DNA of 46,161 nucleotides, taken from IMG/VR virus record IMGVR_UViG_3300048908_000317; one strand, written 5' to 3'. A program made the position numbers and the translations under genes. Under the pieces are notes generated by a model. It did no database searches. It saw only the letters and a program-made list of their open reading frames with translations, and was not told where the DNA came from. Positions 1-46,161 of the stretch are shown here, one piece after another. The stretch comes from a virus. Within the stretch, counting starts at the first letter, position 1. Every line of letters starts with the position of its first letter.

Positions 1-127
1 CCTTCGCGCGCAGCCCGCTCGCATCGGCGCTCCATAGCTGCGCCTCGGCCCTCAGGTCGCGCGCGATCTCGTGCAGCAGTACGCAGACGCGAAACCGCGC
101 CCACAGCGTGAGTGAGTCTTCCATTGG
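1..127. repeat. Terminal direct repeat, copy 1 (identical to 46035-46161)
   Basis: Read directly: ccttcgcgcgcagcccgctcgcatcggcgctccatagc...gtgagtgagtcttccattgg occurs at both ends. Confidence 0.95.
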
Positions 128-151
128 CCTCCTCCCTGGAGGTTCGTTCTG

Positions 152-463
152 ATGCCGGCCTCACTGTCGCTCACGGCTGAGGAAACCGCCAAGCAAGGAA
201 TCACGCTGGCGATGAAAGCTTTCGAAAGACCCGGAAAGCAGGTCGCGACCGCCAACGCGATGGGCGTCGCCGAGTCGACGATCTCCAAGCTGAAGAACGG
301 CCCGATGGCCGAGGTAATCACGATGCTCGCCCACGGCGGCCTGAAGGTCGTTCCCTCGGACTACGAGACGCTCGACCCCCACGCGGCCGAATTCCTGAAG
401 CGGCTGCACGCCAAGGTCACGCACCTGCAGCCCGATCTCCTCTGGAGGCCCGACGCACCATGA
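152..463 (+). CDS. CII-like HTH transcriptional regulator
   Basis: 103 aa. GGAGG 10 nt upstream of ATG. Segment ATANAMGVAESTISKLKNGPMAEVITMLAHGGLKVV resembles lambda CII (TAEAVGVDKSQISRWKRDWIPKFSMLLAVLEWGV). Sits downstream of cro as in lambdoid phages. Confidence 0.6.
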   Translation: MPASLSLTAEETAKQGITLAMKAFERPGKQVATANAMGVAESTISKLKNGPMAEVITMLAHGGLKVVPSDYETLDPHAAEFLKRLHAKVTHLQPDLLWRPDAP

Positions 464-771
464 GCACATACACACCGGCGCCGGGCTCCGTCGCGGCGCG
501 CGTCATTGAGTTCGTTCGCAAGCAGCCCCGCGGTTGGGTGCCGGCGATGCAGATCAAGTGCGAGCTCGGGATCGGCGACAAGATCGCCGCCGCGCTGGCC
601 CCGGCGCTCCGACACGGGCTACTCGAAAGCCAAACCGCGGTGGGCCGCACGTACTACCGCCTGCCGTCGCCGAAGCGGGCGACGCACCGCTTCCAGCTCA
701 ATCCCGTCTGGCCGCCTGGCTTCGTTTCGAAGTGGGACGCCGTCGCGCGCGAAGCAGCGAACGCATCATGA
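460..771 (+). CDS. Hypothetical protein, possible winged-helix DNA-binding
   Basis: 103 aa. ATGA overlap with the upstream gene, GC3-rich frame. Confidence 0.6.
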   Translation: MSTYTPAPGSVAARVIEFVRKQPRGWVPAMQIKCELGIGDKIAAALAPALRHGLLESQTAVGRTYYRLPSPKRATHRFQLNPVWPPGFVSKWDAVAREAANAS

Positions 772-1016
772 GCAGCCATCGCCAACTCGGCGCCGAGATC
801 ATGGCGGCCCTCATGTGGGGGCCGAAGACCGTGCCGCAACTCGTGGAGCACGTCGGCGCGAAAGAGCGGAACGTGCGGCAGTGGGTCGACGTCCTCAAGC
901 AGTCCGGCGTCGTCTACGTCCGCGAGGTTGCCCCTCGAAACGAGAAGGGCGGCGGGCGGCTTTACGCGGTGCAGTCGACGCCGTTCCATTTCGATGATGC
1001 TGGAGGTGAGGCATGA
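768..1016 (+). CDS. Hypothetical winged-helix (MarR/ArsR-like) protein
   Basis: 82 aa. ATGA overlap with the upstream gene. MAALMWGPKTVPQLVEHVGAKERNVRQWVDVLKQSGVVYV reads like a wHTH. Confidence 0.55.
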   Translation: MSSHRQLGAEIMAALMWGPKTVPQLVEHVGAKERNVRQWVDVLKQSGVVYVREVAPRNEKGGGRLYAVQSTPFHFDDAGGEA

Positions 1017-1165
1017 CCCTCCTCCTGCGCCCGCGCGGCCGCGGAAATTGGGTTGTTGTCACCATGCGCCTTGACGGCGCGCGCGTCGAATCCCTGTTCG
1101 TGCAGCCGGGCCAGACCTTCTTCTTCGGCGGCCTGACCTGGCGGATCGTGAGCGTGCTGCCGTGA
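1013..1165 (+). CDS. Small hypothetical protein (50 aa)
   Basis: Hand-translated MTLLLRPRGRGNWVVVTMRLDGARVESLFVQPGQTFFFGGLTWRIVSVLP. ATGA overlap upstream and GTGA overlap downstream. Below the ORF-track length cutoff. Confidence 0.45.
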   Translation: MTLLLRPRGRGNWVVVTMRLDGARVESLFVQPGQTFFFGGLTWRIVSVLP

Positions 1166-1323
1166 GCGACTACCCCGTCATCGATCCAGTCGTCCAGGAC
1201 TTCAACGCGCGCTGCATGCTCTACGCGCTCCTGAAGTTGGACTGGCTCGAGGAGCACCCGGACGCCTCAGCCGACGAGGTCGAGGCCGCCATGCGCCGTA
1301 TTGCACTGGAGCTGAATCTGTGA
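1162..1323 (+). CDS. Small hypothetical acidic protein (53 aa)
   Basis: GTG start overlapping the previous stop. VSDYPVIDPVVQDFNARCMLYALLKLDWLEEHPDASADEVEAAMRRIALELNL. Its stop overlaps the GTG of the next gene. Confidence 0.45.
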   Translation: MSDYPVIDPVVQDFNARCMLYALLKLDWLEEHPDASADEVEAAMRRIALELNL

Positions 1324-2066
1324 AGCGCCCCTCGTTTCAGTTCTACCCCGGCGACTGGCAGGTGAACAGCAACCTGCGTCGGTGCACCCACGCCGAGAAG
1401 GGCGCCTGGGTCGACGTCATGGTGCTGATGCACGATCAGGATGACGAGTACGGCGTGCTGCGCTGGCCGCTGAAAGAGATCGCGCAATCGATCGGGGCGC
1501 CGGTCGCGCTCCTGCGAGGGCTGGTTGCGAAGGGAGTTCTGAAGGGCAGCGACTCGGAACTCACCGAGGCCTACATCTACACGCCGCGCAGCGGGCGCAA
1601 GGATGGCGAGCCTGTCACCTTGATCGCACCCCAACCCGGGCCGGTCTGGTACTCCAGTCGCATGGTGAAGGACGAGTATGTCCGCACCATTCGAGGCGAA
1701 GCGTCGCGCTTTGGTGCGGACGATGGTGACGCACCAAAGGCTCAGTCAAAGCCCGCACCAAAGCCCCCCTTTGGTGACGGCTCTTCATCTTCATCTTCAT
1801 CTTCGAAGAAGACTTCGTCTTCTGCGCGCGGGGCGCGGCGATGCCCGGACGATTTCGTCGTGGCCCCCGATCTGCGGGCCTGGGCAGCGGAGCACGCGCC
1901 GGGGCTCGACCTTGAGCGCGAGACATCGAAGTTCCGAGACTACACCTTCTCCTCGGCACGGACGGACTGGTCTGCCACGTGGCGGAACTGGATCCGTGAG
2001 GCTTACGACCGCCGCGGCAACCGCATGCCGATGACGCAGGGCGACGTCTTCGCGGGGGCCCGATGA
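1320..2066 (+). CDS. DUF1376/YdaU-family phage replication (initiator/primosomal) protein
   Basis: 248 aa. N-terminus KRPSFQFYPGDWQVNSNLRRCTHAEKGAWVDVMVLM is the characteristic YdaU/DUF1376 signature. Poly-Ser linker, then a C-terminal domain ending DWSATWRNWIREA. Lies just upstream of the helicase. Confidence 0.65.
   Translation: MKRPSFQFYPGDWQVNSNLRRCTHAEKGAWVDVMVLMHDQDDEYGVLRWPLKEIAQSIGAPVALLRGLVAKGVLKGSDSELTEAYIYTPRSGRKDGEPVTLIAPQPGPVWYSSRMVKDEYVRTIRGEASRFGADDGDAPKAQSKPAPKPPFGDGSSSSSSSSKKTSSSARGARRCPDDFVVAPDLRAWAAEHAPGLDLERETSKFRDYTFSSARTDWSATWRNWIREAYDRRGNRMPMTQGDVFAGAR
1782..1805 (+). repeat. Hexanucleotide microsatellite (tcttca x3 + tcttcg) encoding a poly-Ser linker
   Basis: Read directly. 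In frame within the DUF1376 gene (SSSSSSSS). Confidence 0.85.
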
Positions 2067-2425
2067 TCGGCCACGAACCCCTCATCGCCATGCGCCGCAA
2101 GGGCAGGGTGCCTCAGCGCGTCTACGTCGAGACCCGAGCCTGCCTCGATCGCCGACTGGCGCGCGAGTGGCCCGAGGTTAGCCCGCAATCGGCCTTCGTC
2201 CTCGTCGATCCCGAGGAGTCCGTCGTACGCCTCGACCTGCGCTGCCTCGTGGGGCTGCCGGTGGAGGTCGACGGGCTGGACAGCCAGCGCGTGCACGAGG
2301 TCTTCGCGGCCTGCGTGAAGGCCGGAGCTTCCCGCGTCATCGGCAGCACCTACCGCATGCGCGGGGAGTGCGCCCAGACCTTCGAAACCCTGGACTCGGA
2401 AGGGGCCCTCACATGGCACGAGTGA
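2063..2425 (+). CDS. Hypothetical protein of the replication module
   Basis: 120 aa. ATGA overlap with the upstream gene. No motif recognised. Confidence 0.6.
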   Translation: MIGHEPLIAMRRKGRVPQRVYVETRACLDRRLAREWPEVSPQSAFVLVDPEESVVRLDLRCLVGLPVEVDGLDSQRVHEVFAACVKAGASRVIGSTYRMRGECAQTFETLDSEGALTWHE

Positions 2426-3339
2426 TCGACCACGACGACATCGACTGGGGCGCCTACGAGGCGCAGACCGAGCTGCGGGTCAAGGTGCGGCCGGCGTCGA
2501 TTTTCGCGGACGACCTCGTCGCCCACTTCGCGCCGAAGAAGCCGAACTTCCGGCGGGCCCGGATGACGTCGACGAAGCTGCGCACATGCCTGGACTTCCG
2601 CCCGAAGGAGGCGACGGTCTGGGCCGGCTACAACGGGCACCGGAAGTCGATGCTGCTCGGGCAGGTCGTCCTCGACCTCTGCGCCATGGGCGAGCGCGTG
2701 CTCTCCGCATCGTTCGAAATGGATCCGAGCGAGGACCTCGCCCGCAAGGCGCGGCAATGCTTCGCGACCTCCTGCCCGAGCGAGCGGCAGCTGCGCGCCT
2801 TCTCGCAGTGGACGGACGACCGGTTGTGGATGTTCGACCACCGCGGCCGGATCAAGCCGAGCCAGACGCTGACGCTCGCGCGCTTCTTCGCCGAGGAGTT
2901 GCAGGGCCAGCACCTGGTGATCGACTCGATGATGATGGTCTGCGCGAGCGAGGAAAGCCTCGACGAGCAGAAGCAGTTCATGACCGACCTGGTGCGTGTC
3001 GCGCTCGAGACGGGCCTGCATATCCACCTCGTGGCGCACTGCAAGAAGCCCCTCGACGAGGGCAAGCCGCCGACGAAGTACGACATCCGCGGCTCCGCGG
3101 CCATCGCCGACCAGGCGCAGAACATCGTCATGGTCTGGGCCAACCGCGCGAAGAAGGCAGGCCTGGAGGCCAACCCGCACGACGAGGCGCTGCTCGCGAA
3201 GCCCGACGCCCTCGTGTGCATCGAGAAGCAACGCAACGGCCAGTTCGAGGGGAAGCTGGCGCTGTGGTGCGACGAGGCCAGCTTCCGATTCACCGACGAG
3301 CGCACCACGCCGCTCGAACCCTACCCCATCGAAATCTGA
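2413..3339 (+). CDS. DnaB-C-terminal/RecA-fold replicative helicase-like protein
   Basis: Walker-A-like GYNGHRKS, Walker B HLVIDSMMM, HLVAHCKK, RGSAAIADQAQNIVMVW and EKQRNG motifs typical of the DnaB C-terminal domain. Start chosen at ATG 2413 (GGAAGGGG upstream). A GTG at 2368 is an alternative. Confidence 0.7.
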   Translation: MARVIDHDDIDWGAYEAQTELRVKVRPASIFADDLVAHFAPKKPNFRRARMTSTKLRTCLDFRPKEATVWAGYNGHRKSMLLGQVVLDLCAMGERVLSASFEMDPSEDLARKARQCFATSCPSERQLRAFSQWTDDRLWMFDHRGRIKPSQTLTLARFFAEELQGQHLVIDSMMMVCASEESLDEQKQFMTDLVRVALETGLHIHLVAHCKKPLDEGKPPTKYDIRGSAAIADQAQNIVMVWANRAKKAGLEANPHDEALLAKPDALVCIEKQRNGQFEGKLALWCDEASFRFTDERTTPLEPYPIEI

Positions 3340-3348
3340 GAGGTGCGT

Positions 3349-4044
3349 ATGAGCGACCGCTACCTTCCTGCCAGCACGAATTGCGGCAATCCATGCGGCA
3401 GCGGCCCCCGCGAGGGAGCTCATGTCGGCGCTCGGATCGGATGTGTCGGATCCACCACCGACACCGGCAACCCGCAGACCCCGGCCGTGACGAAACCAGA
3501 CGTTTCCCCGCGCGCGCACGTTTGGCCGGCCTACATCGGCATCGACCCCGGCCTCACCGGCGCGATCGCGCTCGTGAGCCACGGCCTCCTCGAAGTCGAA
3601 GACATCCCGGTGTGCGCGAGCGGGCAGGGCGGCTCGATGGGCAAGCACGTCGACGCGCGCAATCTCGCCGCGCTGCTGCGCGAGTGGTCCGCCCGGCACG
3701 GCTTCGCGATGCGCTGTGTGCGTGCTGTCCTCGAGCGGCCGATCCCCAACGCCACGCGGCCCGGCGGCAGGACCGCCCCGGCCGTGACCATCGCACAGCA
3801 GTTCGAGACGTACGGCGCCATCCGCGGCGTGCTGGCCACGCTGGGCATCGAGGCGCACTTCGTCACCCCGCAGGGGTGGAAAAAGGGGTTCGGCCTGAAG
3901 GGCGGCGACAACGCGAAGGTTGAGGCGCGCCGCTGCGCCATGCGCCTATACGAGCGCGCCACGCCGCAACTCTCGCGCGTGAAGGATCACAACCGCGCGG
4001 AGTCGATCCTCATCGCGCACTACGGCGAAGGAGAGCTGTCGTGA
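3349..4044 (+). CDS. RuvC-like Holliday junction resolvase
   Basis: IGIDPGLTGAIAL catalytic-Asp motif, TPQGWKK, C-terminal AESILIAHYG. The first ~60 aa are low-complexity, so the true start may be further downstream. Confidence 0.6.
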   Translation: MSDRYLPASTNCGNPCGSGPREGAHVGARIGCVGSTTDTGNPQTPAVTKPDVSPRAHVWPAYIGIDPGLTGAIALVSHGLLEVEDIPVCASGQGGSMGKHVDARNLAALLREWSARHGFAMRCVRAVLERPIPNATRPGGRTAPAVTIAQQFETYGAIRGVLATLGIEAHFVTPQGWKKGFGLKGGDNAKVEARRCAMRLYERATPQLSRVKDHNRAESILIAHYGEGELS

Positions 4045-4349
4045 ACTGCAAGAAGGGCGACATCGCCATGTACGTGGGCACCGAGTACCCGCACGCGCAG
4101 GGGCAGGTGTTCCGGTGTCTCAGCTGGATCACCGATCTCCAGGGCCGGTCAGGCTGGATGACCGATCCGCCGCCACCCGTCAAGGGCATGCGCGGCTTCG
4201 CTGATGCCGTGCTGCGGCCGATCCGCGATCCGGGCAACGATGCCGTCGACGAGATGGTGCAGCGCTGCGCCACGCCGCCGAGGGCGCTCCCGGCTCCGAC
4301 CGAGACATGGAAGCACGACAGCTTCAACGGCTGGAGGCGCGCGCAATGA
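4041..4349 (+). CDS. Hypothetical protein
   Basis: 102 aa. GTGA overlap with the upstream gene. Confidence 0.55.
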   Translation: MNCKKGDIAMYVGTEYPHAQGQVFRCLSWITDLQGRSGWMTDPPPPVKGMRGFADAVLRPIRDPGNDAVDEMVQRCATPPRALPAPTETWKHDSFNGWRRAQ

Positions 4350-4585
4350 CCTGCGAAGCCTGCGAAGCCGCCCACCGCAAGGTCTGGCACATCTTCCACG
4401 CCGGCTGCAAGGGCTGCGCGGCCCGCGCCGTCGTCCGCGGGCAGAACTACGACGAGTCCATGAGGCAGAACCGCCAGACCTGGCGTTACCGCGCGGAGCT
4501 CCAGATGCACGGCCTCACGCACGAGGACGTCAAGGCCGAGGCCGCGCTCGATGTCCTCCACCAAGCCGAAAGGGCCACGACATGA
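4346..4585 (+). CDS. Hypothetical Cys-rich protein
   Basis: 79 aa. ATGA overlap. MTCEACEAAHRKVWHIFHAGCKGC suggests a zinc-binding motif. Confidence 0.55.
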   Translation: MTCEACEAAHRKVWHIFHAGCKGCAARAVVRGQNYDESMRQNRQTWRYRAELQMHGLTHEDVKAEAALDVLHQAERATT

Positions 4586-4818
4586 ACACGAAGGAACTCT
4601 CACGCCTTTGCGCCCTGGATCAGCAGGTGACGCACCTACGCTATCTCCTGGAACAAGTCGACGTTTTCGTGGACGGCTCCGCCAATAGCTTCTCGCTCCG
4701 GCCGTTCGCGCCAGGGTCGGTCTTCAAGCCCGAGACGATCAAGCAGGTCAAGGCCCTCCTGAAGCGCGACATCGAGGAACGCCTCGGCCCGGCGCAGCAG
4801 GAATTCGAGCGCGCTTGA
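4582..4818 (+). CDS. Hypothetical protein
   Basis: 78 aa. ATGA overlap with the upstream gene. Confidence 0.55.
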   Translation: MNTKELSRLCALDQQVTHLRYLLEQVDVFVDGSANSFSLRPFAPGSVFKPETIKQVKALLKRDIEERLGPAQQEFERA

Positions 4819-4832
4819 ACAGGAGCCACGAC

Positions 4833-5156
4833 ATGAGCCTGGTTCGTTGGGATGAACTCTCCCCGGCGCGCCGCGCCGAGATCAACACCAGTTGCCTCGC
4901 CTGCTGCGGCATCAGCGCGGACGACCTCCACGCGATGGTGCGCGGCATGGGCGGCAACCCCGATGCGCAGTTGTTCGAGGCGAAGGCGTACAACCCCGAC
5001 GACCCCGCAAGCGCGCCGTGGGCTGACGCCAAGATCATCGGCACCATCGTGGCGATCGTGGCCGTCATCTTCGCGCTGGCGGCCGACGGTTGCTTCCACA
5101 TCGCCGGGGACGTGGGGCGCATGGTCAGCAACGTGCTCGGGTGGTTCGCGAGGTGA
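4833..5156 (+). CDS. Hypothetical protein with C-terminal transmembrane helix
   Basis: AGGAG upstream of ATG 4833. IIGTIVAIVAVIFALAADGCF hydrophobic segment. Confidence 0.55.
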   Translation: MSLVRWDELSPARRAEINTSCLACCGISADDLHAMVRGMGGNPDAQLFEAKAYNPDDPASAPWADAKIIGTIVAIVAVIFALAADGCFHIAGDVGRMVSNVLGWFAR

Positions 5157-5161
5157 CAGCC

Positions 5162-5521
5162 ATGTGGGCCTTCATGCAGGCTTTCGCGATCATCCCGCCG
5201 CAGCCGCGCAGCCTCGTCACGCTCGTGGCGCGCGCGCTGCCCGACGAACGCGTCAAGGCCATCGCCGAGTGCAAGGGCAGGGAGAGCTCGCGCACCTGCG
5301 CCAAGCGCTACGGCATCGCCCACACCACCGTCATCCGCATCTGGAACGGCGAGCTCCACGCCGCCCCAAGGCGCGCGAACTGGATCCGCATCTCGGATGA
5401 CACCGTCGAAGAGATCCGCGTCCGCCACGAGGAGGCCGGCTGGAGCTACGACCAGCTCTCGAAGTTCTACGGCCTGCCCAAGGCAACCATCCAGGCGCTT
5501 TGCAAGTACAGGAGACGTTGA
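5162..5521 (+). CDS. Putative DNA-binding protein with two HTH-like segments (candidate late regulator)
   Basis: 119 aa. SRTCAKRYGIAHTTVIRIWNG and WSYDQLSKFYGLPKATIQALCK both read as HTH. Lies between the early genes and terS. Confidence 0.5.
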   Translation: MWAFMQAFAIIPPQPRSLVTLVARALPDERVKAIAECKGRESSRTCAKRYGIAHTTVIRIWNGELHAAPRRANWIRISDDTVEEIRVRHEEAGWSYDQLSKFYGLPKATIQALCKYRRR

Positions 5522-6129
5522 TGGATCACTACGACACCCTCGGCGTGCCGCACGATGCGGACGACGCTGCGATCAAGAAGGGCTTCCGAAAGGCGGCCAG
5601 CGCCGCGCACCCCGACCGCGAAGGCGGCGATCCCGCAGCCATGCAGCGCGTGAACCGCGCCTACCAGGTTCTCAGCGACCCGAACCGCCGCGCGCAGTAC
5701 GACGCCAGTGGCGACGACACCGAGCAGAAGCCCGAGGTCGACCAGGCGCGCGACATGGCGCTCGAGGTGCTGAAGGCTGCCATGCAACAGGAGGGCGACG
5801 TCATCCGCTTCGCGCGCGGCCTGCTCGTGGAGCACCGCGCCAAGATGGTGGCTGCCGTCCGTGACGCCGCCCTGCGCGTGGCCAAGCTGCAGCAGCGCCG
5901 CGGCCGCATCAAGACGCGGGACGGCGCGACGAACCTCGCCCACCTGCTGATCGACGAGGCGATCGGGCAACTGAACGCCGGCATCGCGAAGGCCGAGGAA
6001 CAGCAGCGGCTCGTCCCCAAGGCGCTGATCCTGATCGATGCGCACGAGAGCGAGGAGCAGGAGGAGATCAGGCCGCACATGCAGTTTTTCAGATCGCAGG
6101 GCTTTACGAGCGCGACGGGAGCATGGTGA
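5521..6129 (+). CDS. J-domain (DnaJ-like) co-chaperone protein
   Basis: MDHYDTLGVPHDADDAAIKKGFRKAASAAHPDREGGDPAAMQRVNRAYQVLSDPNRRAQYD is a canonical J-domain with the HPD tripeptide. The ~130-aa C-terminus is helical and unrecognised. Confidence 0.8.
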   Translation: MDHYDTLGVPHDADDAAIKKGFRKAASAAHPDREGGDPAAMQRVNRAYQVLSDPNRRAQYDASGDDTEQKPEVDQARDMALEVLKAAMQQEGDVIRFARGLLVEHRAKMVAAVRDAALRVAKLQQRRGRIKTRDGATNLAHLLIDEAIGQLNAGIAKAEEQQRLVPKALILIDAHESEEQEEIRPHMQFFRSQGFTSATGAW

Positions 6130-6326
6130 TGGACATCGCAGAACAGACCGCCCGCCTGATGTTCCCCGAGGAACTGCGGATCCCGGGCAACGCCGGCTAC
6201 CAGCTCTGGTGCATGGCACAGGAGCGCCGCTTCCACGAGCAGGGCCCCGCGCGGCTCAACCCGATCATCGCGTGGGCCGTCGCCGCCAATGGCGGGCGCT
6301 ACATCGCCTGCGCACGGGGGCGGTGA
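6123..6326 (+). CDS. Hypothetical protein
   Basis: 67 aa. Overlaps the neighbours at both ends. Confidence 0.5.
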   Translation: MVMDIAEQTARLMFPEELRIPGNAGYQLWCMAQERRFHEQGPARLNPIIAWAVAANGGRYIACARGR

Positions 6327-6805
6327 TGGCCAAGCTCGGGCGCCCGACCAATTACACGCCGGAGATCGCTGCGGCCCTCCTCGCTGGCCTGGAGGAGGGC
6401 AAGAGCCTGAGCGAGATCTGCAGGAAGACAGGGATGCCGGGGCGTTCCACCGTCCACCGCTGGCTGACCGAGCCCCAGCACGCAGAGTTCCGGGACAGAT
6501 ACGCGCGTTCCCGGGACATCGGGCTGGACGTCATGGCCGATCAGCTGCTCAAGATCGCGAGCACTCCGAAGGTGGGCAAGACGAAGAAGACCACGCCGAA
6601 CGGCGTTGAGATCACCGAGGGCGACATGGTCGCGCACCGCCGCCTGATGGTCGACACGATGAAGTGGTACCTCTCGAAGCTGGCACCGCGCCGCTACGGC
6701 GACCGCCTCGAGCTCGCTGGCAGCGTCGCCTTCGACCGGGCGGGAGCCCTGAAGCGCGCTCGTGACCGCTCGAAGACAGGCGAAGGCGAGGGCGGCCCCG
6801 AGTGA
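6326..6805 (+). CDS. terS: Terminase small subunit
   Basis: MAKLGRPTNYTPEIAAALLAGLEEGKSLSEICRKTGMPGRSTVHRWLTEPQHAEFRDRYARSRDIGLDVMADQLLKIAS matches the widespread HTH-type small terminase signature. Lies directly upstream of terL. Confidence 0.75.
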   Translation: MAKLGRPTNYTPEIAAALLAGLEEGKSLSEICRKTGMPGRSTVHRWLTEPQHAEFRDRYARSRDIGLDVMADQLLKIASTPKVGKTKKTTPNGVEITEGDMVAHRRLMVDTMKWYLSKLAPRRYGDRLELAGSVAFDRAGALKRARDRSKTGEGEGGPE

Positions 6806-8505
6806 CCGACGACGAGCAACTCACCGAGGACGTTGCCCAGTTCCACGCCGACCCGCTCGGGTTCGTCCTGTATGCCTTCCCGTGGGGCGAGCCCGGCACC
6901 GAGCTGGAGAAATGGAAGGGCCCGCGCGCCTGGCAGCGAGAGACGCTGGAGCTGATCGGCGAGCTGATCCGGTCCGGCTTCAGCCTCGAGAATGCCATCC
7001 AGATCGCCACCGCCTCAGGGCACGGCATCGGAAAGTCAGCGCTCGTTTCGATGGCCATCATGTGGGCCATGAGCACGCGCGAGGACACGCGCGGCGTGGT
7101 GACGGCCAACACCATGAGCCAGCTGGTCACGAAGACTTGGCCCGAGCTCGCGAAGTGGCATCGGCTGTGCCTCACCCGGGACTGGTTCGAATTCACAGCC
7201 AGCGCGCTCTACTCGCGGCAGCCTGGCCACGAGAAGACCTGGCGCATCGATGCGATCGCTTGGAACCTGAAGAACACCGAGGCCTTCGCCGGCCTACACA
7301 ACGAGGGAAAGCGCATCCTCGTCGTCTTCGACGAGGCCTCGGCCATCCCTGACCCAATCTGGGAGGTGACCGAGGGCGCGCTGACGGACGCGGACACCGA
7401 GATCATCTGGCTCGCCTTCGGCAACCCGACCCGCAACACCGGGCGCTTCTTCGAGGCGTTCGGCCGGCTGAGGCACCGCTGGAAGACGCGGCAGATCGAC
7501 AGTCGGACGGTGGAGGGCACGAACGCGAAGCAGATCGCGAAGTGGCTCGCCGACTACGGCGAGATCAGCGACTGGTTCAAGGTGCGCGTGCGCGGCATCT
7601 TCCCGAACGCCTCCAGCCTGCAGTTCATCGCGCGCGACATCGTCGATCGCGCCATGGGCCGGGTAGCCAACACCACGAGCTGGGCGCGCCGCGTGGCCGC
7701 CGTGGGCGTCGACGTCGCGCGCTTCGGGGATGACGAGTCGGTGATTGCGACCCGGGTGGGCCGTGACGCGAAGAGCATCCCGATGAAGCGCTTCCGCGGG
7801 CTGGACACGATGCAATTCGCGAGCCGCGTGGGCGAGCACGTCAACGAGTTGCGCCTGCTCGGTCTGAAGGTCGTCCTATTCATCGACGGCGGCGGCGTTG
7901 GCGGCGGCGTGGTCGACCGGCTGCGCCAGTTGAACTTCGATCCGATCGAAGTGCAGTTCGGCGGCAAGGCCAACGACGAGCGCAAGTACGCGAACAAGCG
8001 CGCCGAGATCTGGGGCAAGTTGAAGGAGTGGCTGCCGACGGGGCACATCCCTAGCGACGAGGCGCTGGCCGCCGACCTCACGAGCGTCGAGTACGGCTTC
8101 AACGTCCACGATCAGATCCTGCTCGAGTCGAAGAAGGCGATGAAGCTGCGTGGCCTGGCGAGCCCGGATGCGGCCGACGCCCTGGCTGTCACCTTCGCTC
8201 AGGACGTGCCGGAGTTCACCGACGTGGGGACTGGAGTCAGCGCCGGTCCGCGGCGCGAGTACGACCCGTTCGCGCTCGGCGCAGTATGCGGCGCACCGCC
8301 GAGGATTCCTAGCATGCGGGCGCAATGCTCGCTCCTACCCTCACGATCGCCGAAGAGCCGATCTCCGACATCATCGAGACGGAGCTTTGGCCGCTGCTCG
8401 TGGAGCACCGCGAGGAGCTCACCACGAACAAGCGGCTCATGGAGCTCGCGCCCGACGTGGCGCGCTACCGCGATGCCGAAGCCGCCGGCGCTGTCCTTGC
8501 CCTGA
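6802..8505 (+). CDS. terL: Terminase large subunit (3-prime ~70 codons look like read-through)
   Basis: Walker A ASGHGIGKS, Walker B ILVVFDEAS, and a C-terminal nuclease region. GTGA overlap with terS. There is no stop in frame until 8505. Confidence 0.85.
   Translation: MTDDEQLTEDVAQFHADPLGFVLYAFPWGEPGTELEKWKGPRAWQRETLELIGELIRSGFSLENAIQIATASGHGIGKSALVSMAIMWAMSTREDTRGVVTANTMSQLVTKTWPELAKWHRLCLTRDWFEFTASALYSRQPGHEKTWRIDAIAWNLKNTEAFAGLHNEGKRILVVFDEASAIPDPIWEVTEGALTDADTEIIWLAFGNPTRNTGRFFEAFGRLRHRWKTRQIDSRTVEGTNAKQIAKWLADYGEISDWFKVRVRGIFPNASSLQFIARDIVDRAMGRVANTTSWARRVAAVGVDVARFGDDESVIATRVGRDAKSIPMKRFRGLDTMQFASRVGEHVNELRLLGLKVVLFIDGGGVGGGVVDRLRQLNFDPIEVQFGGKANDERKYANKRAEIWGKLKEWLPTGHIPSDEALAADLTSVEYGFNVHDQILLESKKAMKLRGLASPDAADALAVTFAQDVPEFTDVGTGVSAGPRREYDPFALGAVCGAPPRIPSMRAQCSLLPSRSPKSRSPTSSRRSFGRCSWSTARSSPRTSGSWSSRPTWRATAMPKPPALSLP
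8284..8312 (+). promoter_or_regulatory. Conserved box GTATGCGGCGCACCG + 8-codon mini-ORF MRRTAEDS (copy C)
   Basis: 15-nt identity with 14529-14543 and 29026-29040. The ATG at 8286 opens 8 codons ending in TAG, 12 nt before the GNAT start. Confidence 0.6.
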
Positions 8506-8786
8506 TCGCACGCGAGGGTGGCCGCATCGTCGGCTACTCGGTCAACTTCGTCACGCCGCACATCCACTACATGCGGATGACGATCGCGGCCAACGACGTG
8601 CTCTACGTCGACCGCGACCACCGCGCCCGGCTGGGCCTGCGCCTGATCCGCGCCACCGAGGAAGCGGCCCGCGCACGCGGCGCCAACCTCATGGCTTGGC
8701 ACGCCAAGCCCGACACCCACCTCGAGGCGATCCTGCGACGGCGCGAGTACCGCGTGCAGGACGTCATCTTCACCCGCGAGCTCTGA
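8325..8786 (+). CDS. GNAT-family N-acetyltransferase
   Basis: 153 aa. GRIVGYSVNF...VLYVDRDHRARLGLRLIRATEEAARARGANLMAWH fits the GNAT beta4-alpha3 acetyl-CoA motif (R-x-x-G-x-x). Confidence 0.65.
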   Translation: MLAPTLTIAEEPISDIIETELWPLLVEHREELTTNKRLMELAPDVARYRDAEAAGAVLALIAREGGRIVGYSVNFVTPHIHYMRMTIAANDVLYVDRDHRARLGLRLIRATEEAARARGANLMAWHAKPDTHLEAILRRREYRVQDVIFTREL

Positions 8787-8788
8787 CC

Positions 8789-9073
8789 ATGGGCATTTCT
8801 GCGTACGTCGCCGGCGGCCTCCTCGGCGGCCTGCTCCTCGGCCAGATGACCAGCAAGCCTGGGAAGTCCCCGCAGATGCAGGCCGCGGCGCCGCCACCGC
8901 TGCCCGCGGCGCAGACGGCCAAGACGCCTGATGCCTCAGCCGTCGCACAGGGGTTGGCAGGCACCGGCCAGGCCGGCGGCACGCCGGGCGTGGCGCAGAC
9001 CTTCCTCACCGGCCCGGGCGGCATCGATCCCTCGCTGCTGCAGCTCGGGAAGACCACGCTGCTGGGGGGCTGA
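8789..9073 (+). CDS. Small membrane-anchored Pro/Ala-rich protein
   Basis: 94 aa. N-terminal ISAYVAGGLLGGLLLGQM transmembrane segment. Lies directly before the portal gene. Confidence 0.55.
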   Translation: MGISAYVAGGLLGGLLLGQMTSKPGKSPQMQAAAPPPLPAAQTAKTPDASAVAQGLAGTGQAGGTPGVAQTFLTGPGGIDPSLLQLGKTTLLGG

Positions 9074-10792
9074 GTGTCCGTCTCCCTGCCCGCCTCGGCC
9101 TACGGCCGCCTCACACGCAACGACTGCGAGAGGCGCCACCAGGACCTGAAGACCGAGCGCTCCTCGTGGATCTCGCAGTACCGCGAGATCTCGACCTATC
9201 TGCTCCCGCGCAACGGCCGCTACATCCTGCAGGATCGCAACCGCGGCGACCGGCGACACAACGCCATCTTCGACAGCACCGGCAGCGGCGCACTCGACAC
9301 GCTGGCCGCGGGCCTCATGTCCGGCATGACGAGCCCGGCCCGACCCTGGCTGCGCTTCATCACGACCGATCGCAACCTGATGAAGTCGCACGCCGTGAAG
9401 GTCTGGCTCAAGGAGTGCGCCGACGTCGTGTTGCTGATCTTCGCCAAGGGCAACACCTACCGCGCGCTGCACCAGATCTACACGGAAGAGGGCGCCTTCG
9501 GCACGGGTGCCACGCTGTGCCTGGACGACTTCAAGAGCGTGATGTGGCACTACCCACTCACCGTGGGCGAGTACACCATCGCGCAGAACTGGCGCGGCGA
9601 GGTCGACACGCTGTACCGCGAGCTCGAGAAGCCCGTGGGCTCCGTCGTGCGTGAGTTCGGGCTGGAGAACTGCTCGGACACGGTCAAGTCGCTGTACAAC
9701 CGCGGCGTCCTGGATTCCTGGGTGCCGATCGTGCACGTGATCGAACCGCGCGCCGACCGGGATCCGACGAAGCGCGACCCGAAGAACATGGCCTGGGCCT
9801 CGTGCTACTTCGAGGCCGGCACGAACCGGGACAACAAGTTCCTGCGCGAGAGCGGCTACAACGAGTTCCCCGCGTTCGTCCCGCGCTGGAACGTGATCGG
9901 CGGCGACATCTACGGCAACGGCCCGGGCATGAAGGTGCTCGGCGACATCAAGGGCCTGCAGCAGCAGCAGCTGCGCAAGGCGCATGGCATCGACCAGCTC
10001 ACGCGGCCGGCGGTCGTCCTGCCCGCCTCGATGAAGAACAGCGAGGTCGACACGCTGCCGGGTGGCGTCTCGTACATGGAAGGCCAGGCGCAGGCGCACA
10101 ACCTGTACGACGTCAGGATCGACCTGAACCACCTGACGATGTCCATCCAGGACGTTCGGCAGTTGATCCGAGAAGGCTTCTACGCCGACCTCTTCCTGAT
10201 GATCGCTAACGCCGATCCGAAGATGACGGCCACCGAGGTCGCGGCGCGGCAAGAAGAAAAGATGATGATGCTCGGCCCGGTGGTCGAGCGCAACGCCGAC
10301 GAGCTCCTCAACCCGCTCGTTCGCACGACGTTCCACCGCGCGATGGCCGCCGGCCTCCTGCCACCTCCGCCTCCGGAGATGCACGGCCAGGCCTTCGACG
10401 TCGAGTACATCAGCGTGCTCGCGCAGGCGCAGCGCGCCATCAGCACCAACTCGATCGACCGCCTCGTGGCGCAAATGTTCACGGTGGTGGCCCCGGTCAA
10501 GCCCGAGGTGCTCGATCGCTTCGATCCCGACCAGTGGGCCGAGATCTACAGCGACGCCCTCGGCGTCGACCCCAACCTGATCGTCCCCGCGCAGGCCGCG
10601 GCGCTCGTGCGCAAGCAGCGCGCGCAAGCGCAGGCCGAAGCGCAGCAGGCGCAGGTCAACAACCTGCGCGCCGACACCGCCCAGAAGCTCGCCACGGCGC
10701 CCACCGCCGGCGGCGGCAGCACGGTGCTGCAAGACCTCACGAACCAGTTTTCCGGCTACGGATCGCCGTCCCCCCTCGAGGCGGCGCAATGA
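9074..10792 (+). CDS. Portal (head-to-tail connector) protein, podovirus type
   Basis: 572 aa. The position, the size and an N-terminal region (LLPRNGRY...DSTGSGALDTLAAGLMSGMTSPARPWLRF) are typical of T7/BPP-1-type connectors. Confidence 0.8.
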   Translation: MSVSLPASAYGRLTRNDCERRHQDLKTERSSWISQYREISTYLLPRNGRYILQDRNRGDRRHNAIFDSTGSGALDTLAAGLMSGMTSPARPWLRFITTDRNLMKSHAVKVWLKECADVVLLIFAKGNTYRALHQIYTEEGAFGTGATLCLDDFKSVMWHYPLTVGEYTIAQNWRGEVDTLYRELEKPVGSVVREFGLENCSDTVKSLYNRGVLDSWVPIVHVIEPRADRDPTKRDPKNMAWASCYFEAGTNRDNKFLRESGYNEFPAFVPRWNVIGGDIYGNGPGMKVLGDIKGLQQQQLRKAHGIDQLTRPAVVLPASMKNSEVDTLPGGVSYMEGQAQAHNLYDVRIDLNHLTMSIQDVRQLIREGFYADLFLMIANADPKMTATEVAARQEEKMMMLGPVVERNADELLNPLVRTTFHRAMAAGLLPPPPPEMHGQAFDVEYISVLAQAQRAISTNSIDRLVAQMFTVVAPVKPEVLDRFDPDQWAEIYSDALGVDPNLIVPAQAAALVRKQRAQAQAEAQQAQVNNLRADTAQKLATAPTAGGGSTVLQDLTNQFSGYGSPSPLEAAQ

Positions 10793-10803
10793 AAGGCTGA
10801 CCC

Positions 10804-11547
10804 ATGAGCGCTTTCCAGCAAGACCGACACGGCCGCCTGTACGATCCCATCACGGGCTCGATCGTCGGCGCCATGGATGCGAACGGCAACGAGCAGTTCA
10901 CCGCTGCCGCGGTCGGCACGATCGCCCAGATGCTCGCGACGACCCCGGCCGCCGGCGCGATGTTCCGCACGACCGACACCTTCCAGGTGAACGGCGTCGT
11001 GAACCCGGTTGGCAACGAGTGGGTCTACGACGGCACGCAGTGGCGCCCGCGCGGCAACCAGCGGATCGTGGCGCACACGTCCATCATCACCGGGGCGCTG
11101 CAGACCGCGGAGCAGGTCATCAAGACCATCACGCTGCCGGTCGGCATCCTGTACCTGCAGCGGTTCCGCATCGACTTCGCCTTCGGCAAGACCGGGACAA
11201 CGGACGCGGCCAACCTGGCATCCCTGCGACTGGGCACGGCGGGCACGACGGCCGACGCGCAGATCGTGGCCTCCGCGGCCTCGATCCTGGTGGCCGGCAA
11301 GCGCTCGATCGGCGTCAGCATCAACTTCGAGTCGGTGAGCACGACGAGCCTGCAGCGCCGCGGCACGGCGGGCCAGTTGGACAACGGCAGCTTCATCGCG
11401 TCGTCCACGGCCACCGCCCTGCAGGCGGCGACCGCGGTGTCGAACATGCTCACCAGCGCGCTGAAGCTCTCGGTGACGATGGGCATGGCCACGGCAGCGA
11501 CCGACAGCCCGCAGGCCGGCGAGATCTTCGTCACCATCGAGCCCTGA
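10804..11547 (+). CDS. Putative virion fibre/appendage protein
   Basis: 247 aa. Its N-terminal motif GRLYDPITGSIVGAMDANGNEQ is shared with the next gene. The C-terminus is beta-rich. Confidence 0.5.
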   Translation: MSAFQQDRHGRLYDPITGSIVGAMDANGNEQFTAAAVGTIAQMLATTPAAGAMFRTTDTFQVNGVVNPVGNEWVYDGTQWRPRGNQRIVAHTSIITGALQTAEQVIKTITLPVGILYLQRFRIDFAFGKTGTTDAANLASLRLGTAGTTADAQIVASAASILVAGKRSIGVSINFESVSTTSLQRRGTAGQLDNGSFIASSTATALQAATAVSNMLTSALKLSVTMGMATAATDSPQAGEIFVTIEP

Positions 11548-11563
11548 CCCGAGGAGCCAGGTC

Positions 11564-12220
11564 GTGGGCTACCGCATCGGTAACGGGTCGAACCTCTACG
11601 ACGAGGTCACCGGCAACCTCGTCGGCTTCATCGACGAGAACGGCCGGGAGCAGCTCCTGCAGGCCTCCGTCAGCGGCGTCACGCAGCAGCAGCTCGATGA
11701 CCTCGCGGGCGTGGTCGACACGCAGGCGACGTCCATCACGTCCTTGGCTGCGACAGTGGCCGCGCAGGCCACGACGATCTCCACCCTGAACAGCACCGTC
11801 TCCGCGCAGGCGACCACGATCACCGCGCTGCAGGCGAGCGTGACATCCCTCACCAGCAGCGTGGCGTCGCTCACGAGCTCGGTGGCGGCCGTGCCCGTCC
11901 TCATCGACAACACGCTCTCCGCCGTGGTGCCTTTCACGTACCTGCTGAACGCCGTGAGCGTCGCGGGTCGCGGGCCTTCGTACACCTGGCCGGGCGGCCT
12001 CGCAGCCTTCCACGTCTCCTGTTCGTCGTGGGCCGGGGCCATCGTCACCCTGCAGAAGTCGACCGATGGCGGCGCTCACTGGACGACCCTGACCGGGCCG
12101 AAGTCCTCCTTCGGCGCGGATGGCGAGGGCGAGGTGAGCGACATCGTGACCGGGGCCCTCGTCTCCGCACTCGTCACCGGCGCGCCCGGCGCAGCCATCA
12201 CCGCATATCTGGAAGGCTGA
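11564..12220 (+). CDS. Putative coiled-coil fibre protein
   Basis: 218 aa, GTG start. N-terminal SNLYDEVTGNLVGFIDENGREQ is paralogous to the previous gene. A Ser/Thr/Ala heptad-like stretch (ATSITSLAATVAAQATTISTLNSTVSAQATTITALQASVTSLTSSV) is typical of trimeric fibres. Confidence 0.55.
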   Translation: MGYRIGNGSNLYDEVTGNLVGFIDENGREQLLQASVSGVTQQQLDDLAGVVDTQATSITSLAATVAAQATTISTLNSTVSAQATTITALQASVTSLTSSVASLTSSVAAVPVLIDNTLSAVVPFTYLLNAVSVAGRGPSYTWPGGLAAFHVSCSSWAGAIVTLQKSTDGGAHWTTLTGPKSSFGADGEGEVSDIVTGALVSALVTGAPGAAITAYLEG

Positions 12221-12224
12221 AGCC

Positions 12225-14525
12225 GTGGGATACAACACGAACGCGATCTCCGGACTGTCGACGGTCCGGCCGATCATCCTGAACGGCAACACGTCGAATT
12301 GGGACATCCAGTACCCACTCGGGACGAGCCTGCGCACTGGCGGCCGGGCCCCGTGGGGCTACAACCTCGGCATCTACCAGTACTACTCGGTCAGCGAGGC
12401 GCCGGCGTTCGCTGCGCAGATGCAATCCGAGGGCGTGACGATCGTCCGCCTCATCTTCCGGTGGTCGGGATCCCCCGCGAAGAAGGTCGGCGACAGCCGC
12501 AGCATCTGGTCGCCTCCCGGGACGTATGCGGGCGTGGCTGACCTGTGCTTCAACATGACGAACCCGAGCAACTTCGTGAAGTGGCAGGTGTTCGCGCAGG
12601 AGTTCGCGAAGCTCGGGATCTGGGTCGTGCTGGCCCTCGAGGGCGACATCCTCCAGAGCGGGACGCAGTCCACGGCATGGGACGGCTCCAGTTTCCACGC
12701 GGACTCCATCTCCCCCGACGGGGTCTACGACCGCGCGCTCACGCTCGTGCAGCCGGGCGAGACGATCCCCGGCGGCCTCGCGGATTGGGGCTTGGCCGGC
12801 GGCTACAACGTCTTCACCAGTCCGTTCCTGTTCAAGATTCAGCGCGAGCGCGCGAAGATGATCGCGCGCTGGGCGCGCTCGGTGGACTACATCTGGGCGC
12901 TCGAGGTGCTGTCCGAGCCGCTTCCCCCGTCCGGCACGATCTCCACGGCGCTGAATGGCCGCACGCTGGGTTCCGGCAGCAAGTACTACATCTACCCCAG
13001 CACGGGCAACGACGGCGTCTACGGGCCGGAGTGGACTTTCCGCGCGAACAACACGCTCGCGAACTCCTTCTTTGGCGGCTCGCCTAGCCCGGGCGCTCCG
13101 AACGGCTGCCTCTCCATCGAGGAGTACGCACGGATCATCACGGCCGACGTGCGGGCGATCGCGCCGAACATGAAGTTCATGTACGGCGGCCGGAGCGGCT
13201 ACAACCTCGACCCCGAGTGCCAGGAGACCATCACCGCGCTGTCGGATCCGACGGGCCTCGGCGGGAACCTGGTGGCGCAGAACATCGCCATGTTCACGTG
13301 GGATCGGCTCGGGAGCGGCACGAACCAGGTCGCGAAGTCGACCTCCATCGCGCTGCAGGCCGCCGTGATGAACGCGCCGTTCTTCGTGCAGCAGCTCGGC
13401 GAGCGCGTCAGCACGGACGGCTCGAAGGATCCGGGCGACCCGAACACGTACGGCCTTCGGGGCAGCATCCGCACGCTCAAGGCCTTCGGCTACGGCGGCA
13501 CGATCTGGGATCGCCGCAGCGCTAATGCGACCGGCTACGGGACGGAGTCGGCGAACAACGACGGTGACGCCGACGGCGCGGGCGGCACCTACACGATGAA
13601 CACGACGCGCCAGTCCGGCCTGGCGCAGGCCTTCGGCGAGCGGCTCGAGGCGCTGCGCACGGCGGCCCACAACGTTGCCACGGCGAACAACGGCGCGCTC
13701 TTCTACGTCAAGCCGGACCAGACGAACATCACGAAGACGGTCGTCGGCGGCATCGGCAGCGACACGCTCCTCACGATCAACCCGGTGATCGACCCGCTGG
13801 GGCTGGGGATCGTCGGCACCGCGGTGGGAACGATCACCATCGACTACTCGCAGCCCGATGGCGCCGGTGGCTCGTACCTGCCGGACAAGCAACCGGTGCT
13901 GCGCTCGGATGGTTCCGCCGGGAACTACATCACGTTCAACATGAGCTACTTCGGCTCGCCGGGGAACAACAACTCCGGGACGGGCAGCGGCGACGAGAAC
14001 ATGACCGTCATCGTCGCGGGCACCCCGAGCAACCTCGCGCAGCAGCAGACGTTCATCTGCCTCGGCAACGTGGGCACGACGGTGCGCTACCCGCAGATCG
14101 TGTCCTCGGCCAGCCACCTGATCATCGGCAAGGTGATCGGCGACACCGCGGGCGTCACGCTCAACGCGCTGAACACGTCCACGAGCACTGGGAAGGTGCC
14201 CATCGTCGCCTCGCTCCGGAAGTCCGGCAACCATCCGTCGACGGCCGTCACGATGTGGGTGAACGGCATCGACGACACCGCGCCGGCCCCGGGCGGCATC
14301 GGCACGGGCGAGAACGTCTCAGGCACCGGCAACACGCTGACCGGGCAGACTGTGAGCACGATCGCCACCCTCGCGCGCCTGCGCATCTTCGGCACGAGCA
14401 ACACGGGCGACTACAAGGGAACGATCGCCGGCTGGTTCATCTGTCGCAACGCGCTGTCCGACGAGGACGTCCGCGTCATCGGCCGCTTCTTCGCTGCGCT
14501 CATGGCCGGTCCGTACAAGGCCTGA
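12225..14525 (+). CDS. Glycoside hydrolase (clan GH-A / GH5-like TIM barrel) with C-terminal LamG/ConA-like domain
   Basis: 766 aa. GVTIVRLIFRW, ALEVLSEPLPP (position of the NEP acid/base motif) and FFVQQLGERV (candidate nucleophile). The C-terminus LRIFGTSNTGDYKGTIAGWFICRNALSDEDV is LamG-like. Confidence 0.55.
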   Translation: MGYNTNAISGLSTVRPIILNGNTSNWDIQYPLGTSLRTGGRAPWGYNLGIYQYYSVSEAPAFAAQMQSEGVTIVRLIFRWSGSPAKKVGDSRSIWSPPGTYAGVADLCFNMTNPSNFVKWQVFAQEFAKLGIWVVLALEGDILQSGTQSTAWDGSSFHADSISPDGVYDRALTLVQPGETIPGGLADWGLAGGYNVFTSPFLFKIQRERAKMIARWARSVDYIWALEVLSEPLPPSGTISTALNGRTLGSGSKYYIYPSTGNDGVYGPEWTFRANNTLANSFFGGSPSPGAPNGCLSIEEYARIITADVRAIAPNMKFMYGGRSGYNLDPECQETITALSDPTGLGGNLVAQNIAMFTWDRLGSGTNQVAKSTSIALQAAVMNAPFFVQQLGERVSTDGSKDPGDPNTYGLRGSIRTLKAFGYGGTIWDRRSANATGYGTESANNDGDADGAGGTYTMNTTRQSGLAQAFGERLEALRTAAHNVATANNGALFYVKPDQTNITKTVVGGIGSDTLLTINPVIDPLGLGIVGTAVGTITIDYSQPDGAGGSYLPDKQPVLRSDGSAGNYITFNMSYFGSPGNNNSGTGSGDENMTVIVAGTPSNLAQQQTFICLGNVGTTVRYPQIVSSASHLIIGKVIGDTAGVTLNALNTSTSTGKVPIVASLRKSGNHPSTAVTMWVNGIDDTAPAPGGIGTGENVSGTGNTLTGQTVSTIATLARLRIFGTSNTGDYKGTIAGWFICRNALSDEDVRVIGRFFAALMAGPYKA

Positions 14526-14526
14526 A

Positions 14527-14556
14527 GGTATGCGGCGCACCGGGACTCGCTTCTAG
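14527..14556 (+). promoter_or_regulatory. Conserved box GGTATGCGGCGCACCGG + 8-codon mini-ORF MRRTGTRF (copy A)
   Basis: Begins 1 nt after the stop of the 766-aa gene. The mini-ORF ends in TAG, 10 nt before the next gene's GTG. A GGGACTC-N7-GAGTCCC hairpin lies at 14542-14562. Confidence 0.6.
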
Positions 14557-14566
14557 AGTCCCCCGC

Positions 14567-14887
14567 GTGGAACACGACCCCACCGATATAGCCCTCGACG
14601 ACGAGGCGCGTGCGCTGGCCGCCAAGAAGGCGGAGCTCGCGCGTCAGACCGCGATCGGCGACCTGAAGTGGGTCATGTCGAACAAGAGGGGTCGTCGCTT
14701 CGTCTTCGACCGCCTCGAGCAAGCCGGCGTCTTCCGACTGTCCTTCAGCCCCGACCCGTACGTGACTGCCTTCAACGAGGGCAAGCGCAACGACGGACTC
14801 AGGCTCTTGGCCCAGCTTCACGACCACGCCCCCGAGAGCTACGCCCTCATGCTGAGCGACCACCATGCCCGATCAAGCGACAACTGA
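14567..14887 (+). CDS. Bbp19-like conserved phage protein
   Basis: 106 aa, GTG start. KRGRRFVFDRLEQAGVFRLSFSPDPYVTAFNEGKRNDGLRLL resembles the Bbp19 family found upstream of scaffold genes in BPP-1-like podophages (from memory, not searched). Confidence 0.5.
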   Translation: MEHDPTDIALDDEARALAAKKAELARQTAIGDLKWVMSNKRGRRFVFDRLEQAGVFRLSFSPDPYVTAFNEGKRNDGLRLLAQLHDHAPESYALMLSDHHARSSDN

Positions 14888-15506
14888 AGCTCCCGCGTCC
14901 ACGCCCGCCGCGCCTCCCGCGTCGCCGGCACCAGCGCCTGCGCCCGCAGAGTCGCCCGCTCCATCACCTGCTGATGCGCCCGCTTCCGCTCCGAGCCCCG
15001 CTGCCGCGCCGGCTCCGAAGCCCGAAGGCGCGCCCGAGAAGTACGACTTCTCAGCGCCCGAAGGCTCCCAGGCGTTCGATGAACACGTCCTCGGCGCCTA
15101 CGGCGAAGTGGCGAAGTCATTGAACCTGACGCAGGCGCAAGCGCAGTCCGTCCTCGACAAGGTGGCCCCGGTCATCCGCGAGCGGCAGATGGAGCAAGTC
15201 AAGGCGGCCTACGCAGAGATCGGCGGCATGCCCGACACGTGGGAAGCGCAGACCAAGGCGGACAAGGAGATCGGCGGCGACAAGCTGGCCGAGAACCTCG
15301 CCCTCGCCACGAAGGTGCGCGACCTCGGTGGTCCGGAGCTCGTGAAGGTTCTCAACGTCTCGGGCATGGGCAACCACCCGGCGGTCATCAAAGCCTTCGT
15401 GAAGTTCGGCCGGATGCTCAGTGAAGACACGTTCGTCGCCGGCAGCGGTGGTGCGCAGAAAGCGCCGCACCAGCCTGGCGATCGCCTCTACGGCAAGAAG
15501 TCCTGA
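14865..15506 (+). CDS. Head scaffolding protein
   Basis: 213 aa. Pro/Ala-rich N-terminus and helical body. Lies immediately upstream of the major capsid gene. Confidence 0.65.
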   Translation: MPDQATTEAPASTPAAPPASPAPAPAPAESPAPSPADAPASAPSPAAAPAPKPEGAPEKYDFSAPEGSQAFDEHVLGAYGEVAKSLNLTQAQAQSVLDKVAPVIRERQMEQVKAAYAEIGGMPDTWEAQTKADKEIGGDKLAENLALATKVRDLGGPELVKVLNVSGMGNHPAVIKAFVKFGRMLSEDTFVAGSGGAQKAPHQPGDRLYGKKS

Positions 15507-15532
15507 ACACCTGATTTCAACGGAGAAGCCAC

Positions 15533-16573
15533 ATGGCAGTCCTCGGTCAAAACGGCAAGGTCACCTTGCTGGACATCGCTCAAGCTACCGACCCCGATGG
15601 CAGCATCTCGGAGGTCGCGGAACTCCTCACGCAGACCAACGAGATCCTCCTCGACCTGCCCTGGTTCGAGGGCAACCTCACCACGGGCATGCAGGCCTCG
15701 ATCCGCACCGGCCTGCCCACGCCGATCTGGCGCTCGTTCTACCAAGGTACGCCGCCCAGCAAGTCGCTGCGCGCCAAGATCACCGACACCTGCGGCATGC
15801 TCGAAGACCGCTCCGAGGTCGACGAGGAGGAGGCCAACCTCAACGGCAACAGCAACGCCTTCCGCCTGTCGGAGGCTACGGCGCACATCGAAGGCATGAA
15901 TCAGACCTTCTCGCAGGCGCTGTTCTACGGCAATGCCGCGACCAACCCCGAGCGCTTCAACGGCCTGGCGCTTCGCTACAACACGGTGAACACGTCGAAC
16001 TCGCAGCTCGCGAACAACGTGATCGACGCCGGCGGCACGGGCTCCGACAACACCAGCGTCTGGCTGGTGGTCTGGGGCCGCCAGACCTGCATGGGCATCT
16101 ACCCCAAGGGAATGAAGGCGGGCCTGGAGCACCAGGATCTCGGCAAGATCGACGCGTTCGATGCGAACAACAACCGGTTCCGCGCGTACGCCGACCTCTG
16201 GCGCTGGAAGTGTGGCCTGCACGTCAAGGATTGGCGCTACGTCGTGCGCATCGCCAACGTCGACGTCTCCGACCTGCTGGCCCTGACCGGCACGCAGGCG
16301 CTGACGGCCTCGACCAGCCTCATCAAGCTCCTGGCCAAAGCCGGCGCGCGCATCCCGCACCGCGGCATGGGCAAGGCGGTGTTCTACGCGCACCGCACGG
16401 TCAAGGAGATGCTGTCGATCGCCGCGATGGAGAAGTCGCAGCAGGTGCTCTCCGTCCAGGACGGCCTGAAGCAGTTCGGCGACGTGGGCATCGAGGTGCG
16501 GGAGCTGTCGTTCCTCGGCACCCCGATCCGCACGTGCGACCAGCTCTCGGTCGCCGAGGCGCAGCTGACCTGA
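15533..16573 (+). CDS. Major capsid protein (HK97 fold)
   Basis: 346 aa. GGAGAAGCC RBS region. Position and size fit, as do motifs such as FRLSEATAHIEGMNQTFSQALFYGN and WLVVWGRQTCMGIYPKG, typical of this capsid family. Confidence 0.8.
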   Translation: MAVLGQNGKVTLLDIAQATDPDGSISEVAELLTQTNEILLDLPWFEGNLTTGMQASIRTGLPTPIWRSFYQGTPPSKSLRAKITDTCGMLEDRSEVDEEEANLNGNSNAFRLSEATAHIEGMNQTFSQALFYGNAATNPERFNGLALRYNTVNTSNSQLANNVIDAGGTGSDNTSVWLVVWGRQTCMGIYPKGMKAGLEHQDLGKIDAFDANNNRFRAYADLWRWKCGLHVKDWRYVVRIANVDVSDLLALTGTQALTASTSLIKLLAKAGARIPHRGMGKAVFYAHRTVKEMLSIAAMEKSQQVLSVQDGLKQFGDVGIEVRELSFLGTPIRTCDQLSVAEAQLT

Positions 16574-16601
16574 GCCCGAGCAGAACCACCAGGAGCACAC
16601 C

Positions 16602-17072
16602 ATGCTGCAAGACGTCAATTCCATCTTCTCGGGCGCCATCGCTGCCAGCGGCTCGCGCAGCGCGCAGGCGATCACCGCAACCGCGGTTTCTACCAACGTC
16701 ATGGACACGCGACAGAGCGGTCTGCCGGCGCTGGTCGACTTCGGCGTGGGCTACCCCACGCCGTGGCTGATCGTGAACATCGTCCAGGCGTTCAACACGC
16801 TCACCTCGCTGCAGATCGACCTCGTGTCGGACTCGAACTCCAACCTGTCGACCTCCCCGGTCACGCACTTCAGCAAGACCGTCTTGCTCGCCGGCCTCAC
16901 CGCCGGCGCGCAGGTCGTGCGGGTGCAGCTGCCGTCGGACAACTACAAGGAGTTCCTCGGCGTGAAGTACACGGTCAACGGCTCGAACCCGAGCCAGGGC
17001 TCCGTGCTCGCGTTCCTCACGGTCGACCCGCAGCAGAACGTCGGCTACCCGTCCGGCTTCACCGTCGGCTGA
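16602..17072 (+). CDS. Capsid cement/decoration protein (Bbp16-like)
   Basis: 156 aa, beta-rich, directly downstream of the capsid gene. The family assignment is from memory of BPP-1 gene order. Confidence 0.45.
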   Translation: MLQDVNSIFSGAIAASGSRSAQAITATAVSTNVMDTRQSGLPALVDFGVGYPTPWLIVNIVQAFNTLTSLQIDLVSDSNSNLSTSPVTHFSKTVLLAGLTAGAQVVRVQLPSDNYKEFLGVKYTVNGSNPSQGSVLAFLTVDPQQNVGYPSGFTVG

Positions 17073-17082
17073 GGACTGAGCC

Positions 17083-17307
17083 ATGCGCACGATGGTCAAT
17101 GTCATCGCGACGGGTCAGGGCTGGGATGGCATCGCCATCCGCGAGCCGGGCGAGGAGTTCCAGATGCCCGAGGGGGCCACGGGATCCTGGTTCGAGCCGC
17201 TGGACGACGACGCGCGCCGCAAGCCCAAGCCGGTTGCGAAGTCCGTGATCCGCAAGCCCAAGCTCGCCGATCCGCCGGGAGGCGACGGCACGGGCAGCGA
17301 GGCCTGA
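17083..17307 (+). CDS. Hypothetical protein
   Basis: 74 aa. Last gene before a terminator hairpin. Confidence 0.55.
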   Translation: MRTMVNVIATGQGWDGIAIREPGEEFQMPEGATGSWFEPLDDDARRKPKPVAKSVIRKPKLADPPGGDGTGSEA

Positions 17308-17345
17308 GAAACCACGCCGGGGCTCTCGAAGCCCCGGTTTCGCAT
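17308..17345 (+). terminator. Rho-independent terminator after the head module
   Basis: CCGGGGC-tctcgaa-GCCCCGG stem-loop (17317-17337) followed by TTTC. The flanking gaaacc/ggtttc extends the stem. Confidence 0.6.
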
Positions 17346-17358
17346 CTGGAGCATCGTC

Positions 17359-18060
17359 GTGGCATCCGAAGTCGACATCGCAAACCTGGCCCTCTCGTAC
17401 CTCGGGGACGTGGCGAACGTCTCGTCGATCTCGCCACCGGACGGCAGCGCTCAGGCGGTCTACTGCTCGCGCTTCTACCCGGTGGCGCGCGACGCGCTGC
17501 TCGAGCTGCATGACTGGAACTTCGCGTCGCGGCGCGCGGCGTTGCCCCTCCTCGGGGATGCCACGACGCAGACCGGCCAGTGGTGCAACCAGTGGATCTA
17601 CACCTACGGCGTGCCGGCCGGCATGCTCTGCGCGCGCAAGGTGATCGCCAACACGGCGCCCGACGACTGGAGCGTGCCGCTTCCGCCTTCGGGCTGCGAC
17701 TTCGCGGCCCCCGGGGCCGCACCGGCGCCAGGTCAGGGCCTGTACACCCCGCAGAAGTTCATCGTCGAGACCGTGGACAACGGCACTCTCGTCATCCGCA
17801 CGAACATGCCGGACGCGGCGCTGCTCTACACCGTCAGGATCACCGACCCGACGAAGTTCTCCCCTCTGTTTTCGGAGACCCTGAGCTACTACCTCTCGTC
17901 GCGCCTGGCGGGCCCGATCCTGAAGGGCGACGTCGGGCGCGCGGTGGGCAAGGATCTGCTCGGCACCGCGATGGCGCTGCTCGCGCGCGCGGCCACGTCG
18001 GACGCCAAGCAACGCCGCGTCGACATCGCGCAGGCCGTGCCCTGGATGGTGGGGCGCTGA
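17359..18060 (+). CDS. Tail tubular protein A / adaptor (T7 gp11-like)
   Basis: 233 aa, GTG start. DIANLALSYLGDVANVSSISPPDGSAQAVYCSRFYPVARDALLELHDWNFA parallels the T7 gp11 N-terminus (VNDILASIGEPPVSTLEGD...RQIQSRGWTFN). Confidence 0.6.
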   Translation: MASEVDIANLALSYLGDVANVSSISPPDGSAQAVYCSRFYPVARDALLELHDWNFASRRAALPLLGDATTQTGQWCNQWIYTYGVPAGMLCARKVIANTAPDDWSVPLPPSGCDFAAPGAAPAPGQGLYTPQKFIVETVDNGTLVIRTNMPDAALLYTVRITDPTKFSPLFSETLSYYLSSRLAGPILKGDVGRAVGKDLLGTAMALLARAATSDAKQRRVDIAQAVPWMVGR

Positions 18061-18061
18061 C

Positions 18062-18502
18062 ATGACGGTCATCGCGTGGGACGGGAAGACGTTGGCCGCA
18101 GACAAGCTGTCCACGGACGGAACATCGCGGCGCACCGTCACAAAGATCCACCGCCTGTCGAATGGCGCGGTGCTCGGCGCGTGCGGCGATGCCGGGCAGT
18201 GCCGTGAGATGCAGGCGTGGTATTGCAACGGAGCGAAGCCCGAGGAGCTTCCACCGAAACAGCGTGACGCCGACACGGCAGCGTGGCTCCTCGTCATCGA
18301 GCCGGGCCCGCGCATCCTGTACTTCCAGCTTGGCCCGTACCCGATCCTTCTCGAGGACAAGATCTTCGCGATGGGCTCCGGCCGCGAATATGCGATGGCT
18401 GCCATGCACCTCGGAAAGACCGCGCGCGAGGCTTGCGAGGTTGCGATCGCGCTGAGTCCCGAGTGCGGCCAGGGCGTCGACGAGCTGGAGCTGGAGGCCT
18501 GA
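18062..18502 (+). CDS. HslV/proteasome-beta-like Ntn hydrolase (T1 peptidase fold)
   Basis: 146 aa. MT-VIAWDGKTLAADK...TKIHRL..GACGDAG...AMGSGREYAMAA aligns by eye to E. coli HslV (TTIVSVRRNGHVVIAGDG...KKVRRL..GFAGGTADA...AIGSGGPYAQAA). Thr1, Asp17, Lys33 and Ser-Gly equivalents are present. Confidence 0.6.
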   Translation: MTVIAWDGKTLAADKLSTDGTSRRTVTKIHRLSNGAVLGACGDAGQCREMQAWYCNGAKPEELPPKQRDADTAAWLLVIEPGPRILYFQLGPYPILLEDKIFAMGSGREYAMAAMHLGKTAREACEVAIALSPECGQGVDELELEA

Positions 18503-20703
18503 TGCCCAGCACGAAGATCTACGCCCACGCCTTCAGCGGCGGCGAGGTGTCACCGGAGCTCTACGGCCGCCAGGACGTGGCCCACGTCGCGCAGTCGGTG
18601 GCGCTTGCGCGCAACTTCATCACGTTGCCGCATGGGCCCGCGCAGAACCGCGCGGGCACGGAGTTCGTCAAGGAGGTGCGCGACTCCACGAAGGCCACGC
18701 GCCTGATCTCCTTCAGCTACAACGCGACGCAGACGTTCGCCGTCGAGATCGGGGCGGGCTATTTCCGCTGGCACACGCTCGGCGAGACGCTCCTGACCGG
18801 CTCGGCGCCGGCCTGGTCGGCGGCCACGACCTACGTGGTGGGCGATCTCGTCCTTTCGGGGGGCGCGACCTACTACTGCATCGTGGGGAACACGAACCAT
18901 GTCCCGCCCAACGCGACGTACTGGTACGCCATCCCCGCCGATGGCACCTACGAGGTACCGAACCCCTACGCGGAGGGCGATCTCTTCGACATCCACTACA
19001 CGCAGTCCGCCGACATCATGACACTCGTCCACCCGACCTACGCGGTGCGCGAGCTGCGCCGGTTGGGCGCGACAAACTGGCAGTTGCCGCTGGTGAGCTT
19101 CCAGCCGCAGATCACTGCGCCCTCGAGCGTCACGGCGACTGCCACAGGCTCGGGGTCGACCTCCTACACCTACGTCGTGACGGCCGTGGCCGCCTCCAAC
19201 AACCTCGAGGAGTCGCTGTCTTCGGCGACGGCTTCGTGCACGAACGACCTCACGACAGGGACGAACCACAACACGATCGGCTGGGTCGCGCCAGCAGGCG
19301 CGCTGCGGATCAACGTCTACAAGCTCGCGAGCGGGCTGTACGGCTACATCGGCCAGGCCGCGCCGGGCGCAACCTTCGTCGACACCAACATCTTGCCGGA
19401 CATCTCACGCACGCCCCCGCTGTTCGATTCGAGCTTCGACTCCGGCACCGACCTGCACCCGGGCGCGGTCGGCTACTTCGAGCAGCGCCGGGTGTTCGCA
19501 GGGTGGGGCTTCGGCCCGCAGAACGTGCTGTCCACGAGGAGCGGCACCGAGTCGAACATCAACTACCACATCCCCACGCTCGCCGACGATCGCATCGCGT
19601 TTCGCATCGCCGCGCGCCAGGGCAGCCAGATCCACCACATCGTCCCGTCCAACGACCTGATCCTGCTGACCGGCACGAACGCGTTCCGGATCTTCGCCGG
19701 TGACGGCGGCGCGCTCACCGGCGCCAACGTCAACAGCCGTGCACAGGGCCCCGGAGCCAACAACGTGCAGCCGGTCTCGGTGGACACGACGGTGATCTAC
19801 GCGAAGGCGGTCGGCGGCCGGATGTGCGAGCTCGCATTCGCCACGACGAACCAGGGCTCCTACTACCAGGCGGCGGACCTCTCCGAGCTCGCCCCGCACT
19901 TGTTCGACGGCTTCGAGATCGTCGACATGGCGTACTCCAACGCGCCGTTCCCGATCGTCTGGGCGATCACCGACCAGGGCCAGCTTCTGGGCTGCACCTA
20001 CGTGCCCGGCCAGCGAATCAGCGCCTGGCACCACCACGACACGGATGGCTTCTTCGAGAGCTGCTGCGTCATCACCGAGCAGGGCGAGGACTTCCTCTAC
20101 CTGATCGTGCGGCGCCTGATCGGCGGCGTCTGGAAGCGCTACGTGGAACGCCTGCACACGCGCAAGATGGCGACGCAGGCCGACGCCTTCTTCGTCGACT
20201 GCGGGCTCACCTACAGCGGTGCGCCCATCCCGCAGATCACCGATGGCCTGGATCACCTGAAGGGCAAGACGGTGAGCATCCTGGCCGACGGCGCCGTCCT
20301 GCCGCAGCAGGTCGTCACCGACAGCGGCGGCCTGCCCGATCCCTTCCCCGCGCCGGCGTCGACGGTGCAGGTGGGCCTGCCGATCACGGCCGACCTGCAG
20401 ACGCTGCCGCTGTCGATCGCGCTCCCCGACGGCGGGCAGGGCACGAACAAGAACCTGAACAACGTCTGGTTGCGCGTGAAGGACTCGTCCGGCCTATTCG
20501 CGGGACCGGATTTCGATCACCTGACTGCGTTCAAGCAACGCACGACGGAGCCGTACGGCGAGCCGCCGCGGTGGGTGCAGGGCTGGATGCAGGTGATGCC
20601 GCTGGGCTCATGGGGGGCCGACGGCCAGGTCTGCATCCGGCAGACCGATCCGCTGCCTGTGACGATCGTGGCGGCGAAGCTCGAGGTCGCACTGGGAGGC
20701 TGA
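18502..20703 (+). CDS. Tail tubular protein B / nozzle (T7 gp12-like position)
   Basis: 733 aa. TGATG overlap with the upstream gene. Large beta-rich protein following the gp11-like gene. Confidence 0.55.
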   Translation: MPSTKIYAHAFSGGEVSPELYGRQDVAHVAQSVALARNFITLPHGPAQNRAGTEFVKEVRDSTKATRLISFSYNATQTFAVEIGAGYFRWHTLGETLLTGSAPAWSAATTYVVGDLVLSGGATYYCIVGNTNHVPPNATYWYAIPADGTYEVPNPYAEGDLFDIHYTQSADIMTLVHPTYAVRELRRLGATNWQLPLVSFQPQITAPSSVTATATGSGSTSYTYVVTAVAASNNLEESLSSATASCTNDLTTGTNHNTIGWVAPAGALRINVYKLASGLYGYIGQAAPGATFVDTNILPDISRTPPLFDSSFDSGTDLHPGAVGYFEQRRVFAGWGFGPQNVLSTRSGTESNINYHIPTLADDRIAFRIAARQGSQIHHIVPSNDLILLTGTNAFRIFAGDGGALTGANVNSRAQGPGANNVQPVSVDTTVIYAKAVGGRMCELAFATTNQGSYYQAADLSELAPHLFDGFEIVDMAYSNAPFPIVWAITDQGQLLGCTYVPGQRISAWHHHDTDGFFESCCVITEQGEDFLYLIVRRLIGGVWKRYVERLHTRKMATQADAFFVDCGLTYSGAPIPQITDGLDHLKGKTVSILADGAVLPQQVVTDSGGLPDPFPAPASTVQVGLPITADLQTLPLSIALPDGGQGTNKNLNNVWLRVKDSSGLFAGPDFDHLTAFKQRTTEPYGEPPRWVQGWMQVMPLGSWGADGQVCIRQTDPLPVTIVAAKLEVALGG

Positions 20704-20704
20704 G

Positions 20705-21235
20705 ATGGGACTGACGACGGCGGCGTTCATGGTGGGTTCGGCGGCGTACAAAGCCGTCGGCTCCTACAACGGAGCGAAGGCGCAGAAGTCGGCGCTGAAC
20801 TCGGAGGCGGTCGCGGACCAGCAGAACGCCAAGATCGCCGAATGGGAAGCCTCGCAGGCGATCCAGAACGGGCAGACCGAGGAGGAATCGAAGCGCCTCG
20901 AGATCGGCGGGCTGGTGGGCCGAGAGCGCGCAGCCATGGGTGCCAGCGGCACCGACCTGGGCTACGGAAGCAACACCGACATCCTCACGACGACCAAGGT
21001 GCTCGGCGAGCGCGACGCGCTGCAGATCCGCGACAACGCGCTGCGCACGGCGTGGGGCTACCGCACCGAGGGCACCGGGTATGGAAACAAGGCGTCGATG
21101 GCCGCGGCCGGCGCCTCGTCCGTGCGGCCGTGGGCGTCGGGCCTGACCTCACTACTCGGAAGCGCCGCGAGCTCGGGCTTCAGCTTCGGGGGCATGGAAC
21201 CGAATTTCTCGTGGGCTGGCCCCGGGAACATCTGA
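20705..21235 (+). CDS. Internal virion (core) protein, small
   Basis: 176 aa. Position corresponds to T7 gp13/14. Gly/Ala/Ser-rich. Confidence 0.5.
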   Translation: MGLTTAAFMVGSAAYKAVGSYNGAKAQKSALNSEAVADQQNAKIAEWEASQAIQNGQTEEESKRLEIGGLVGRERAAMGASGTDLGYGSNTDILTTTKVLGERDALQIRDNALRTAWGYRTEGTGYGNKASMAAAGASSVRPWASGLTSLLGSAASSGFSFGGMEPNFSWAGPGNI

Positions 21236-21247
21236 CGGGGAGCCACG

Positions 21248-23419
21248 ATGCCAAACATTCCGCTGTACCCCGCTGGCGGCACGACTGCGCCGGCGCCGCT
21301 GCCCGGCCCGCGCTTCTCCGGCGGCTCGCCGGCGGACTTCGGCGCCATCAGCGCGGCGCAGACCGAGCAACTCGGCGCGCAGGCCGAGCACCTGGCCAAC
21401 GAGCAGATCATGCTCCAGAACCAGGTGCGGGTGAACGACGCGCTGAACCAGGCCCGGCAGAAGGCGCTCGATCTCACGTACGACCCGCAACTCGGCTACC
21501 TGAGCCAGCGCGGCCGCGCGGTGCTCGATCGCTCGAGTGGGCAGGCGCTGCCGGACGAATACGGCGGCCGGCTGGGTGACGCGGTGTCCGAGATCAGCGC
21601 CAACCTCACGCCGCAGCAGCAGCGCGTCTTCCAGATGCAGGCCGCGCCGATCCTGAGCTCGTTCCGCGAGGGCGTGCAGAAGCACCAGTTGCAGGAGTCG
21701 AACGCCTACGCCATGAGCGTGCAGGAGTCGACGATGAAGCTCGCCGGCGACACCGCGGCGCAGCACTGGGACGATCCCGAGCAGATCGGGCAGCAGGTGG
21801 AGTCGGCCAAGGCCGCGGCCTACGCCACGGGCAAGCTCACCGGCATGGACGTCTCGGCCGCCATCCTCGAGGCCGGCAGCCACATCCACTCGCGGGTGGT
21901 CGAAGCGGCGCTGGAGAACAGCAACCCGCTGTACGCGGTCAACTACCTGCAGGCGCACTCCAAGGAGATGACCTCGGACGACCTGCTGCGCGCGCAGGGC
22001 CGGGTGAACCAGCAGGCGGACGCGCAGATCTCGATGCTCGCCGTCGACGGCGCCATGAAGGGCATCCAGACCGCGGCCGCGCCCACGGACATGGATCGGC
22101 TCACCGGGCTCGTGGCGCACCAGGAATCGGGCGGCCGGGAGACGAACGCGGACGGCACGACCGTCACCTCGCCGAAGGGCGCGAAGGGGCTCATGCAGGT
22201 GATGGACACCACCGCTGGGGCGCCGGGCTTCGGCATCGCGCCGGCGAAGAAGCTGCCGGACGGCTCGTTCGATCCGGCGGACCGCGCGCGCGTCGGGCGC
22301 CAGTACCTGGGCGCGTTGCTGCAGAAGTACGGCAGCGTGCCCGCGGCGCTGGCCGCCTACAATGCCGGGCCCGCGGTGGTCGACAAGGCCATCGACGAGG
22401 CACAGAAGCGGGGCGAGCCGGCGGCCACCGGGCTGTGGCTGCAGGATCCGTCGATCCCGAAGGAGACGCGCAACTACGTCGCGGCGATCATGGGCAAGTA
22501 CGAGGCGGGCGCCGGCGCGGCATCGCTGCCCACGAAGCTCGAATTCGTCCAGGCCGCCGAGTCGAAGCTCGGGCCGAACCCGCGGCCGCAGACGTTGCTC
22601 CTCACGCGCCAGCGCGCCGAGCAGCAGTACGAACTCATGACGACCTCGCGGCACGAGGACACCGAAGCGGCCGTGCGCGACGTGCAGAACGCGATCATCG
22701 ACGCGAACGGCGACTTCGCGGCGGTGCAGCAGCAGCACCCCGACCTGATCTCGCGCGTGCGCGGGCTCGACCCGGGCAGGATGGACAACCTGCTGCAGTT
22801 CGCCAAGACCTTCGCCAAGGGCGAGCGCACCGACAACATGGAGGCCTACGCCGCGGCCTGGGGGCACCCCGAGGAAATGGCGGCGATGACGGACTCGCAG
22901 TTCAACCAGTTCGTCCGGACGAACTTCACCGACGCCACGGGCAAGGAGCTGATCAAGCGCCGCGAGGACTTCGCCGAGGGCAAGGTCGACGGCGGCGTGG
23001 GCGCCGTGAACGATCAGGCCCTGAAGCAGACGCTTGACGAGCGCCTGCGCAACGCCGGGAAGAAGTGGATGGAGCCGAAGGCGTCGACCGACGACAAGAA
23101 CAGCTACGGCACCGTCGCCAAGTTCCTGCGCGACGGGATCTTCCAGGCCCAGCGCGAGGCCGGGCGCAAGTTCACCCCCGAGGAGGTCGGCAAGTACGTC
23201 GACCAGCAGTTCCAGCGCACCGAGAACACGAGCCGCTGGTTTGGCCTCAGCACCAAGACCCAATACGAGCTGGCCATCAGCTACGACGACGTGCCGTCCA
23301 ACATCCGGGCGGCGATCGACGCGAAGCTGCCCAACGCCAGCCCGGGCGACAAGCTGCGGGTGTACTGGACGTGGAAGGGCAACCAGGCGAAGGGCGCGCA
23401 GACCGCCAACGCGCAGTGA
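21248..23419 (+). CDS. Internal virion protein with soluble lytic transglycosylase (SLT) domain
   Basis: 723 aa. HQESGGRE...GAKGLMQVMDTTA...AAYNAGPAVV are the SLT/GH23 E-S, GLMQ and AYNAG motifs. Confidence 0.75.
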   Translation: MPNIPLYPAGGTTAPAPLPGPRFSGGSPADFGAISAAQTEQLGAQAEHLANEQIMLQNQVRVNDALNQARQKALDLTYDPQLGYLSQRGRAVLDRSSGQALPDEYGGRLGDAVSEISANLTPQQQRVFQMQAAPILSSFREGVQKHQLQESNAYAMSVQESTMKLAGDTAAQHWDDPEQIGQQVESAKAAAYATGKLTGMDVSAAILEAGSHIHSRVVEAALENSNPLYAVNYLQAHSKEMTSDDLLRAQGRVNQQADAQISMLAVDGAMKGIQTAAAPTDMDRLTGLVAHQESGGRETNADGTTVTSPKGAKGLMQVMDTTAGAPGFGIAPAKKLPDGSFDPADRARVGRQYLGALLQKYGSVPAALAAYNAGPAVVDKAIDEAQKRGEPAATGLWLQDPSIPKETRNYVAAIMGKYEAGAGAASLPTKLEFVQAAESKLGPNPRPQTLLLTRQRAEQQYELMTTSRHEDTEAAVRDVQNAIIDANGDFAAVQQQHPDLISRVRGLDPGRMDNLLQFAKTFAKGERTDNMEAYAAAWGHPEEMAAMTDSQFNQFVRTNFTDATGKELIKRREDFAEGKVDGGVGAVNDQALKQTLDERLRNAGKKWMEPKASTDDKNSYGTVAKFLRDGIFQAQREAGRKFTPEEVGKYVDQQFQRTENTSRWFGLSTKTQYELAISYDDVPSNIRAAIDAKLPNASPGDKLRVYWTWKGNQAKGAQTANAQ

Positions 23420-23428
23420 AGGAGCCGC

Positions 23429-26400
23429 ATGGCCGATGACCTCTCGGGCCTGGACCAGGCCATCTCGCAGGCCCAAGGCACGCCGGCGCCTGCCTCTCCT
23501 GGTGCAGCCGGTCTCGACGACGCGATCGCGCAGGTGCGCGGGCAGCAGCGCGACGCGGCGGCCACGGCCGTGCGCAACAACCTGCAGTTCGCCGCGGGCG
23601 CGAACGCCGACGAAGAGGCCAAGTACCGGCACCTCGCGCGCTTCACCGGCCAGCCGCTGGAGTCGGTGCGCGCGGATCCGCAGCGCGCGCGCGTGGCCGC
23701 GGTACTGCAGGCCACCGACGCCGACCGGATCGCCGCAGACCATCCGGCCACCGCGGCCGCGCTGGGCGACGCCTCCACCGCCCGCCTCCTGCACGACGAC
23801 ATCCCGACGACGGCGAAGACCGAATCGCTGGTGAGTCGGCTTGGGGCGCTGCGGGACTACGTCTTCGGTGCCGGCACCGGGCCCAGCATGGCTGGCGACC
23901 TGTACCGCTCGGTCATCGGCGGCCTGTCCGTTCCGGCGAAGTACGTGAACCTCGCCGGCGGCGTCGTGCCGATCGGTCTGGACGCGCTGAAGGGCGCTGC
24001 TACGGGGACACCCACCACCGAGTACGAAGACCCGTACTTCGCGGCGGCGGTGGCGCCGGCGGATCGCAACATCGGGGCGGCGAAACTCCCCGAGCAGGTG
24101 CCGATCGAACGCCGCGCGACGGCCGCGGTGGGGCAACTCGCCGCGATGCTGGCCGAGGCCTTCGCCACCGGCGGCACCGCGGAAGCGCCCGCCGTCGTGC
24201 CGCCGATGCGCGAGTTCCTGACGAACGCCCTGGCGCACGCGACGCGCGCGATGTCGATCCCCGCGTCCTCGCACGGCATGCAGACCGGCGAGGACGTACT
24301 CAACGCCACCGGCGACGCGGGCGACGCGGTCAAGGCTGGCCTCGCGCAGTACCTCGTCGACACGGCGCAGGGCGTGCTGCCGGCGTCGGTGCAGGGCGGG
24401 CTGTTGAAGCGCGCTGGGACGGGCGCGGCCAATGCGGTGGTCACCGGCCAGGCCGGCCGCATGGCGATGAACGAGGTGATGCCCGAGAGCATGCGGCAGC
24501 CGTTCGACCCCGAGGGGGCGATCTCGGACGCCATCATCGGCGCAGGTCTGGGCGCTGCCATCGGCCCGCGGGCGGCGCCGGAGTGGCATGCCGCGGTGCG
24601 CCGCACCTACGCCGAGGCCGCGCAGAACGAGGCGACCACGCACGCGGCGAACCTGCTGACCGAGCTGGGCCAGACGATCTCCGAGGGCAAGTTCCGCGAG
24701 CGCGACCAGGAGGCGTTCCGCGACTTCATCGGCGACATGCACGGGCCCGACCTGTACGTCGACGGCCGCCAGCTCGCCGGGGCGCTCGACCAGTCCGGGC
24801 TCACGGGCGAGCAGCTGCAGCAGGCCCTTCCGGGGGTGGCCGAGCAGATGCGCGAGGCGCTGCAGTCCGACGGGATGGTTCGCGTCCCGATGGCGGACTA
24901 CGCGGCGCACATCGCCGGCGGCGCCGCGGACGCCGCGCTGCAGCCGCACCTTCGACTCGATCCGAACGGTCCCACCTTCGCCGAGGCGCAGGCCTCCCAG
25001 GGCAAGGAGGCGCAGCGCCTCACCGAAGCCGCGAACGGGCTGCTGAACGAGCCGGAGACCGAGAAGGCTGCCGCCTTCCGCGCATCGAGTGACGAGGTGC
25101 ACAAGCAGGTGCTCGAGAGCCTGACCTCGGCCAACCGCTTCCCGGCGGACGTCAATCGCCAGTACGCCGAGCTGGTCCGGGCGTACTACGACACGACGGC
25201 GCAGCGCACCGGCGCGCTGCCGACGGACCTATTCCAGGCGTTCCCGCTGGGCGTCCGCCAAGAGGGCGCCGGGAACCTCGGCGTGCGGCAAGAGAACGGG
25301 GAGGTGATGCAGGCGCAGGCGGATCGGCAGCCGCGCGCCAGCTACGACACCGAGACGGGCACGGTGATTCTGCGCAAGGATGCCGACCTCTCGTCCTTCC
25401 TGCACGAGGCGGGGCATCACTTCCTTGAGACGCACGCGCGGATCGCGATGGATCCGAACGCGCCGGAGTCGCTGCGCAAGGACGTCGAGGCGATCGTGGG
25501 CGATCCGGCCGCGTGGCTGGCGAAGTCGCTGAACGAGCGACGCGACACGCACGAGAACTTCGCCCGCTCCTTCGAGCAGTACCTGATGGAGGGGAAGGCC
25601 CCGGCGGCGAACCTGCGCGGGCTGTTCCAGCGCTTCCGCGCGTGGCTGGTGCAGGTCTATCGCTCGCTGGCTGGGACGCGCGGCGCGCTGTCGGACGACC
25701 TGCGCCAGGTGATGGATCGGATGCTCGCGAGCGACGACGCCATCCGCGAGCAGGAGGCTGTCCGCGGCATGTCCGCGCTGTTCCCCGTGAAACCAGAAGG
25801 CATGAGCGACGAAGCCTTCGCGGGCTACCGCGCGCTGGGCAAGCAGGCGACCGAGCACGCCTCAGCCAAGCTGTCGGACGCGAGCCTGCGTGACCTGAAG
25901 TGGCTGTCCAACGCAAAGGGCCGCGCGGTCAAGGCGCTGCAGGCGCAAGCACGTGAGGCGCGCGACGCGATCCGCGAGGAGGTGACGAAGGAGGTCGACG
26001 AGACGCCGGCGTTCCAGGCGAAGGCATTCATGCACGAGAACAGGGGCACGGATCCGGACATCGCTGCCGAGCGCTTCGGGTTTTCCAGCGGGGACGAAAT
26101 GGCGCAAGCCATCGCCGACGCGGGCGATCGCAAGGACGTGATCCAGGCGATGACCGATCAGCGCATGCTGCAGCGCCACGGCGAACTCACCGACCCGGTG
26201 TCGGTCGAACGCATGGCCGAAGAGGCCATCCACAACCAGGCGCGTGCGCGGTTCATCGCAACCGAGCTGAATGCCCTGGCGCGGTCGACCGGCTCGCCGG
26301 CGCTCCTTGCCCGGGCCGCGCGCAGCGCCGCGGAGGCTGCGGTGGCCGCCAAGCGCGTGCGCGACCTGCGCCCCGACCAGTACACGGCCGCCGAGGGCCG

Positions 26401-29023
26401 CGCGGCGCGCGAGGCGCAGGCCGCCTTCAAGAAGGGCGACGTGCCGATGGCCGCGGTCAAGAAGCGCGCGCAGCTGCTGTCCAACGCCATGGCGCGGGAG
26501 GCGCTGGATGCGCGCACCGAGGTTGCCCAGGGCGTGGCCTACCTGAAGAAGTTCGACAAGGCCTCGATCCGCGAGAACCTCGGCCCGGAGTTCCTGGCCC
26601 AGATCGACGCGCTGCGCGAACGCTACGACCTGCGCCAGGCGACCGGCAACAAGATCGACCAGCGCGCCACGCTGCGCGCGTTCGTCCAGGCGCGGCTGAA
26701 CGCCGGGGAAGCGACGATCCCGGCCCGCGCGGAGGCGCTGCTCTCGCCGAAGGAGCGCGCCGCGTTCGAGGCCTTGATCCAGTCGCGCGACGCCGATGGC
26801 AACCTGGTCTACGCCGAGCCGGCCGAGCAGGACAAGCTGCTCGCCGAAGCCCTCGATCGCAGCGAGCGCATGCCCTACCAGCAGATGACCGTCGAGGCCT
26901 TCCGAGGACTCCGGGATACCGTCAAGACGCTCGAACACCTGGCGCGCCAGGAAGGCAAGATGCTGACCGCCGAGGCCGAGCGCAGCTACCGGGAGGTGCG
27001 CGACGAGATGGCGGGCTCGATCGCCGAGCACGCCACGGCGAGCGGGAAGGGCGACCGCAGCGCGGCGACCGTGCTCGGGCGCGCGCTACAGGGAATCCGG
27101 GCCTTCGGCGCCGCGCACATCAAGGTCGCGACCTGGGCGCGCATCATGGACGGCGGGGAGGACAACGGCGCGGTCTGGCGCTACCTCGTCATGCCTGCGA
27201 ACAAGGCGGCCACGTTCGAGACCGGCCGGCGCGCCGAGGCGACGCAGGCGCTCTCGGCCATCTGGCGGCCCGTGCTCAAGGACGTCTCGTTCCGCGACCG
27301 GGCCGGCTCAGGACGCTTCTTCCCGGAGCTCGACACCTCGCTGAACTGGCAGGAGCGCATGGCGATGGCGCTCAACTACGGCAACGAGGGCAACCTGCAG
27401 CGCCTGCTCGGGGGAGGCATTGCCGCGAAGCGGGAGCGCCTGACGATGCCGCAGGTGCAAGCCGTGCTGAAGACGCTGACCGCGGCGGAGTGGCGCGCCG
27501 TCCAGGCGACGTGGGATCACCTCGAGACGTACCGGCCGGAGGTGGGCGCGCTCGAGCGCCGCATGTCCGGCGTGGAGCCGAATTGGGTCGAGGCGCGGCC
27601 GTTCAAGGTGACGACCGCCGACGGTCAGAACCTGAGCCTGAAGGGCGGCTACTACCCGATCATGTACGACCCGCGCGGCAGCCTGAAGGCGCAGCAGCAC
27701 GCCGACGCGGCCGATGCGAAGGCGATGCTGAAGGGGGCTTACTCGCAGGCGGCCACGCAGCACGGCTTCACGAAGAACCGCGTCGAGGAGGTCAACGGCC
27801 GCCCGCTGATGCTGCGCTGGGATTCGCTGTACCGCGGCGTCAACGACGTCATCCACGACCTCGCCTGGCGCGAGTGGGTGCGCGACGCGAACAAGCTGAT
27901 GCGCTCGAAGACGATCGACGCGCAGATCCGCGACCACTACGGGCCCGAGGTGAAGCGCGAGTTCGAGAAGTGGCGCGATGACATCGTGGCCGGAGCCCGC
28001 CGCCTGGACAGCAAGGTGGAGACGGCCGCTGGCGTGCTGCGTCAGGGCGTGGCCGCATCCGGCCTGACGTTCAACGTCATGTCCGCGGCGATGCAGCCGC
28101 TCGGGCTGACGCAATCCTTCGCGCGCGTGGGCGCCGGCCCGATGGCGCGCGGGCTCGCGAAGTACATCGGCTCGCCGATCGACGCCACGCGCGAGGCGAA
28201 CGCGAAGTCGGCATGGATGGCGAACCGCATGCGCACGCGCTTCCGCGAGCTCAACGAGCTGCGCAACGCGGTGCAGGGCCAGACGGCGGGCAAGGAACTT
28301 CTCGGGCGATACGGCTACTGGCTGATGATGCGCGCGCAGCAGATGGTCGACGTCCCGACCTGGCACGGCGCCTACGAGAAGGCCATCGCAGAGGGGCATG
28401 GCGACGACACGGCGGTGCACCTGGCCGACCAGGCCGTGAAGGATGCGCAGGGCGGGGGCGAGGAAGTCGACCAGGCTGGCATCGAGCGCGGCGGCCCGCT
28501 CGTGAAGCTGTTCACGACCTTCTATGGCTTCATGAACACCGCGGCCAACATGGGCTACCTGAGCCTGAAGACGCAGCGCTCGGCGGCCGTCAAGGCCGCG
28601 CACCTACTGCTGCTCTACTCGGTGCCGGCTGTGCTCGGAGCGCTCGTGAAGGACGCGCTGACGCCGGGCGACTCTGGCAACTGGGACGAGGACCACATCG
28701 CCAAGAAGCTGGCGCAGGAGCAGGCGAGCTATCTGCTCGGTCTGGTCGTCTTCGGCCGCGAGTTCTCGGGGCTGGTGTCGGGGCAAGACTACTCCGGCCC
28801 GGCCGGCGTGCGGCTCATCCCCGACACCGCCAAGCTCGTCACACAGGCCAAACAGGGCGACTTCGACGACGCGTTCCGCAAGGCGCTCGTCAACGAGCTC
28901 GGCGACCTGATGGGGCTGCCCGGCGCGCAGATCAATCGCACGATCACGGGCACCGAGGCCCTGAGCGATGGTGAGACGGACAACCCGGCTGCGGTGCTGT
29001 TCGGATACCAGCAGCCGCATTGA
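23429..29023 (+). CDS. Giant internal virion/ejection protein (polyvalent-type) with HExxH zincin-like motif
   Basis: 1864 aa single ORF in the T7 gp16 position. ILRKDADLSSFLHEAGHHFLE...ENFARSFEQYLMEG (nt ~25385-25590). Hydrophobic C-terminal segments. Confidence 0.7.
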   Translation: MADDLSGLDQAISQAQGTPAPASPGAAGLDDAIAQVRGQQRDAAATAVRNNLQFAAGANADEEAKYRHLARFTGQPLESVRADPQRARVAAVLQATDADRIAADHPATAAALGDASTARLLHDDIPTTAKTESLVSRLGALRDYVFGAGTGPSMAGDLYRSVIGGLSVPAKYVNLAGGVVPIGLDALKGAATGTPTTEYEDPYFAAAVAPADRNIGAAKLPEQVPIERRATAAVGQLAAMLAEAFATGGTAEAPAVVPPMREFLTNALAHATRAMSIPASSHGMQTGEDVLNATGDAGDAVKAGLAQYLVDTAQGVLPASVQGGLLKRAGTGAANAVVTGQAGRMAMNEVMPESMRQPFDPEGAISDAIIGAGLGAAIGPRAAPEWHAAVRRTYAEAAQNEATTHAANLLTELGQTISEGKFRERDQEAFRDFIGDMHGPDLYVDGRQLAGALDQSGLTGEQLQQALPGVAEQMREALQSDGMVRVPMADYAAHIAGGAADAALQPHLRLDPNGPTFAEAQASQGKEAQRLTEAANGLLNEPETEKAAAFRASSDEVHKQVLESLTSANRFPADVNRQYAELVRAYYDTTAQRTGALPTDLFQAFPLGVRQEGAGNLGVRQENGEVMQAQADRQPRASYDTETGTVILRKDADLSSFLHEAGHHFLETHARIAMDPNAPESLRKDVEAIVGDPAAWLAKSLNERRDTHENFARSFEQYLMEGKAPAANLRGLFQRFRAWLVQVYRSLAGTRGALSDDLRQVMDRMLASDDAIREQEAVRGMSALFPVKPEGMSDEAFAGYRALGKQATEHASAKLSDASLRDLKWLSNAKGRAVKALQAQAREARDAIREEVTKEVDETPAFQAKAFMHENRGTDPDIAAERFGFSSGDEMAQAIADAGDRKDVIQAMTDQRMLQRHGELTDPVSVERMAEEAIHNQARARFIATELNALARSTGSPALLARAARSAAEAAVAAKRVRDLRPDQYTAAEGRAAREAQAAFKKGDVPMAAVKKRAQLLSNAMAREALDARTEVAQGVAYLKKFDKASIRENLGPEFLAQIDALRERYDLRQATGNKIDQRATLRAFVQARLNAGEATIPARAEALLSPKERAAFEALIQSRDADGNLVYAEPAEQDKLLAEALDRSERMPYQQMTVEAFRGLRDTVKTLEHLARQEGKMLTAEAERSYREVRDEMAGSIAEHATASGKGDRSAATVLGRALQGIRAFGAAHIKVATWARIMDGGEDNGAVWRYLVMPANKAATFETGRRAEATQALSAIWRPVLKDVSFRDRAGSGRFFPELDTSLNWQERMAMALNYGNEGNLQRLLGGGIAAKRERLTMPQVQAVLKTLTAAEWRAVQATWDHLETYRPEVGALERRMSGVEPNWVEARPFKVTTADGQNLSLKGGYYPIMYDPRGSLKAQQHADAADAKAMLKGAYSQAATQHGFTKNRVEEVNGRPLMLRWDSLYRGVNDVIHDLAWREWVRDANKLMRSKTIDAQIRDHYGPEVKREFEKWRDDIVAGARRLDSKVETAAGVLRQGVAASGLTFNVMSAAMQPLGLTQSFARVGAGPMARGLAKYIGSPIDATREANAKSAWMANRMRTRFRELNELRNAVQGQTAGKELLGRYGYWLMMRAQQMVDVPTWHGAYEKAIAEGHGDDTAVHLADQAVKDAQGGGEEVDQAGIERGGPLVKLFTTFYGFMNTAANMGYLSLKTQRSAAVKAAHLLLLYSVPAVLGALVKDALTPGDSGNWDEDHIAKKLAQEQASYLLGLVVFGREFSGLVSGQDYSGPAGVRLIPDTAKLVTQAKQGDFDDAFRKALVNELGDLMGLPGAQINRTITGTEALSDGETDNPAAVLFGYQQPH

Positions 29024-29086
29024 GGTATGCGGCGCACCGGAATGGCTGCTGAGAATCCGCGCAGCCTCTCCGCCCCGCGCCCATGA
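29024..29086 (+). promoter_or_regulatory. Conserved box GGTATGCGGCGCACCGG + 19-codon mini-ORF (copy B)
   Basis: Begins immediately after the stop of the 1864-aa gene. The mini-ORF MRRTGMAAENPRSLSAPRP ends in an ATGA overlap with the tailspike start. Confidence 0.6.
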
Positions 29087-31515
29087 CCGTCTCCAGCACC
29101 GTCCGCACCGCGGGCCCGTACCTCGGGACCGGGTCGGTCAGCAACTATCCGTTCGCCTTCAAGGTCTTCGCGACCACCGACCTCCTCGTGCAGGTCACGA
29201 CGGCGGGCGTGCTGGTGGATCTCGTCTACGGATCCGACTACTCGGTTTCCATCAACTCTGACCAGAACGCAGACCCCGGCGGCTGGGTCACGCTGACATC
29301 GCCGTTGGCACTCAGCGCCGCGCTGATGATCGGCTCGGTCGTACCGCAGACGCAACCCACGCGCATCACGAACCCGGGCGGCTTCTTTCCGCAGGTTCAA
29401 GAGGACACCTTCGACAGGTGCGTCATCCTCATCCAGCAGGCGGCCGGCAACATCGGTGGATCGATCCGCGTGCCGGAGATCGGCGGCGTGCCGGCGCTGC
29501 CCGCCGCGGCGCAGCGCGCCGGGCTGCTGCTGGGGTTCGACGAAGCAGGCAACGCGATCGCCGTGGCGCCGGTCAATGGCTCAGCGACCGCGCTGGCCCT
29601 GCTTCTCGCCGGCACGACCGGGGCCGCGAACATCGGCATCGCCGACGCGGCCAACATCTTCACGGCCACGACCGTCGAAGCCGCAATCGCGCGCCTCGGC
29701 AAGGATGCGCGGGGCCGCTTGCGCGACGTGCGCGACTTCCCCGGCATCGTGGCCGACGGCGCCACCGACGACTTTCTCGCGTTCCAGACCGCGGCGCAGA
29801 CCGCGCGCGACGGCGGCTACGGCATCTTCTTCCCGAAGGGCGTGAAGCTCTTCATCCAGTTCAGCACCACGCACCCGCAACTGTGCATCGACGGCCCCGT
29901 GCACTGGGAGGGCGCCGACCGCATGACGTGCGGCTTCAACTTCCACTGCAACTACGAGATGCCCGCGGGGCACGCGCCGCTGTTCATGTGGGGTGTGCAG
30001 AGCAAGAGCGCGGTGGTGAACAAGGTCACCGGCATCGTGCGCGGCATCGGGTGGTGGCTGCAGTCCGGTGCGCAGCGTTTCGAGAGCTGCTGCCACGTCT
30101 ATGGCGCGAAGGACTTCACCGTCGAAGAGTGCTACGCCGACTTCACGGCGGTCACCTGGCCGGCGAAGGACGGCGGCCACTCGAACGGGTATCAGGCGGG
30201 GGGCTGGTGGCGCAGCAACGTCCAGCCATCGTGGGCGACGGGCCAGACGCGCGACGAGAACATCCGCTTCATCCGCAACATCGGCTACGCCTCGGCCGAG
30301 TACCAGAACGCGGAGTCGATCGGCTTCACGAACGTGTACGGCCTGGAGTACGTCGGCAACAAGCTGATCGGTTTCTCAGACGACCTCGCTGCGCACCAGT
30401 GCACGTGGGTCACGATGCGCAGCAACCACGTCGAGGGCGTGTCATCCCGGCTCTTCCTGGGCAACTGCCATCACGCCAAGATCATCGAGAACGAGATCCT
30501 GCCGGTGCCGAGGCCGATCGTGGGCGGCTATGACCTCGGCGCGCCTCACACGCGCACCTACATCATCTCCACGATGTACTCGCAGGACGGTGAGATTTAC
30601 ACCGACACCCCGAGCTACGACATCACGATCGCGCGCAACTCGATCTACCTGCCCTCGGGGTCGTACTGCTCCACTGCGATCACGACCTATGGTGTGCAGG
30701 ACGGCCTGTCGATCCTGGACAACAAGCTCTACAACGACGGCGCGACCTCGCCCGCCACCAGCATCCTCGTCTCGACGCTGTACCGCAACGACGGCGTCGG
30801 CAAGGTCTGGACGGGCCCGGTCGGCAACCCCGACTACGCGGCCGGCGGTGCGGTGCGCATGCGCTCCGTCGTCATCCGCGGCAACCAGGAACTCGGCGCC
30901 GGGTGGGCACCGAACGAGGGTCAGGTCACGGTAGGCGTGTACGCCGGCGGATCATCGAGCGACATCATCGGCCCGATCGAGGTGGACGCAAACGTCGCAG
31001 GCAGCTACTACCTCTCGCACGAGCCGGTGCACTTCTCGGAGAACAACCGAGCGTTGCCGGCGAGCACTGCGCCGTACCAGAACGTCAGCGCCGTGTGCCT
31101 GCTGCGCAACCACCGTCAGGGCTACATCGTGGAGCTCAAGACGTCGCAGCAGCTGGAGGGCACGCACCATCCAGTGGGTTCGCCTCAGACGGTGCTCGAC
31201 GCCTACGGCGGCGGAAGTGGCATGGTTTTCGCGGCCCAGCAAGACGGCTCCGTCCGGGGCGTGATGCTCACGTTGACCGCCGCGATGGTGGCCGGCAACG
31301 CCTGCACGGTGAGCATTCTCAAGAACGGCTCCCTCCTCGGCTCGGTGGCCACGACCTCCCTGGCCGCAGCGAACACCTTCCGCTATCTGGCGAACTTCGC
31401 GGGGACTGCCATGGCTTTCGCTAAGGGCGACTCGATCGCGATCCAGCTCGGGTTCGACGTGAGCCAAGTCACAGCGATCGCCGGCAAGGCGGAGCTCATG
31501 GTGATCTACGAATGA
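29083..31515 (+). CDS. Tailspike/tail fibre with right-handed beta-helix (pectate-lyase-3-like) depolymerase domain
   Basis: 810 aa. N-terminal anchor domain, then LRDVRDFPGIVADGATDDFLAFQTAAQTARDGGYGIFFPKG, typical of Pectate_lyase_3-type tailspikes. Confidence 0.7.
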   Translation: MTVSSTVRTAGPYLGTGSVSNYPFAFKVFATTDLLVQVTTAGVLVDLVYGSDYSVSINSDQNADPGGWVTLTSPLALSAALMIGSVVPQTQPTRITNPGGFFPQVQEDTFDRCVILIQQAAGNIGGSIRVPEIGGVPALPAAAQRAGLLLGFDEAGNAIAVAPVNGSATALALLLAGTTGAANIGIADAANIFTATTVEAAIARLGKDARGRLRDVRDFPGIVADGATDDFLAFQTAAQTARDGGYGIFFPKGVKLFIQFSTTHPQLCIDGPVHWEGADRMTCGFNFHCNYEMPAGHAPLFMWGVQSKSAVVNKVTGIVRGIGWWLQSGAQRFESCCHVYGAKDFTVEECYADFTAVTWPAKDGGHSNGYQAGGWWRSNVQPSWATGQTRDENIRFIRNIGYASAEYQNAESIGFTNVYGLEYVGNKLIGFSDDLAAHQCTWVTMRSNHVEGVSSRLFLGNCHHAKIIENEILPVPRPIVGGYDLGAPHTRTYIISTMYSQDGEIYTDTPSYDITIARNSIYLPSGSYCSTAITTYGVQDGLSILDNKLYNDGATSPATSILVSTLYRNDGVGKVWTGPVGNPDYAAGGAVRMRSVVIRGNQELGAGWAPNEGQVTVGVYAGGSSSDIIGPIEVDANVAGSYYLSHEPVHFSENNRALPASTAPYQNVSAVCLLRNHRQGYIVELKTSQQLEGTHHPVGSPQTVLDAYGGGSGMVFAAQQDGSVRGVMLTLTAAMVAGNACTVSILKNGSLLGSVATTSLAAANTFRYLANFAGTAMAFAKGDSIAIQLGFDVSQVTAIAGKAELMVIYE

Positions 31516-31832
31516 TCGACGACGGCGGTCTGAACATTCCTGTGCGCACCGCGGCGACCGTGCTGGGCATGTCCCTCCTCGGCGGCATCGTGAGCTGGAT
31601 CGCCAAGGTGCGCGCCGGAGAAGCGGCGAGCCTGATGCGCCTGGTCGGCGAGCTCTGCACGAGCGCCTTCGCCGGCTTCCTCTGCTACCTGCTGTGCGAC
31701 TGGGCCGGCCTCAACCTGCGCCTGACCATCTGCATGGTGGGAGTCGCGGGCCACATGGGCACGCGCGCCATCACCGCATTCGAAGCCTTCGCCGAGAAGC
31801 GCTGGGCCACGATGACCGGGGATCCGAAGTGA
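31512..31832 (+). CDS. Holin
   Basis: 106 aa. Multiple hydrophobic helices (VLGMSLLGGIVSWIA, CTSAFAGFLCYLLC, LTICMVGVAGHMG). First gene of the lysis cassette. Confidence 0.65.
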   Translation: MIDDGGLNIPVRTAATVLGMSLLGGIVSWIAKVRAGEAASLMRLVGELCTSAFAGFLCYLLCDWAGLNLRLTICMVGVAGHMGTRAITAFEAFAEKRWATMTGDPK

Positions 31833-32020
31833 CGAGCGAGCGCCGCGTGCCGCAGTACGGGCATCGCCGCGACCCCTGGCCGCTGCCGTCCCCGACGCCC
31901 TTCGGCTGCCCGACCTACCTCTTCCTGTCCCCTCGCGCGCTCGACGAGCTCATGCGCGCCGAGTCCCGCGCCGCCCTCGAGCTCGCCCGCTCCATGGAGG
32001 TGCCTCGTGAGAACCACTGA
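31829..32020 (+). CDS. Hypothetical protein in lysis cassette
   Basis: 63 aa. GTGA overlap with the holin stop. Confidence 0.4.
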   Translation: MTSERRVPQYGHRRDPWPLPSPTPFGCPTYLFLSPRALDELMRAESRAALELARSMEVPRENH

Positions 32021-32162
32021 CCCCGAACCGACACCGTTCCAGCCCCTCGGCGACCGAGTGAAGGCCCCCGCCCCAGCGCCGACACCGTGGAAGCAGCTGC
32101 GGCCGGGCGTCTGGGAGGGCCCGGACGGAAAGCTGGCGACCGAGCCGCCCAAGGAGAAGTGA
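32007..32162 (+). CDS. Small Pro-rich hypothetical protein (51 aa)
   Basis: Hand-translated from GTG 32007. Its stop overlaps the endolysin ATG (TGATG). Weak call. Confidence 0.3.
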   Translation: MRTTDPEPTPFQPLGDRVKAPAPAPTPWKQLRPGVWEGPDGKLATEPPKEK

Positions 32163-32626
32163 TGTCGCCGAACCTGCGCGCGTTCCTTGACATGATCGCC
32201 TGGAGCGAGATCGGGCCAGCCCTGCTCGCCAAGAGCGACAACGGGTACAACGTGATCGTCGGATCGACGCCCGAACACCCCATCCTGTTCTCGGACTACT
32301 CGCACCACCCGAAGCTGCACAGCGACCGATGCAACTCGGACGCCGCGGGCCGCTACCAGTTCATGGGCCGGTACTGGGAGTTCTACCGCGACCAGCTGCA
32401 CCTGCCCGACTTCGGGAAGGATTCGCAGGACCGATGGGCGACTCAGCTCATTCGCGAGTGCCACGCTCTCGACGACATCGAGGCCGGGCATGTCTTCGTG
32501 GCAATCGCCAAGTGCGCGAGCGGCAAGCGGTGGGCGTCCTTCGAGGGCGCGAACTGCGGGCAGCACGAGAACAGCGCGGTCTCCCTCGCCGACGCGTATC
32601 GCCGCGCCGGCGGTCTCTCCTCCTGA
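32162..32626 (+). CDS. Endolysin, lambda R-type lytic transglycosylase (GH104)
   Basis: 154 aa. NLRAFLDMIAWSEIG...GYNVIVG...FSDYSHHP...AAGRYQFMGRYWEFYRDQLHLPDFGKDSQD aligns closely to lambda R (KAFLDMLAWSEGT...GYDVIVGG...GAGRYQLLSRWWDAYRKQLGLKDFSPKSQD). Confidence 0.9.
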   Translation: MSPNLRAFLDMIAWSEIGPALLAKSDNGYNVIVGSTPEHPILFSDYSHHPKLHSDRCNSDAAGRYQFMGRYWEFYRDQLHLPDFGKDSQDRWATQLIRECHALDDIEAGHVFVAIAKCASGKRWASFEGANCGQHENSAVSLADAYRRAGGLSS

Positions 32627-32637
32627 AAGGCACCACC

Positions 32638-33018
32638 ATGATCCTCGATCCCACTCTTCTCCTCGTGATCGGCGCGGCCACCGCGGGCGGCGCGATCGCG
32701 AGCCACCTCCCCGGCATTGCGTCCTGGCTCGGCTCCAAGATGACCGCGGGCAAGGCCGCGGCACAGACGGTGGAAGCCAAGGTGGAGAGCGCCGCCGGCT
32801 CGGTCATGTCGGCCCTCGCGCATCCGATCACGACGATCGAGAACGCCGACCACACCGTTGTCCTGAAGGTCGCGGAGGAGGCCGGCCGGCTGGCCGCCTA
32901 CCTGACCGACAGGACGCCGGAGCAGGCGAAGGTGCGCGCGGTCAACGCGGTGATCGAGGCGAAGAACAAGGCGCTGGACGACCTCATCGCGAAGCTGCAG
33001 GCCGCGCGCCAGCAATGA
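32638..33018 (+). CDS. Membrane-anchored lysis-cassette protein (possible antiholin/second holin)
   Basis: 126 aa. N-terminal TM LLLVIGAATAGGAIASHL and a helical C-terminus. Confidence 0.5.
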   Translation: MILDPTLLLVIGAATAGGAIASHLPGIASWLGSKMTAGKAAAQTVEAKVESAAGSVMSALAHPITTIENADHTVVLKVAEEAGRLAAYLTDRTPEQAKVRAVNAVIEAKNKALDDLIAKLQAARQQ

Positions 33019-33497
33019 ACCCGATCCCGTGGGCGCGGATCCTGGGCGTCCTGGCGCTCGTCGTGGCCGCGTTCGGGCTCGTCGTCTTCGGCGTGCAGCG
33101 GATCAAGACGGACGGCGCGGCGAGCAACGTCGCAGCACAGGAGAGACAGCATGCAAAGGACGTTGAAGTGGCGGCCGGTGAGACTCGGCGCATCGAGGCG
33201 GATCAACTGGCGGCTGCTCGGGAGGCGGATCGTTTCCGCGCTCGTGCTCTTGTCGACGCTCGCGGCGCTCGTGTGGCTGATGACGGGCTGCAGCAGCGTT
33301 TCGCAGCCATCAACGCCGGCTGTGTGTCCGACCATCCCGCCGCTGCCTCCGGAAGCGCGCCAGCCAGCTCCCCCGCCGATCTGCGTGCCTACGTGCTCCG
33401 AGGGGTTGCGCAGGCTGCTCGAGACATTGCTTCCGCCGCAGACGGATTCCACGGAGCAGGGCAGCAGGCCCAAGACAGCTACCCCGTGAAGCAATGA
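33015..33497 (+). CDS. i-spanin (Rz-like)
   Basis: 160 aa. N-terminal TM ILGVLALVVAAFGLVVFGV, a coiled-coil periplasmic domain, and an embedded +1-frame lipoprotein ORF. Confidence 0.7.
   Translation: MNPIPWARILGVLALVVAAFGLVVFGVQRIKTDGAASNVAAQERQHAKDVEVAAGETRRIEADQLAAAREADRFRARALVDARGARVADDGLQQRFAAINAGCVSDHPAAASGSAPASSPADLRAYVLRGVAQAARDIASAADGFHGAGQQAQDSYPVKQ
33151..33489 (+). CDS. o-spanin (Rz1-like lipoprotein) embedded in the i-spanin gene
   Basis: Lipobox LMTGC after a hydrophobic stretch (VSALVLLSTLAALVW). The mature part is Pro-rich. It lies entirely inside 33015-33497 in another frame. The true start may be downstream of ATG 33151. Confidence 0.65.
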   Translation: MQRTLKWRPVRLGASRRINWRLLGRRIVSALVLLSTLAALVWLMTGCSSVSQPSTPAVCPTIPPLPPEARQPAPPPICVPTCSEGLRRLLETLLPPQTDSTEQGSRPKTATP

Positions 33498-33509
33498 CCT
33501 GGCTTTCTG

Positions 33510-33695
33510 GTGCTCGTGCTGCTCTACGCCGATGGGACGATGTCGGAGACGAAGGGCCCCGTCTTCAAGTCGGAGCAGGAGTGCGAGAGGTACGGCATGG
33601 CCTGGTCGGCGCAGGTGAACCGCAGGCTGGAGAACGCCGTCGCGCTCGCACGCTGCAAGGAACGCGACCCCGAACTGCGCCGGGCAACCCCCTGA
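33510..33695 (+). CDS. Hypothetical protein
   Basis: 61 aa (GTG). An internal ATG at 33540 is an alternative start. Last plus-strand gene before the terminator. Confidence 0.4.
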   Translation: MLVLLYADGTMSETKGPVFKSEQECERYGMAWSAQVNRRLENAVALARCKERDPELRRATP

Positions 33696-33740
33696 AGCTA
33701 ACAGGGCCGGCGCCCTCGCGCGTGGCGGCTTACGCGCACC

Positions 33741-33767
33741 GGCCCGGGGTTTCCCGGGCCGTCTTTT
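33741..33767 (+). terminator. Rho-independent terminator between convergent operons
   Basis: GGCCCGGG-gttt-CCCGGGCC followed by GTCTTTT. Lies between the plus-strand late operon and the minus-strand moron operon. Confidence 0.7.
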
Positions 33768-34072
33768 CATGTGCCCCGCCTGGCATAGAGCTCATGCAGC
33801 AGGCAATCGTCATTGACGACAGTGCCGTCCTTGATCCAGTCCTCGCCCTCAGCCTGGTGGAAAGCTTTGTCGCCAGGGTGCGGCCGCATCACGAGATCGA
33901 TGGCGGGGGCGCTGTCTGTGTGGCCGTCGATCAGGGCGAGAATCGAGAAGGCGACGCCGTCGCATCGCTCCTGCGCGGTCTTGTCCGGCAGAGACGCCCA
34001 GTAGTGGGCTATGTGTCGGATGTGGGCCAGGATGTCCTCGCGGATCTCCTCCGCGGTCTTGGCTTTGCTCAT
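33767..34072 (-). CDS. Hypothetical protein (moron operon, distal gene)
   Basis: 101 aa. Preceded by the conserved junction cgatgggatgatCtgcaaATGa. Confidence 0.6.
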   Translation of the reverse strand: MSKAKTAEEIREDILAHIRHIAHYWASLPDKTAQERCDGVAFSILALIDGHTDSAPAIDLVMRPHPGDKAFHQAEGEDWIKDGTVVNDDCLLHELYARRGT

Positions 34073-34079
34073 TTGCAGA

Positions 34080-34331
34080 TCATCCCATCGGCCATTTGGT
34101 GTACCACTCCACGAAGCTCAGACCCTCGGCTGCGGGCGGCTTTTCACCGCGGTTGATCGCCTCTGCGCGCTGCCGGCATGCCTCGAACAATTCGTGGTTC
34201 GGGCGCCCTGGACGGCCGTCGTCCACCGTTACCACGATGTCCATCGACCAACCCGGGCGGCGACTCGGCAGGCTTTCCAGCGAGAACTGCCGGTGCAGGC
34301 GTTCGCCTGCTTCGTTGGTTTCGACCGTCAT
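34080..34331 (-). CDS. Hypothetical protein (moron operon, middle gene)
   Basis: 83 aa from ATG 34331 (MTVETNEAG...). ATGA overlap with the SGNH gene stop. Preceded by the junction cgatgggatgatTtgcaaATGa. Confidence 0.55.
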   Translation of the reverse strand: MTVETNEAGERLHRQFSLESLPSRRPGWSMDIVVTVDDGRPGRPNHELFEACRQRAEAINRGEKPPAAEGLSFVEWYTKWPMG

Positions 34332-35026
34332 TTGCAAATCATCCCATCGATCAGGGGCTCCAGGGCAGGTGCCGTGACGTTGTGCGCGATCAGCTTCGCC
34401 AGCTCATGCGACGGGTGGATGCCATCGTCCGGATGGGAGCCGTCGCCCGTGAGCATCGCCTCCCAGTTCGGCAGGCTCAGGACGTACGCCTGCACGTCGG
34501 CCACGGGGATGCCGGCGTCGGCCGCCGCAGCGCGTCCGGCCTCGGCCCACGGCGCGTCCGGCGTGTTGACCCAGCGCGCGATCGGGTTCGGCGTCTCGAT
34601 CACCATCCGCGCGCGCCCGTCGCCGACGGCGAAGAGGCGCATGTCCGAAGCGTACGTCGCGAGGTCGTCGTGGTGGTAGCCCTCGTCGTTGATCCCGTGG
34701 TTGACCATCGCGATGTCAGCGTCCAGCGTCCCCGGCCAGGGCGTGTTCAGGCCGTCGGTGCCGGCGACGAGCTGCTGGCTGTTCGTGCCGCTCACGGCCT
34801 GGAGGACGAGCTGCACCTTGCCGGCGCCGTAGCGCGCGTCGAGCTCCTGCTGGAGGTAGCCCCAGCGGTAGGCGGCGACCTGCGTCGAGTCGCCGAAAAG
34901 CTGCACGATGACTTGCGCCTTGCAGGTCGGGCTGTGTGCTGCAGGCGTGCGCGGGGGATCACCTCCGCCACCACCGCAAGCCGAAAGAATCCCCCCGATG
35001 GCGAGCGCCATGATGGTTGTTTTCAT
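34328..35026 (-). CDS. SGNH/GDSL-family hydrolase lipoprotein (esterase/deacetylase)
   Basis: 232 aa. Signal peptide with lipobox ILSACGG, block I FGDST, block II SGTN, block III HGINDE, block V DGIHPS. AGGAGAGGAAGGG RBS. Confidence 0.7.
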   Translation of the reverse strand: MKTTIMALAIGGILSACGGGGGDPPRTPAAHSPTCKAQVIVQLFGDSTQVAAYRWGYLQQELDARYGAGKVQLVLQAVSGTNSQQLVAGTDGLNTPWPGTLDADIAMVNHGINDEGYHHDDLATYASDMRLFAVGDGRARMVIETPNPIARWVNTPDAPWAEAGRAAAADAGIPVADVQAYVLSLPNWEAMLTGDGSHPDDGIHPSHELAKLIAHNVTAPALEPLIDGMICK

Positions 35027-35194
35027 CCCTTCCTCTCCTGTCTAAAACTCGCGCTTCACCGGATCCGATACCGGGGAAGATCGCGCGAGTCAGGCGCGAA
35101 ACCTTTTAGACAGGGAGGACGTTGAAACCCTAGCGAATCAATTACTTAGCAGCATTCCGGTAGGTACTGCTGCATCATGGGCGTATGCCCCAAG
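35027..35194. other. Candidate attP / regulatory region
   Basis: The most AT-rich non-coding stretch in the window, adjacent to int. CCTGTCTAA motif at 35037 (+) and 35104-35115 (inverted), with a third copy at 35232 inside the int 3-prime end. Dyads AATCAAT...ATTGATT and AGCAGCA...TGCTGC. The core site is not identifiable without the host sequence. Confidence 0.4.
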
Positions 35195-36208
35195 TTATTG
35201 ATTTCGCTTGCGTTTTCGTCCAACGTCCAAACCCTGTCTAATACTCGGCGCGTCCACTTCGGGGGTTTCGCGATCCCGAATGTACCGCTCCGTCATCACC
35301 GGGCTGGTGTGACCGAGTAGCGCCTGAGCATTCTTCCCTTGTCTCTTCGCCGCGGTCGCGGCCCGCGCGCGGCCATCGTTGGGGCGCGCATCCTCGACGC
35401 CGGCGGCCTTGCAGGCATCGTCCCACTGCTTCAGGATCGAGCGGTAGTCGGGCGCGCCGTTGTACCGGCCACGGAGCAGCGTCAGCGCGGGCGGCTTGCC
35501 GGCGCTTAGAGCCTCGGCCGCCTTGACGGTGGCGCGGAGCTCTGGCGTCCAGCGCACGAGGAGCCTCGCGTCCGTCTTCTGCTGCTTGAACTCGATGCCG
35601 TCAGGGCCGATCTGGCTGCGGCGGATCGTGAGCACGTCGCCGATGCGCTGTCCGGTGAGGTGTTGAAGCTCCATGATGACGCGAAGGCGCGGGCCGGCCT
35701 GGTCGTGAATCGCCTTCCACTCGGCGTCAGAAATGAGGCGCGTGCGCTTGTTCTCCGGCAGGCGCTTGATCCCGGCGCACGGGTTGTTGTCGACACCATA
35801 GGGGCGCGGCAGTGCGTAGGCGAACACGATACGCAGGAACGTGATGATCCGGTTCGCCATGTTCGGATGCTCGGACAGCTTGTCCTGGAGCAGCGCGACA
35901 TGCCGGCCCTTCACCTGGCCGGGTTCGAACTCGCGGAAGTAGCCTTTGAGCCTGTCGGCCGCGGTGCGGTACTGCTCTTTCGTCGACTTCGAGAGGCCCG
36001 TCTTGCAGTGGTGCGCGTACGCCGCCTCGATCAGCTCGTCCATCCCTCCCTTGGCCTGCGCCTCCATTCGGCGCGCGTATTCGGCGAGGGCTGTCGGCAT
36101 GTCGGCGCCCAGCCGCTCCCACTTCCCGCGCTTGACGAGGTAGTACGCGCCGTGCTTCTGGTAGACGCATGGCGGGAGGTGACGGGCTGTCTTGCGGGGG
36201 CGGTTCAA
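35195..36208 (-). CDS. int: Tyrosine recombinase (phage integrase)
   Basis: 337 aa. N-terminal arm-binding-like VYQKHGAYYLV, TGQRIGD (Arg I), LLGHTSPVMTERYIRD (His II and Tyr). Box HxxR reads NDGR. Confidence 0.85.
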   Translation of the reverse strand: MNRPRKTARHLPPCVYQKHGAYYLVKRGKWERLGADMPTALAEYARRMEAQAKGGMDELIEAAYAHHCKTGLSKSTKEQYRTAADRLKGYFREFEPGQVKGRHVALLQDKLSEHPNMANRIITFLRIVFAYALPRPYGVDNNPCAGIKRLPENKRTRLISDAEWKAIHDQAGPRLRVIMELQHLTGQRIGDVLTIRRSQIGPDGIEFKQQKTDARLLVRWTPELRATVKAAEALSAGKPPALTLLRGRYNGAPDYRSILKQWDDACKAAGVEDARPNDGRARAATAAKRQGKNAQALLGHTSPVMTERYIRDRETPEVDAPSIRQGLDVGRKRKRNQ

Positions 36209-36408
36209 AAGCGGAGCTCCGGTTCACGCTTCGGGGTCGGCTGCGGGGCGCCCATCATGCCCTCGACGAGCGCACGCAGCACACGGGGGCGCCCCTCGGG
36301 GTCTGGCACGAAGGCGATCCCCATGGTCTGGAGCGCGCGCCGCTGGGCACCGGCGCGCTTGCGCCGCGTCAGCACTTCGAGGTCATCGTCGCTCAGGAAA
36401 AGGCTCAC
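36205..36408 (-). CDS. DUF4224-type excisionase-like protein
   Basis: 67 aa, GTG start. FLSDDDLEVLTRRKRAGAQRRALQTMGIAFVPDPEGRPRV matches the DUF4224 pattern. ATGA overlap with the int start. Confidence 0.55.
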   Translation of the reverse strand: MSLFLSDDDLEVLTRRKRAGAQRRALQTMGIAFVPDPEGRPRVLRALVEGMMGAPQPTPKREPELRF

Positions 36409-36830
36409 AGCTTCGCGTCCTCCGGCTCCGCATCCAGCATGCCCTTCGGCCAGGGATGGCCGCCGGCCTTCACGTAGCAGGGCAGGCAGAAATTGCCCAC
36501 GTTCACGTACAGATCGCTCCGGTACTTCTCGACCCATGCCTGCATGCATTCATTGTTGAAGGCGTGCAACATCTCGCCGCAGGCGTCGCAGTGCACGTTC
36601 TCGTGTGCGAGCGGGTGTTCCTCGGGCAGGATGTCCGCCATGTCGGTGTGCAACAGCGGCTCGTCCGGGTGGGCGCGCGCGAACGGCTCCAGCGCCTCGG
36701 CTTGCACCAGGGTAGCAAACCGGGCGAGCTGCTTCGCGTTGAAGGCGAGATCTCGCTTCGTCGCCGGCCGGCTCATGTCGATCAGCTCACGCGCTCCCGC
36801 CTCGCGTGCCAGTTCCTCGATGGTCTTCAT
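36405..36830 (-). CDS. Hypothetical protein
   Basis: 141 aa from ATG 36830 (GAGGTGA RBS). Cys/His cluster HCDACGEMLHAFNNECMQ...CLPC. Confidence 0.6.
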   Translation of the reverse strand: MKTIEELAREAGARELIDMSRPATKRDLAFNAKQLARFATLVQAEALEPFARAHPDEPLLHTDMADILPEEHPLAHENVHCDACGEMLHAFNNECMQAWVEKYRSDLYVNVGNFCLPCYVKAGGHPWPKGMLDAEPEDAKL

Positions 36831-37051
36831 GGCTTCACCTCGGCGGGCTTCCAGCCGATCAGGACGCCGCAGCAATAGGGGCGGCCGGGGAAGCGCGCCT
36901 CAGTGTGCAAGTCCGCCTCCATGAAGCACCAGCGGCGGCCACACTCTTCCATGGCAGCGCGCCAGCCTTCCAGAAAGCCTTCGGCGCGGTCGTGCTCCCA
37001 TTCGGTCTTCGCGTCGTTCACGGCGTCGATTAGGCCGGTATGCCGGCTCAT
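36827..37051 (-). CDS. Hypothetical protein
   Basis: 74 aa. ATGA overlap with the downstream gene. GGAAAGGAAAG RBS region. Confidence 0.55.
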   Translation of the reverse strand: MSRHTGLIDAVNDAKTEWEHDRAEGFLEGWRAAMEECGRRWCFMEADLHTEARFPGRPYCCGVLIGWKPAEVKP

Positions 37052-37245
37052 GGCGCTTTCCTTTCCTTCGGCTGCGCGCAGAACCAGCATCGCGCCCACA
37101 GCGCAGACCGCTCGCAGATCACCTGCCGGTCGCAGTCGCAGCAGTGCAGCACCTGCTGGCCGCGGGCCTTGGCGACGGGGCGCAGATCTGGCTCCGGGGA
37201 GTGGTGTACCGGGCAGGGGAGGGGATCGAATGGGGCGGGGTGCAT
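37048..37245 (-). CDS. Hypothetical Cys-rich (zinc-ribbon-like) protein
   Basis: 65 aa. GGAG RBS. CPVH...CCDCDRQVIC...CWFC. Confidence 0.55.
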   Translation of the reverse strand: MHPAPFDPLPCPVHHSPEPDLRPVAKARGQQVLHCCDCDRQVICERSALWARCWFCAQPKERKAP

Positions 37246-37502
37246 CACGACTCCTTCGGCAGCGCAGCGCGCAACGTCTTGGCTTCGTGCCATTCGCCCA
37301 TGCCATTGGTGACCATGCGGGTCAGCGTCTTGCGAACGGCGATCCTCAGCCGATCCACTTCCGCAGCCAGGGCGTCTCGCTCGGCCTCCGCTTCCTTCGC
37401 GCGGGCATCGCCGTAGGCGCGGAGCTGGTCGGCGAGGTAGGCGTAGACACCTCCAGTGAAGATGTGCCACGGCTCCGGCAGCGGCACAGGGGTGTCAGCC
37501 AT
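37245..37502 (-). CDS. Hypothetical coiled-coil protein
   Basis: 85 aa. GGGGGAGG RBS. TGATG overlap with the downstream gene. Confidence 0.55.
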   Translation of the reverse strand: MADTPVPLPEPWHIFTGGVYAYLADQLRAYGDARAKEAEAERDALAAEVDRLRIAVRKTLTRMVTNGMGEWHEAKTLRAALPKES

Positions 37503-37986
37503 GGTCGGCCTCCCCCAGCGCGCGGCGCAGCGCCTCGATCGCGTCATCCGTCTCGCGGCACCATCCGAGATTGGCGCGGGTGTGGGTGACCTTCTTCGCT
37601 GCCTCCACAATCGCAGGCTCGGCGGCAGGAGCGGCCTCGGCGAGCAGGCGGCGCACGGAGTACATCGCGGCTTGCCAGATCTTCTTGGCATGCCACTCGG
37701 GCGACGAGAAGAAGACCTCGCCGCTGTAGTTCCGCGCGATGTAGGCCGAGAAGTCGACCGGGATCGCGGAGCCTTTCAGCCAGGACGGTTCATCGCTGAT
37801 AGGCGCAGGGGCCGGCCAAACGGCGCGAACTTCACCGGCAGGGATCGACGCGTCCTCGACGATCTTCATGCCGGCCAGCGTCTCCCCTTCCGGGCCGTTC
37901 TGCATGACGGGAGAGGCGGCGCACTTGCATGCGGCCAGCGGATGCCAGCACCGGGCGCAGTACCCGTTGATCTCGTTGGGGGTCAT
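37495..37986 (-). CDS. Hypothetical protein
   Basis: 163 aa from ATG 37986. N-terminal CARCWHPLAACKC motif. Confidence 0.55.
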   Translation of the reverse strand: MTPNEINGYCARCWHPLAACKCAASPVMQNGPEGETLAGMKIVEDASIPAGEVRAVWPAPAPISDEPSWLKGSAIPVDFSAYIARNYSGEVFFSSPEWHAKKIWQAAMYSVRRLLAEAAPAAEPAIVEAAKKVTHTRANLGWCRETDDAIEALRRALGEADHG

Positions 37987-38471
37987 GAGGGATCCTTCTC
38001 GATGTGCTTTGCGACCCAGGCGCGCATGCGCTTCCAGCGGCGCTCGGGGCCGTCGCCGACAGGTAGATTGCGGCTCCGCTCGTGCTTGCCGTAGTCCGGC
38101 CAGTGAGGGCGCATCGGGCCGCAAACCTCGACCGTGACCCACTCGTAGTCGTCGTGCTCATCGTTCTCGTAGACGATCTCCGCAGCCAACGAGCGGGCCA
38201 CGCCGAAGGCGCGGGCAACGTCGCTTGGCTCCCATGCGTCGATCCTGCTCATATCCATGCCGCGCGCTGCGCCGAGCACGCCCAGCGCGCAGAACTCGCC
38301 ATCGGCCTGGACAAGCTCCTCGGTGAAAAGGCGCTTGTCCTGCATGGCGTCCAGTGCTGCCGCGAGATCGCGCAGTAAAGCTTGTCCCCTTCGCCCCTTG
38401 ATCGCTCTGGTCACGGCCTGGCGGTAGAGCTCCAGGTTCTCGCAATCGTCGCTGTATCCGCTGCGGCTCAT
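37983..38471 (-). CDS. Conserved hypothetical phage protein
   Basis: 162 aa. GGAGAGCAAGGA RBS. ATGA overlap with the downstream gene. Confidence 0.6.
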   Translation of the reverse strand: MSRSGYSDDCENLELYRQAVTRAIKGRRGQALLRDLAAALDAMQDKRLFTEELVQADGEFCALGVLGAARGMDMSRIDAWEPSDVARAFGVARSLAAEIVYENDEHDDYEWVTVEVCGPMRPHWPDYGKHERSRNLPVGDGPERRWKRMRAWVAKHIEKDPS

Positions 38472-38989
38472 TCCTTGCTCTCCTTCGGCTGCTCCTGGAT
38501 GCCGAAATGCGCCAGGATCGCTGCCTTGACAGCCGGAGCCTTGTCCGGCCCCGAGCCTGCGGGTGTGACGATGACGTAGCCGCCATCGATCCATGCGCCC
38601 TTGATGGCGGGCGGCTTCCGCTCCTTCGGCTCGGCTGGCTGCGCCGAGGGATGCGGGGCGACGACCGGCCTCGACACGAACCCATGATTCACCCCGTACG
38701 CCAGGGCGCCGAGAACGTGTCGGATTGCCTTGTCAGCACCACCACACGGCAAACCGCTCGACGGGCAGACGCCGTTCTCGTCGGCGCAGTCGCGGCACCG
38801 GCCGCCGTACCGTTTGATGTAGCCCGCATGCTCCTCGGTGAACGCCATTGATGAAGCGGCGTACCCGGGCACGATCGGCTGGCGTTGAGTCGCGACAGCG
38901 TGGTACAGCGCCTTGATGCCGGGATGGGCGCGGAGCGTGTCGGGCAGGTTGTTCCAGGCCAGGTCTGCGGGGGTGGGGGATTCAGGCAT
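38468..38989 (-). CDS. Hypothetical protein
   Basis: 173 aa. Cys cluster CRDCADENGVCPSSGLPC. Confidence 0.6.
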   Translation of the reverse strand: MPESPTPADLAWNNLPDTLRAHPGIKALYHAVATQRQPIVPGYAASSMAFTEEHAGYIKRYGGRCRDCADENGVCPSSGLPCGGADKAIRHVLGALAYGVNHGFVSRPVVAPHPSAQPAEPKERKPPAIKGAWIDGGYVIVTPAGSGPDKAPAVKAAILAHFGIQEQPKESKE

Positions 38990-39305
38990 GGTCGAACTTC
39001 CGATGGGTGGCCTTGCGAACGATGTAGCCGTGCTGCGAGAGCAGGGACTTCGCCTCGTAGAGCCGTCGCTGCAGGTCGTCGTCGAACTCCGCCGACAGCT
39101 CGTAGATTGCCGGGCGGGAGCCGCGAACTCGAACCCGTCCAGCTTCGAGGTCGTACCGCAGGAAGGCTCCGATGGCCTTCGAGCTGACGCCCGCCACCTC
39201 GGCCAGCTCAGTGCTGGACATCGCGCGCTGGGCGAGCGCTTGGCGCATCACCTCGGCACGGGAGGCGGATGACCGGCTCGGCTGACGACTGAGCGAGACG
39301 TTCAT
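38982..39305 (-). CDS. Putative winged-helix DNA-binding protein
   Basis: 107 aa from ATG 39305. MSSTELAEVAGVSSKAIGAFLRYDLEAGRVRV reads as a wHTH. Confidence 0.5.
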   Translation of the reverse strand: MNVSLSRQPSRSSASRAEVMRQALAQRAMSSTELAEVAGVSSKAIGAFLRYDLEAGRVRVRGSRPAIYELSAEFDDDLQRRLYEAKSLLSQHGYIVRKATHRKFDHA

Positions 39306-39318
39306 TGAGGCGAATGCG

Positions 39319-39786
39319 TCACTCACCGCTGGCTCCCGGTTGCCCGCCCTGAGCCGGAGCAGCGGGCAGCGGTTGCCAATGAGTGGGTGCTTCGTCGAGC
39401 GCCCAATGCACTTCCTCGTGCAGGTTCCACTCGTACCAGCCCTCCGGCCAGTAGCACGCGTCGGAGGCCTCGTCGTACTCGCCGCCATCCGGCTCGAAGT
39501 CGCCCCATGTGTCGGTGTTGAGTGTGAACTTCGGCGCATGCGCAGCGCGCAGGACATGCTTGCCGACCGACACGAGCACCGGCAACCCCGGCTCCGGCAT
39601 CCGATCCTCGACGCTGATCCACGCCACCGGCTCTGCCTGCGCTGCTTGGGGGGTGGCAGGATCAGGCTGTTGCGACTTCAGGGCGGCGATCTCCGCCTCC
39701 AACCACCCGATCATTTCCCAGCGGCTGTTCGTCTTGAGCAATCTTTTGTGCGTCTGGAGTGCCATGCGCAGGGCTTCGGTGCTCAC
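39319..39786 (-). CDS. DUF551-domain protein
   Basis: 155 aa, GTG start. WISVEDRMPEPGLPVLV is the typical DUF551 signature. Confidence 0.55.
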   Translation of the reverse strand: MSTEALRMALQTHKRLLKTNSRWEMIGWLEAEIAALKSQQPDPATPQAAQAEPVAWISVEDRMPEPGLPVLVSVGKHVLRAAHAPKFTLNTDTWGDFEPDGGEYDEASDACYWPEGWYEWNLHEEVHWALDEAPTHWQPLPAAPAQGGQPGASGE

Positions 39787-40448
39787 GCGGCCACCGCCTT
39801 CTTCCGCCCGCGGCCCTTCTTCGGCGCGTGCTGCTCCACGAAGGCTTCCGTCGCGTCCGGCTCGCCGCCTTCCGAATCGCTCTCGTCAGGTCCGTCGAAA
39901 AGCGGGTGGTCGCGCTCGAAGGCTTCTGTCGTGCCGTCGATCACGTCAGCGGCGGCGGCAGGCAGCGGGGCGGTCAGGGTGATGGAGACGATCTGCCCGA
40001 GCTTCGCGCCGAGGATGCCCAGCTCGGTCGGGTCGACATCGTTCGTACCCACGTTGAACGAGAGCTCGACGGAGCCTCCCTCCATCACCGAGAGCTTGAA
40101 CTTGTCGACCCGGCAGCTTCCGAGCGTGATGGGCTCGTCCTCGTCGATGCCGTGCTGCACGCGCATCGTCCATCCCTCGAACTTTGGCGTCAGCGGGATC
40201 TCGCCGAGGATGTTCTTCGCGCGCAGCAGGGGCGTCGCCGGCTCCACACCGGGCAACTGCTCCTGATCCGGCACCGCCATGTAGAAGGCGTGCCGCAGGT
40301 CGGCGTGCAGCGCGTCCAGGAGCGTGTTCGCGCCGCAGAGCTTCAGGCGCATGGTGAGCGCGACGACGCTGTCGTCTCCGTGGTGCTCTTCGCGCACGGT
40401 GACTGACGCGACCTTCACGTCGGTGGGGTTCAGGAGCTGGAATTGCAT
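39783..40448 (-). CDS. Hypothetical protein with acidic then basic C-terminal tail
   Basis: 221 aa from ATG 40448 (ACGGAGA RBS). Beta-rich body. Tail DGPDESDSEGGEPDATEAF...KKGRGRKK. Confidence 0.6.
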   Translation of the reverse strand: MQFQLLNPTDVKVASVTVREEHHGDDSVVALTMRLKLCGANTLLDALHADLRHAFYMAVPDQEQLPGVEPATPLLRAKNILGEIPLTPKFEGWTMRVQHGIDEDEPITLGSCRVDKFKLSVMEGGSVELSFNVGTNDVDPTELGILGAKLGQIVSITLTAPLPAAAADVIDGTTEAFERDHPLFDGPDESDSEGGEPDATEAFVEQHAPKKGRGRKKAVAA

Positions 40449-40644
40449 GGTGTCTCCGTGGTGATGAAAGGGTGGGGAGGCGGGCCCACCCGCCCACAGC
40501 GCGGGCCGTCTTCCGCGGCTGCTTGGCCTCCCCGTAGGTGGTGGGCGGAGCCGGCGCAACCCGGCCCTCTCGCTCGGCAGACGTTGGAAATATGCACAGT
40601 CATGCGCCTGCTCGATGCTCACCGCGCGTGCGGCCGCCCCTGGT

Positions 40645-41067
40645 TCAAGTTGTCTCGGGCTCCTCGACGCCGATGCCCTGCTGGGTCGCGTAGGCGACGA
40701 CGTATTCGAGAAGCTCCGCGCACTCGGCTTTCGTGAGCGCGCTCGTTCGCTTCGGGACGAGGTCGACGCCCTGCCCGTCGATCGCGGGGATGATCAGCAC
40801 CGGCTCGCCGCGCTCGCGTGTCCAGGCCGCGACCAGTGCGCGCTTCCAGACCTCGGCGTCGTGCTGCTGGCCGCCGAGCGTGCAGTTCGCAGCGATCTCG
40901 CCGATCCAGGCGTGCAGGGCCGCGTTCTGGCCGGACGTGCGGCCCTCGGGCTTGATCGTGATGACCAGGCGATGGCCGGCAAGGAGCCAGGGCTTCGCCT
41001 CGCGCCACAGGGCTTGCAGGCGCTTGTGCGCTTGCTGGGCGTCAATGAGCATGGCGGTGACGTTCAT
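40645..41067 (-). CDS. ninB: NinB/Orf-family recombination mediator
   Basis: 140 aa. RTSGQNAALHAWIGEIA...HDAEVWKRALVAAW...KRTSALTKAECAELLEYVVAYATQQGI parallels lambda NinB (RSLDQNRKLWACLGDVS...LDAESWKCVFTAAL...STSRMRVGEFAELLELIQAFGTERGV). Confidence 0.6.
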   Translation of the reverse strand: MNVTAMLIDAQQAHKRLQALWREAKPWLLAGHRLVITIKPEGRTSGQNAALHAWIGEIAANCTLGGQQHDAEVWKRALVAAWTRERGEPVLIIPAIDGQGVDLVPKRTSALTKAECAELLEYVVAYATQQGIGVEEPETT

Positions 41068-41387
41068 GCGACCTCCTTGATCTCCGTGCGGCCCGCGGCG
41101 CGTGCGATCTGCTGCATCCGCTCGACGTACTCCCGCTCGAGCGCGCGGCGCTCCTCGCGGGTCATGTCGATGCACATGTCGTGCATCGCGTGGCAGCCCA
41201 TGTGCAGGCCATGCGGGCCGCACAGGGGGAAGGTGTCGAGGTCGCTGGTCTTCATCGAAAGGCCCTTGCCGAAGTTCGCGTGGGCGCACTGGCTGAAGCC
41301 GGCGATGCCGCACCCGAAGCACGGCTTCGATGCGACGAAGCGGCGGTAACCCTCCGAGCGCACGATGCGAGCCTTTGGGAACAACAT
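41064..41387 (-). CDS. DUF968/HNH-like zinc-finger nuclease-like protein
   Basis: 107 aa. RSEGYRRFVASKPCFGCG...CAHANFGKGLSMKTSDLDTFPLCGPHGLHMGCH pattern. Confidence 0.5.
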   Translation of the reverse strand: MLFPKARIVRSEGYRRFVASKPCFGCGIAGFSQCAHANFGKGLSMKTSDLDTFPLCGPHGLHMGCHAMHDMCIDMTREERRALEREYVERMQQIARAAGRTEIKEVA

Positions 41388-42193
41388 CACGCGGCCTTGC
41401 GCTCTGCGTTGAGCTTGGCCTGGGCCGCCTCTTCCTCGTCGTGCAGCCGCTTCATGGCGGTGCGCAGCGCGGAGTGCGGCTTGAGGATCGACCACAGCGC
41501 CAGCTTCTCGTCGTTGTCGGTGATGGCCGACACCTCGCCGTAGGCGTCGATCTCGCGGCTCTCGTTGAAGGCCTGGAGCGCCGCATTCGCGACCGCGCGC
41601 ACGACCTTGTACCGGGCCGGCGTCAGGCCGAAATTGCGCGGGGCATCAACGGGCTCGTTGCCCGCTTCCGCCTGGCCGCCCGACGCAGCCACGCCCCGCC
41701 CCGCCGGCTCGGCCGGCTCCTTCGTGTCGTCGTCCTTGTGGAGGTCGCCCTTGTGCCACAGCTCCAGCGCGGCGCCGAAACGCATCGCGGCATTGCGCAG
41801 CGCGTCGCCGATCACTTCCTTGATCGCGTCGCCGCCGTTCTTGTCCCCGGCGTGGCCGTAGCCCAGGCGCGTCACCCCACAGACGGTGAGCCTGATCCAC
41901 ATGCCGCCAAACCCGTCGAACGTCGGCAGGCCTTCGGGGCTCATGGTCAGCGGCTCCCACGACCAGGACGGATCGGCATCGAGCAGGCGGTCGGTGAGCG
42001 CGGCGTGGCCGACATAGTCCAGGTGCACAGCGCGCTTGTGGTGCCAGGAACCGCAGATTTGGCAGTTGATCGCGGAATCGCGGTTCGCCTTGCGCTCGTC
42101 GATCTGGGCTCTGCTCTCCTTCGGGAGCCGGCTGATCTGGTGGGCTGGGAAGGGCTCGCGCAGCTTCGCGAGGCCCGGATGGATCTCGGACAT
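41387..42193 (-). CDS. Rad52/Sak-like single-strand annealing protein
   Basis: 268 aa. LREPFPAHQISRLP N-terminus and GDAIKEVIGDALRNAAMRFGAALELW motif (compare the G..K.A.SDALKR.A..FG pattern of Rad52-type SSAPs). Confidence 0.5.
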   Translation of the reverse strand: MSEIHPGLAKLREPFPAHQISRLPKESRAQIDERKANRDSAINCQICGSWHHKRAVHLDYVGHAALTDRLLDADPSWSWEPLTMSPEGLPTFDGFGGMWIRLTVCGVTRLGYGHAGDKNGGDAIKEVIGDALRNAAMRFGAALELWHKGDLHKDDDTKEPAEPAGRGVAASGGQAEAGNEPVDAPRNFGLTPARYKVVRAVANAALQAFNESREIDAYGEVSAITDNDEKLALWSILKPHSALRTAMKRLHDEEEAAQAKLNAERKAA

Positions 42194-42203
42194 GGAATCT
42201 CCT

Positions 42204-42326
42204 TCAGAAGGGCAGGCCGCGGAACGCGATGTCGAACGCGATGCGGGCGGCGTAGCGCCACGAGTGGGCGCGGCGGTACTGCCACCACACGGCGGCGAAT
42301 TCGGCGCAGGCGCGCACGGCGTTCAC
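42204..42326 (-). CDS. Tiny ORF (40 aa), amphipathic
   Basis: GTG start with AGGAG 10 nt upstream. VNAVRACAEFAAVWWQYRRAHSWRYAARIAFDIAFRGLPF. GTGA overlap with the upstream tiny ORF. Confidence 0.3.
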   Translation of the reverse strand: MNAVRACAEFAAVWWQYRRAHSWRYAARIAFDIAFRGLPF

Positions 42327-42436
42327 AGCGGGATGCTCCTGTGCTTGAGGCAGTACACGAGTGCGGCAAGGAAGCGCCGCGCGCGACGACGGACGGGAAT
42401 CCGGCCGCCAGTGATCGTCACGGGCACGCCTTTCAC
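42323..42436 (-). CDS. Tiny ORF (37 aa), basic
   Basis: GTG overlapping the stop of the 47-aa ORF. VKGVPVTITGGRIPVRRRARRFLAALVYCLKHRSIPL. Confidence 0.25.
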   Translation of the reverse strand: MKGVPVTITGGRIPVRRRARRFLAALVYCLKHRSIPL

Positions 42437-42576
42437 AGCAACACCTGCGAGGCGATGTTGACCAGCGCCATGGAACAGAGGATCGACACGATCGTCACGA
42501 CGATGTAGACGATCACCGCCGATGCGCCTCGGCGCGGCTCGGGCCGGAAGTGCATGCGGAGCCAGTGCGGGCGCAT
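42433..42576 (-). CDS. Small membrane peptide (47 aa)
   Basis: GGGAGGA RBS. MRPHWLRMHFRPEPRRGASAVIVYIVVTIVSILCSMALVNIASQVLL. One TM helix. Confidence 0.5.
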   Translation of the reverse strand: MRPHWLRMHFRPEPRRGASAVIVYIVVTIVSILCSMALVNIASQVLL

Positions 42577-42680
42577 CACTCGTCCTCCCCGAACTCATGG
42601 CGCAGGCCGGCGATGATCGCCACGACGAACACGATCGTGGCGCCCGTGGCGATGCCAATGAAGAATGCGGCGGCGACCAT
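42576..42680 (-). CDS. Small membrane peptide (34 aa)
   Basis: GGAG RBS. MVAAAFFIGIATGATIVFVVAIIAGLRHEFGEDE. TGATG overlap with the next ORF. Confidence 0.5.
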   Translation of the reverse strand: MVAAAFFIGIATGATIVFVVAIIAGLRHEFGEDE

Positions 42681-42682
42681 GA

Positions 42683-42865
42683 TCAGCTCCACGGGTTGAG
42701 CAACGCGTGCACTTCCAGCGCGCACATCGCAACGATGGCGATCACCATCAGGCCGAGGGCGATGCCCGAGATCACCTCCAGCACCGCGTCGAGCAGCGTC
42801 GGGTCGCGCTCGTTCTCATAGGGCGGCCCTTGCATGGCGCGCTCGGTGGCGGTGATCTCACGCAT
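42683..42865 (-). CDS. Small membrane protein (60 aa)
   Basis: AAGGAG RBS before ATG 42865. TM ISGIALGLMVIAIVAMCAL. Confidence 0.55.
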   Translation of the reverse strand: MREITATERAMQGPPYENERDPTLLDAVLEVISGIALGLMVIAIVAMCALEVHALLNPWS

Positions 42866-43079
42866 GGCCCTTCTCCTTCGGGTAGAGCACTTCCCACATG
42901 GCATCGCCGAGTTCACGCCGCGCGCGGGCCTCCGCGAGCCTCGTCGTGATGTCCGAGACGTTCTGCTCGACCAAAGTGACACCGCGGAAATGGGCCATCG
43001 CCTTCTGGATGTCGTCGGCCATTTCCTGCGACACGTCGTAGGCGAGGAAGACGGTGAAGGAGTGGATGCGGTCAGCCAT
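42858..43079 (-). CDS. Hypothetical protein
   Basis: 73 aa from ATG 43079. Confidence 0.55.
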   Translation of the reverse strand: MADRIHSFTVFLAYDVSQEMADDIQKAMAHFRGVTLVEQNVSDITTRLAEARARRELGDAMWEVLYPKEKGHA

Positions 43080-43269
43080 GGTGGTTCGCCTCGGCTGCGA
43101 AGTCCGCGTGATCGAACCGCTCCCTCGGCGCGCGCTCCTGGCGAACGTGGTCGTTGCGGCCCAGCGTGAGCCCGAACAGGAACGCCTCGCGCGCCAGGAC
43201 TTCCGGGCGAAGGTGCTTGTGTGCTTCATGCCATGAGGCCCATGAGGCGTCGCGTGTGGTGGATGTCAT
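43072..43269 (-). CDS. Hypothetical protein
   Basis: 65 aa. AAGGAG RBS. Confidence 0.5.
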   Translation of the reverse strand: MTSTTRDASWASWHEAHKHLRPEVLAREAFLFGLTLGRNDHVRQERAPRERFDHADFAAEANHHG

Positions 43270-43556
43270 CCCAGCTCCTTCGGGTCGACGCCGGCCGCAA
43301 CGAGCGCGGCGCGGCATTGGCTGATCTCTTCCTCGCTGCCCAAGATCAGGACGTAGTCCCAGGCCTTGAGCAGGGCGGTCAGGAGCTCCGGGAGCGCCGC
43401 GATCGCCCGCTGCACTCGGTCGGCCTCCTCGACGCCGATCCCGCCGCTGAATACCTCGCAGATGAGGAGGCATCCCGGGTCGTCTGTGACGACCATTCGA
43501 TGGTTGGTAACCTTCCAGCGCTTCTGCAGCGCCGGCGTGTGCTTCGCGGCGCTCAT
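43266..43556 (-). CDS. Hypothetical protein
   Basis: 96 aa. GGAG RBS. ATGA overlaps on both sides. Confidence 0.55.
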   Translation of the reverse strand: MSAAKHTPALQKRWKVTNHRMVVTDDPGCLLICEVFSGGIGVEEADRVQRAIAALPELLTALLKAWDYVLILGSEEEISQCRAALVAAGVDPKELG

Positions 43557-43918
43557 GACTGCATCTCCATCAGCGGCCCGAACTGCGCTTCCAGCACGCC
43601 GAGGGCGTTCTGTTGGCCGATCTCTGCGGCGAGGGCGAAGCGCAGGTTGTTGACGCGGGCGACCAGAGATTCCGACGTCGTCGTCTGGAGCACTTGCAGG
43701 AGGTGCCACATCACGCCGTCTTCTGACAGCGCCATGCCGACGGCCTGACCGATCGGCTCCTGGTATTCGACCGTGCGCGAGTCGACGCACCCCGGCGTGT
43801 ACTTCGTGTAGGAGCCTGTCACCGTCGCCAGCCCGCGGGCCATCGCGACCTCGGCCTCTTGCTTCAGCTCCTCGGCCTTCGCGGCTTCGAATGCTTCGAT
43901 CGATGCGTTGCGGGCCAT
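43553..43918 (-). CDS. Hypothetical protein
   Basis: 121 aa. GGAGG RBS. Starts 1 nt after the pentapeptide gene stop. Confidence 0.6.
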   Translation of the reverse strand: MARNASIEAFEAAKAEELKQEAEVAMARGLATVTGSYTKYTPGCVDSRTVEYQEPIGQAVGMALSEDGVMWHLLQVLQTTTSESLVARVNNLRFALAAEIGQQNALGVLEAQFGPLMEMQS

Positions 43919-43919
43919 G

Positions 43920-44732
43920 TCAAGCCTCCACTGCCGCTTGCAGCAGCGCCGTGAATTCGTCGATCCACTCGACGGCCAACTTCGAGGCGCTGTTCGTCTC
44001 GGGCGTATCGCCGCGCTTGATCGCGAAGAAGAAGGATTCCGCCGGCCTGCCGCTGTCAGGCGTGATGCCGGCACCCAGCTCTTGATAGTTCGCGCCGCGC
44101 GCGTTCGCGATCGTGCCGACGAGGCAGGCGCACTCGCCTTCGTAGACCGAGCCATCGACCTTGCCGGCAATGAGTGCCGCGCGCAGGGCTGCGACCTCCT
44201 TCGGCGCACGAAGCAGGATGTCGAAGACATCCGCCTTGACCGCGCTCAGGTTGGCGTCGCTCAGGTAGGCGCCGCTCAGGTTGGCGTCGCTCAGGTTGGC
44301 GCCGCTCAGGTTGGCGCCGCTCAGGTTGGCGTCGCTCAGGTTGGCGCCGCGCAGGTTGGCGCCGCGCAGGTTGGCGCCGCTCAGGTTGGCGCCGCCCAGG
44401 TTGGCGTCGCCCAGGTTGGCGCCGCCCAGGTTGGCGTCGCCCAGGTTGGCGCCGCTCAGGTCGGCGCCGCGCAGGTTGGCGCCGCTCAGGTCGGCGCCGC
44501 CCAGGTTGGCGCCGCTCAGGTCGGCGCCGCCCAGGTTGGCGCCGCGCAGGTTGGCGTCGCTCAGGTTGGCGCCGCGCAGGTTGGCGCCGCGCAGGTAGGC
44601 GCCGCTCGCAGTCGCGGCTTCGAGCGCATGCCGCATCTCCATACCGCTCTCGACGCCCTCGGGGACTTCGTAGGTGAACAGCACGCGAGACGAATCCCAG
44701 CGGCTGACGATTTGCACGGTGCGCTCGGCCAT
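43920..44732 (-). CDS. Pentapeptide-repeat protein (first gene of the leftward early operon)
   Basis: 270 aa from ATG 44732 (GGAGG RBS). Small N-terminal domain, 24 tandem A(N/D/Y)L(S/R/G)(G/D) pentapeptides, then a ~105-aa C-terminal domain (CACLVGTIA...). Confidence 0.85.
44247..44606 (-). repeat. 24 x 15-nt tandem repeat (plus-strand unit caggttggcgccgct) encoding the pentapeptide array
   Basis: Units counted directly. Differences are confined to three positions of the unit. Confidence 0.95.
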
Positions 44733-44784
44733 CTCGCCTCCTACCGGCCCCCGCTCGGCGAGCGTTTCTGGAACCGTTGGAGGC

Positions 44785-44821
44785 AATGTAATGCGTATCC
44801 GCCTAACATGCAAGGCGGATA
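44785..44821 (-). promoter_or_regulatory. Predicted PL promoter (TTGCAT-17-TACATT on the minus strand) overlapped by operator TATCCGCCT-N8-AGGCGGATA
   Basis: Inverted repeat at 44796-44821 read directly. Hexamers at 44813-44808 and 44790-44785. The same half-site occurs in the cI/cro intergenic region. Confidence 0.5.
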
Positions 44822-44845
44822 AGCCTAAGACGTGACGCGCCGCTA

Positions 44846-44869
44846 GGACATTGTCGTTATGACAATGCC
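44846..44869 (-). terminator. Hairpin downstream of the cI operon (possible terminator/insulator)
   Basis: GGCATTGTC-ataac-GACAATGTCC on the minus strand, 6 nt after the 81-aa gene stop. No clear U-tract. Confidence 0.3.
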
Positions 44870-44874
44870 GGACG

Positions 44875-45120
44875 TTATTCCAATCCGTTCCGTACGCGCT
44901 GGGCGAGCTGGTCGTCGAGCGTGGCGAGCATGCCCCGGCTGAAGGTCGGGTTGCGGTGCGCCTCGCCGGCCGTGTTTGTGATGTACGCGCGGCGCTTGAG
45001 CATGGCCGCGAATGCGATGCCGATGATTTCGCCCTTGCGGGCCTCGGCGAGCAGCGTCTCCAGGCACTCGATGGTGTCGCGCGAGACGATGTCCTGTACC
45101 AGGACGAATGGCGGTTTCAT
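44875..45120 (-). CDS. Hypothetical protein co-transcribed and translationally coupled with the repressor
   Basis: 81 aa. GGAGGG RBS inside the cI 3-prime end. ATGA overlap with the cI stop. Confidence 0.6.
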
Positions 45121-45506
45121 TTCTTGGTGACCCTCCGCTTCGGAACCCCGTTCCCAATCCAACGGTCGCCTCCCACTGGGATGGCGCCTATCTGTCGCTG
45201 CATCTCCGTCAGCGATTCCTTCAGCCGCTCCGTGGCCGACGCCTCCAGCAGCATCGGTGGGTGCGCGGGCGCGAAGTCCGGAACCATGAGCTGCCAGCCG
45301 GCCAGGTGCCATCCCTTATCGTTCAGGGCATCCACGATGGCCGCGATCATGACCTCTGTGGGGCTAATGCTCCCGTTGACGATCCGGTTGACCGTGCTCT
45401 GTACGAGCCCGTACTTTGCCGAGAACCCGTTCACGGAAAGTCCCTCGAAGTCGCATAGCCGCTTGAGGTTCGCCCCGACAGTTCCGATAACGCGTTCCTT
45501 GCCCAT
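45117..45506 (-). CDS. XRE-family HTH repressor (cI-like), no autocleavage domain
   Basis: 129 aa from ATG 45506. GANLKRLCDFEGLSVNGFSAKYGLVQSTVNRIVNGSISP is an XRE HTH. Divergent from the cro-like gene. No S24 Ser/Lys motifs. No SD upstream. Confidence 0.7.
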   Translation of the reverse strand: MGKERVIGTVGANLKRLCDFEGLSVNGFSAKYGLVQSTVNRIVNGSISPTEVMIAAIVDALNDKGWHLAGWQLMVPDFAPAHPPMLLEASATERLKESLTEMQRQIGAIPVGGDRWIGNGVPKRRVTKK

Positions 45507-45520
45507 CCGTGAATGATGCC

Positions 45521-45572
45521 GATCCGCCTTAGGCGGAAAAGCTTTGCAATCTAAGGCGGATGTGCCTAAGAT
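45521..45572 (+). promoter_or_regulatory. Predicted PR promoter (TTGCAA-17-TAAGAT) with operator half-sites
   Basis: Palindrome ATCCGCCT-t-AGGCGGA at 45522-45537. AAGGCGGAT at 45553-45561 inside the 17-nt spacer, in the same relative position as in PL. Confidence 0.5.
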
Positions 45573-45579
45573 GCGGGGC

Positions 45580-45816
45580 ATGACACTATCCAGCATCGTT
45601 TCACGCCTCCAGGCTTGCCGGAACTCCGGTGCGTGGGAACGCATCGCGAAGCGGGCAGATGTCAACTACGGGACGATCTCGCGCATCGTCTGCGGCCGGC
45701 TTCAAAACCCGGGCGTCCTGACCTGCGAAAAGATCGAACGCGCGATGGATGCCGAGGGCATTCCGGTCGCTGCCCAATCCGCCGAGCCCGCTACCGCGGT
45801 GGCCGGGGAGGGGTAG
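45580..45816 (+). CDS. Cro-like HTH regulator
   Basis: 78 aa from ATG 45580 (alternative ATG at 45571). ERIAKRADVNYGTISRIVCGRL is an HTH. Divergent from the repressor. Confidence 0.6.
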   Translation: MTLSSIVSRLQACRNSGAWERIAKRADVNYGTISRIVCGRLQNPGVLTCEKIERAMDAEGIPVAAQSAEPATAVAGEG

Positions 45817-45981
45817 ATGCGCAGTCTCCTCGACGACGTGCTCGAAGGCCTCGCGGCCATCGTCATCGCTGGTGTTGCGCTGTGCATCGGCCTCGCGGTG
45901 TTGTGGGTCGTCTGCTACTTCGCTGGCGGGCTGTGGGTGTCTCTGCAGGCGCTGTGGCCGTTCGTCGAGGAGTGTTGCTGA
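45817..45981 (+). CDS. Small membrane protein (54 aa)
   Basis: GGGGAGGGG RBS. MRSLLDDVLEGLAAIVIAGVALCIGLAVLWVVCYFAGGLWVSLQALWPFVEECC. Starts 1 nt after the cro-like stop. Confidence 0.55.
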   Translation: MRSLLDDVLEGLAAIVIAGVALCIGLAVLWVVCYFAGGLWVSLQALWPFVEECC

Positions 45982-45982
45982 C

Positions 45983-46161
45983 ATGGCTCATCGACCCAGG
46001 TCCAACCGTGCCGCCGCGGCCATGGCCACACGCACCTTCGCGCGCAGCCCGCTCGCATCGGCGCTCCATAGCTGCGCCTCGGCCCTCAGGTCGCGCGCGA
46101 TCTCGTGCAGCAGTACGCAGACGCGAAACCGCGCCCACAGCGTGAGTGAGTCTTCCATTGG
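45983..46161 (+). CDS. Candidate 67-aa Ser/Arg/Ala-rich ORF continuing through the junction to nt 152 (alternative to the minus-strand ORF above)
   Basis: ATG 45983 lies 1 nt after the previous stop, and its TGA overlaps the cII-like ATG (TGATG at 150-154). The composition looks like an antisense translation. Confidence 0.3.
   Translation, partial: MAHRPRSNRAAAAMATRTFARSPLASALHSCASALRSRAISCSSTQTRNRAHSVSESSI
45988..46158 (-). CDS. Candidate 56-aa helical protein on the minus strand, spanning the circular junction (alternative to the plus-strand ORF below)
   Basis: MEDSLTLWARFRVCVLLHEIARDLRAEAQLWSADASGLRAKVRVAMAAAARLDLGR. A GGGAGGAGG RBS lies at 128-136 after wrap-around. No convincing promoter found. 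Confidence 0.35.
   Translation of the reverse strand: MEDSLTLWARFRVCVLLHEIARDLRAEAQLWSADASGLRAKVRVAMAAAARLDLGR
46035..46161. repeat. Terminal direct repeat, copy 2 (identical to 1-127)
   Basis: Same 127 nt as the window start. Consistent with a circular assembly overlap or terminal redundancy. Confidence 0.95.

What the first reader, a model, noticed from the sequence alone, without database searches (positions are those of the whole stretch)
18062..18502. Proteasome-beta/HslV-like Ntn hydrolase wedged between the tail tubular A and B genes
Seen in sequence:
- A 146-aa ORF starts 2 nt after the gp11-like gene's stop.
- Its stop overlaps the start of the gp12-like gene (TGATG), so it is part of the late structural operon.

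The protein begins MT-VIAWDGKTLAADK and aligns by eye to E. coli HslV. It keeps equivalents of the catalytic set:
- N-terminal Thr after Met removal
- Asp in AADK
- Lys in TKIHRL
- GACGDAG
- AMGSGREYAMAA versus AIGSGGPYAQAA

Established: T7-order podoviruses have no prohead protease, and the characterised phage maturation proteases I am aware of are serine or herpesvirus-like folds rather than Ntn hydrolases.

Inference: this could be a virion-assembly or ejection-protein processing protease. The neighbouring 723-aa and 1864-aa internal proteins are obvious substrate candidates. Alternatively it could be an injected effector acting on host proteins. It is shorter than HslV and has no HslU partner in the genome.
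Basis: partly seen in the sequence, partly recalled or inferred. Interest (0 to 1): 0.72.

Follow-up and report, generated by a model that had tools for sequence, protein, structure and literature searches.

The report
Phage mini-proteasome (PPH) gene in tail operon
The 146-residue gene is real and encodes a stripped-down proteasome/HslV-type threonine peptidase, but it belongs to an already described, still uncharacterised phage family (PPH) and is a one-off insertion in this phage, not part of its conserved tail-building machinery.

Summary
ORF 18062-18502 (+), 146 aa, lies between the tubular A-like (gp11-type adaptor) and tubular B-like (gp12-type nozzle) genes, with TGATG overlapping the tubular B start. 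Profile, structure and alignment tests all place it in the proteasome-beta/HslV Ntn-hydrolase fold, and the catalytic set is conserved: Thr2 after Met, Asp14, Lys28, Gly42, Gly-Ser106-Gly.

It is not a new kind of protein. [quoted passage not shown] It also hits PHROG 1040 "peptidase HslV family", and 372 GenBank phage records carry a relative. No experimental function was found.

The placement is what is new. None of 79 BPP-1-like viral contigs or three reference phages has a gene at the tubular A/B junction, so it is a recent accessory acquisition and not a core assembly protease of this lineage. Across the family the gene repeatedly sits beside portal-vertex genes (terminase, portal, three unrelated adaptor families, head-closure), so a link to morphogenesis remains possible.

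Verdict: new member of a known, uncharacterised family. Interest is moderate.

The parts
18062..18502 (+). PPH-family gene (146 aa minimal proteasome-beta/HslV-like Ntn hydrolase), stop codon included
   Evidence: ORF and sequence. PHROG 1040 E 2.3e-29. Pfam PF00227 28.4 bits, above the gathering cut-off. AF2 pLDDT 96.5. Foldseek top hits are HslV, BPH and 20S beta. hhalign to E. coli HslV: probability 81%, E 1.2e-5.
18065..18067 (+). Codon for Thr2, the predicted N-terminal nucleophile once the initiator Met is removed
   Evidence: Position 2 is Thr in 84 and Ser in 10 of 94 homologues, always directly after Met. In nearly all of the 150 best representatives the profile starts at residue 1, so there is no propeptide.
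18101..18103 (+). Codon for Asp14, equivalent to HslV/proteasome Asp17
   Evidence: Invariant in 94/94. Aligned to the HslV GD motif.
18143..18145 (+). Codon for Lys28, equivalent to Lys33
   Evidence: Invariant in 94/94. Aligned to the K of HslV 'KKVRRL'.
18185..18187 (+). Codon for Gly42, equivalent to HslV Gly45 (proteasome Gly47, oxyanion hole)
   Evidence: Invariant in 94/94. Aligned to HslV 'FAGG'.
18374..18382 (+). Codons for Gly105-Ser106-Gly107, equivalent to the HslV G-S124-G motif (proteasome Ser129)
   Evidence: Both Gly are invariant; position 106 is Ser in 72, Cys in 17. Aligned to HslV 'IGSGG'.
18048..18054 (+). Shine-Dalgarno-like GGTGGGG, 7 nt upstream of the PPH ATG, inside the 3' end of the tubular A gene
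   Evidence: Read from the sequence. Function is inferred.
18493..18497 (+). GGAGG Shine-Dalgarno for tubular B, lying inside the last codons of the PPH gene (translational coupling)
   Evidence: Read from the sequence. Function is inferred.
17359..18060 (+). Upstream neighbour: tail tubular A-like protein (T7 gp11-type portal adaptor), 233 aa
   Evidence: phrog_394 'tail protein' E 1.6e-30 and phrog_9239 'tail tubular protein'. 42-47% identical to the BPP-1, Jess A and ctEw122 counterparts.
18502..20703 (+). Downstream neighbour: tail tubular B-like protein (gp12-type nozzle), 733 aa
   Evidence: phrog_376 E 6.7e-178. 50% identical to BPP-1 Bbp13 over the full length.

Best explanation
The gene encodes a member of the PPH family, the smallest known proteasome-like protein. 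It is an HslV-derived N-terminal-nucleophile hydrolase that has lost helix H2 and has no propeptide.

This temperate BPP-1-like podophage, whose host is probably a high-GC betaproteobacterium, acquired the gene horizontally. It was inserted exactly at the boundary between the adaptor gene (tubular A) and the nozzle gene (tubular B). There it is read from the late structural transcript and is translationally coupled to both neighbours.

Proposed mechanism:
1. Host methionine aminopeptidase removes Met1 and exposes Thr2 as both nucleophile and general base.
2. Thr2 works with Asp14 and Lys28, with Gly42 as the oxyanion hole and the Gly-Ser106-Gly loop, to hydrolyse peptide bonds.
3. By analogy with all proteasome-family proteases, activity should need self-assembly into a ring through the retained H3/H4 face.
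4. The H2 and pore-loop face that HslU uses to dock on HslV and gate it is missing, so the enzyme most likely works without an unfoldase, on peptides or disordered protein segments.

Its role is accessory. It is a late-phase cytoplasmic peptidase made together with the portal-vertex and neck proteins. It acts on phage morphogenetic proteins or on host proteins, and it is dispensable for BPP-1-type tail assembly.

Shown: the gene, the fold, the conserved catalytic residues, the orphan status, the unique placement and the late-operon embedding. Inferred: catalytic activity, ring assembly, independence from HslU and the substrates.
For: Identity and fold:
- PHROG 1040 E 2.3e-29; Pfam Proteasome above the gathering score.
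- AF2 pLDDT 96.5, pTM 0.90.
- Foldseek PDB top hits are HslV from T. maritima, B. anthracis, S. aureus and E. coli, then BPH and 20S beta, TM 0.68-0.78, with 927 matches at E<=1e-3.
- hhalign against a verified E. coli HslV: probability 81%, E 1.2e-5.

Active site: T/S at position 2 in 94/94; D14, K28 and G42 in 94/94; G-S/C-G conserved. These align to HslV D17, K33, G45 and S124.

PPH features: the H2 region is a 22-residue gap against E. coli HslV 66-88, and the model has only a 4-residue helix there. This matches the published description of PPH (PMC8665760).

Accessory status and horizontal acquisition:
- 79 of 79 BPP-1-like IMG/VR loci have tubular A abutting tubular B, and 0 of 80 have a PPH within 4 kb.
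- BPP-1, Jess A and ctEw122 show the same.
- The closest homologues (59-72% identity) lie in other phage types and positions.
- GC3 is 0.842 against a late-gene mean of 0.918, and the codon fit is second worst.

Late co-expression: 1-nt spacer upstream, TGATG downstream, and no promoter- or terminator-like site on the + strand.

Orphan status: no HslU-like ATPase in the window or in 209 loci totalling 2.2 Mb.

Family context: the gene lies in late packaging, head and neck modules, usually overlapping both neighbours by 4 nt.
Against: - No biochemical activity has been reported for any PPH. BPH, a related orphan ring, also has no known natural substrate.
- The oligomeric state could not be predicted here, because only monomers can be modelled and coordinates are not exposed.
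- Loss of H2 might prevent ring formation altogether.
- Superposition of the catalytic residues was tested by alignment only, not by 3D geometry.
- The weaker codon fit could reflect low expression and not recent transfer.
- A generic 'accessory peptidase' role does not explain why the gene so often lies next to portal-vertex genes.
Confidence: 0.6

Rival explanations
1. Morphogenetic protease of the portal vertex. PPH processes or clears a structural protein during head completion and neck or tail attachment. Candidates are the scaffold, the portal, an adaptor, or the ejection proteins (here the gp14-like, 723-aa SLT and 1864-aa proteins). It would supply the proteolytic step in phages that build heads with a scaffold and have no canonical prohead protease.
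For: The gene recurs next to portal-vertex genes in unrelated lineages:
- Upstream Ad1 adaptor in 17 of 80 and downstream head-closure Hc1 in 14 of 82 viral loci, and in about 9 of 37 chromosomal loci.
- Directly before or after portal (L005/L026, L038, L027/28, L050, L089, L191) and before or after TerL (L054, L055 group, L013).
- Directly upstream of an SU10-type adaptor (L210, PF24175 95.9 bits), and here directly downstream of the gp11-type adaptor. That makes three unrelated adaptor families.

The head modules I could read are scaffold-type with no canonical protease: the window, Pagan, Jersey-like phages, L050, L026 and L028, and L006/L173.
Against: - It is absent from all 82 close relatives, which assemble the same tail and head, so it cannot be required for this morphogenetic pathway.
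- In Jerseyviruses it sits before the holins. In Pagan it is the last gene, after the spanins.
- Microbacterium phage Cassita has both a capsid maturation protease and a distant PPH-like gene.
- Other copies lie next to integrase, methyltransferase, sigma-factor or dCMP deaminase genes.
- The scaffold-only trend rests on only about three independent head-module types.
- Junctions in late operons are known hot spots for insertion of accessory genes.
Confidence: 0.18
2. Hijacker of the host unfoldase. PPH rings dock onto host HslU (ClpY), forming a hybrid ATP-dependent protease with altered specificity, or titrate HslU away from host HslV. This would reprogramme proteolysis late in infection.
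For: It is an HslV-derived fold from group I of the proteasome-like proteins. Phages never encode the ATPase alongside it (the same is noted for a jumbo phage in PMC7823757). The hosts are Proteobacteria, which usually have hslVU (general knowledge).
Against: - The H2 and pore-loop region on the face that contacts the regulator is deleted.
- The first beta-hairpin is 4 residues shorter than in HslV (sequence comparison). The grooves that take the HslU C-termini are formed by a beta-hairpin motif and neighbouring subunits (PMC7468587).
- A pure decoy would not need the strictly conserved catalytic residues.
Confidence: 0.1
3. Counter-defence protease. PPH degrades or trims a host immune sensor that is triggered by late structural proteins, for example sensors of terminase or portal. 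That would explain co-expression with those triggers and the patchy, accessory distribution.
For: The distribution is patchy and horizontally mobile, with more than 40 different neighbourhoods. It is absent from close relatives. It is frequently adjacent to TerL and portal. Accessory genes with such distributions are often anti-defence genes (general knowledge).
Against: There is no direct evidence. Most characterised anti-defence genes are expressed early, whereas this gene is embedded in late operons. I ran no scan against a defence or anti-defence library.
Confidence: 0.07
4. Virion-packaged or ejected effector, or a non-proteolytic Ntn enzyme (a ligase or transpeptidase like connectase, or an amidase acting on a non-protein substrate).
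For: In this window the gene lies just upstream of the internal/ejection protein genes (gp14-like, SLT, 1864 aa). The proteasome-like family includes the ligase connectase (PMC8665760).
Against: - The position relative to ejection genes is not conserved elsewhere.
- PPH lacks the S3/S4 helical insertion that defines connectase.
- I found no paper reporting an HslV-like protein in a virion proteome.
Confidence: 0.05

Closest known systems
[quoted passage not shown] Equivalent to PHROG 1040 'peptidase HslV family'.
   Same: About 140 residues, group I (HslV/BPH-like) proteasome fold, helix H2 missing, no propeptide, Thr/Ser-Asp-Lys triad plus oxyanion Gly, encoded by tailed phages and prophages of Proteobacteria. 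All of these were verified here.
   Different: Nothing in the protein itself. The genomic position between tubular A and B of a BPP-1-like podophage was not seen in any other locus examined. The family-wide association with portal-vertex genes is not mentioned in the parts of that paper I read.
HslV (ClpQ), the peptidase of the bacterial HslUV protease
   Same: Same Ntn alpha-beta-beta-alpha sandwich. The nucleophile Thr is exposed by Met removal. Asp17, Lys33, Gly45 and Ser124 have equivalents. HslV gives the best structural matches.
   Different: PPH is about 30 residues shorter, lacking helix H2 (HslV residues about 66-88), with a shorter first hairpin and C-terminus. No HslU gene is present anywhere in the phage. 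tblastn with E. coli HslV does not even detect PPH at E 1e-3.
BPH (betaproteobacterial proteasome homologue) and Anbu, orphan proteasome-like rings with no known unfoldase
   Same: A stand-alone proteasome-like protein with no partner ATPase. BPH is among the top structural hits (5ovs) and occupies the centre of the sequence cluster from which PPH radiates.
   Different: BPH is about 190 aa, retains H2 and has a long acidic pore loop. PPH has none of these and is phage-borne.
Canonical phage prohead maturation proteases (HK97 gp4/herpesvirus assemblin-like, ClpP/S49-like and T4 gp21-like families)
   Same: A phage-encoded peptidase expressed with the late structural genes.
   Different: An unrelated fold and nucleophile. 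Here the gene is not located between portal and capsid genes, and it is not conserved within its phage lineage. It can coexist with a canonical maturation protease (Cassita).

Membership tests
PPH (Fuchs et al. 2021) | Length of about 140 residues | tested here: met
   146 aa. Homologues are mostly 140-156 aa.
PPH (Fuchs et al. 2021) | Proteasome-like beta-sheet core with flanking helices, closest to HslV/BPH (group I) | tested here: met
   AF2 pLDDT 96.5. Foldseek top hits are HslV and BPH, then 20S beta.
PPH (Fuchs et al. 2021) | Second helix (H2) absent | tested here: met
   The model has only a 4-residue helix (65-68) between H1 and the next strand. There is a 22-residue gap opposite E. 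coli HslV 66-88.
PPH (Fuchs et al. 2021) | No propeptide; nucleophile Thr/Ser directly after the initiator Met | tested here: met
   M-T in 84 and M-S in 10 of 94. The profile starts at residue 1 in nearly all of the 150 best representatives.
PPH (Fuchs et al. 2021) | Catalytic triad Thr1/Asp17/Lys33 and oxyanion Gly47 conserved | tested here: met
   D14, K28 and G42 are invariant and align to the HslV equivalents. This was tested by alignment; 3D superposition was not possible because coordinates are not exposed.
PPH (Fuchs et al. 2021) | Encoded by tailed phages or prophages, mainly of Proteobacteria | tested here: met
   The window is a complete temperate podophage genome. Relatives occur in 372 phage records, at least 491 viral contigs and Burkholderiales prophages.
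PPH (Fuchs et al. 2021) | Clusters in sequence with the published PPH representative WP_042125023.1 | not tested
Membership rests on the descriptive features above and on PHROG 1040.
HslV proper (HslUV/ClpYQ peptidase) | Full H1-H4 architecture of about 175 aa | tested here: not met
   H2 is missing and the protein is 146 aa.
HslV proper (HslUV/ClpYQ peptidase) | Partner AAA+ ATPase HslU encoded alongside | tested here: not met
   No tblastn hit to E. coli HslU in the window or in 209 loci.
HslV proper (HslUV/ClpYQ peptidase) | Two stacked hexameric rings with HslU-dependent activation | not testable with these tools
   Only monomer prediction was available.
Phage prohead/virion maturation protease | Conserved within the phage lineage as part of the morphogenetic module | tested here: not met
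   Absent from 79 of 79 BPP-1-like contigs and from BPP-1, Jess A and ctEw122.
Phage prohead/virion maturation protease | Known maturation-protease fold (assemblin-like, ClpP/S49-like or T4 gp21-like) | tested here: not met
   The fold is Ntn proteasome-beta.
Phage prohead/virion maturation protease | Cleaves structural proteins during assembly | not testable with these tools
   This needs virion mass spectrometry or N-terminomics of a mutant.

The most novel reading that the evidence does not exclude
PPH is a morphogenesis-coupled Ntn threonine protease that acts at the portal vertex. It would process or clear scaffold, portal, adaptor or ejection proteins in phages that build heads with a scaffold and lack a canonical prohead protease. 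That would be a fourth, mechanistically distinct class of phage assembly protease. Its six-fold ring would match the 12/6-fold symmetry of the adaptor-nozzle junction, beside whose genes it is encoded here.
Probability: 0.18. Interest if true: 0.75.

Novelty: new member of a known kind. Interest (0 to 1): 0.38.

Why it matters
PPH is the only proteasome-like protein that belongs primarily to viruses, and no one has shown what it does. This window adds no new protein family, but it does add two useful things.

1. It is a natural experiment. A complete BPP-1-like genome carries PPH wedged between the adaptor and nozzle genes, while dozens of otherwise collinear relatives lack it.
2. My survey suggests that PPH genes are repeatedly placed next to portal-vertex genes (terminase, portal, three unrelated adaptor families, head-closure), mostly in phages with scaffold-only head assembly.

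If that association reflects function, it points experiments towards substrates among morphogenetic proteins. Tractable PPH-carrying phages already exist, including Salmonella Jerseyviruses and Xanthomonas phage Pagan.

Tried and rejected
1. PMC12345140 (JSS1_004 anti-Dnd protein) came up for 'HslV' plus phage, but it only mentions host hslV among repressed heat-shock genes. Irrelevant.
2. Megablast of 7 kb around the gene against GenBank phages found nothing. Relatives had to be found at the protein level.
3. I looked for the same insertion in relatives. There was none in 79 BPP-1-like viral contigs, three reference phages, 80 PPH-carrying viral contigs or 37 chromosomal PPH loci.
4. A 3D check of catalytic geometry and an oligomer prediction were not possible. 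Model coordinates are not exposed and only monomers can be predicted.
5. I tested whether PPH replaces a missing prohead protease. The trend is suggestive, but Cassita is a counter-example and there are few independent head-module types. I left this as a lead, not a conclusion.
6. I tested whether the neighbouring phrog_458 'protease' is a canonical prohead protease. There is no Pfam or PDB sequence hit, the model is all-alpha, and Foldseek finds no match. I rejected the label as unsupported.
7. I looked for a universal partner gene. More than 40 different neighbour combinations exist and none is shared by all.
8. The L209 207-aa downstream protein shows no similarity to the SU10-type adaptor.
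9. No BPP-1-style DGR repeat pair was found.
10. dN/dS was not attempted, because the nearest DNA homologue is only about 72% identical at the protein level and synonymous sites would be saturated.
Full report
**The observation**

The window is a circularly closed, complete phage genome. Its ends, 1-127 and 46035-46161, are identical, leaving 46,034 unique bases at 67.8% GC. It is temperate, with an integrase at 35195-36208 on the minus strand.

The late operon follows the Bordetella phage BPP-1 (Rauchvirus) layout:
- TerL (6802-8505)
- T7-type portal (9074-10792, PF12236)
- three unassigned ORFs, then a Bbp19-like gene
- a phrog_458 protein (14865-15506)
- GP7-type major capsid protein (15533-16573)
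- Bbp16 cement protein (16602-17072)
- a 74-aa ORF
- tubular A-like protein (17359-18060)
- the ORF in question (18062-18502)
- tubular B-like protein (18502-20703)
- a gp14-like internal protein, a 723-aa SLT-domain protein, a 1864-aa protein and a fibre.

It starts one base after the tubular A stop, and its TGA shares a base with the tubular B ATG. It is a real gene. It has frame-specific GC3 and more than a thousand homologues, and it gives a very confident structure prediction (pLDDT 96.5, pTM 0.90). It was also assembled in the same context from a second sample.

**What the protein is**

Four independent tests agree.
- Pfam Proteasome (PF00227) scores 28.4 bits against a gathering cut-off of 22.4, although only over residues 7-50.
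- PHROG 1040, 'peptidase HslV family', matches end to end at E 2.3e-29.
- Foldseek of the model against the PDB returns HslV from four species first. BPH and archaeal, bacterial and eukaryotic 20S beta subunits follow, at TM 0.68-0.78.
- A profile of 94 homologues aligns to a verified E. coli HslV with 81% probability and E 1.2e-5.

The alignments place the family's Asp14 on HslV Asp17, Lys28 on Lys33, Gly42 on Gly45 and Gly-Ser106-Gly on the Ser124 motif.

Across the 94 homologues, position 2 is Thr (84) or Ser (10), always directly after the initiator Met. Asp14, Lys28 and Gly42 are invariant, and the GSG serine is Ser or Cys in 89 of 94. In a search of 1.84 billion representative proteins, the profile begins at residue 1 of nearly all of the best 150 hits listed, so there is no propeptide.

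The size difference from HslV has a specific cause. A 22-residue stretch corresponding to HslV helix H2 (about residues 66-88) is missing, the first hairpin is four residues shorter, and the C-terminus is trimmed.

**It is a known family**

Fuchs, Alva and Lupas (2021, PMC8665760) described 22 new proteasome homologues. [quoted passage not shown] Its stated features are:
- about 140 residues
- group I, radiating from BPH alongside HslV
- lacking H2 and lacking a propeptide
- found in Caudovirales and in prophage regions of their hosts

The window's protein meets every one of these criteria. The only untested item is direct clustering with their representative sequence, which I could not obtain.

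The family is also well represented in databases:
- 372 GenBank phage records carry a relative. Many are annotated 'peptidase HslV family', 'HslV family peptidase' or 'ATP-dependent protease subunit'.
- At least 491 IMG/VR contigs carry one.
- BFVD holds 44 structural relatives.
- 770 clusters at 50% identity score E<=1e-30.

I found no experimental work on the function of PPH or of any phage HslV-like protein.

**What is unusual here**

The placement is unusual. In BPP-1, Caulobacter phage Jess A and the uncultured podovirus ctEw122, tubular A runs straight into tubular B. I fetched 80 BPP-1-like viral contigs through their tubular B protein. In all 79 that carry both genes the estimated gap is at most about 56 nt, and none has a PPH gene within 4 kb. 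Conversely, none of 80 PPH-carrying viral contigs or 37 chromosomal PPH loci has tubular A or B nearby.

The closest homologues sit in other phage types:
- The 72%-identical copy lies after an Sf6-type terminase and two small ORFs, and before a portal.
- The 69% copy precedes a 207-aa ORF and a P2 gpS-type tail completion gene.
- The 59% copy lies directly upstream of an SU10-type adaptor.

The gene's GC3 (0.842 against a late-gene mean of 0.918) and its codon fit (second worst of 16 late genes) point weakly the same way. The insertion is therefore a lineage-specific, probably recent, horizontal acquisition. It cannot be a required component of BPP-1-type tail assembly.

It is nonetheless neatly domesticated. 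There is a Shine-Dalgarno-like GGTGGGG upstream, the tubular B GGAGG lies inside its last codons, and no promoter- or terminator-like site is nearby on the coding strand.

**Family-wide context**

PPH genes are almost always packed into operons, and most overlap both neighbours by 4 nt. There are more than 40 different neighbour combinations, so the gene is mobile. The positions are not random, however:
- The upstream neighbour is a head-tail adaptor Ad1 (phrog_477) in 17 of 80 loci. The downstream neighbour is head-closure Hc1 (phrog_161) in 14 of 82. The same Ad1-PPH-Hc1 arrangement recurs in about nine Burkholderiales prophages.
- Other independent placements are immediately before or after the portal, immediately before or after TerL, before TerS, and before Neck1/tail-completion genes.
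- Counting the SU10-type adaptor case and this window's gp11-type adaptor, PPH is adjacent to three unrelated adaptor families.

There are exceptions. Jerseyviruses place it before the holins. The T7-like Xanthomonas phage Pagan has it as the last gene, after the spanins. A few copies lie next to integrase, methyltransferase, sigma-factor or dCMP deaminase genes.

All the head modules I could read in PPH-carrying phages are scaffold-type with no canonical prohead protease: this window, Pagan, Jersey-like phages, L050, L026, L028 and L006/L173. One exception is Microbacterium phage Cassita, which has a capsid maturation protease as well as a distant PPH-like gene. These lineages represent only about three independent head-module types, so I treat the trend as a lead.

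**The 'no prohead protease' premise**

PHROGs and GenBank label the BPP-1 Bbp18 family (phrog_458, here 14865-15506) as 'protease'. I found no support for that label. There is no Pfam or PDB sequence match. The AlphaFold model built from 54 homologues has a disordered Pro/Ala-rich N-terminal 70 residues followed by an all-helical domain with no strands. It has no significant Foldseek match. That is what a scaffolding protein looks like.

**Mechanism**

Shown:
- an intact, strongly conserved proteasome-type catalytic set with the nucleophile at position 2
- no propeptide
- the H3/H4 helices retained and H2 lost
- no unfoldase gene in this genome or in 2.2 Mb of PPH-carrying loci
- embedding in late operons.

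Inferred:
- Host methionine aminopeptidase exposes Thr2. Thr and Ser at position 2 permit excision; this is general knowledge.
- The protein self-assembles into a ring, as all active proteasome-family proteases do.
- The face that carries H2 and the pore loop is the one involved in gating and regulator contact in HslV (PMC8665760 section 3.3; PMC7468587). Because that face is remodelled, PPH most likely acts without HslU, on peptides or disordered segments.

I therefore commit to an accessory, late-expressed, stand-alone ring peptidase as the best explanation (confidence 0.6 for the whole statement; about 0.95 for the family assignment). The rivals are:
- a morphogenetic protease of the portal vertex (0.18)
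- a hijacker of host HslU (0.10)
- a counter-defence protease (0.07)
- a packaged effector or non-proteolytic Ntn enzyme (0.05).

**Verdict**

The protein is a new member of the already described but experimentally uncharacterised PPH family, at a position not seen elsewhere. The assembly-protease interpretation is not supported for this lineage. At family level it survives as a testable hypothesis, because PPH genes keep turning up next to portal-vertex genes.

Noticed in passing
window 1-127 and 46035-46161: The two ends are 100% identical over 127 nt. This is an assembly overlap showing that the window is a circularly closed, complete genome of 46,034 bp. With the integrase at 35195-36208 (-), it is a temperate BPP-1-like podophage.
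   Followed up: partly
window 44146-44685, inside the minus-strand ORF 43920-44813: A long tandem array with a 15-nt period (at least 25 registers at 60-100% identity) encodes a pentapeptide-repeat stretch in a 297-aa protein. That protein hits only PHROGs of unknown function.
   Followed up: no
window 10804-14525 (+): Three ORFs (247, 218 and 766 aa) sit between the portal and the Bbp19/Bbp18-like genes, where BPP-1 has only the small bbp20. The 766-aa protein has no PHROG, Pfam or PDB sequence match. The 218-aa one has a weak SlyX-like coiled-coil hit below the cut-off.
   Followed up: partly
window 14865-15506 (+): The phrog_458 family (BPP-1 Bbp18) is labelled 'protease' in PHROGs and GenBank. 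It is predicted to have a disordered Pro/Ala-rich N-terminus plus an all-alpha domain, and no structural or sequence match to any protease. It is more likely the scaffolding protein, so the label looks wrong.
   Followed up: yes
window 18502-20703, tubular B residues 104-132: A CBM_5_12-like (chitin/carbohydrate-binding) segment scores 24.0 bits, just below the Pfam cut-off of 26.2. It lies in a protein about 50 residues longer than BPP-1 Bbp13.
   Followed up: no
whole window: No template/variable repeat pair typical of a diversity-generating retroelement was found, although BPP-1 is the type DGR phage. I did not search specifically for a reverse transcriptase.
   Followed up: partly
L210 6493-8279; L006, L025 and L173 upstream neighbours: In L210 the gene after the SU10-type adaptor has a weak ART-PolyVal (ADP-ribosyltransferase) hit. 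The PHROG 'head-tail adaptor Ad1' family (phrog_477) that often precedes PPH is the same as Pfam PF20557, which is named 'putative DnaT-like ssDNA binding protein'. The two libraries therefore name it differently.
   Followed up: no
L214 (OR594180.1, Escherichia phage vB_EcoM_SHAK7693): The record's taxonomy line says Autographiviridae/Kayfunavirus, and the name says myovirus. Its gene content (tape measure, Ad1, Neck1, tail terminator) and its order match Jersey-like siphoviruses. The classification in the record looks wrong.
   Followed up: no
window 17317-17337: A 9-bp GC-rich hairpin lies in the gap between the 74-aa ORF and tubular A. The scan reported it as terminator-like on the minus strand only. 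Its meaning is unknown.
   Followed up: no

Follow-up and report, generated by a model that had tools for sequence, protein, structure and literature searches.

Proteins of the pentapeptide-repeat family PF00805 are built from A(N/D)LXX repeats whose positions i-1, i+1 and i+2 face outward in established structures, and phage genomes contain many genes labeled "pentapeptide repeat" that owe their annotation to analogy with quinolone-resistance proteins and have otherwise received no attention. Natural members mostly carry repeats that diverged long ago. Variation in repeat number has been described for DotG/IcmE, in the type IVB secretion systems of Legionella and Coxiella, whose central pentapeptide repeats differ in number by species and strain (PMC6761968), and a pentapeptide-repeat gene of Vibrio phage 24, 24_60, counters the Sucellos defence, with escape mutations at Y/N residues (bioRxiv 10.1101/2024.07.02.601686). 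We describe here a pentapeptide-repeat gene on a 46,161-nucleotide stretch of viral DNA (the window), which is the circularly closed genome (about 46 kb) of a lambdoid temperate phage. Unlike those of most PF00805 proteins, its repeats are near-identical in nucleotides, and they are flanked by a specific N-terminal cap and by a 105-aa C-terminal domain without known relative. We put at about 0.55 the probability that it is an accessory early gene of a three-module family, with an array under turnover and surface selection, acting in phage-host conflict.

The gene occupies positions 43920..44732 on the minus strand and encodes 270 aa plus a stop codon, with an ATG at 44732-44730 and a Shine-Dalgarno sequence, AGGAGG (44737..44742, minus strand), 4 nt upstream of it; an identical database protein (P0121) comes from the same contig. 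Codons 43-162, at 44247..44606 on the same strand, consist of exactly 24 in-frame 15-nt units with the consensus AGC GGC GCC AAC CTG (S-G-A-N-L), and Tandem Repeats Finder reports the array at 44243-44607 with period 15, 24.3 copies and zero indels. Across the 24 units only three nucleotide positions vary, namely 1 (A12/C6/G6), 5 (G18/A6) and 10 (A19/G3/T2), all in first or second codon positions, so that the residue changes are limited to S/R/G, G/D and N/D/Y; the unit table and the repeat finder thus bear out the initial annotation, which had listed the same array, the same residue changes from a comparison of all units, and the absence of synonymous differences. Eight distinct units are present, with pS = 0 and pN = 0.13. 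Codon bias does not account for this uniformity: in the long open reading frames of the window Ala is encoded by GCC in 40% of cases, Leu by CTG in 52% and Ser by AGC in 33%, and under that bias 120 identical codon choices have a probability of about 10^-28.7. It is unlikely that assembly collapsed the array to a lower unit count, since words of 55 nt or more across it each occur once and the contig closes circularly through a 127-bp terminal overlap. The 30-mer consensus of the array has no second occurrence elsewhere in the window. The array contains five distinct substitutions, and 12 of the 45 possible single changes in a unit are synonymous, so that all five would be nonsynonymous with P = 0.21; selection is therefore not demonstrated by the window alone, and it is the family-wide replication described below that demonstrates it.

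With the Pfam pentapeptide-repeat model PF00805 the protein scores 181.3 bits (cut-off 20.2; E = 1.7e-54), and PF13576 and PF13599 likewise score above their cut-offs. In an AlphaFold2 (AF2) model of the whole protein (pLDDT 94) the array forms a strand every five residues (pLDDT about 96 over residues 48-162) and is predicted to fold as a right-handed quadrilateral beta-helix of six coils, with four repeats per coil. The best Foldseek matches are pentapeptide-repeat structures, led by 2J8K (E = 1e-10, rmsd 0.4 over 112 columns); 2J8K is Np275/Np276, and HetL (3DU1) and the synthetic Beta1 solenoids (4YC5) are further proteins of this kind. As in other PF00805 proteins, the inward Ala and Leu are invariant and the outward positions vary: the three variable sites of the window array correspond to i+1 (S/R/G), i+2 (G/D) and i-1 (N/D/Y). 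On the N-terminal side the array is preceded by a predicted beta-hairpin and helix (aa 1-42; 44607..44732, minus strand), modeled as strands 4-10 and 17-23 and helix 32-42 with pLDDT 88-97, which matches phrog_31567 and is conserved in the relatives L033, L004 and L005 and in the family alignment (A1). On the C-terminal side lies a predicted helical domain (aa 163-270, 108 aa; 43923..44246, minus strand; pLDDT 89.8, pTM 0.84), and the two flanks thus measure 42 and 108 aa where about 40 and 105 had been estimated.

This C-terminal domain carries the motif G-x-x-Y-x-G-x-C-x-C...T...E..F...G..P, and its invariant residues, taken from two alignments of 64 (A1) and 47 (A2) sequences, are G190, G194, Y197, G199, C201, C203, T207, E232, F235, G241 and P244. 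Over its approximately 105 aa it has zero matches in Pfam (E <= 10), NCBIfam, PHROG and PADLOC, and its predicted fold is unmatched in a PDB profile search and in Foldseek searches against PDB and BFVD. It nevertheless defines a large group by sequence: 1,049 representative clusters at E <= 1e-3 and 794 at E <= 1e-10, with the domain C-terminal in all, 165 matches in a word-indexed search, and 30 family genome loci that span at least seven phyla. By these comparisons the window gene is a member of a large unnamed family composed of an N-cap, a solenoid and a GxxYxGxCxC C-domain, and the part that alignment identifies as conserved is the C-domain. The number of units per member ranges from 1 to more than 35, with a flat distribution between 1-3 and 32 or more, and in some relatives there are only 1-3 repeats or a hexapeptide solenoid replaces the pentapeptide one; as arrays of just 1-3 units exist, the solenoid may be dispensable for core activity. 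Named members include gp49 of Bordetella phage vB_BaM-IFTN6, orf19 of Salmonella phage ST104 with its P22-like relatives, and Burkholderia entries, which share the same three modules and the same position in the early left operon and whose annotation goes no further than "pentapeptide repeat" or "hypothetical". In the literature searched we found neither the C-domain family nor the hypervariability of its arrays described. DotG/IcmE resembles these proteins in having variable-number repeats next to a conserved C-terminal domain, but it is a secretion-channel component whose flanks are TrbI/VirB10-like and unrelated, and its NCBIfam model gives the window protein a negligible 12.5 bits.

The closest known relative of the window protein has 67% identity. 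An exact-protein lookup gave zero matches, as did a megablast search of 50,697 phage records with 40000-46161 as query, and exact flank patterns of the gene did not occur in the collections of viral and metagenome contigs searched. Orthologous arrays could be compared at the nucleotide level, and across 30 of them Ala is encoded by GCC, GCG, GCT or GCA and Leu by CTG, CTC, CTT or TTA according to the lineage, with about 100% uniformity inside each array. Each lineage thus has its own codons and is internally uniform, which is concerted evolution of the arrays, by a mechanism that we infer. The initial proposal of recent amplification or concerted evolution gains support from this pattern, and the homologue alignment that it had called for shows synonymous sites to be near-uniform within arrays (mean pS 0.059, mean pN 0.155). 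Of the 30 arrays, 28 show more nonsynonymous than synonymous polymorphism (sign test, 4e-7), and with the variation falling on outward-facing positions the suggested restriction to surface residues holds beyond the window. Rapid change is seen among Burkholderia prophages, where four alleles with flank pS of 0.000-0.068 nonetheless have 27, 23, 27 and 15 units. Alleles with near-identical flanks encode 209-284 aa and differ always by multiples of 5 aa, that is, by whole-unit copy-number steps as in a variable-number tandem repeat (VNTR) locus, in keeping with the slippage in 5-aa steps anticipated for the window. Their arrays vary at nucleotide positions 1, 5 and 10, as does the window array; unit order is no more alike between alleles than between shuffled arrays (z about 0), with no shared blocks of four or more units, and when two alleles with a flank pS of 0.01 are compared in register, 37-52% of the three variable sites are different. 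A site-specific mutational bias could in principle contribute at these three positions.

Upstream of the gene lies a region with the organization of a lambdoid immunity locus. A cI-like HTH repressor gene (45117..45506, minus strand; HTH_31/HTH_3 matches below the Pfam cut-offs) is divergent from a cro-like ORF (45544-45816), and directly 3' of the repressor gene, in the "rex position", is an 81-aa ORF (44875..45120, minus strand) with AGGAG upstream. The latter has zero family matches and has a homologue upstream of a Nitrosovibrio family member (L008; 37% identity, 3e-12). Candidate OR sites at 45522..45572 (no strand assigned), between the repressor and cro-like genes, comprise the palindrome TCCGCCTAAGGCGGA and the 19-mer AAGGCGGATGTGCCTAAGA; candidate OL sites at 44786..44832 (likewise unstranded; repeat family D1, inverted repeat I13) comprise the inverted repeat ATCCGCCT-N8-AGGCGGAT and the 19-mer AAGGCGGATAAGCCTAAGA. 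The OL-side 19-mer (44812-44830) agrees with the OR-side one (45553-45571) at 17 of 19 positions, and TTAGGCGGAT at no more than one mismatch occurs four times in the window, only at the OL candidate and at 45522-45561. Overlapping the operator repeat is a candidate leftward early promoter (44785..44813, minus strand), read as a -35 hexamer TTGCAT (44808-44813), a 17-nt spacer and a -10 hexamer TACATT (44785-44790); both hexamers are weak, with 3/6 and 4/6 matches, and a consensus scan found no canonical sigma-70 promoter or intrinsic terminator 5' of the gene at its threshold. A 9-bp hairpin without U-tract (44845..44869, minus strand), just past the stop of the 81-aa ORF, is a possible end of the repressor operon.

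Downstream, a 121-aa cistron (43553..43918, minus strand) is likely to be translationally coupled to the pentapeptide gene, since its ATG begins 1 nt past the pentapeptide stop (TGAcATG); it has zero family matches and no homologue in any related locus. The left operon then runs on to a single-strand annealing protein, an HNH endonuclease and an integrase. An early-operon position, after the repressor and before recombination or replication genes, was found in the window and in 11 related loci. It recurs in Bordetella phage IFTN6 and in prophages (five of Burkholderia and one each of Bordetella, Mucilaginibacter and Tepidisphaeraceae), and in Salmonella phage ST104 the homologue is 3' of the antiterminator gene 24, in the PL operon beside ral, kil, erf and abc. 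The placement of the gene as first cistron behind an operator-bearing PL region, claimed from the window sequence, is thus upheld by the shared 19-mer and by synteny in Bordetella, Salmonella P22-like and Burkholderia elements. A conserved partner gene is not among the features of the locus: save for the weak match of the 81-aa ORF at one locus, the window neighbors do not recur beside relatives.

What the solenoid does can be approached through the alternatives to the favored reading. The initial annotation had taken it for a mimic of B-DNA that would bind gyrase or topoisomerase IV in the manner of Qnr, MfpA, AlbG and McbG, or block defence enzymes in that of Ocr and ArdA, and this part of it is not supported; we regard the idea as quite unlikely. 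The window protein shares with the Qnr group its predicted fold class, with MfpA, QnrB1 and AlbG among the Foldseek matches, as well as carriage on a mobile element and an overall acidic character (pI 4.58, net -11); of the nine Asp-containing units eight fall at even array positions, an arrangement (post hoc P about 0.009) that would place their acidic residues on two faces opposite each other, and the restriction-alleviation genes ral and Lar lie nearby in ST104 and in some Burkholderia prophages. The array itself, however, has a net charge of just -3, its 120 aa including 9 acidic and 6 basic residues, and as charge spans -14 to +4 in orthologous arrays (-25 to about +1 for whole proteins) an acidic DNA-like surface does not appear to be conserved; relatives with 1-3 repeats or a hexapeptide solenoid, and the hypervariable length of the array, set the family further apart. 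The best Foldseek matches are cyanobacterial and synthetic solenoids rather than gyrase-binding proteins, in place of the short dimerisation helix of Qnr and MfpA the protein ends in a 105-aa domain whose predicted fold is unmatched, and the NCBIfam cut-offs rule out equivalence to Qnr, MfpA, PipB or HetL, the Qnr and MfpA models scoring 27-56 bits against cut-offs of 240-500 (MfpA 55.9 against 360, Qnr 46.8 against 240, QnrA/B/C/D/S/VC 27-51 against 425-500). Ocr and ArdA are, like the window protein, acidic and encoded on mobile elements, and are expressed early, as position suggests for the window gene, but they have far more highly charged surfaces than the array, whose charge is not conserved in the family, and no similarity of this type appeared in Pfam, PHROG, PDB or BFVD searches, in sequence or in fold. 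Mimicry alone would also be insufficient against some defences, since the pentapeptide proteins McbG and QnrB failed to inhibit BREX (PMC7261183). The solenoid might instead be a tolerated, slippage-prone linker between two functional ends, under weak constraint and outside any arms race. The flat distribution of unit numbers (1-3 to more than 30), the exchange of solenoid type among relatives, the random-looking unit order between alleles and the mere five substitutions that the window requires all fit such a neutral spacer. It is nonetheless an unlikely account, as it predicts equal nonsynonymous and synonymous polymorphism, against the excess of pN in nearly all arrays, and as neutral polymorphism ought to vanish under rapid turnover, whereas the same three positions are at intermediate frequency in every lineage with synonymous sites nearly fixed; long arrays are moreover kept in many complete genomes.

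Two further accounts concern when the gene is expressed and how its variation arises. It could be a defence or superinfection-exclusion factor made in lysogens by read-through from the repressor operon, like rexAB in lambda: it shares its strand with the cI-like gene and the 81-aa ORF and is only 142 nt downstream, with neither a canonical terminator nor a strong promoter found upstream, and its hypervariability would suit a sensor of incoming phage equally well, a sensory role having been proposed for the pentapeptide-repeat modules of bacterial NLR-like proteins (bioRxiv 10.1101/2022.07.19.500537). Given the weak promoter hexamers and the lack of a detected terminator, read-through expression in lysogens is possible, but as an explanation of the gene it strikes us as improbable, because operator-like sites common to the cI/cro region separate it from the repressor operon, because the ST104 homologue lies inside the PL operon beyond gene 24, and because in all related prophages the gene is contiguous with early recombination genes. 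PADLOC gave zero matches, which speaks against a defence role in lysogens and rules out a known defence-system component. Adenine-specific mutagenesis by a diversity-generating retroelement (DGR) would also create nonsynonymous-only variation, and two of the three variable positions have an A consensus (A to C/G, A to G/T); in addition, the contig of the closest homologue (L033) encodes bAvd and a reverse transcriptase 1.6 kb 5' of its pentapeptide gene. We give this hardly any credence. The window holds neither reverse transcriptase or Avd homologues by tblastn nor a template copy of the array, so that the gene is effectively refuted as a DGR target; position 11 of the unit, an A adjacent to position 10, is invariant, and position 5 is G/A. 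In L033 the retroelement comes with a separate 178-nt repeat pair of its own, located in lectin-like ORFs, and no reverse transcriptase lies near the Burkholderia, Bordetella, Mucilaginibacter and Tepidisphaeraceae genes.

These comparisons leave as the favored reading an accessory early gene whose array turns over under surface selection. In this model, near-identical 15-nt units would pair out of register, through replication slippage or unequal recombination, and units would thereby be added, deleted and recombined. Such turnover would homogenize the whole array, synonymous sites included, while shifting its length by steps of 5 aa and re-assorting a few polymorphic sites into new orders. 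That i+1, i+2 and i-1, three outward sites, stay polymorphic in every lineage despite this homogenizing turnover would require selection for a heterogeneous, changeable solenoid surface. The protein would be made at the onset of lytic growth from the repressor-controlled leftward promoter and would serve as a counter-defence factor or as a binder of a host factor; the two constant modules, N and C, would supply a core activity or oligomerisation, and the solenoid a fast-evolving surface that engages a variable host partner or escapes its recognition. Position, hypervariability and one unrelated precedent, 24_60, together suggest, and do not prove, a role in phage-host conflict, and by analogy an anti-defence role is plausible. 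The precedent, whose anti-defence evidence is genetic, is likewise a phage-encoded pentapeptide-repeat protein, compared here by description only, and comes from another host and another phage type.

A bolder version, which we advance tentatively and think rather unlikely, is that the array diversifies by recombination without a dedicated enzyme, its units acting as cassettes that re-assort three specificity positions and unit number, so that the protein would be a "programmable solenoid" on a CxC effector comparable to TAL effectors or VLRs. The analogy with TAL-effector repeats and in-frame VNTR or contingency loci, which implies neither homology nor a reading of ligand elements unit by unit, lies in identical tandem coding repeats with variation in a few specificity codons, and in new alleles and copy numbers arising by repeat recombination; unlike in TAL effectors, successive units are predicted to lie on successive faces of a four-sided rod. 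If this version were true, temperate phages would gain a population of alternative binding or evasion surfaces against host defences, and synonymous uniformity would be no by-product but a selected feature that keeps the array recombinogenic.

To the annotation of phage pentapeptide-repeat genes, our analysis adds a separate family of three modules, whose conserved C-terminal domain had not been described, sited consistently, by position, among the first-expressed genes of temperate phages, and with a repeat module that outpaces its flanks in evolution by orders of magnitude and yet retains a specific pattern of polymorphic surface sites. Features combined in this way are typical of host-parasite interfaces, which makes the family a candidate new class of counter-defence or host-targeting proteins, and its members in phage genomes should not be reported as Qnr-like antibiotic-resistance genes. 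There is also a practical warning, since many database members are truncated within their repeats: such arrays break or distort short-read assemblies.

Two smaller observations concern the leader and the order of units. The leader that contains the 9-bp hairpin is strongly structured (MFE -66.1 kcal/mol, z = -4.7), and the predicted RNA fold pairs the Shine-Dalgarno AGGAGG with UUGCCUCC at 44779-44786. Within the array, simple block duplication is ruled out as the origin of the unit order, k-unit block repeats in the window being no commoner than in shuffles. Across the family there is no general period, lag 4 reaching significance in 5 and lag 2 in 2 of the 25 arrays; the window array carries a period-2 signal, with a lag-2 unit identity of 0.32 vs 0.11 (P = 0.003).

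The pentapeptide-repeat gene occupies 43920-44732 on the minus strand (270 aa; ATG at 44732, AGGAGG 4 bases upstream) and carries at 44247-44606 an array in which a 15-nt unit (consensus AGC GGC GCC AAC CTG) is repeated in frame exactly 24 times and which Tandem Repeats Finder recovers without indels (period 15, 24.3 copies). Comparison of all 24 units reveals no synonymous difference and only three variable unit positions, all first or second codon positions: position 1 (A12/C6/G6, giving S/R/G), position 5 (G18/A6, giving G/D) and position 10 (A19/G3/T2, giving N/D/Y). The unit count, consensus, variable positions and lack of synonymous change reported in the initial annotation were all correct upon recomputation. 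Assembly collapse of the array is unlikely, as every 55-mer or longer across it is unique in the sequence and the contig is self-closing: window positions 1-127 are identical to 46035-46161, and this exact 127-bp terminal overlap indicates that the window is a circularly closed contig of ~46,034 bp, apparently a complete temperate phage genome assembled with k = 127.

The encoded protein matches the Pfam pentapeptide-repeat family PF00805 (E = 1.7e-54), and its AlphaFold2 model (64-sequence alignment, pLDDT 94) features three parts: a β-hairpin and helix (residues 1-42), a regular β-helix (residues 48-162) and a helical C-terminal domain (residues 163-269). Among PDB structures, Foldseek ranks generic pentapeptide solenoids highest (Np275/276, synthetic Beta1 proteins and HetL), ahead of MfpA, QnrB1 and AlbG, and scores against the NCBIfam PipB, HetL, MfpA and Qnr-type models all fall far under the curated cut-offs, which by sequence criteria places the protein outside every named pentapeptide subfamily. 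For the C-terminal 108 residues, searches of Pfam (even at E <= 10), NCBIfam, PHROGs and PADLOC came back empty, and among PDB sequences the only similarity lay in residual repeat columns. Modeled alone, this domain is predicted with confidence (pLDDT 89.8, pTM 0.84) and finds no structural neighbors in the PDB (best E = 5.3) or the viral BFVD library.

Searches with the C-terminal domain alone retrieved 165 proteins from a word-indexed database and, from 1.84 billion representatives, 1,049 clusters (794 at E <= 1e-10); in every case it forms the C-terminal end of a protein 100-350 aa long. Thirty genome loci with family members span Beta- and Alphaproteobacteria, Acidobacteriota, Verrucomicrobiota, Planctomycetota, Bacteroidota, Actinomycetota, Gemmatimonadota and Paenibacillus. 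The recurring architecture places a highly regular repeat array between an N-terminal cap (xIxIxxRWxxxVLF...) and the C-terminal domain, in which G190, G194, Y197, G199, C201, C203, T207, E232, F235, G241 and P244 are invariant. Array sizes range from 1-3 to at least 32 units with a nearly even distribution. In a minority of members a hexapeptide 'GDAxVxGNAxV' solenoid, likewise highly regular and accompanied by a different N-terminal domain, takes the place of the pentapeptide repeats: the C-terminal domain is fused to a YdcK-like 'GNARVYGDAWVS' solenoid in two Burkholderia sp. TSV86 loci (L012:5548-6315 and L017:2795-3544), one Acidimicrobiaceae locus (L022:5488-6399) and proteins P0109 (with PF18836 on record), P0251, P0259 and P0365. 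From these sequence comparisons, the end domains are the constant parts of the family and the solenoid an expandable, even exchangeable module. While the pentapeptide fold and phage pentapeptide genes are already known, and homologues are deposited as 'pentapeptide repeat-containing' or 'hypothetical', a three-module family with this unmatched C-terminal domain appears to have no description in the literature searched.

Many metagenomic members end inside the repeats. The C-terminal domain matches listed (P0001-P0120, mostly metagenomic, many from 1-5 kb contigs) are all <= 190 aa, versus up to 250-330 aa for members from genome loci (L003-L032) and the full-length search, a contrast suggesting that short-read assemblies and gene calls are routinely cut short by such arrays.

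The uniformity of the window array cannot be ascribed to codon bias. The long, high-GC3 ORFs of the window itself use GCC for only 40% of Ala, CTG for 52% of Leu and AGC for 33% of Ser residues, and at this usage the chance of the observed outcome for 120 independent codon choices is ~10^-28.7, pointing instead to common descent of the units. Across the arrays examined, lineages differ in the codon used for the invariant Ala (GCC, GCG, GCT or GCA) and for the invariant Leu (CTG, CTC, CTT or TTA), but any one array is essentially 100% uniform in its own choice, which bears out the proposal of recent amplification or concerted evolution. The accompanying proposal, selection for surface diversity, fares differently at the two scales. 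Five distinct substitutions suffice to explain the window array and 12 of the 45 possible single changes are synonymous, so that the probability of all being nonsynonymous is 0.21 and the window on its own offers weak grounds. Family-wide, by contrast, pN exceeds pS within 28 of 30 arrays (sign test 4e-7; 25 of 27 once closely related Burkholderia alleles are removed), with mean pS 0.059 and mean pN 0.155 and 43 synonymous versus 193 nonsynonymous distinct variants, where 27% synonymous would be expected.

Five Burkholderia prophage alleles with nearly identical N- and C-terminal domains capture the process at short range. Four of them differ by flank pS of only 0.000-0.068, yet carry 27, 23, 27 and 15 units; in unit order they resemble one another no more than randomly shuffled arrays do (z ~0), no blocks of 4 or more units are shared, and between the two 27-unit alleles (flank pS = 0.01) 10-14 of 27 units differ per variable site. 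The variable positions, 1 (A/C), 5 (G/A) and 10 (A/G/T), are the same three as in the window, and correspond in standard pentapeptide geometry to i+1, i+2 and i-1. In the pentapeptide fold these residues face outward, with Ala (i-2) and Leu (i) filling the core. In the simplest mechanism, which is well supported and which we consider very probable, identical units would pair out of register by slippage or unequal recombination, such that units are gained, lost and recombined far faster than by point mutation; this turnover would homogenize neutral sites and scramble unit order, while crossovers falling between the three polymorphic sites would re-assort them. That polymorphism at exactly these sites outlasts turnover in all lineages speaks for selection favoring a heterogeneous solenoid surface, though site-specific mutational bias may also underlie this polymorphism. 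Neither concerted evolution with maintained surface polymorphism, quantified, nor array scrambling between near-identical alleles appears to have been described in the literature searched.

Mutagenesis by a diversity-generating retroelement was considered as a source of the variation because a bAvd and reverse-transcriptase pair is encoded 1.6 kb upstream of the gene for P0122, the closest relative (67-71% identity), and A is the consensus at two of the three variable positions. We reject it as very improbable: the window contains neither reverse-transcriptase/Avd homologues nor a second array copy able to act as template, the adjacent A at unit position 11 is invariant, none of the other related loci has a reverse transcriptase near the gene, and the retroelement on the contig of P0122 is equipped with a separate pair of 178-nt repeats and has no connection to the pentapeptide array. 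In that element (L033:1-2449, JGI Ga0467056_0000094; bAvd and RVT_1) the two copies, at 1-178 and 504-681, lie at the 3' ends of small lectin-like ORFs and are 94% identical, with 11 differences clustered in 38 nt.

The initial annotation placed the gene behind an operator-controlled leftward promoter, and both operator-like repeats and synteny agree. On the minus strand, a cI-like HTH gene (45506-45117) is followed directly by an 81-aa ORF (45120-44875), a 142-nt spacer, the pentapeptide gene and a probably translationally coupled 121-aa ORF (43918-43553) with further small ORFs; the left operon continues with a single-strand annealing protein (42193-41387), an HNH endonuclease and an integrase (36208-35195). 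Within the spacer lie an inverted repeat, ATCCGCCT-N8-AGGCGGAT, and a 19-mer that shares 17 of 19 bases with a site in the intergenic region of the repressor and a divergent cro-like ORF, and across the 46-kb window TTAGGCGGAT-like decamers are confined to these two regions, which supports them as candidate OL and OR operators. The proposed promoter hexamers (TTGCAT, 17-nt spacer, TACATT) are weak, and a consensus scan reported neither promoter nor terminator for the gene. The leader (44733-44880, minus) is strongly structured (MFE -66.1 kcal/mol, z = -4.7), and in the predicted fold UUGCCUCC (44779-44786) pairs with the Shine-Dalgarno region, suggesting possible translational control. Homologues are the first gene past the repressor cluster in Bordetella phage vB_BaM-IFTN6, adjoin ral in the PL operon of Salmonella phage ST104 (upstream of 17, c3, kil, erf and abc), lie between an S24/HTH repressor and Erf/RecT/YqaJ/Lar in five Burkholderia and one Bordetella prophages, and occupy comparable prophage early regions in Mucilaginibacter and Tepidisphaeraceae. 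Early expression is likely, and this fixed early-operon place in temperate phages across phyla appears absent from the literature searched. Comparison of related loci yields no conserved partner gene. The 81-aa ORF has no family assignment; its homologue in Nitrosovibrio (L008:3230-3454, 37% identity, 3e-12) lies ~2 kb upstream of a pentapeptide gene, and in the window it is followed by a 9-bp hairpin without a U-tract. The small ORFs 43266-43556 and 43553-43918 (minus) have neither Pfam/PHROGs matches nor homologues in ~40 related loci, and are probably lineage-specific early genes.

We interpret the protein as an accessory factor that is made early and operates at the interface of phage and host, whose constant end domains may carry core activity or oligomerization and whose solenoid may serve as a rapidly diversifying interaction or evasion surface; we infer a role in conflict with a probability of about 0.5. 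In the literature searched, phage pentapeptide genes figure only as annotations or as presumed gyrase/quinolone-resistance factors, save gene 24_60 of Vibrio phage 24, whose pentapeptide-repeat product counters the Sucellos defense system, with gain-of-function changes at Y112 and N115 (bioRxiv 10.1101/2024.07.02.601686). Pentapeptide regions of variable number are known in DotG/IcmE (PMC6761968), and a role as sensor modules in bacterial NLR-like defense proteins has been suggested for pentapeptide repeats (bioRxiv 10.1101/2022.07.19.500537). The DNA-mimic or topoisomerase-modulating role put forward initially is improbable, and its four weaknesses lead us to prefer the interface reading: DNA mimicry or gyrase binding needs a conserved acidic rod of defined length, but array net charge ranges from -14 to +4 across the family (-3 in the window, though -11 for the whole protein); arrays may comprise 1-3 units or another solenoid type; the conserved element is the C-terminal domain; and McbG and QnrB do not inhibit BREX (PMC7261183). 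That the array is a neutral unstable spacer seems doubtful, and a defense factor expressed in the lysogen is slightly less probable even than DNA mimicry.

Within the window array, unit order shows a two-unit (30-nt) super-period (lag-2 unit identity 0.32 versus 0.11 expected, P = 0.003), and 8 of 9 Asp-containing units lie at even positions (post hoc P ~0.009), an arrangement that would put acidic residues on two opposing sides of the modeled four-sided solenoid. No single period is general across family arrays. Gly at the first unit position is restricted to units 6-15 of the window array.
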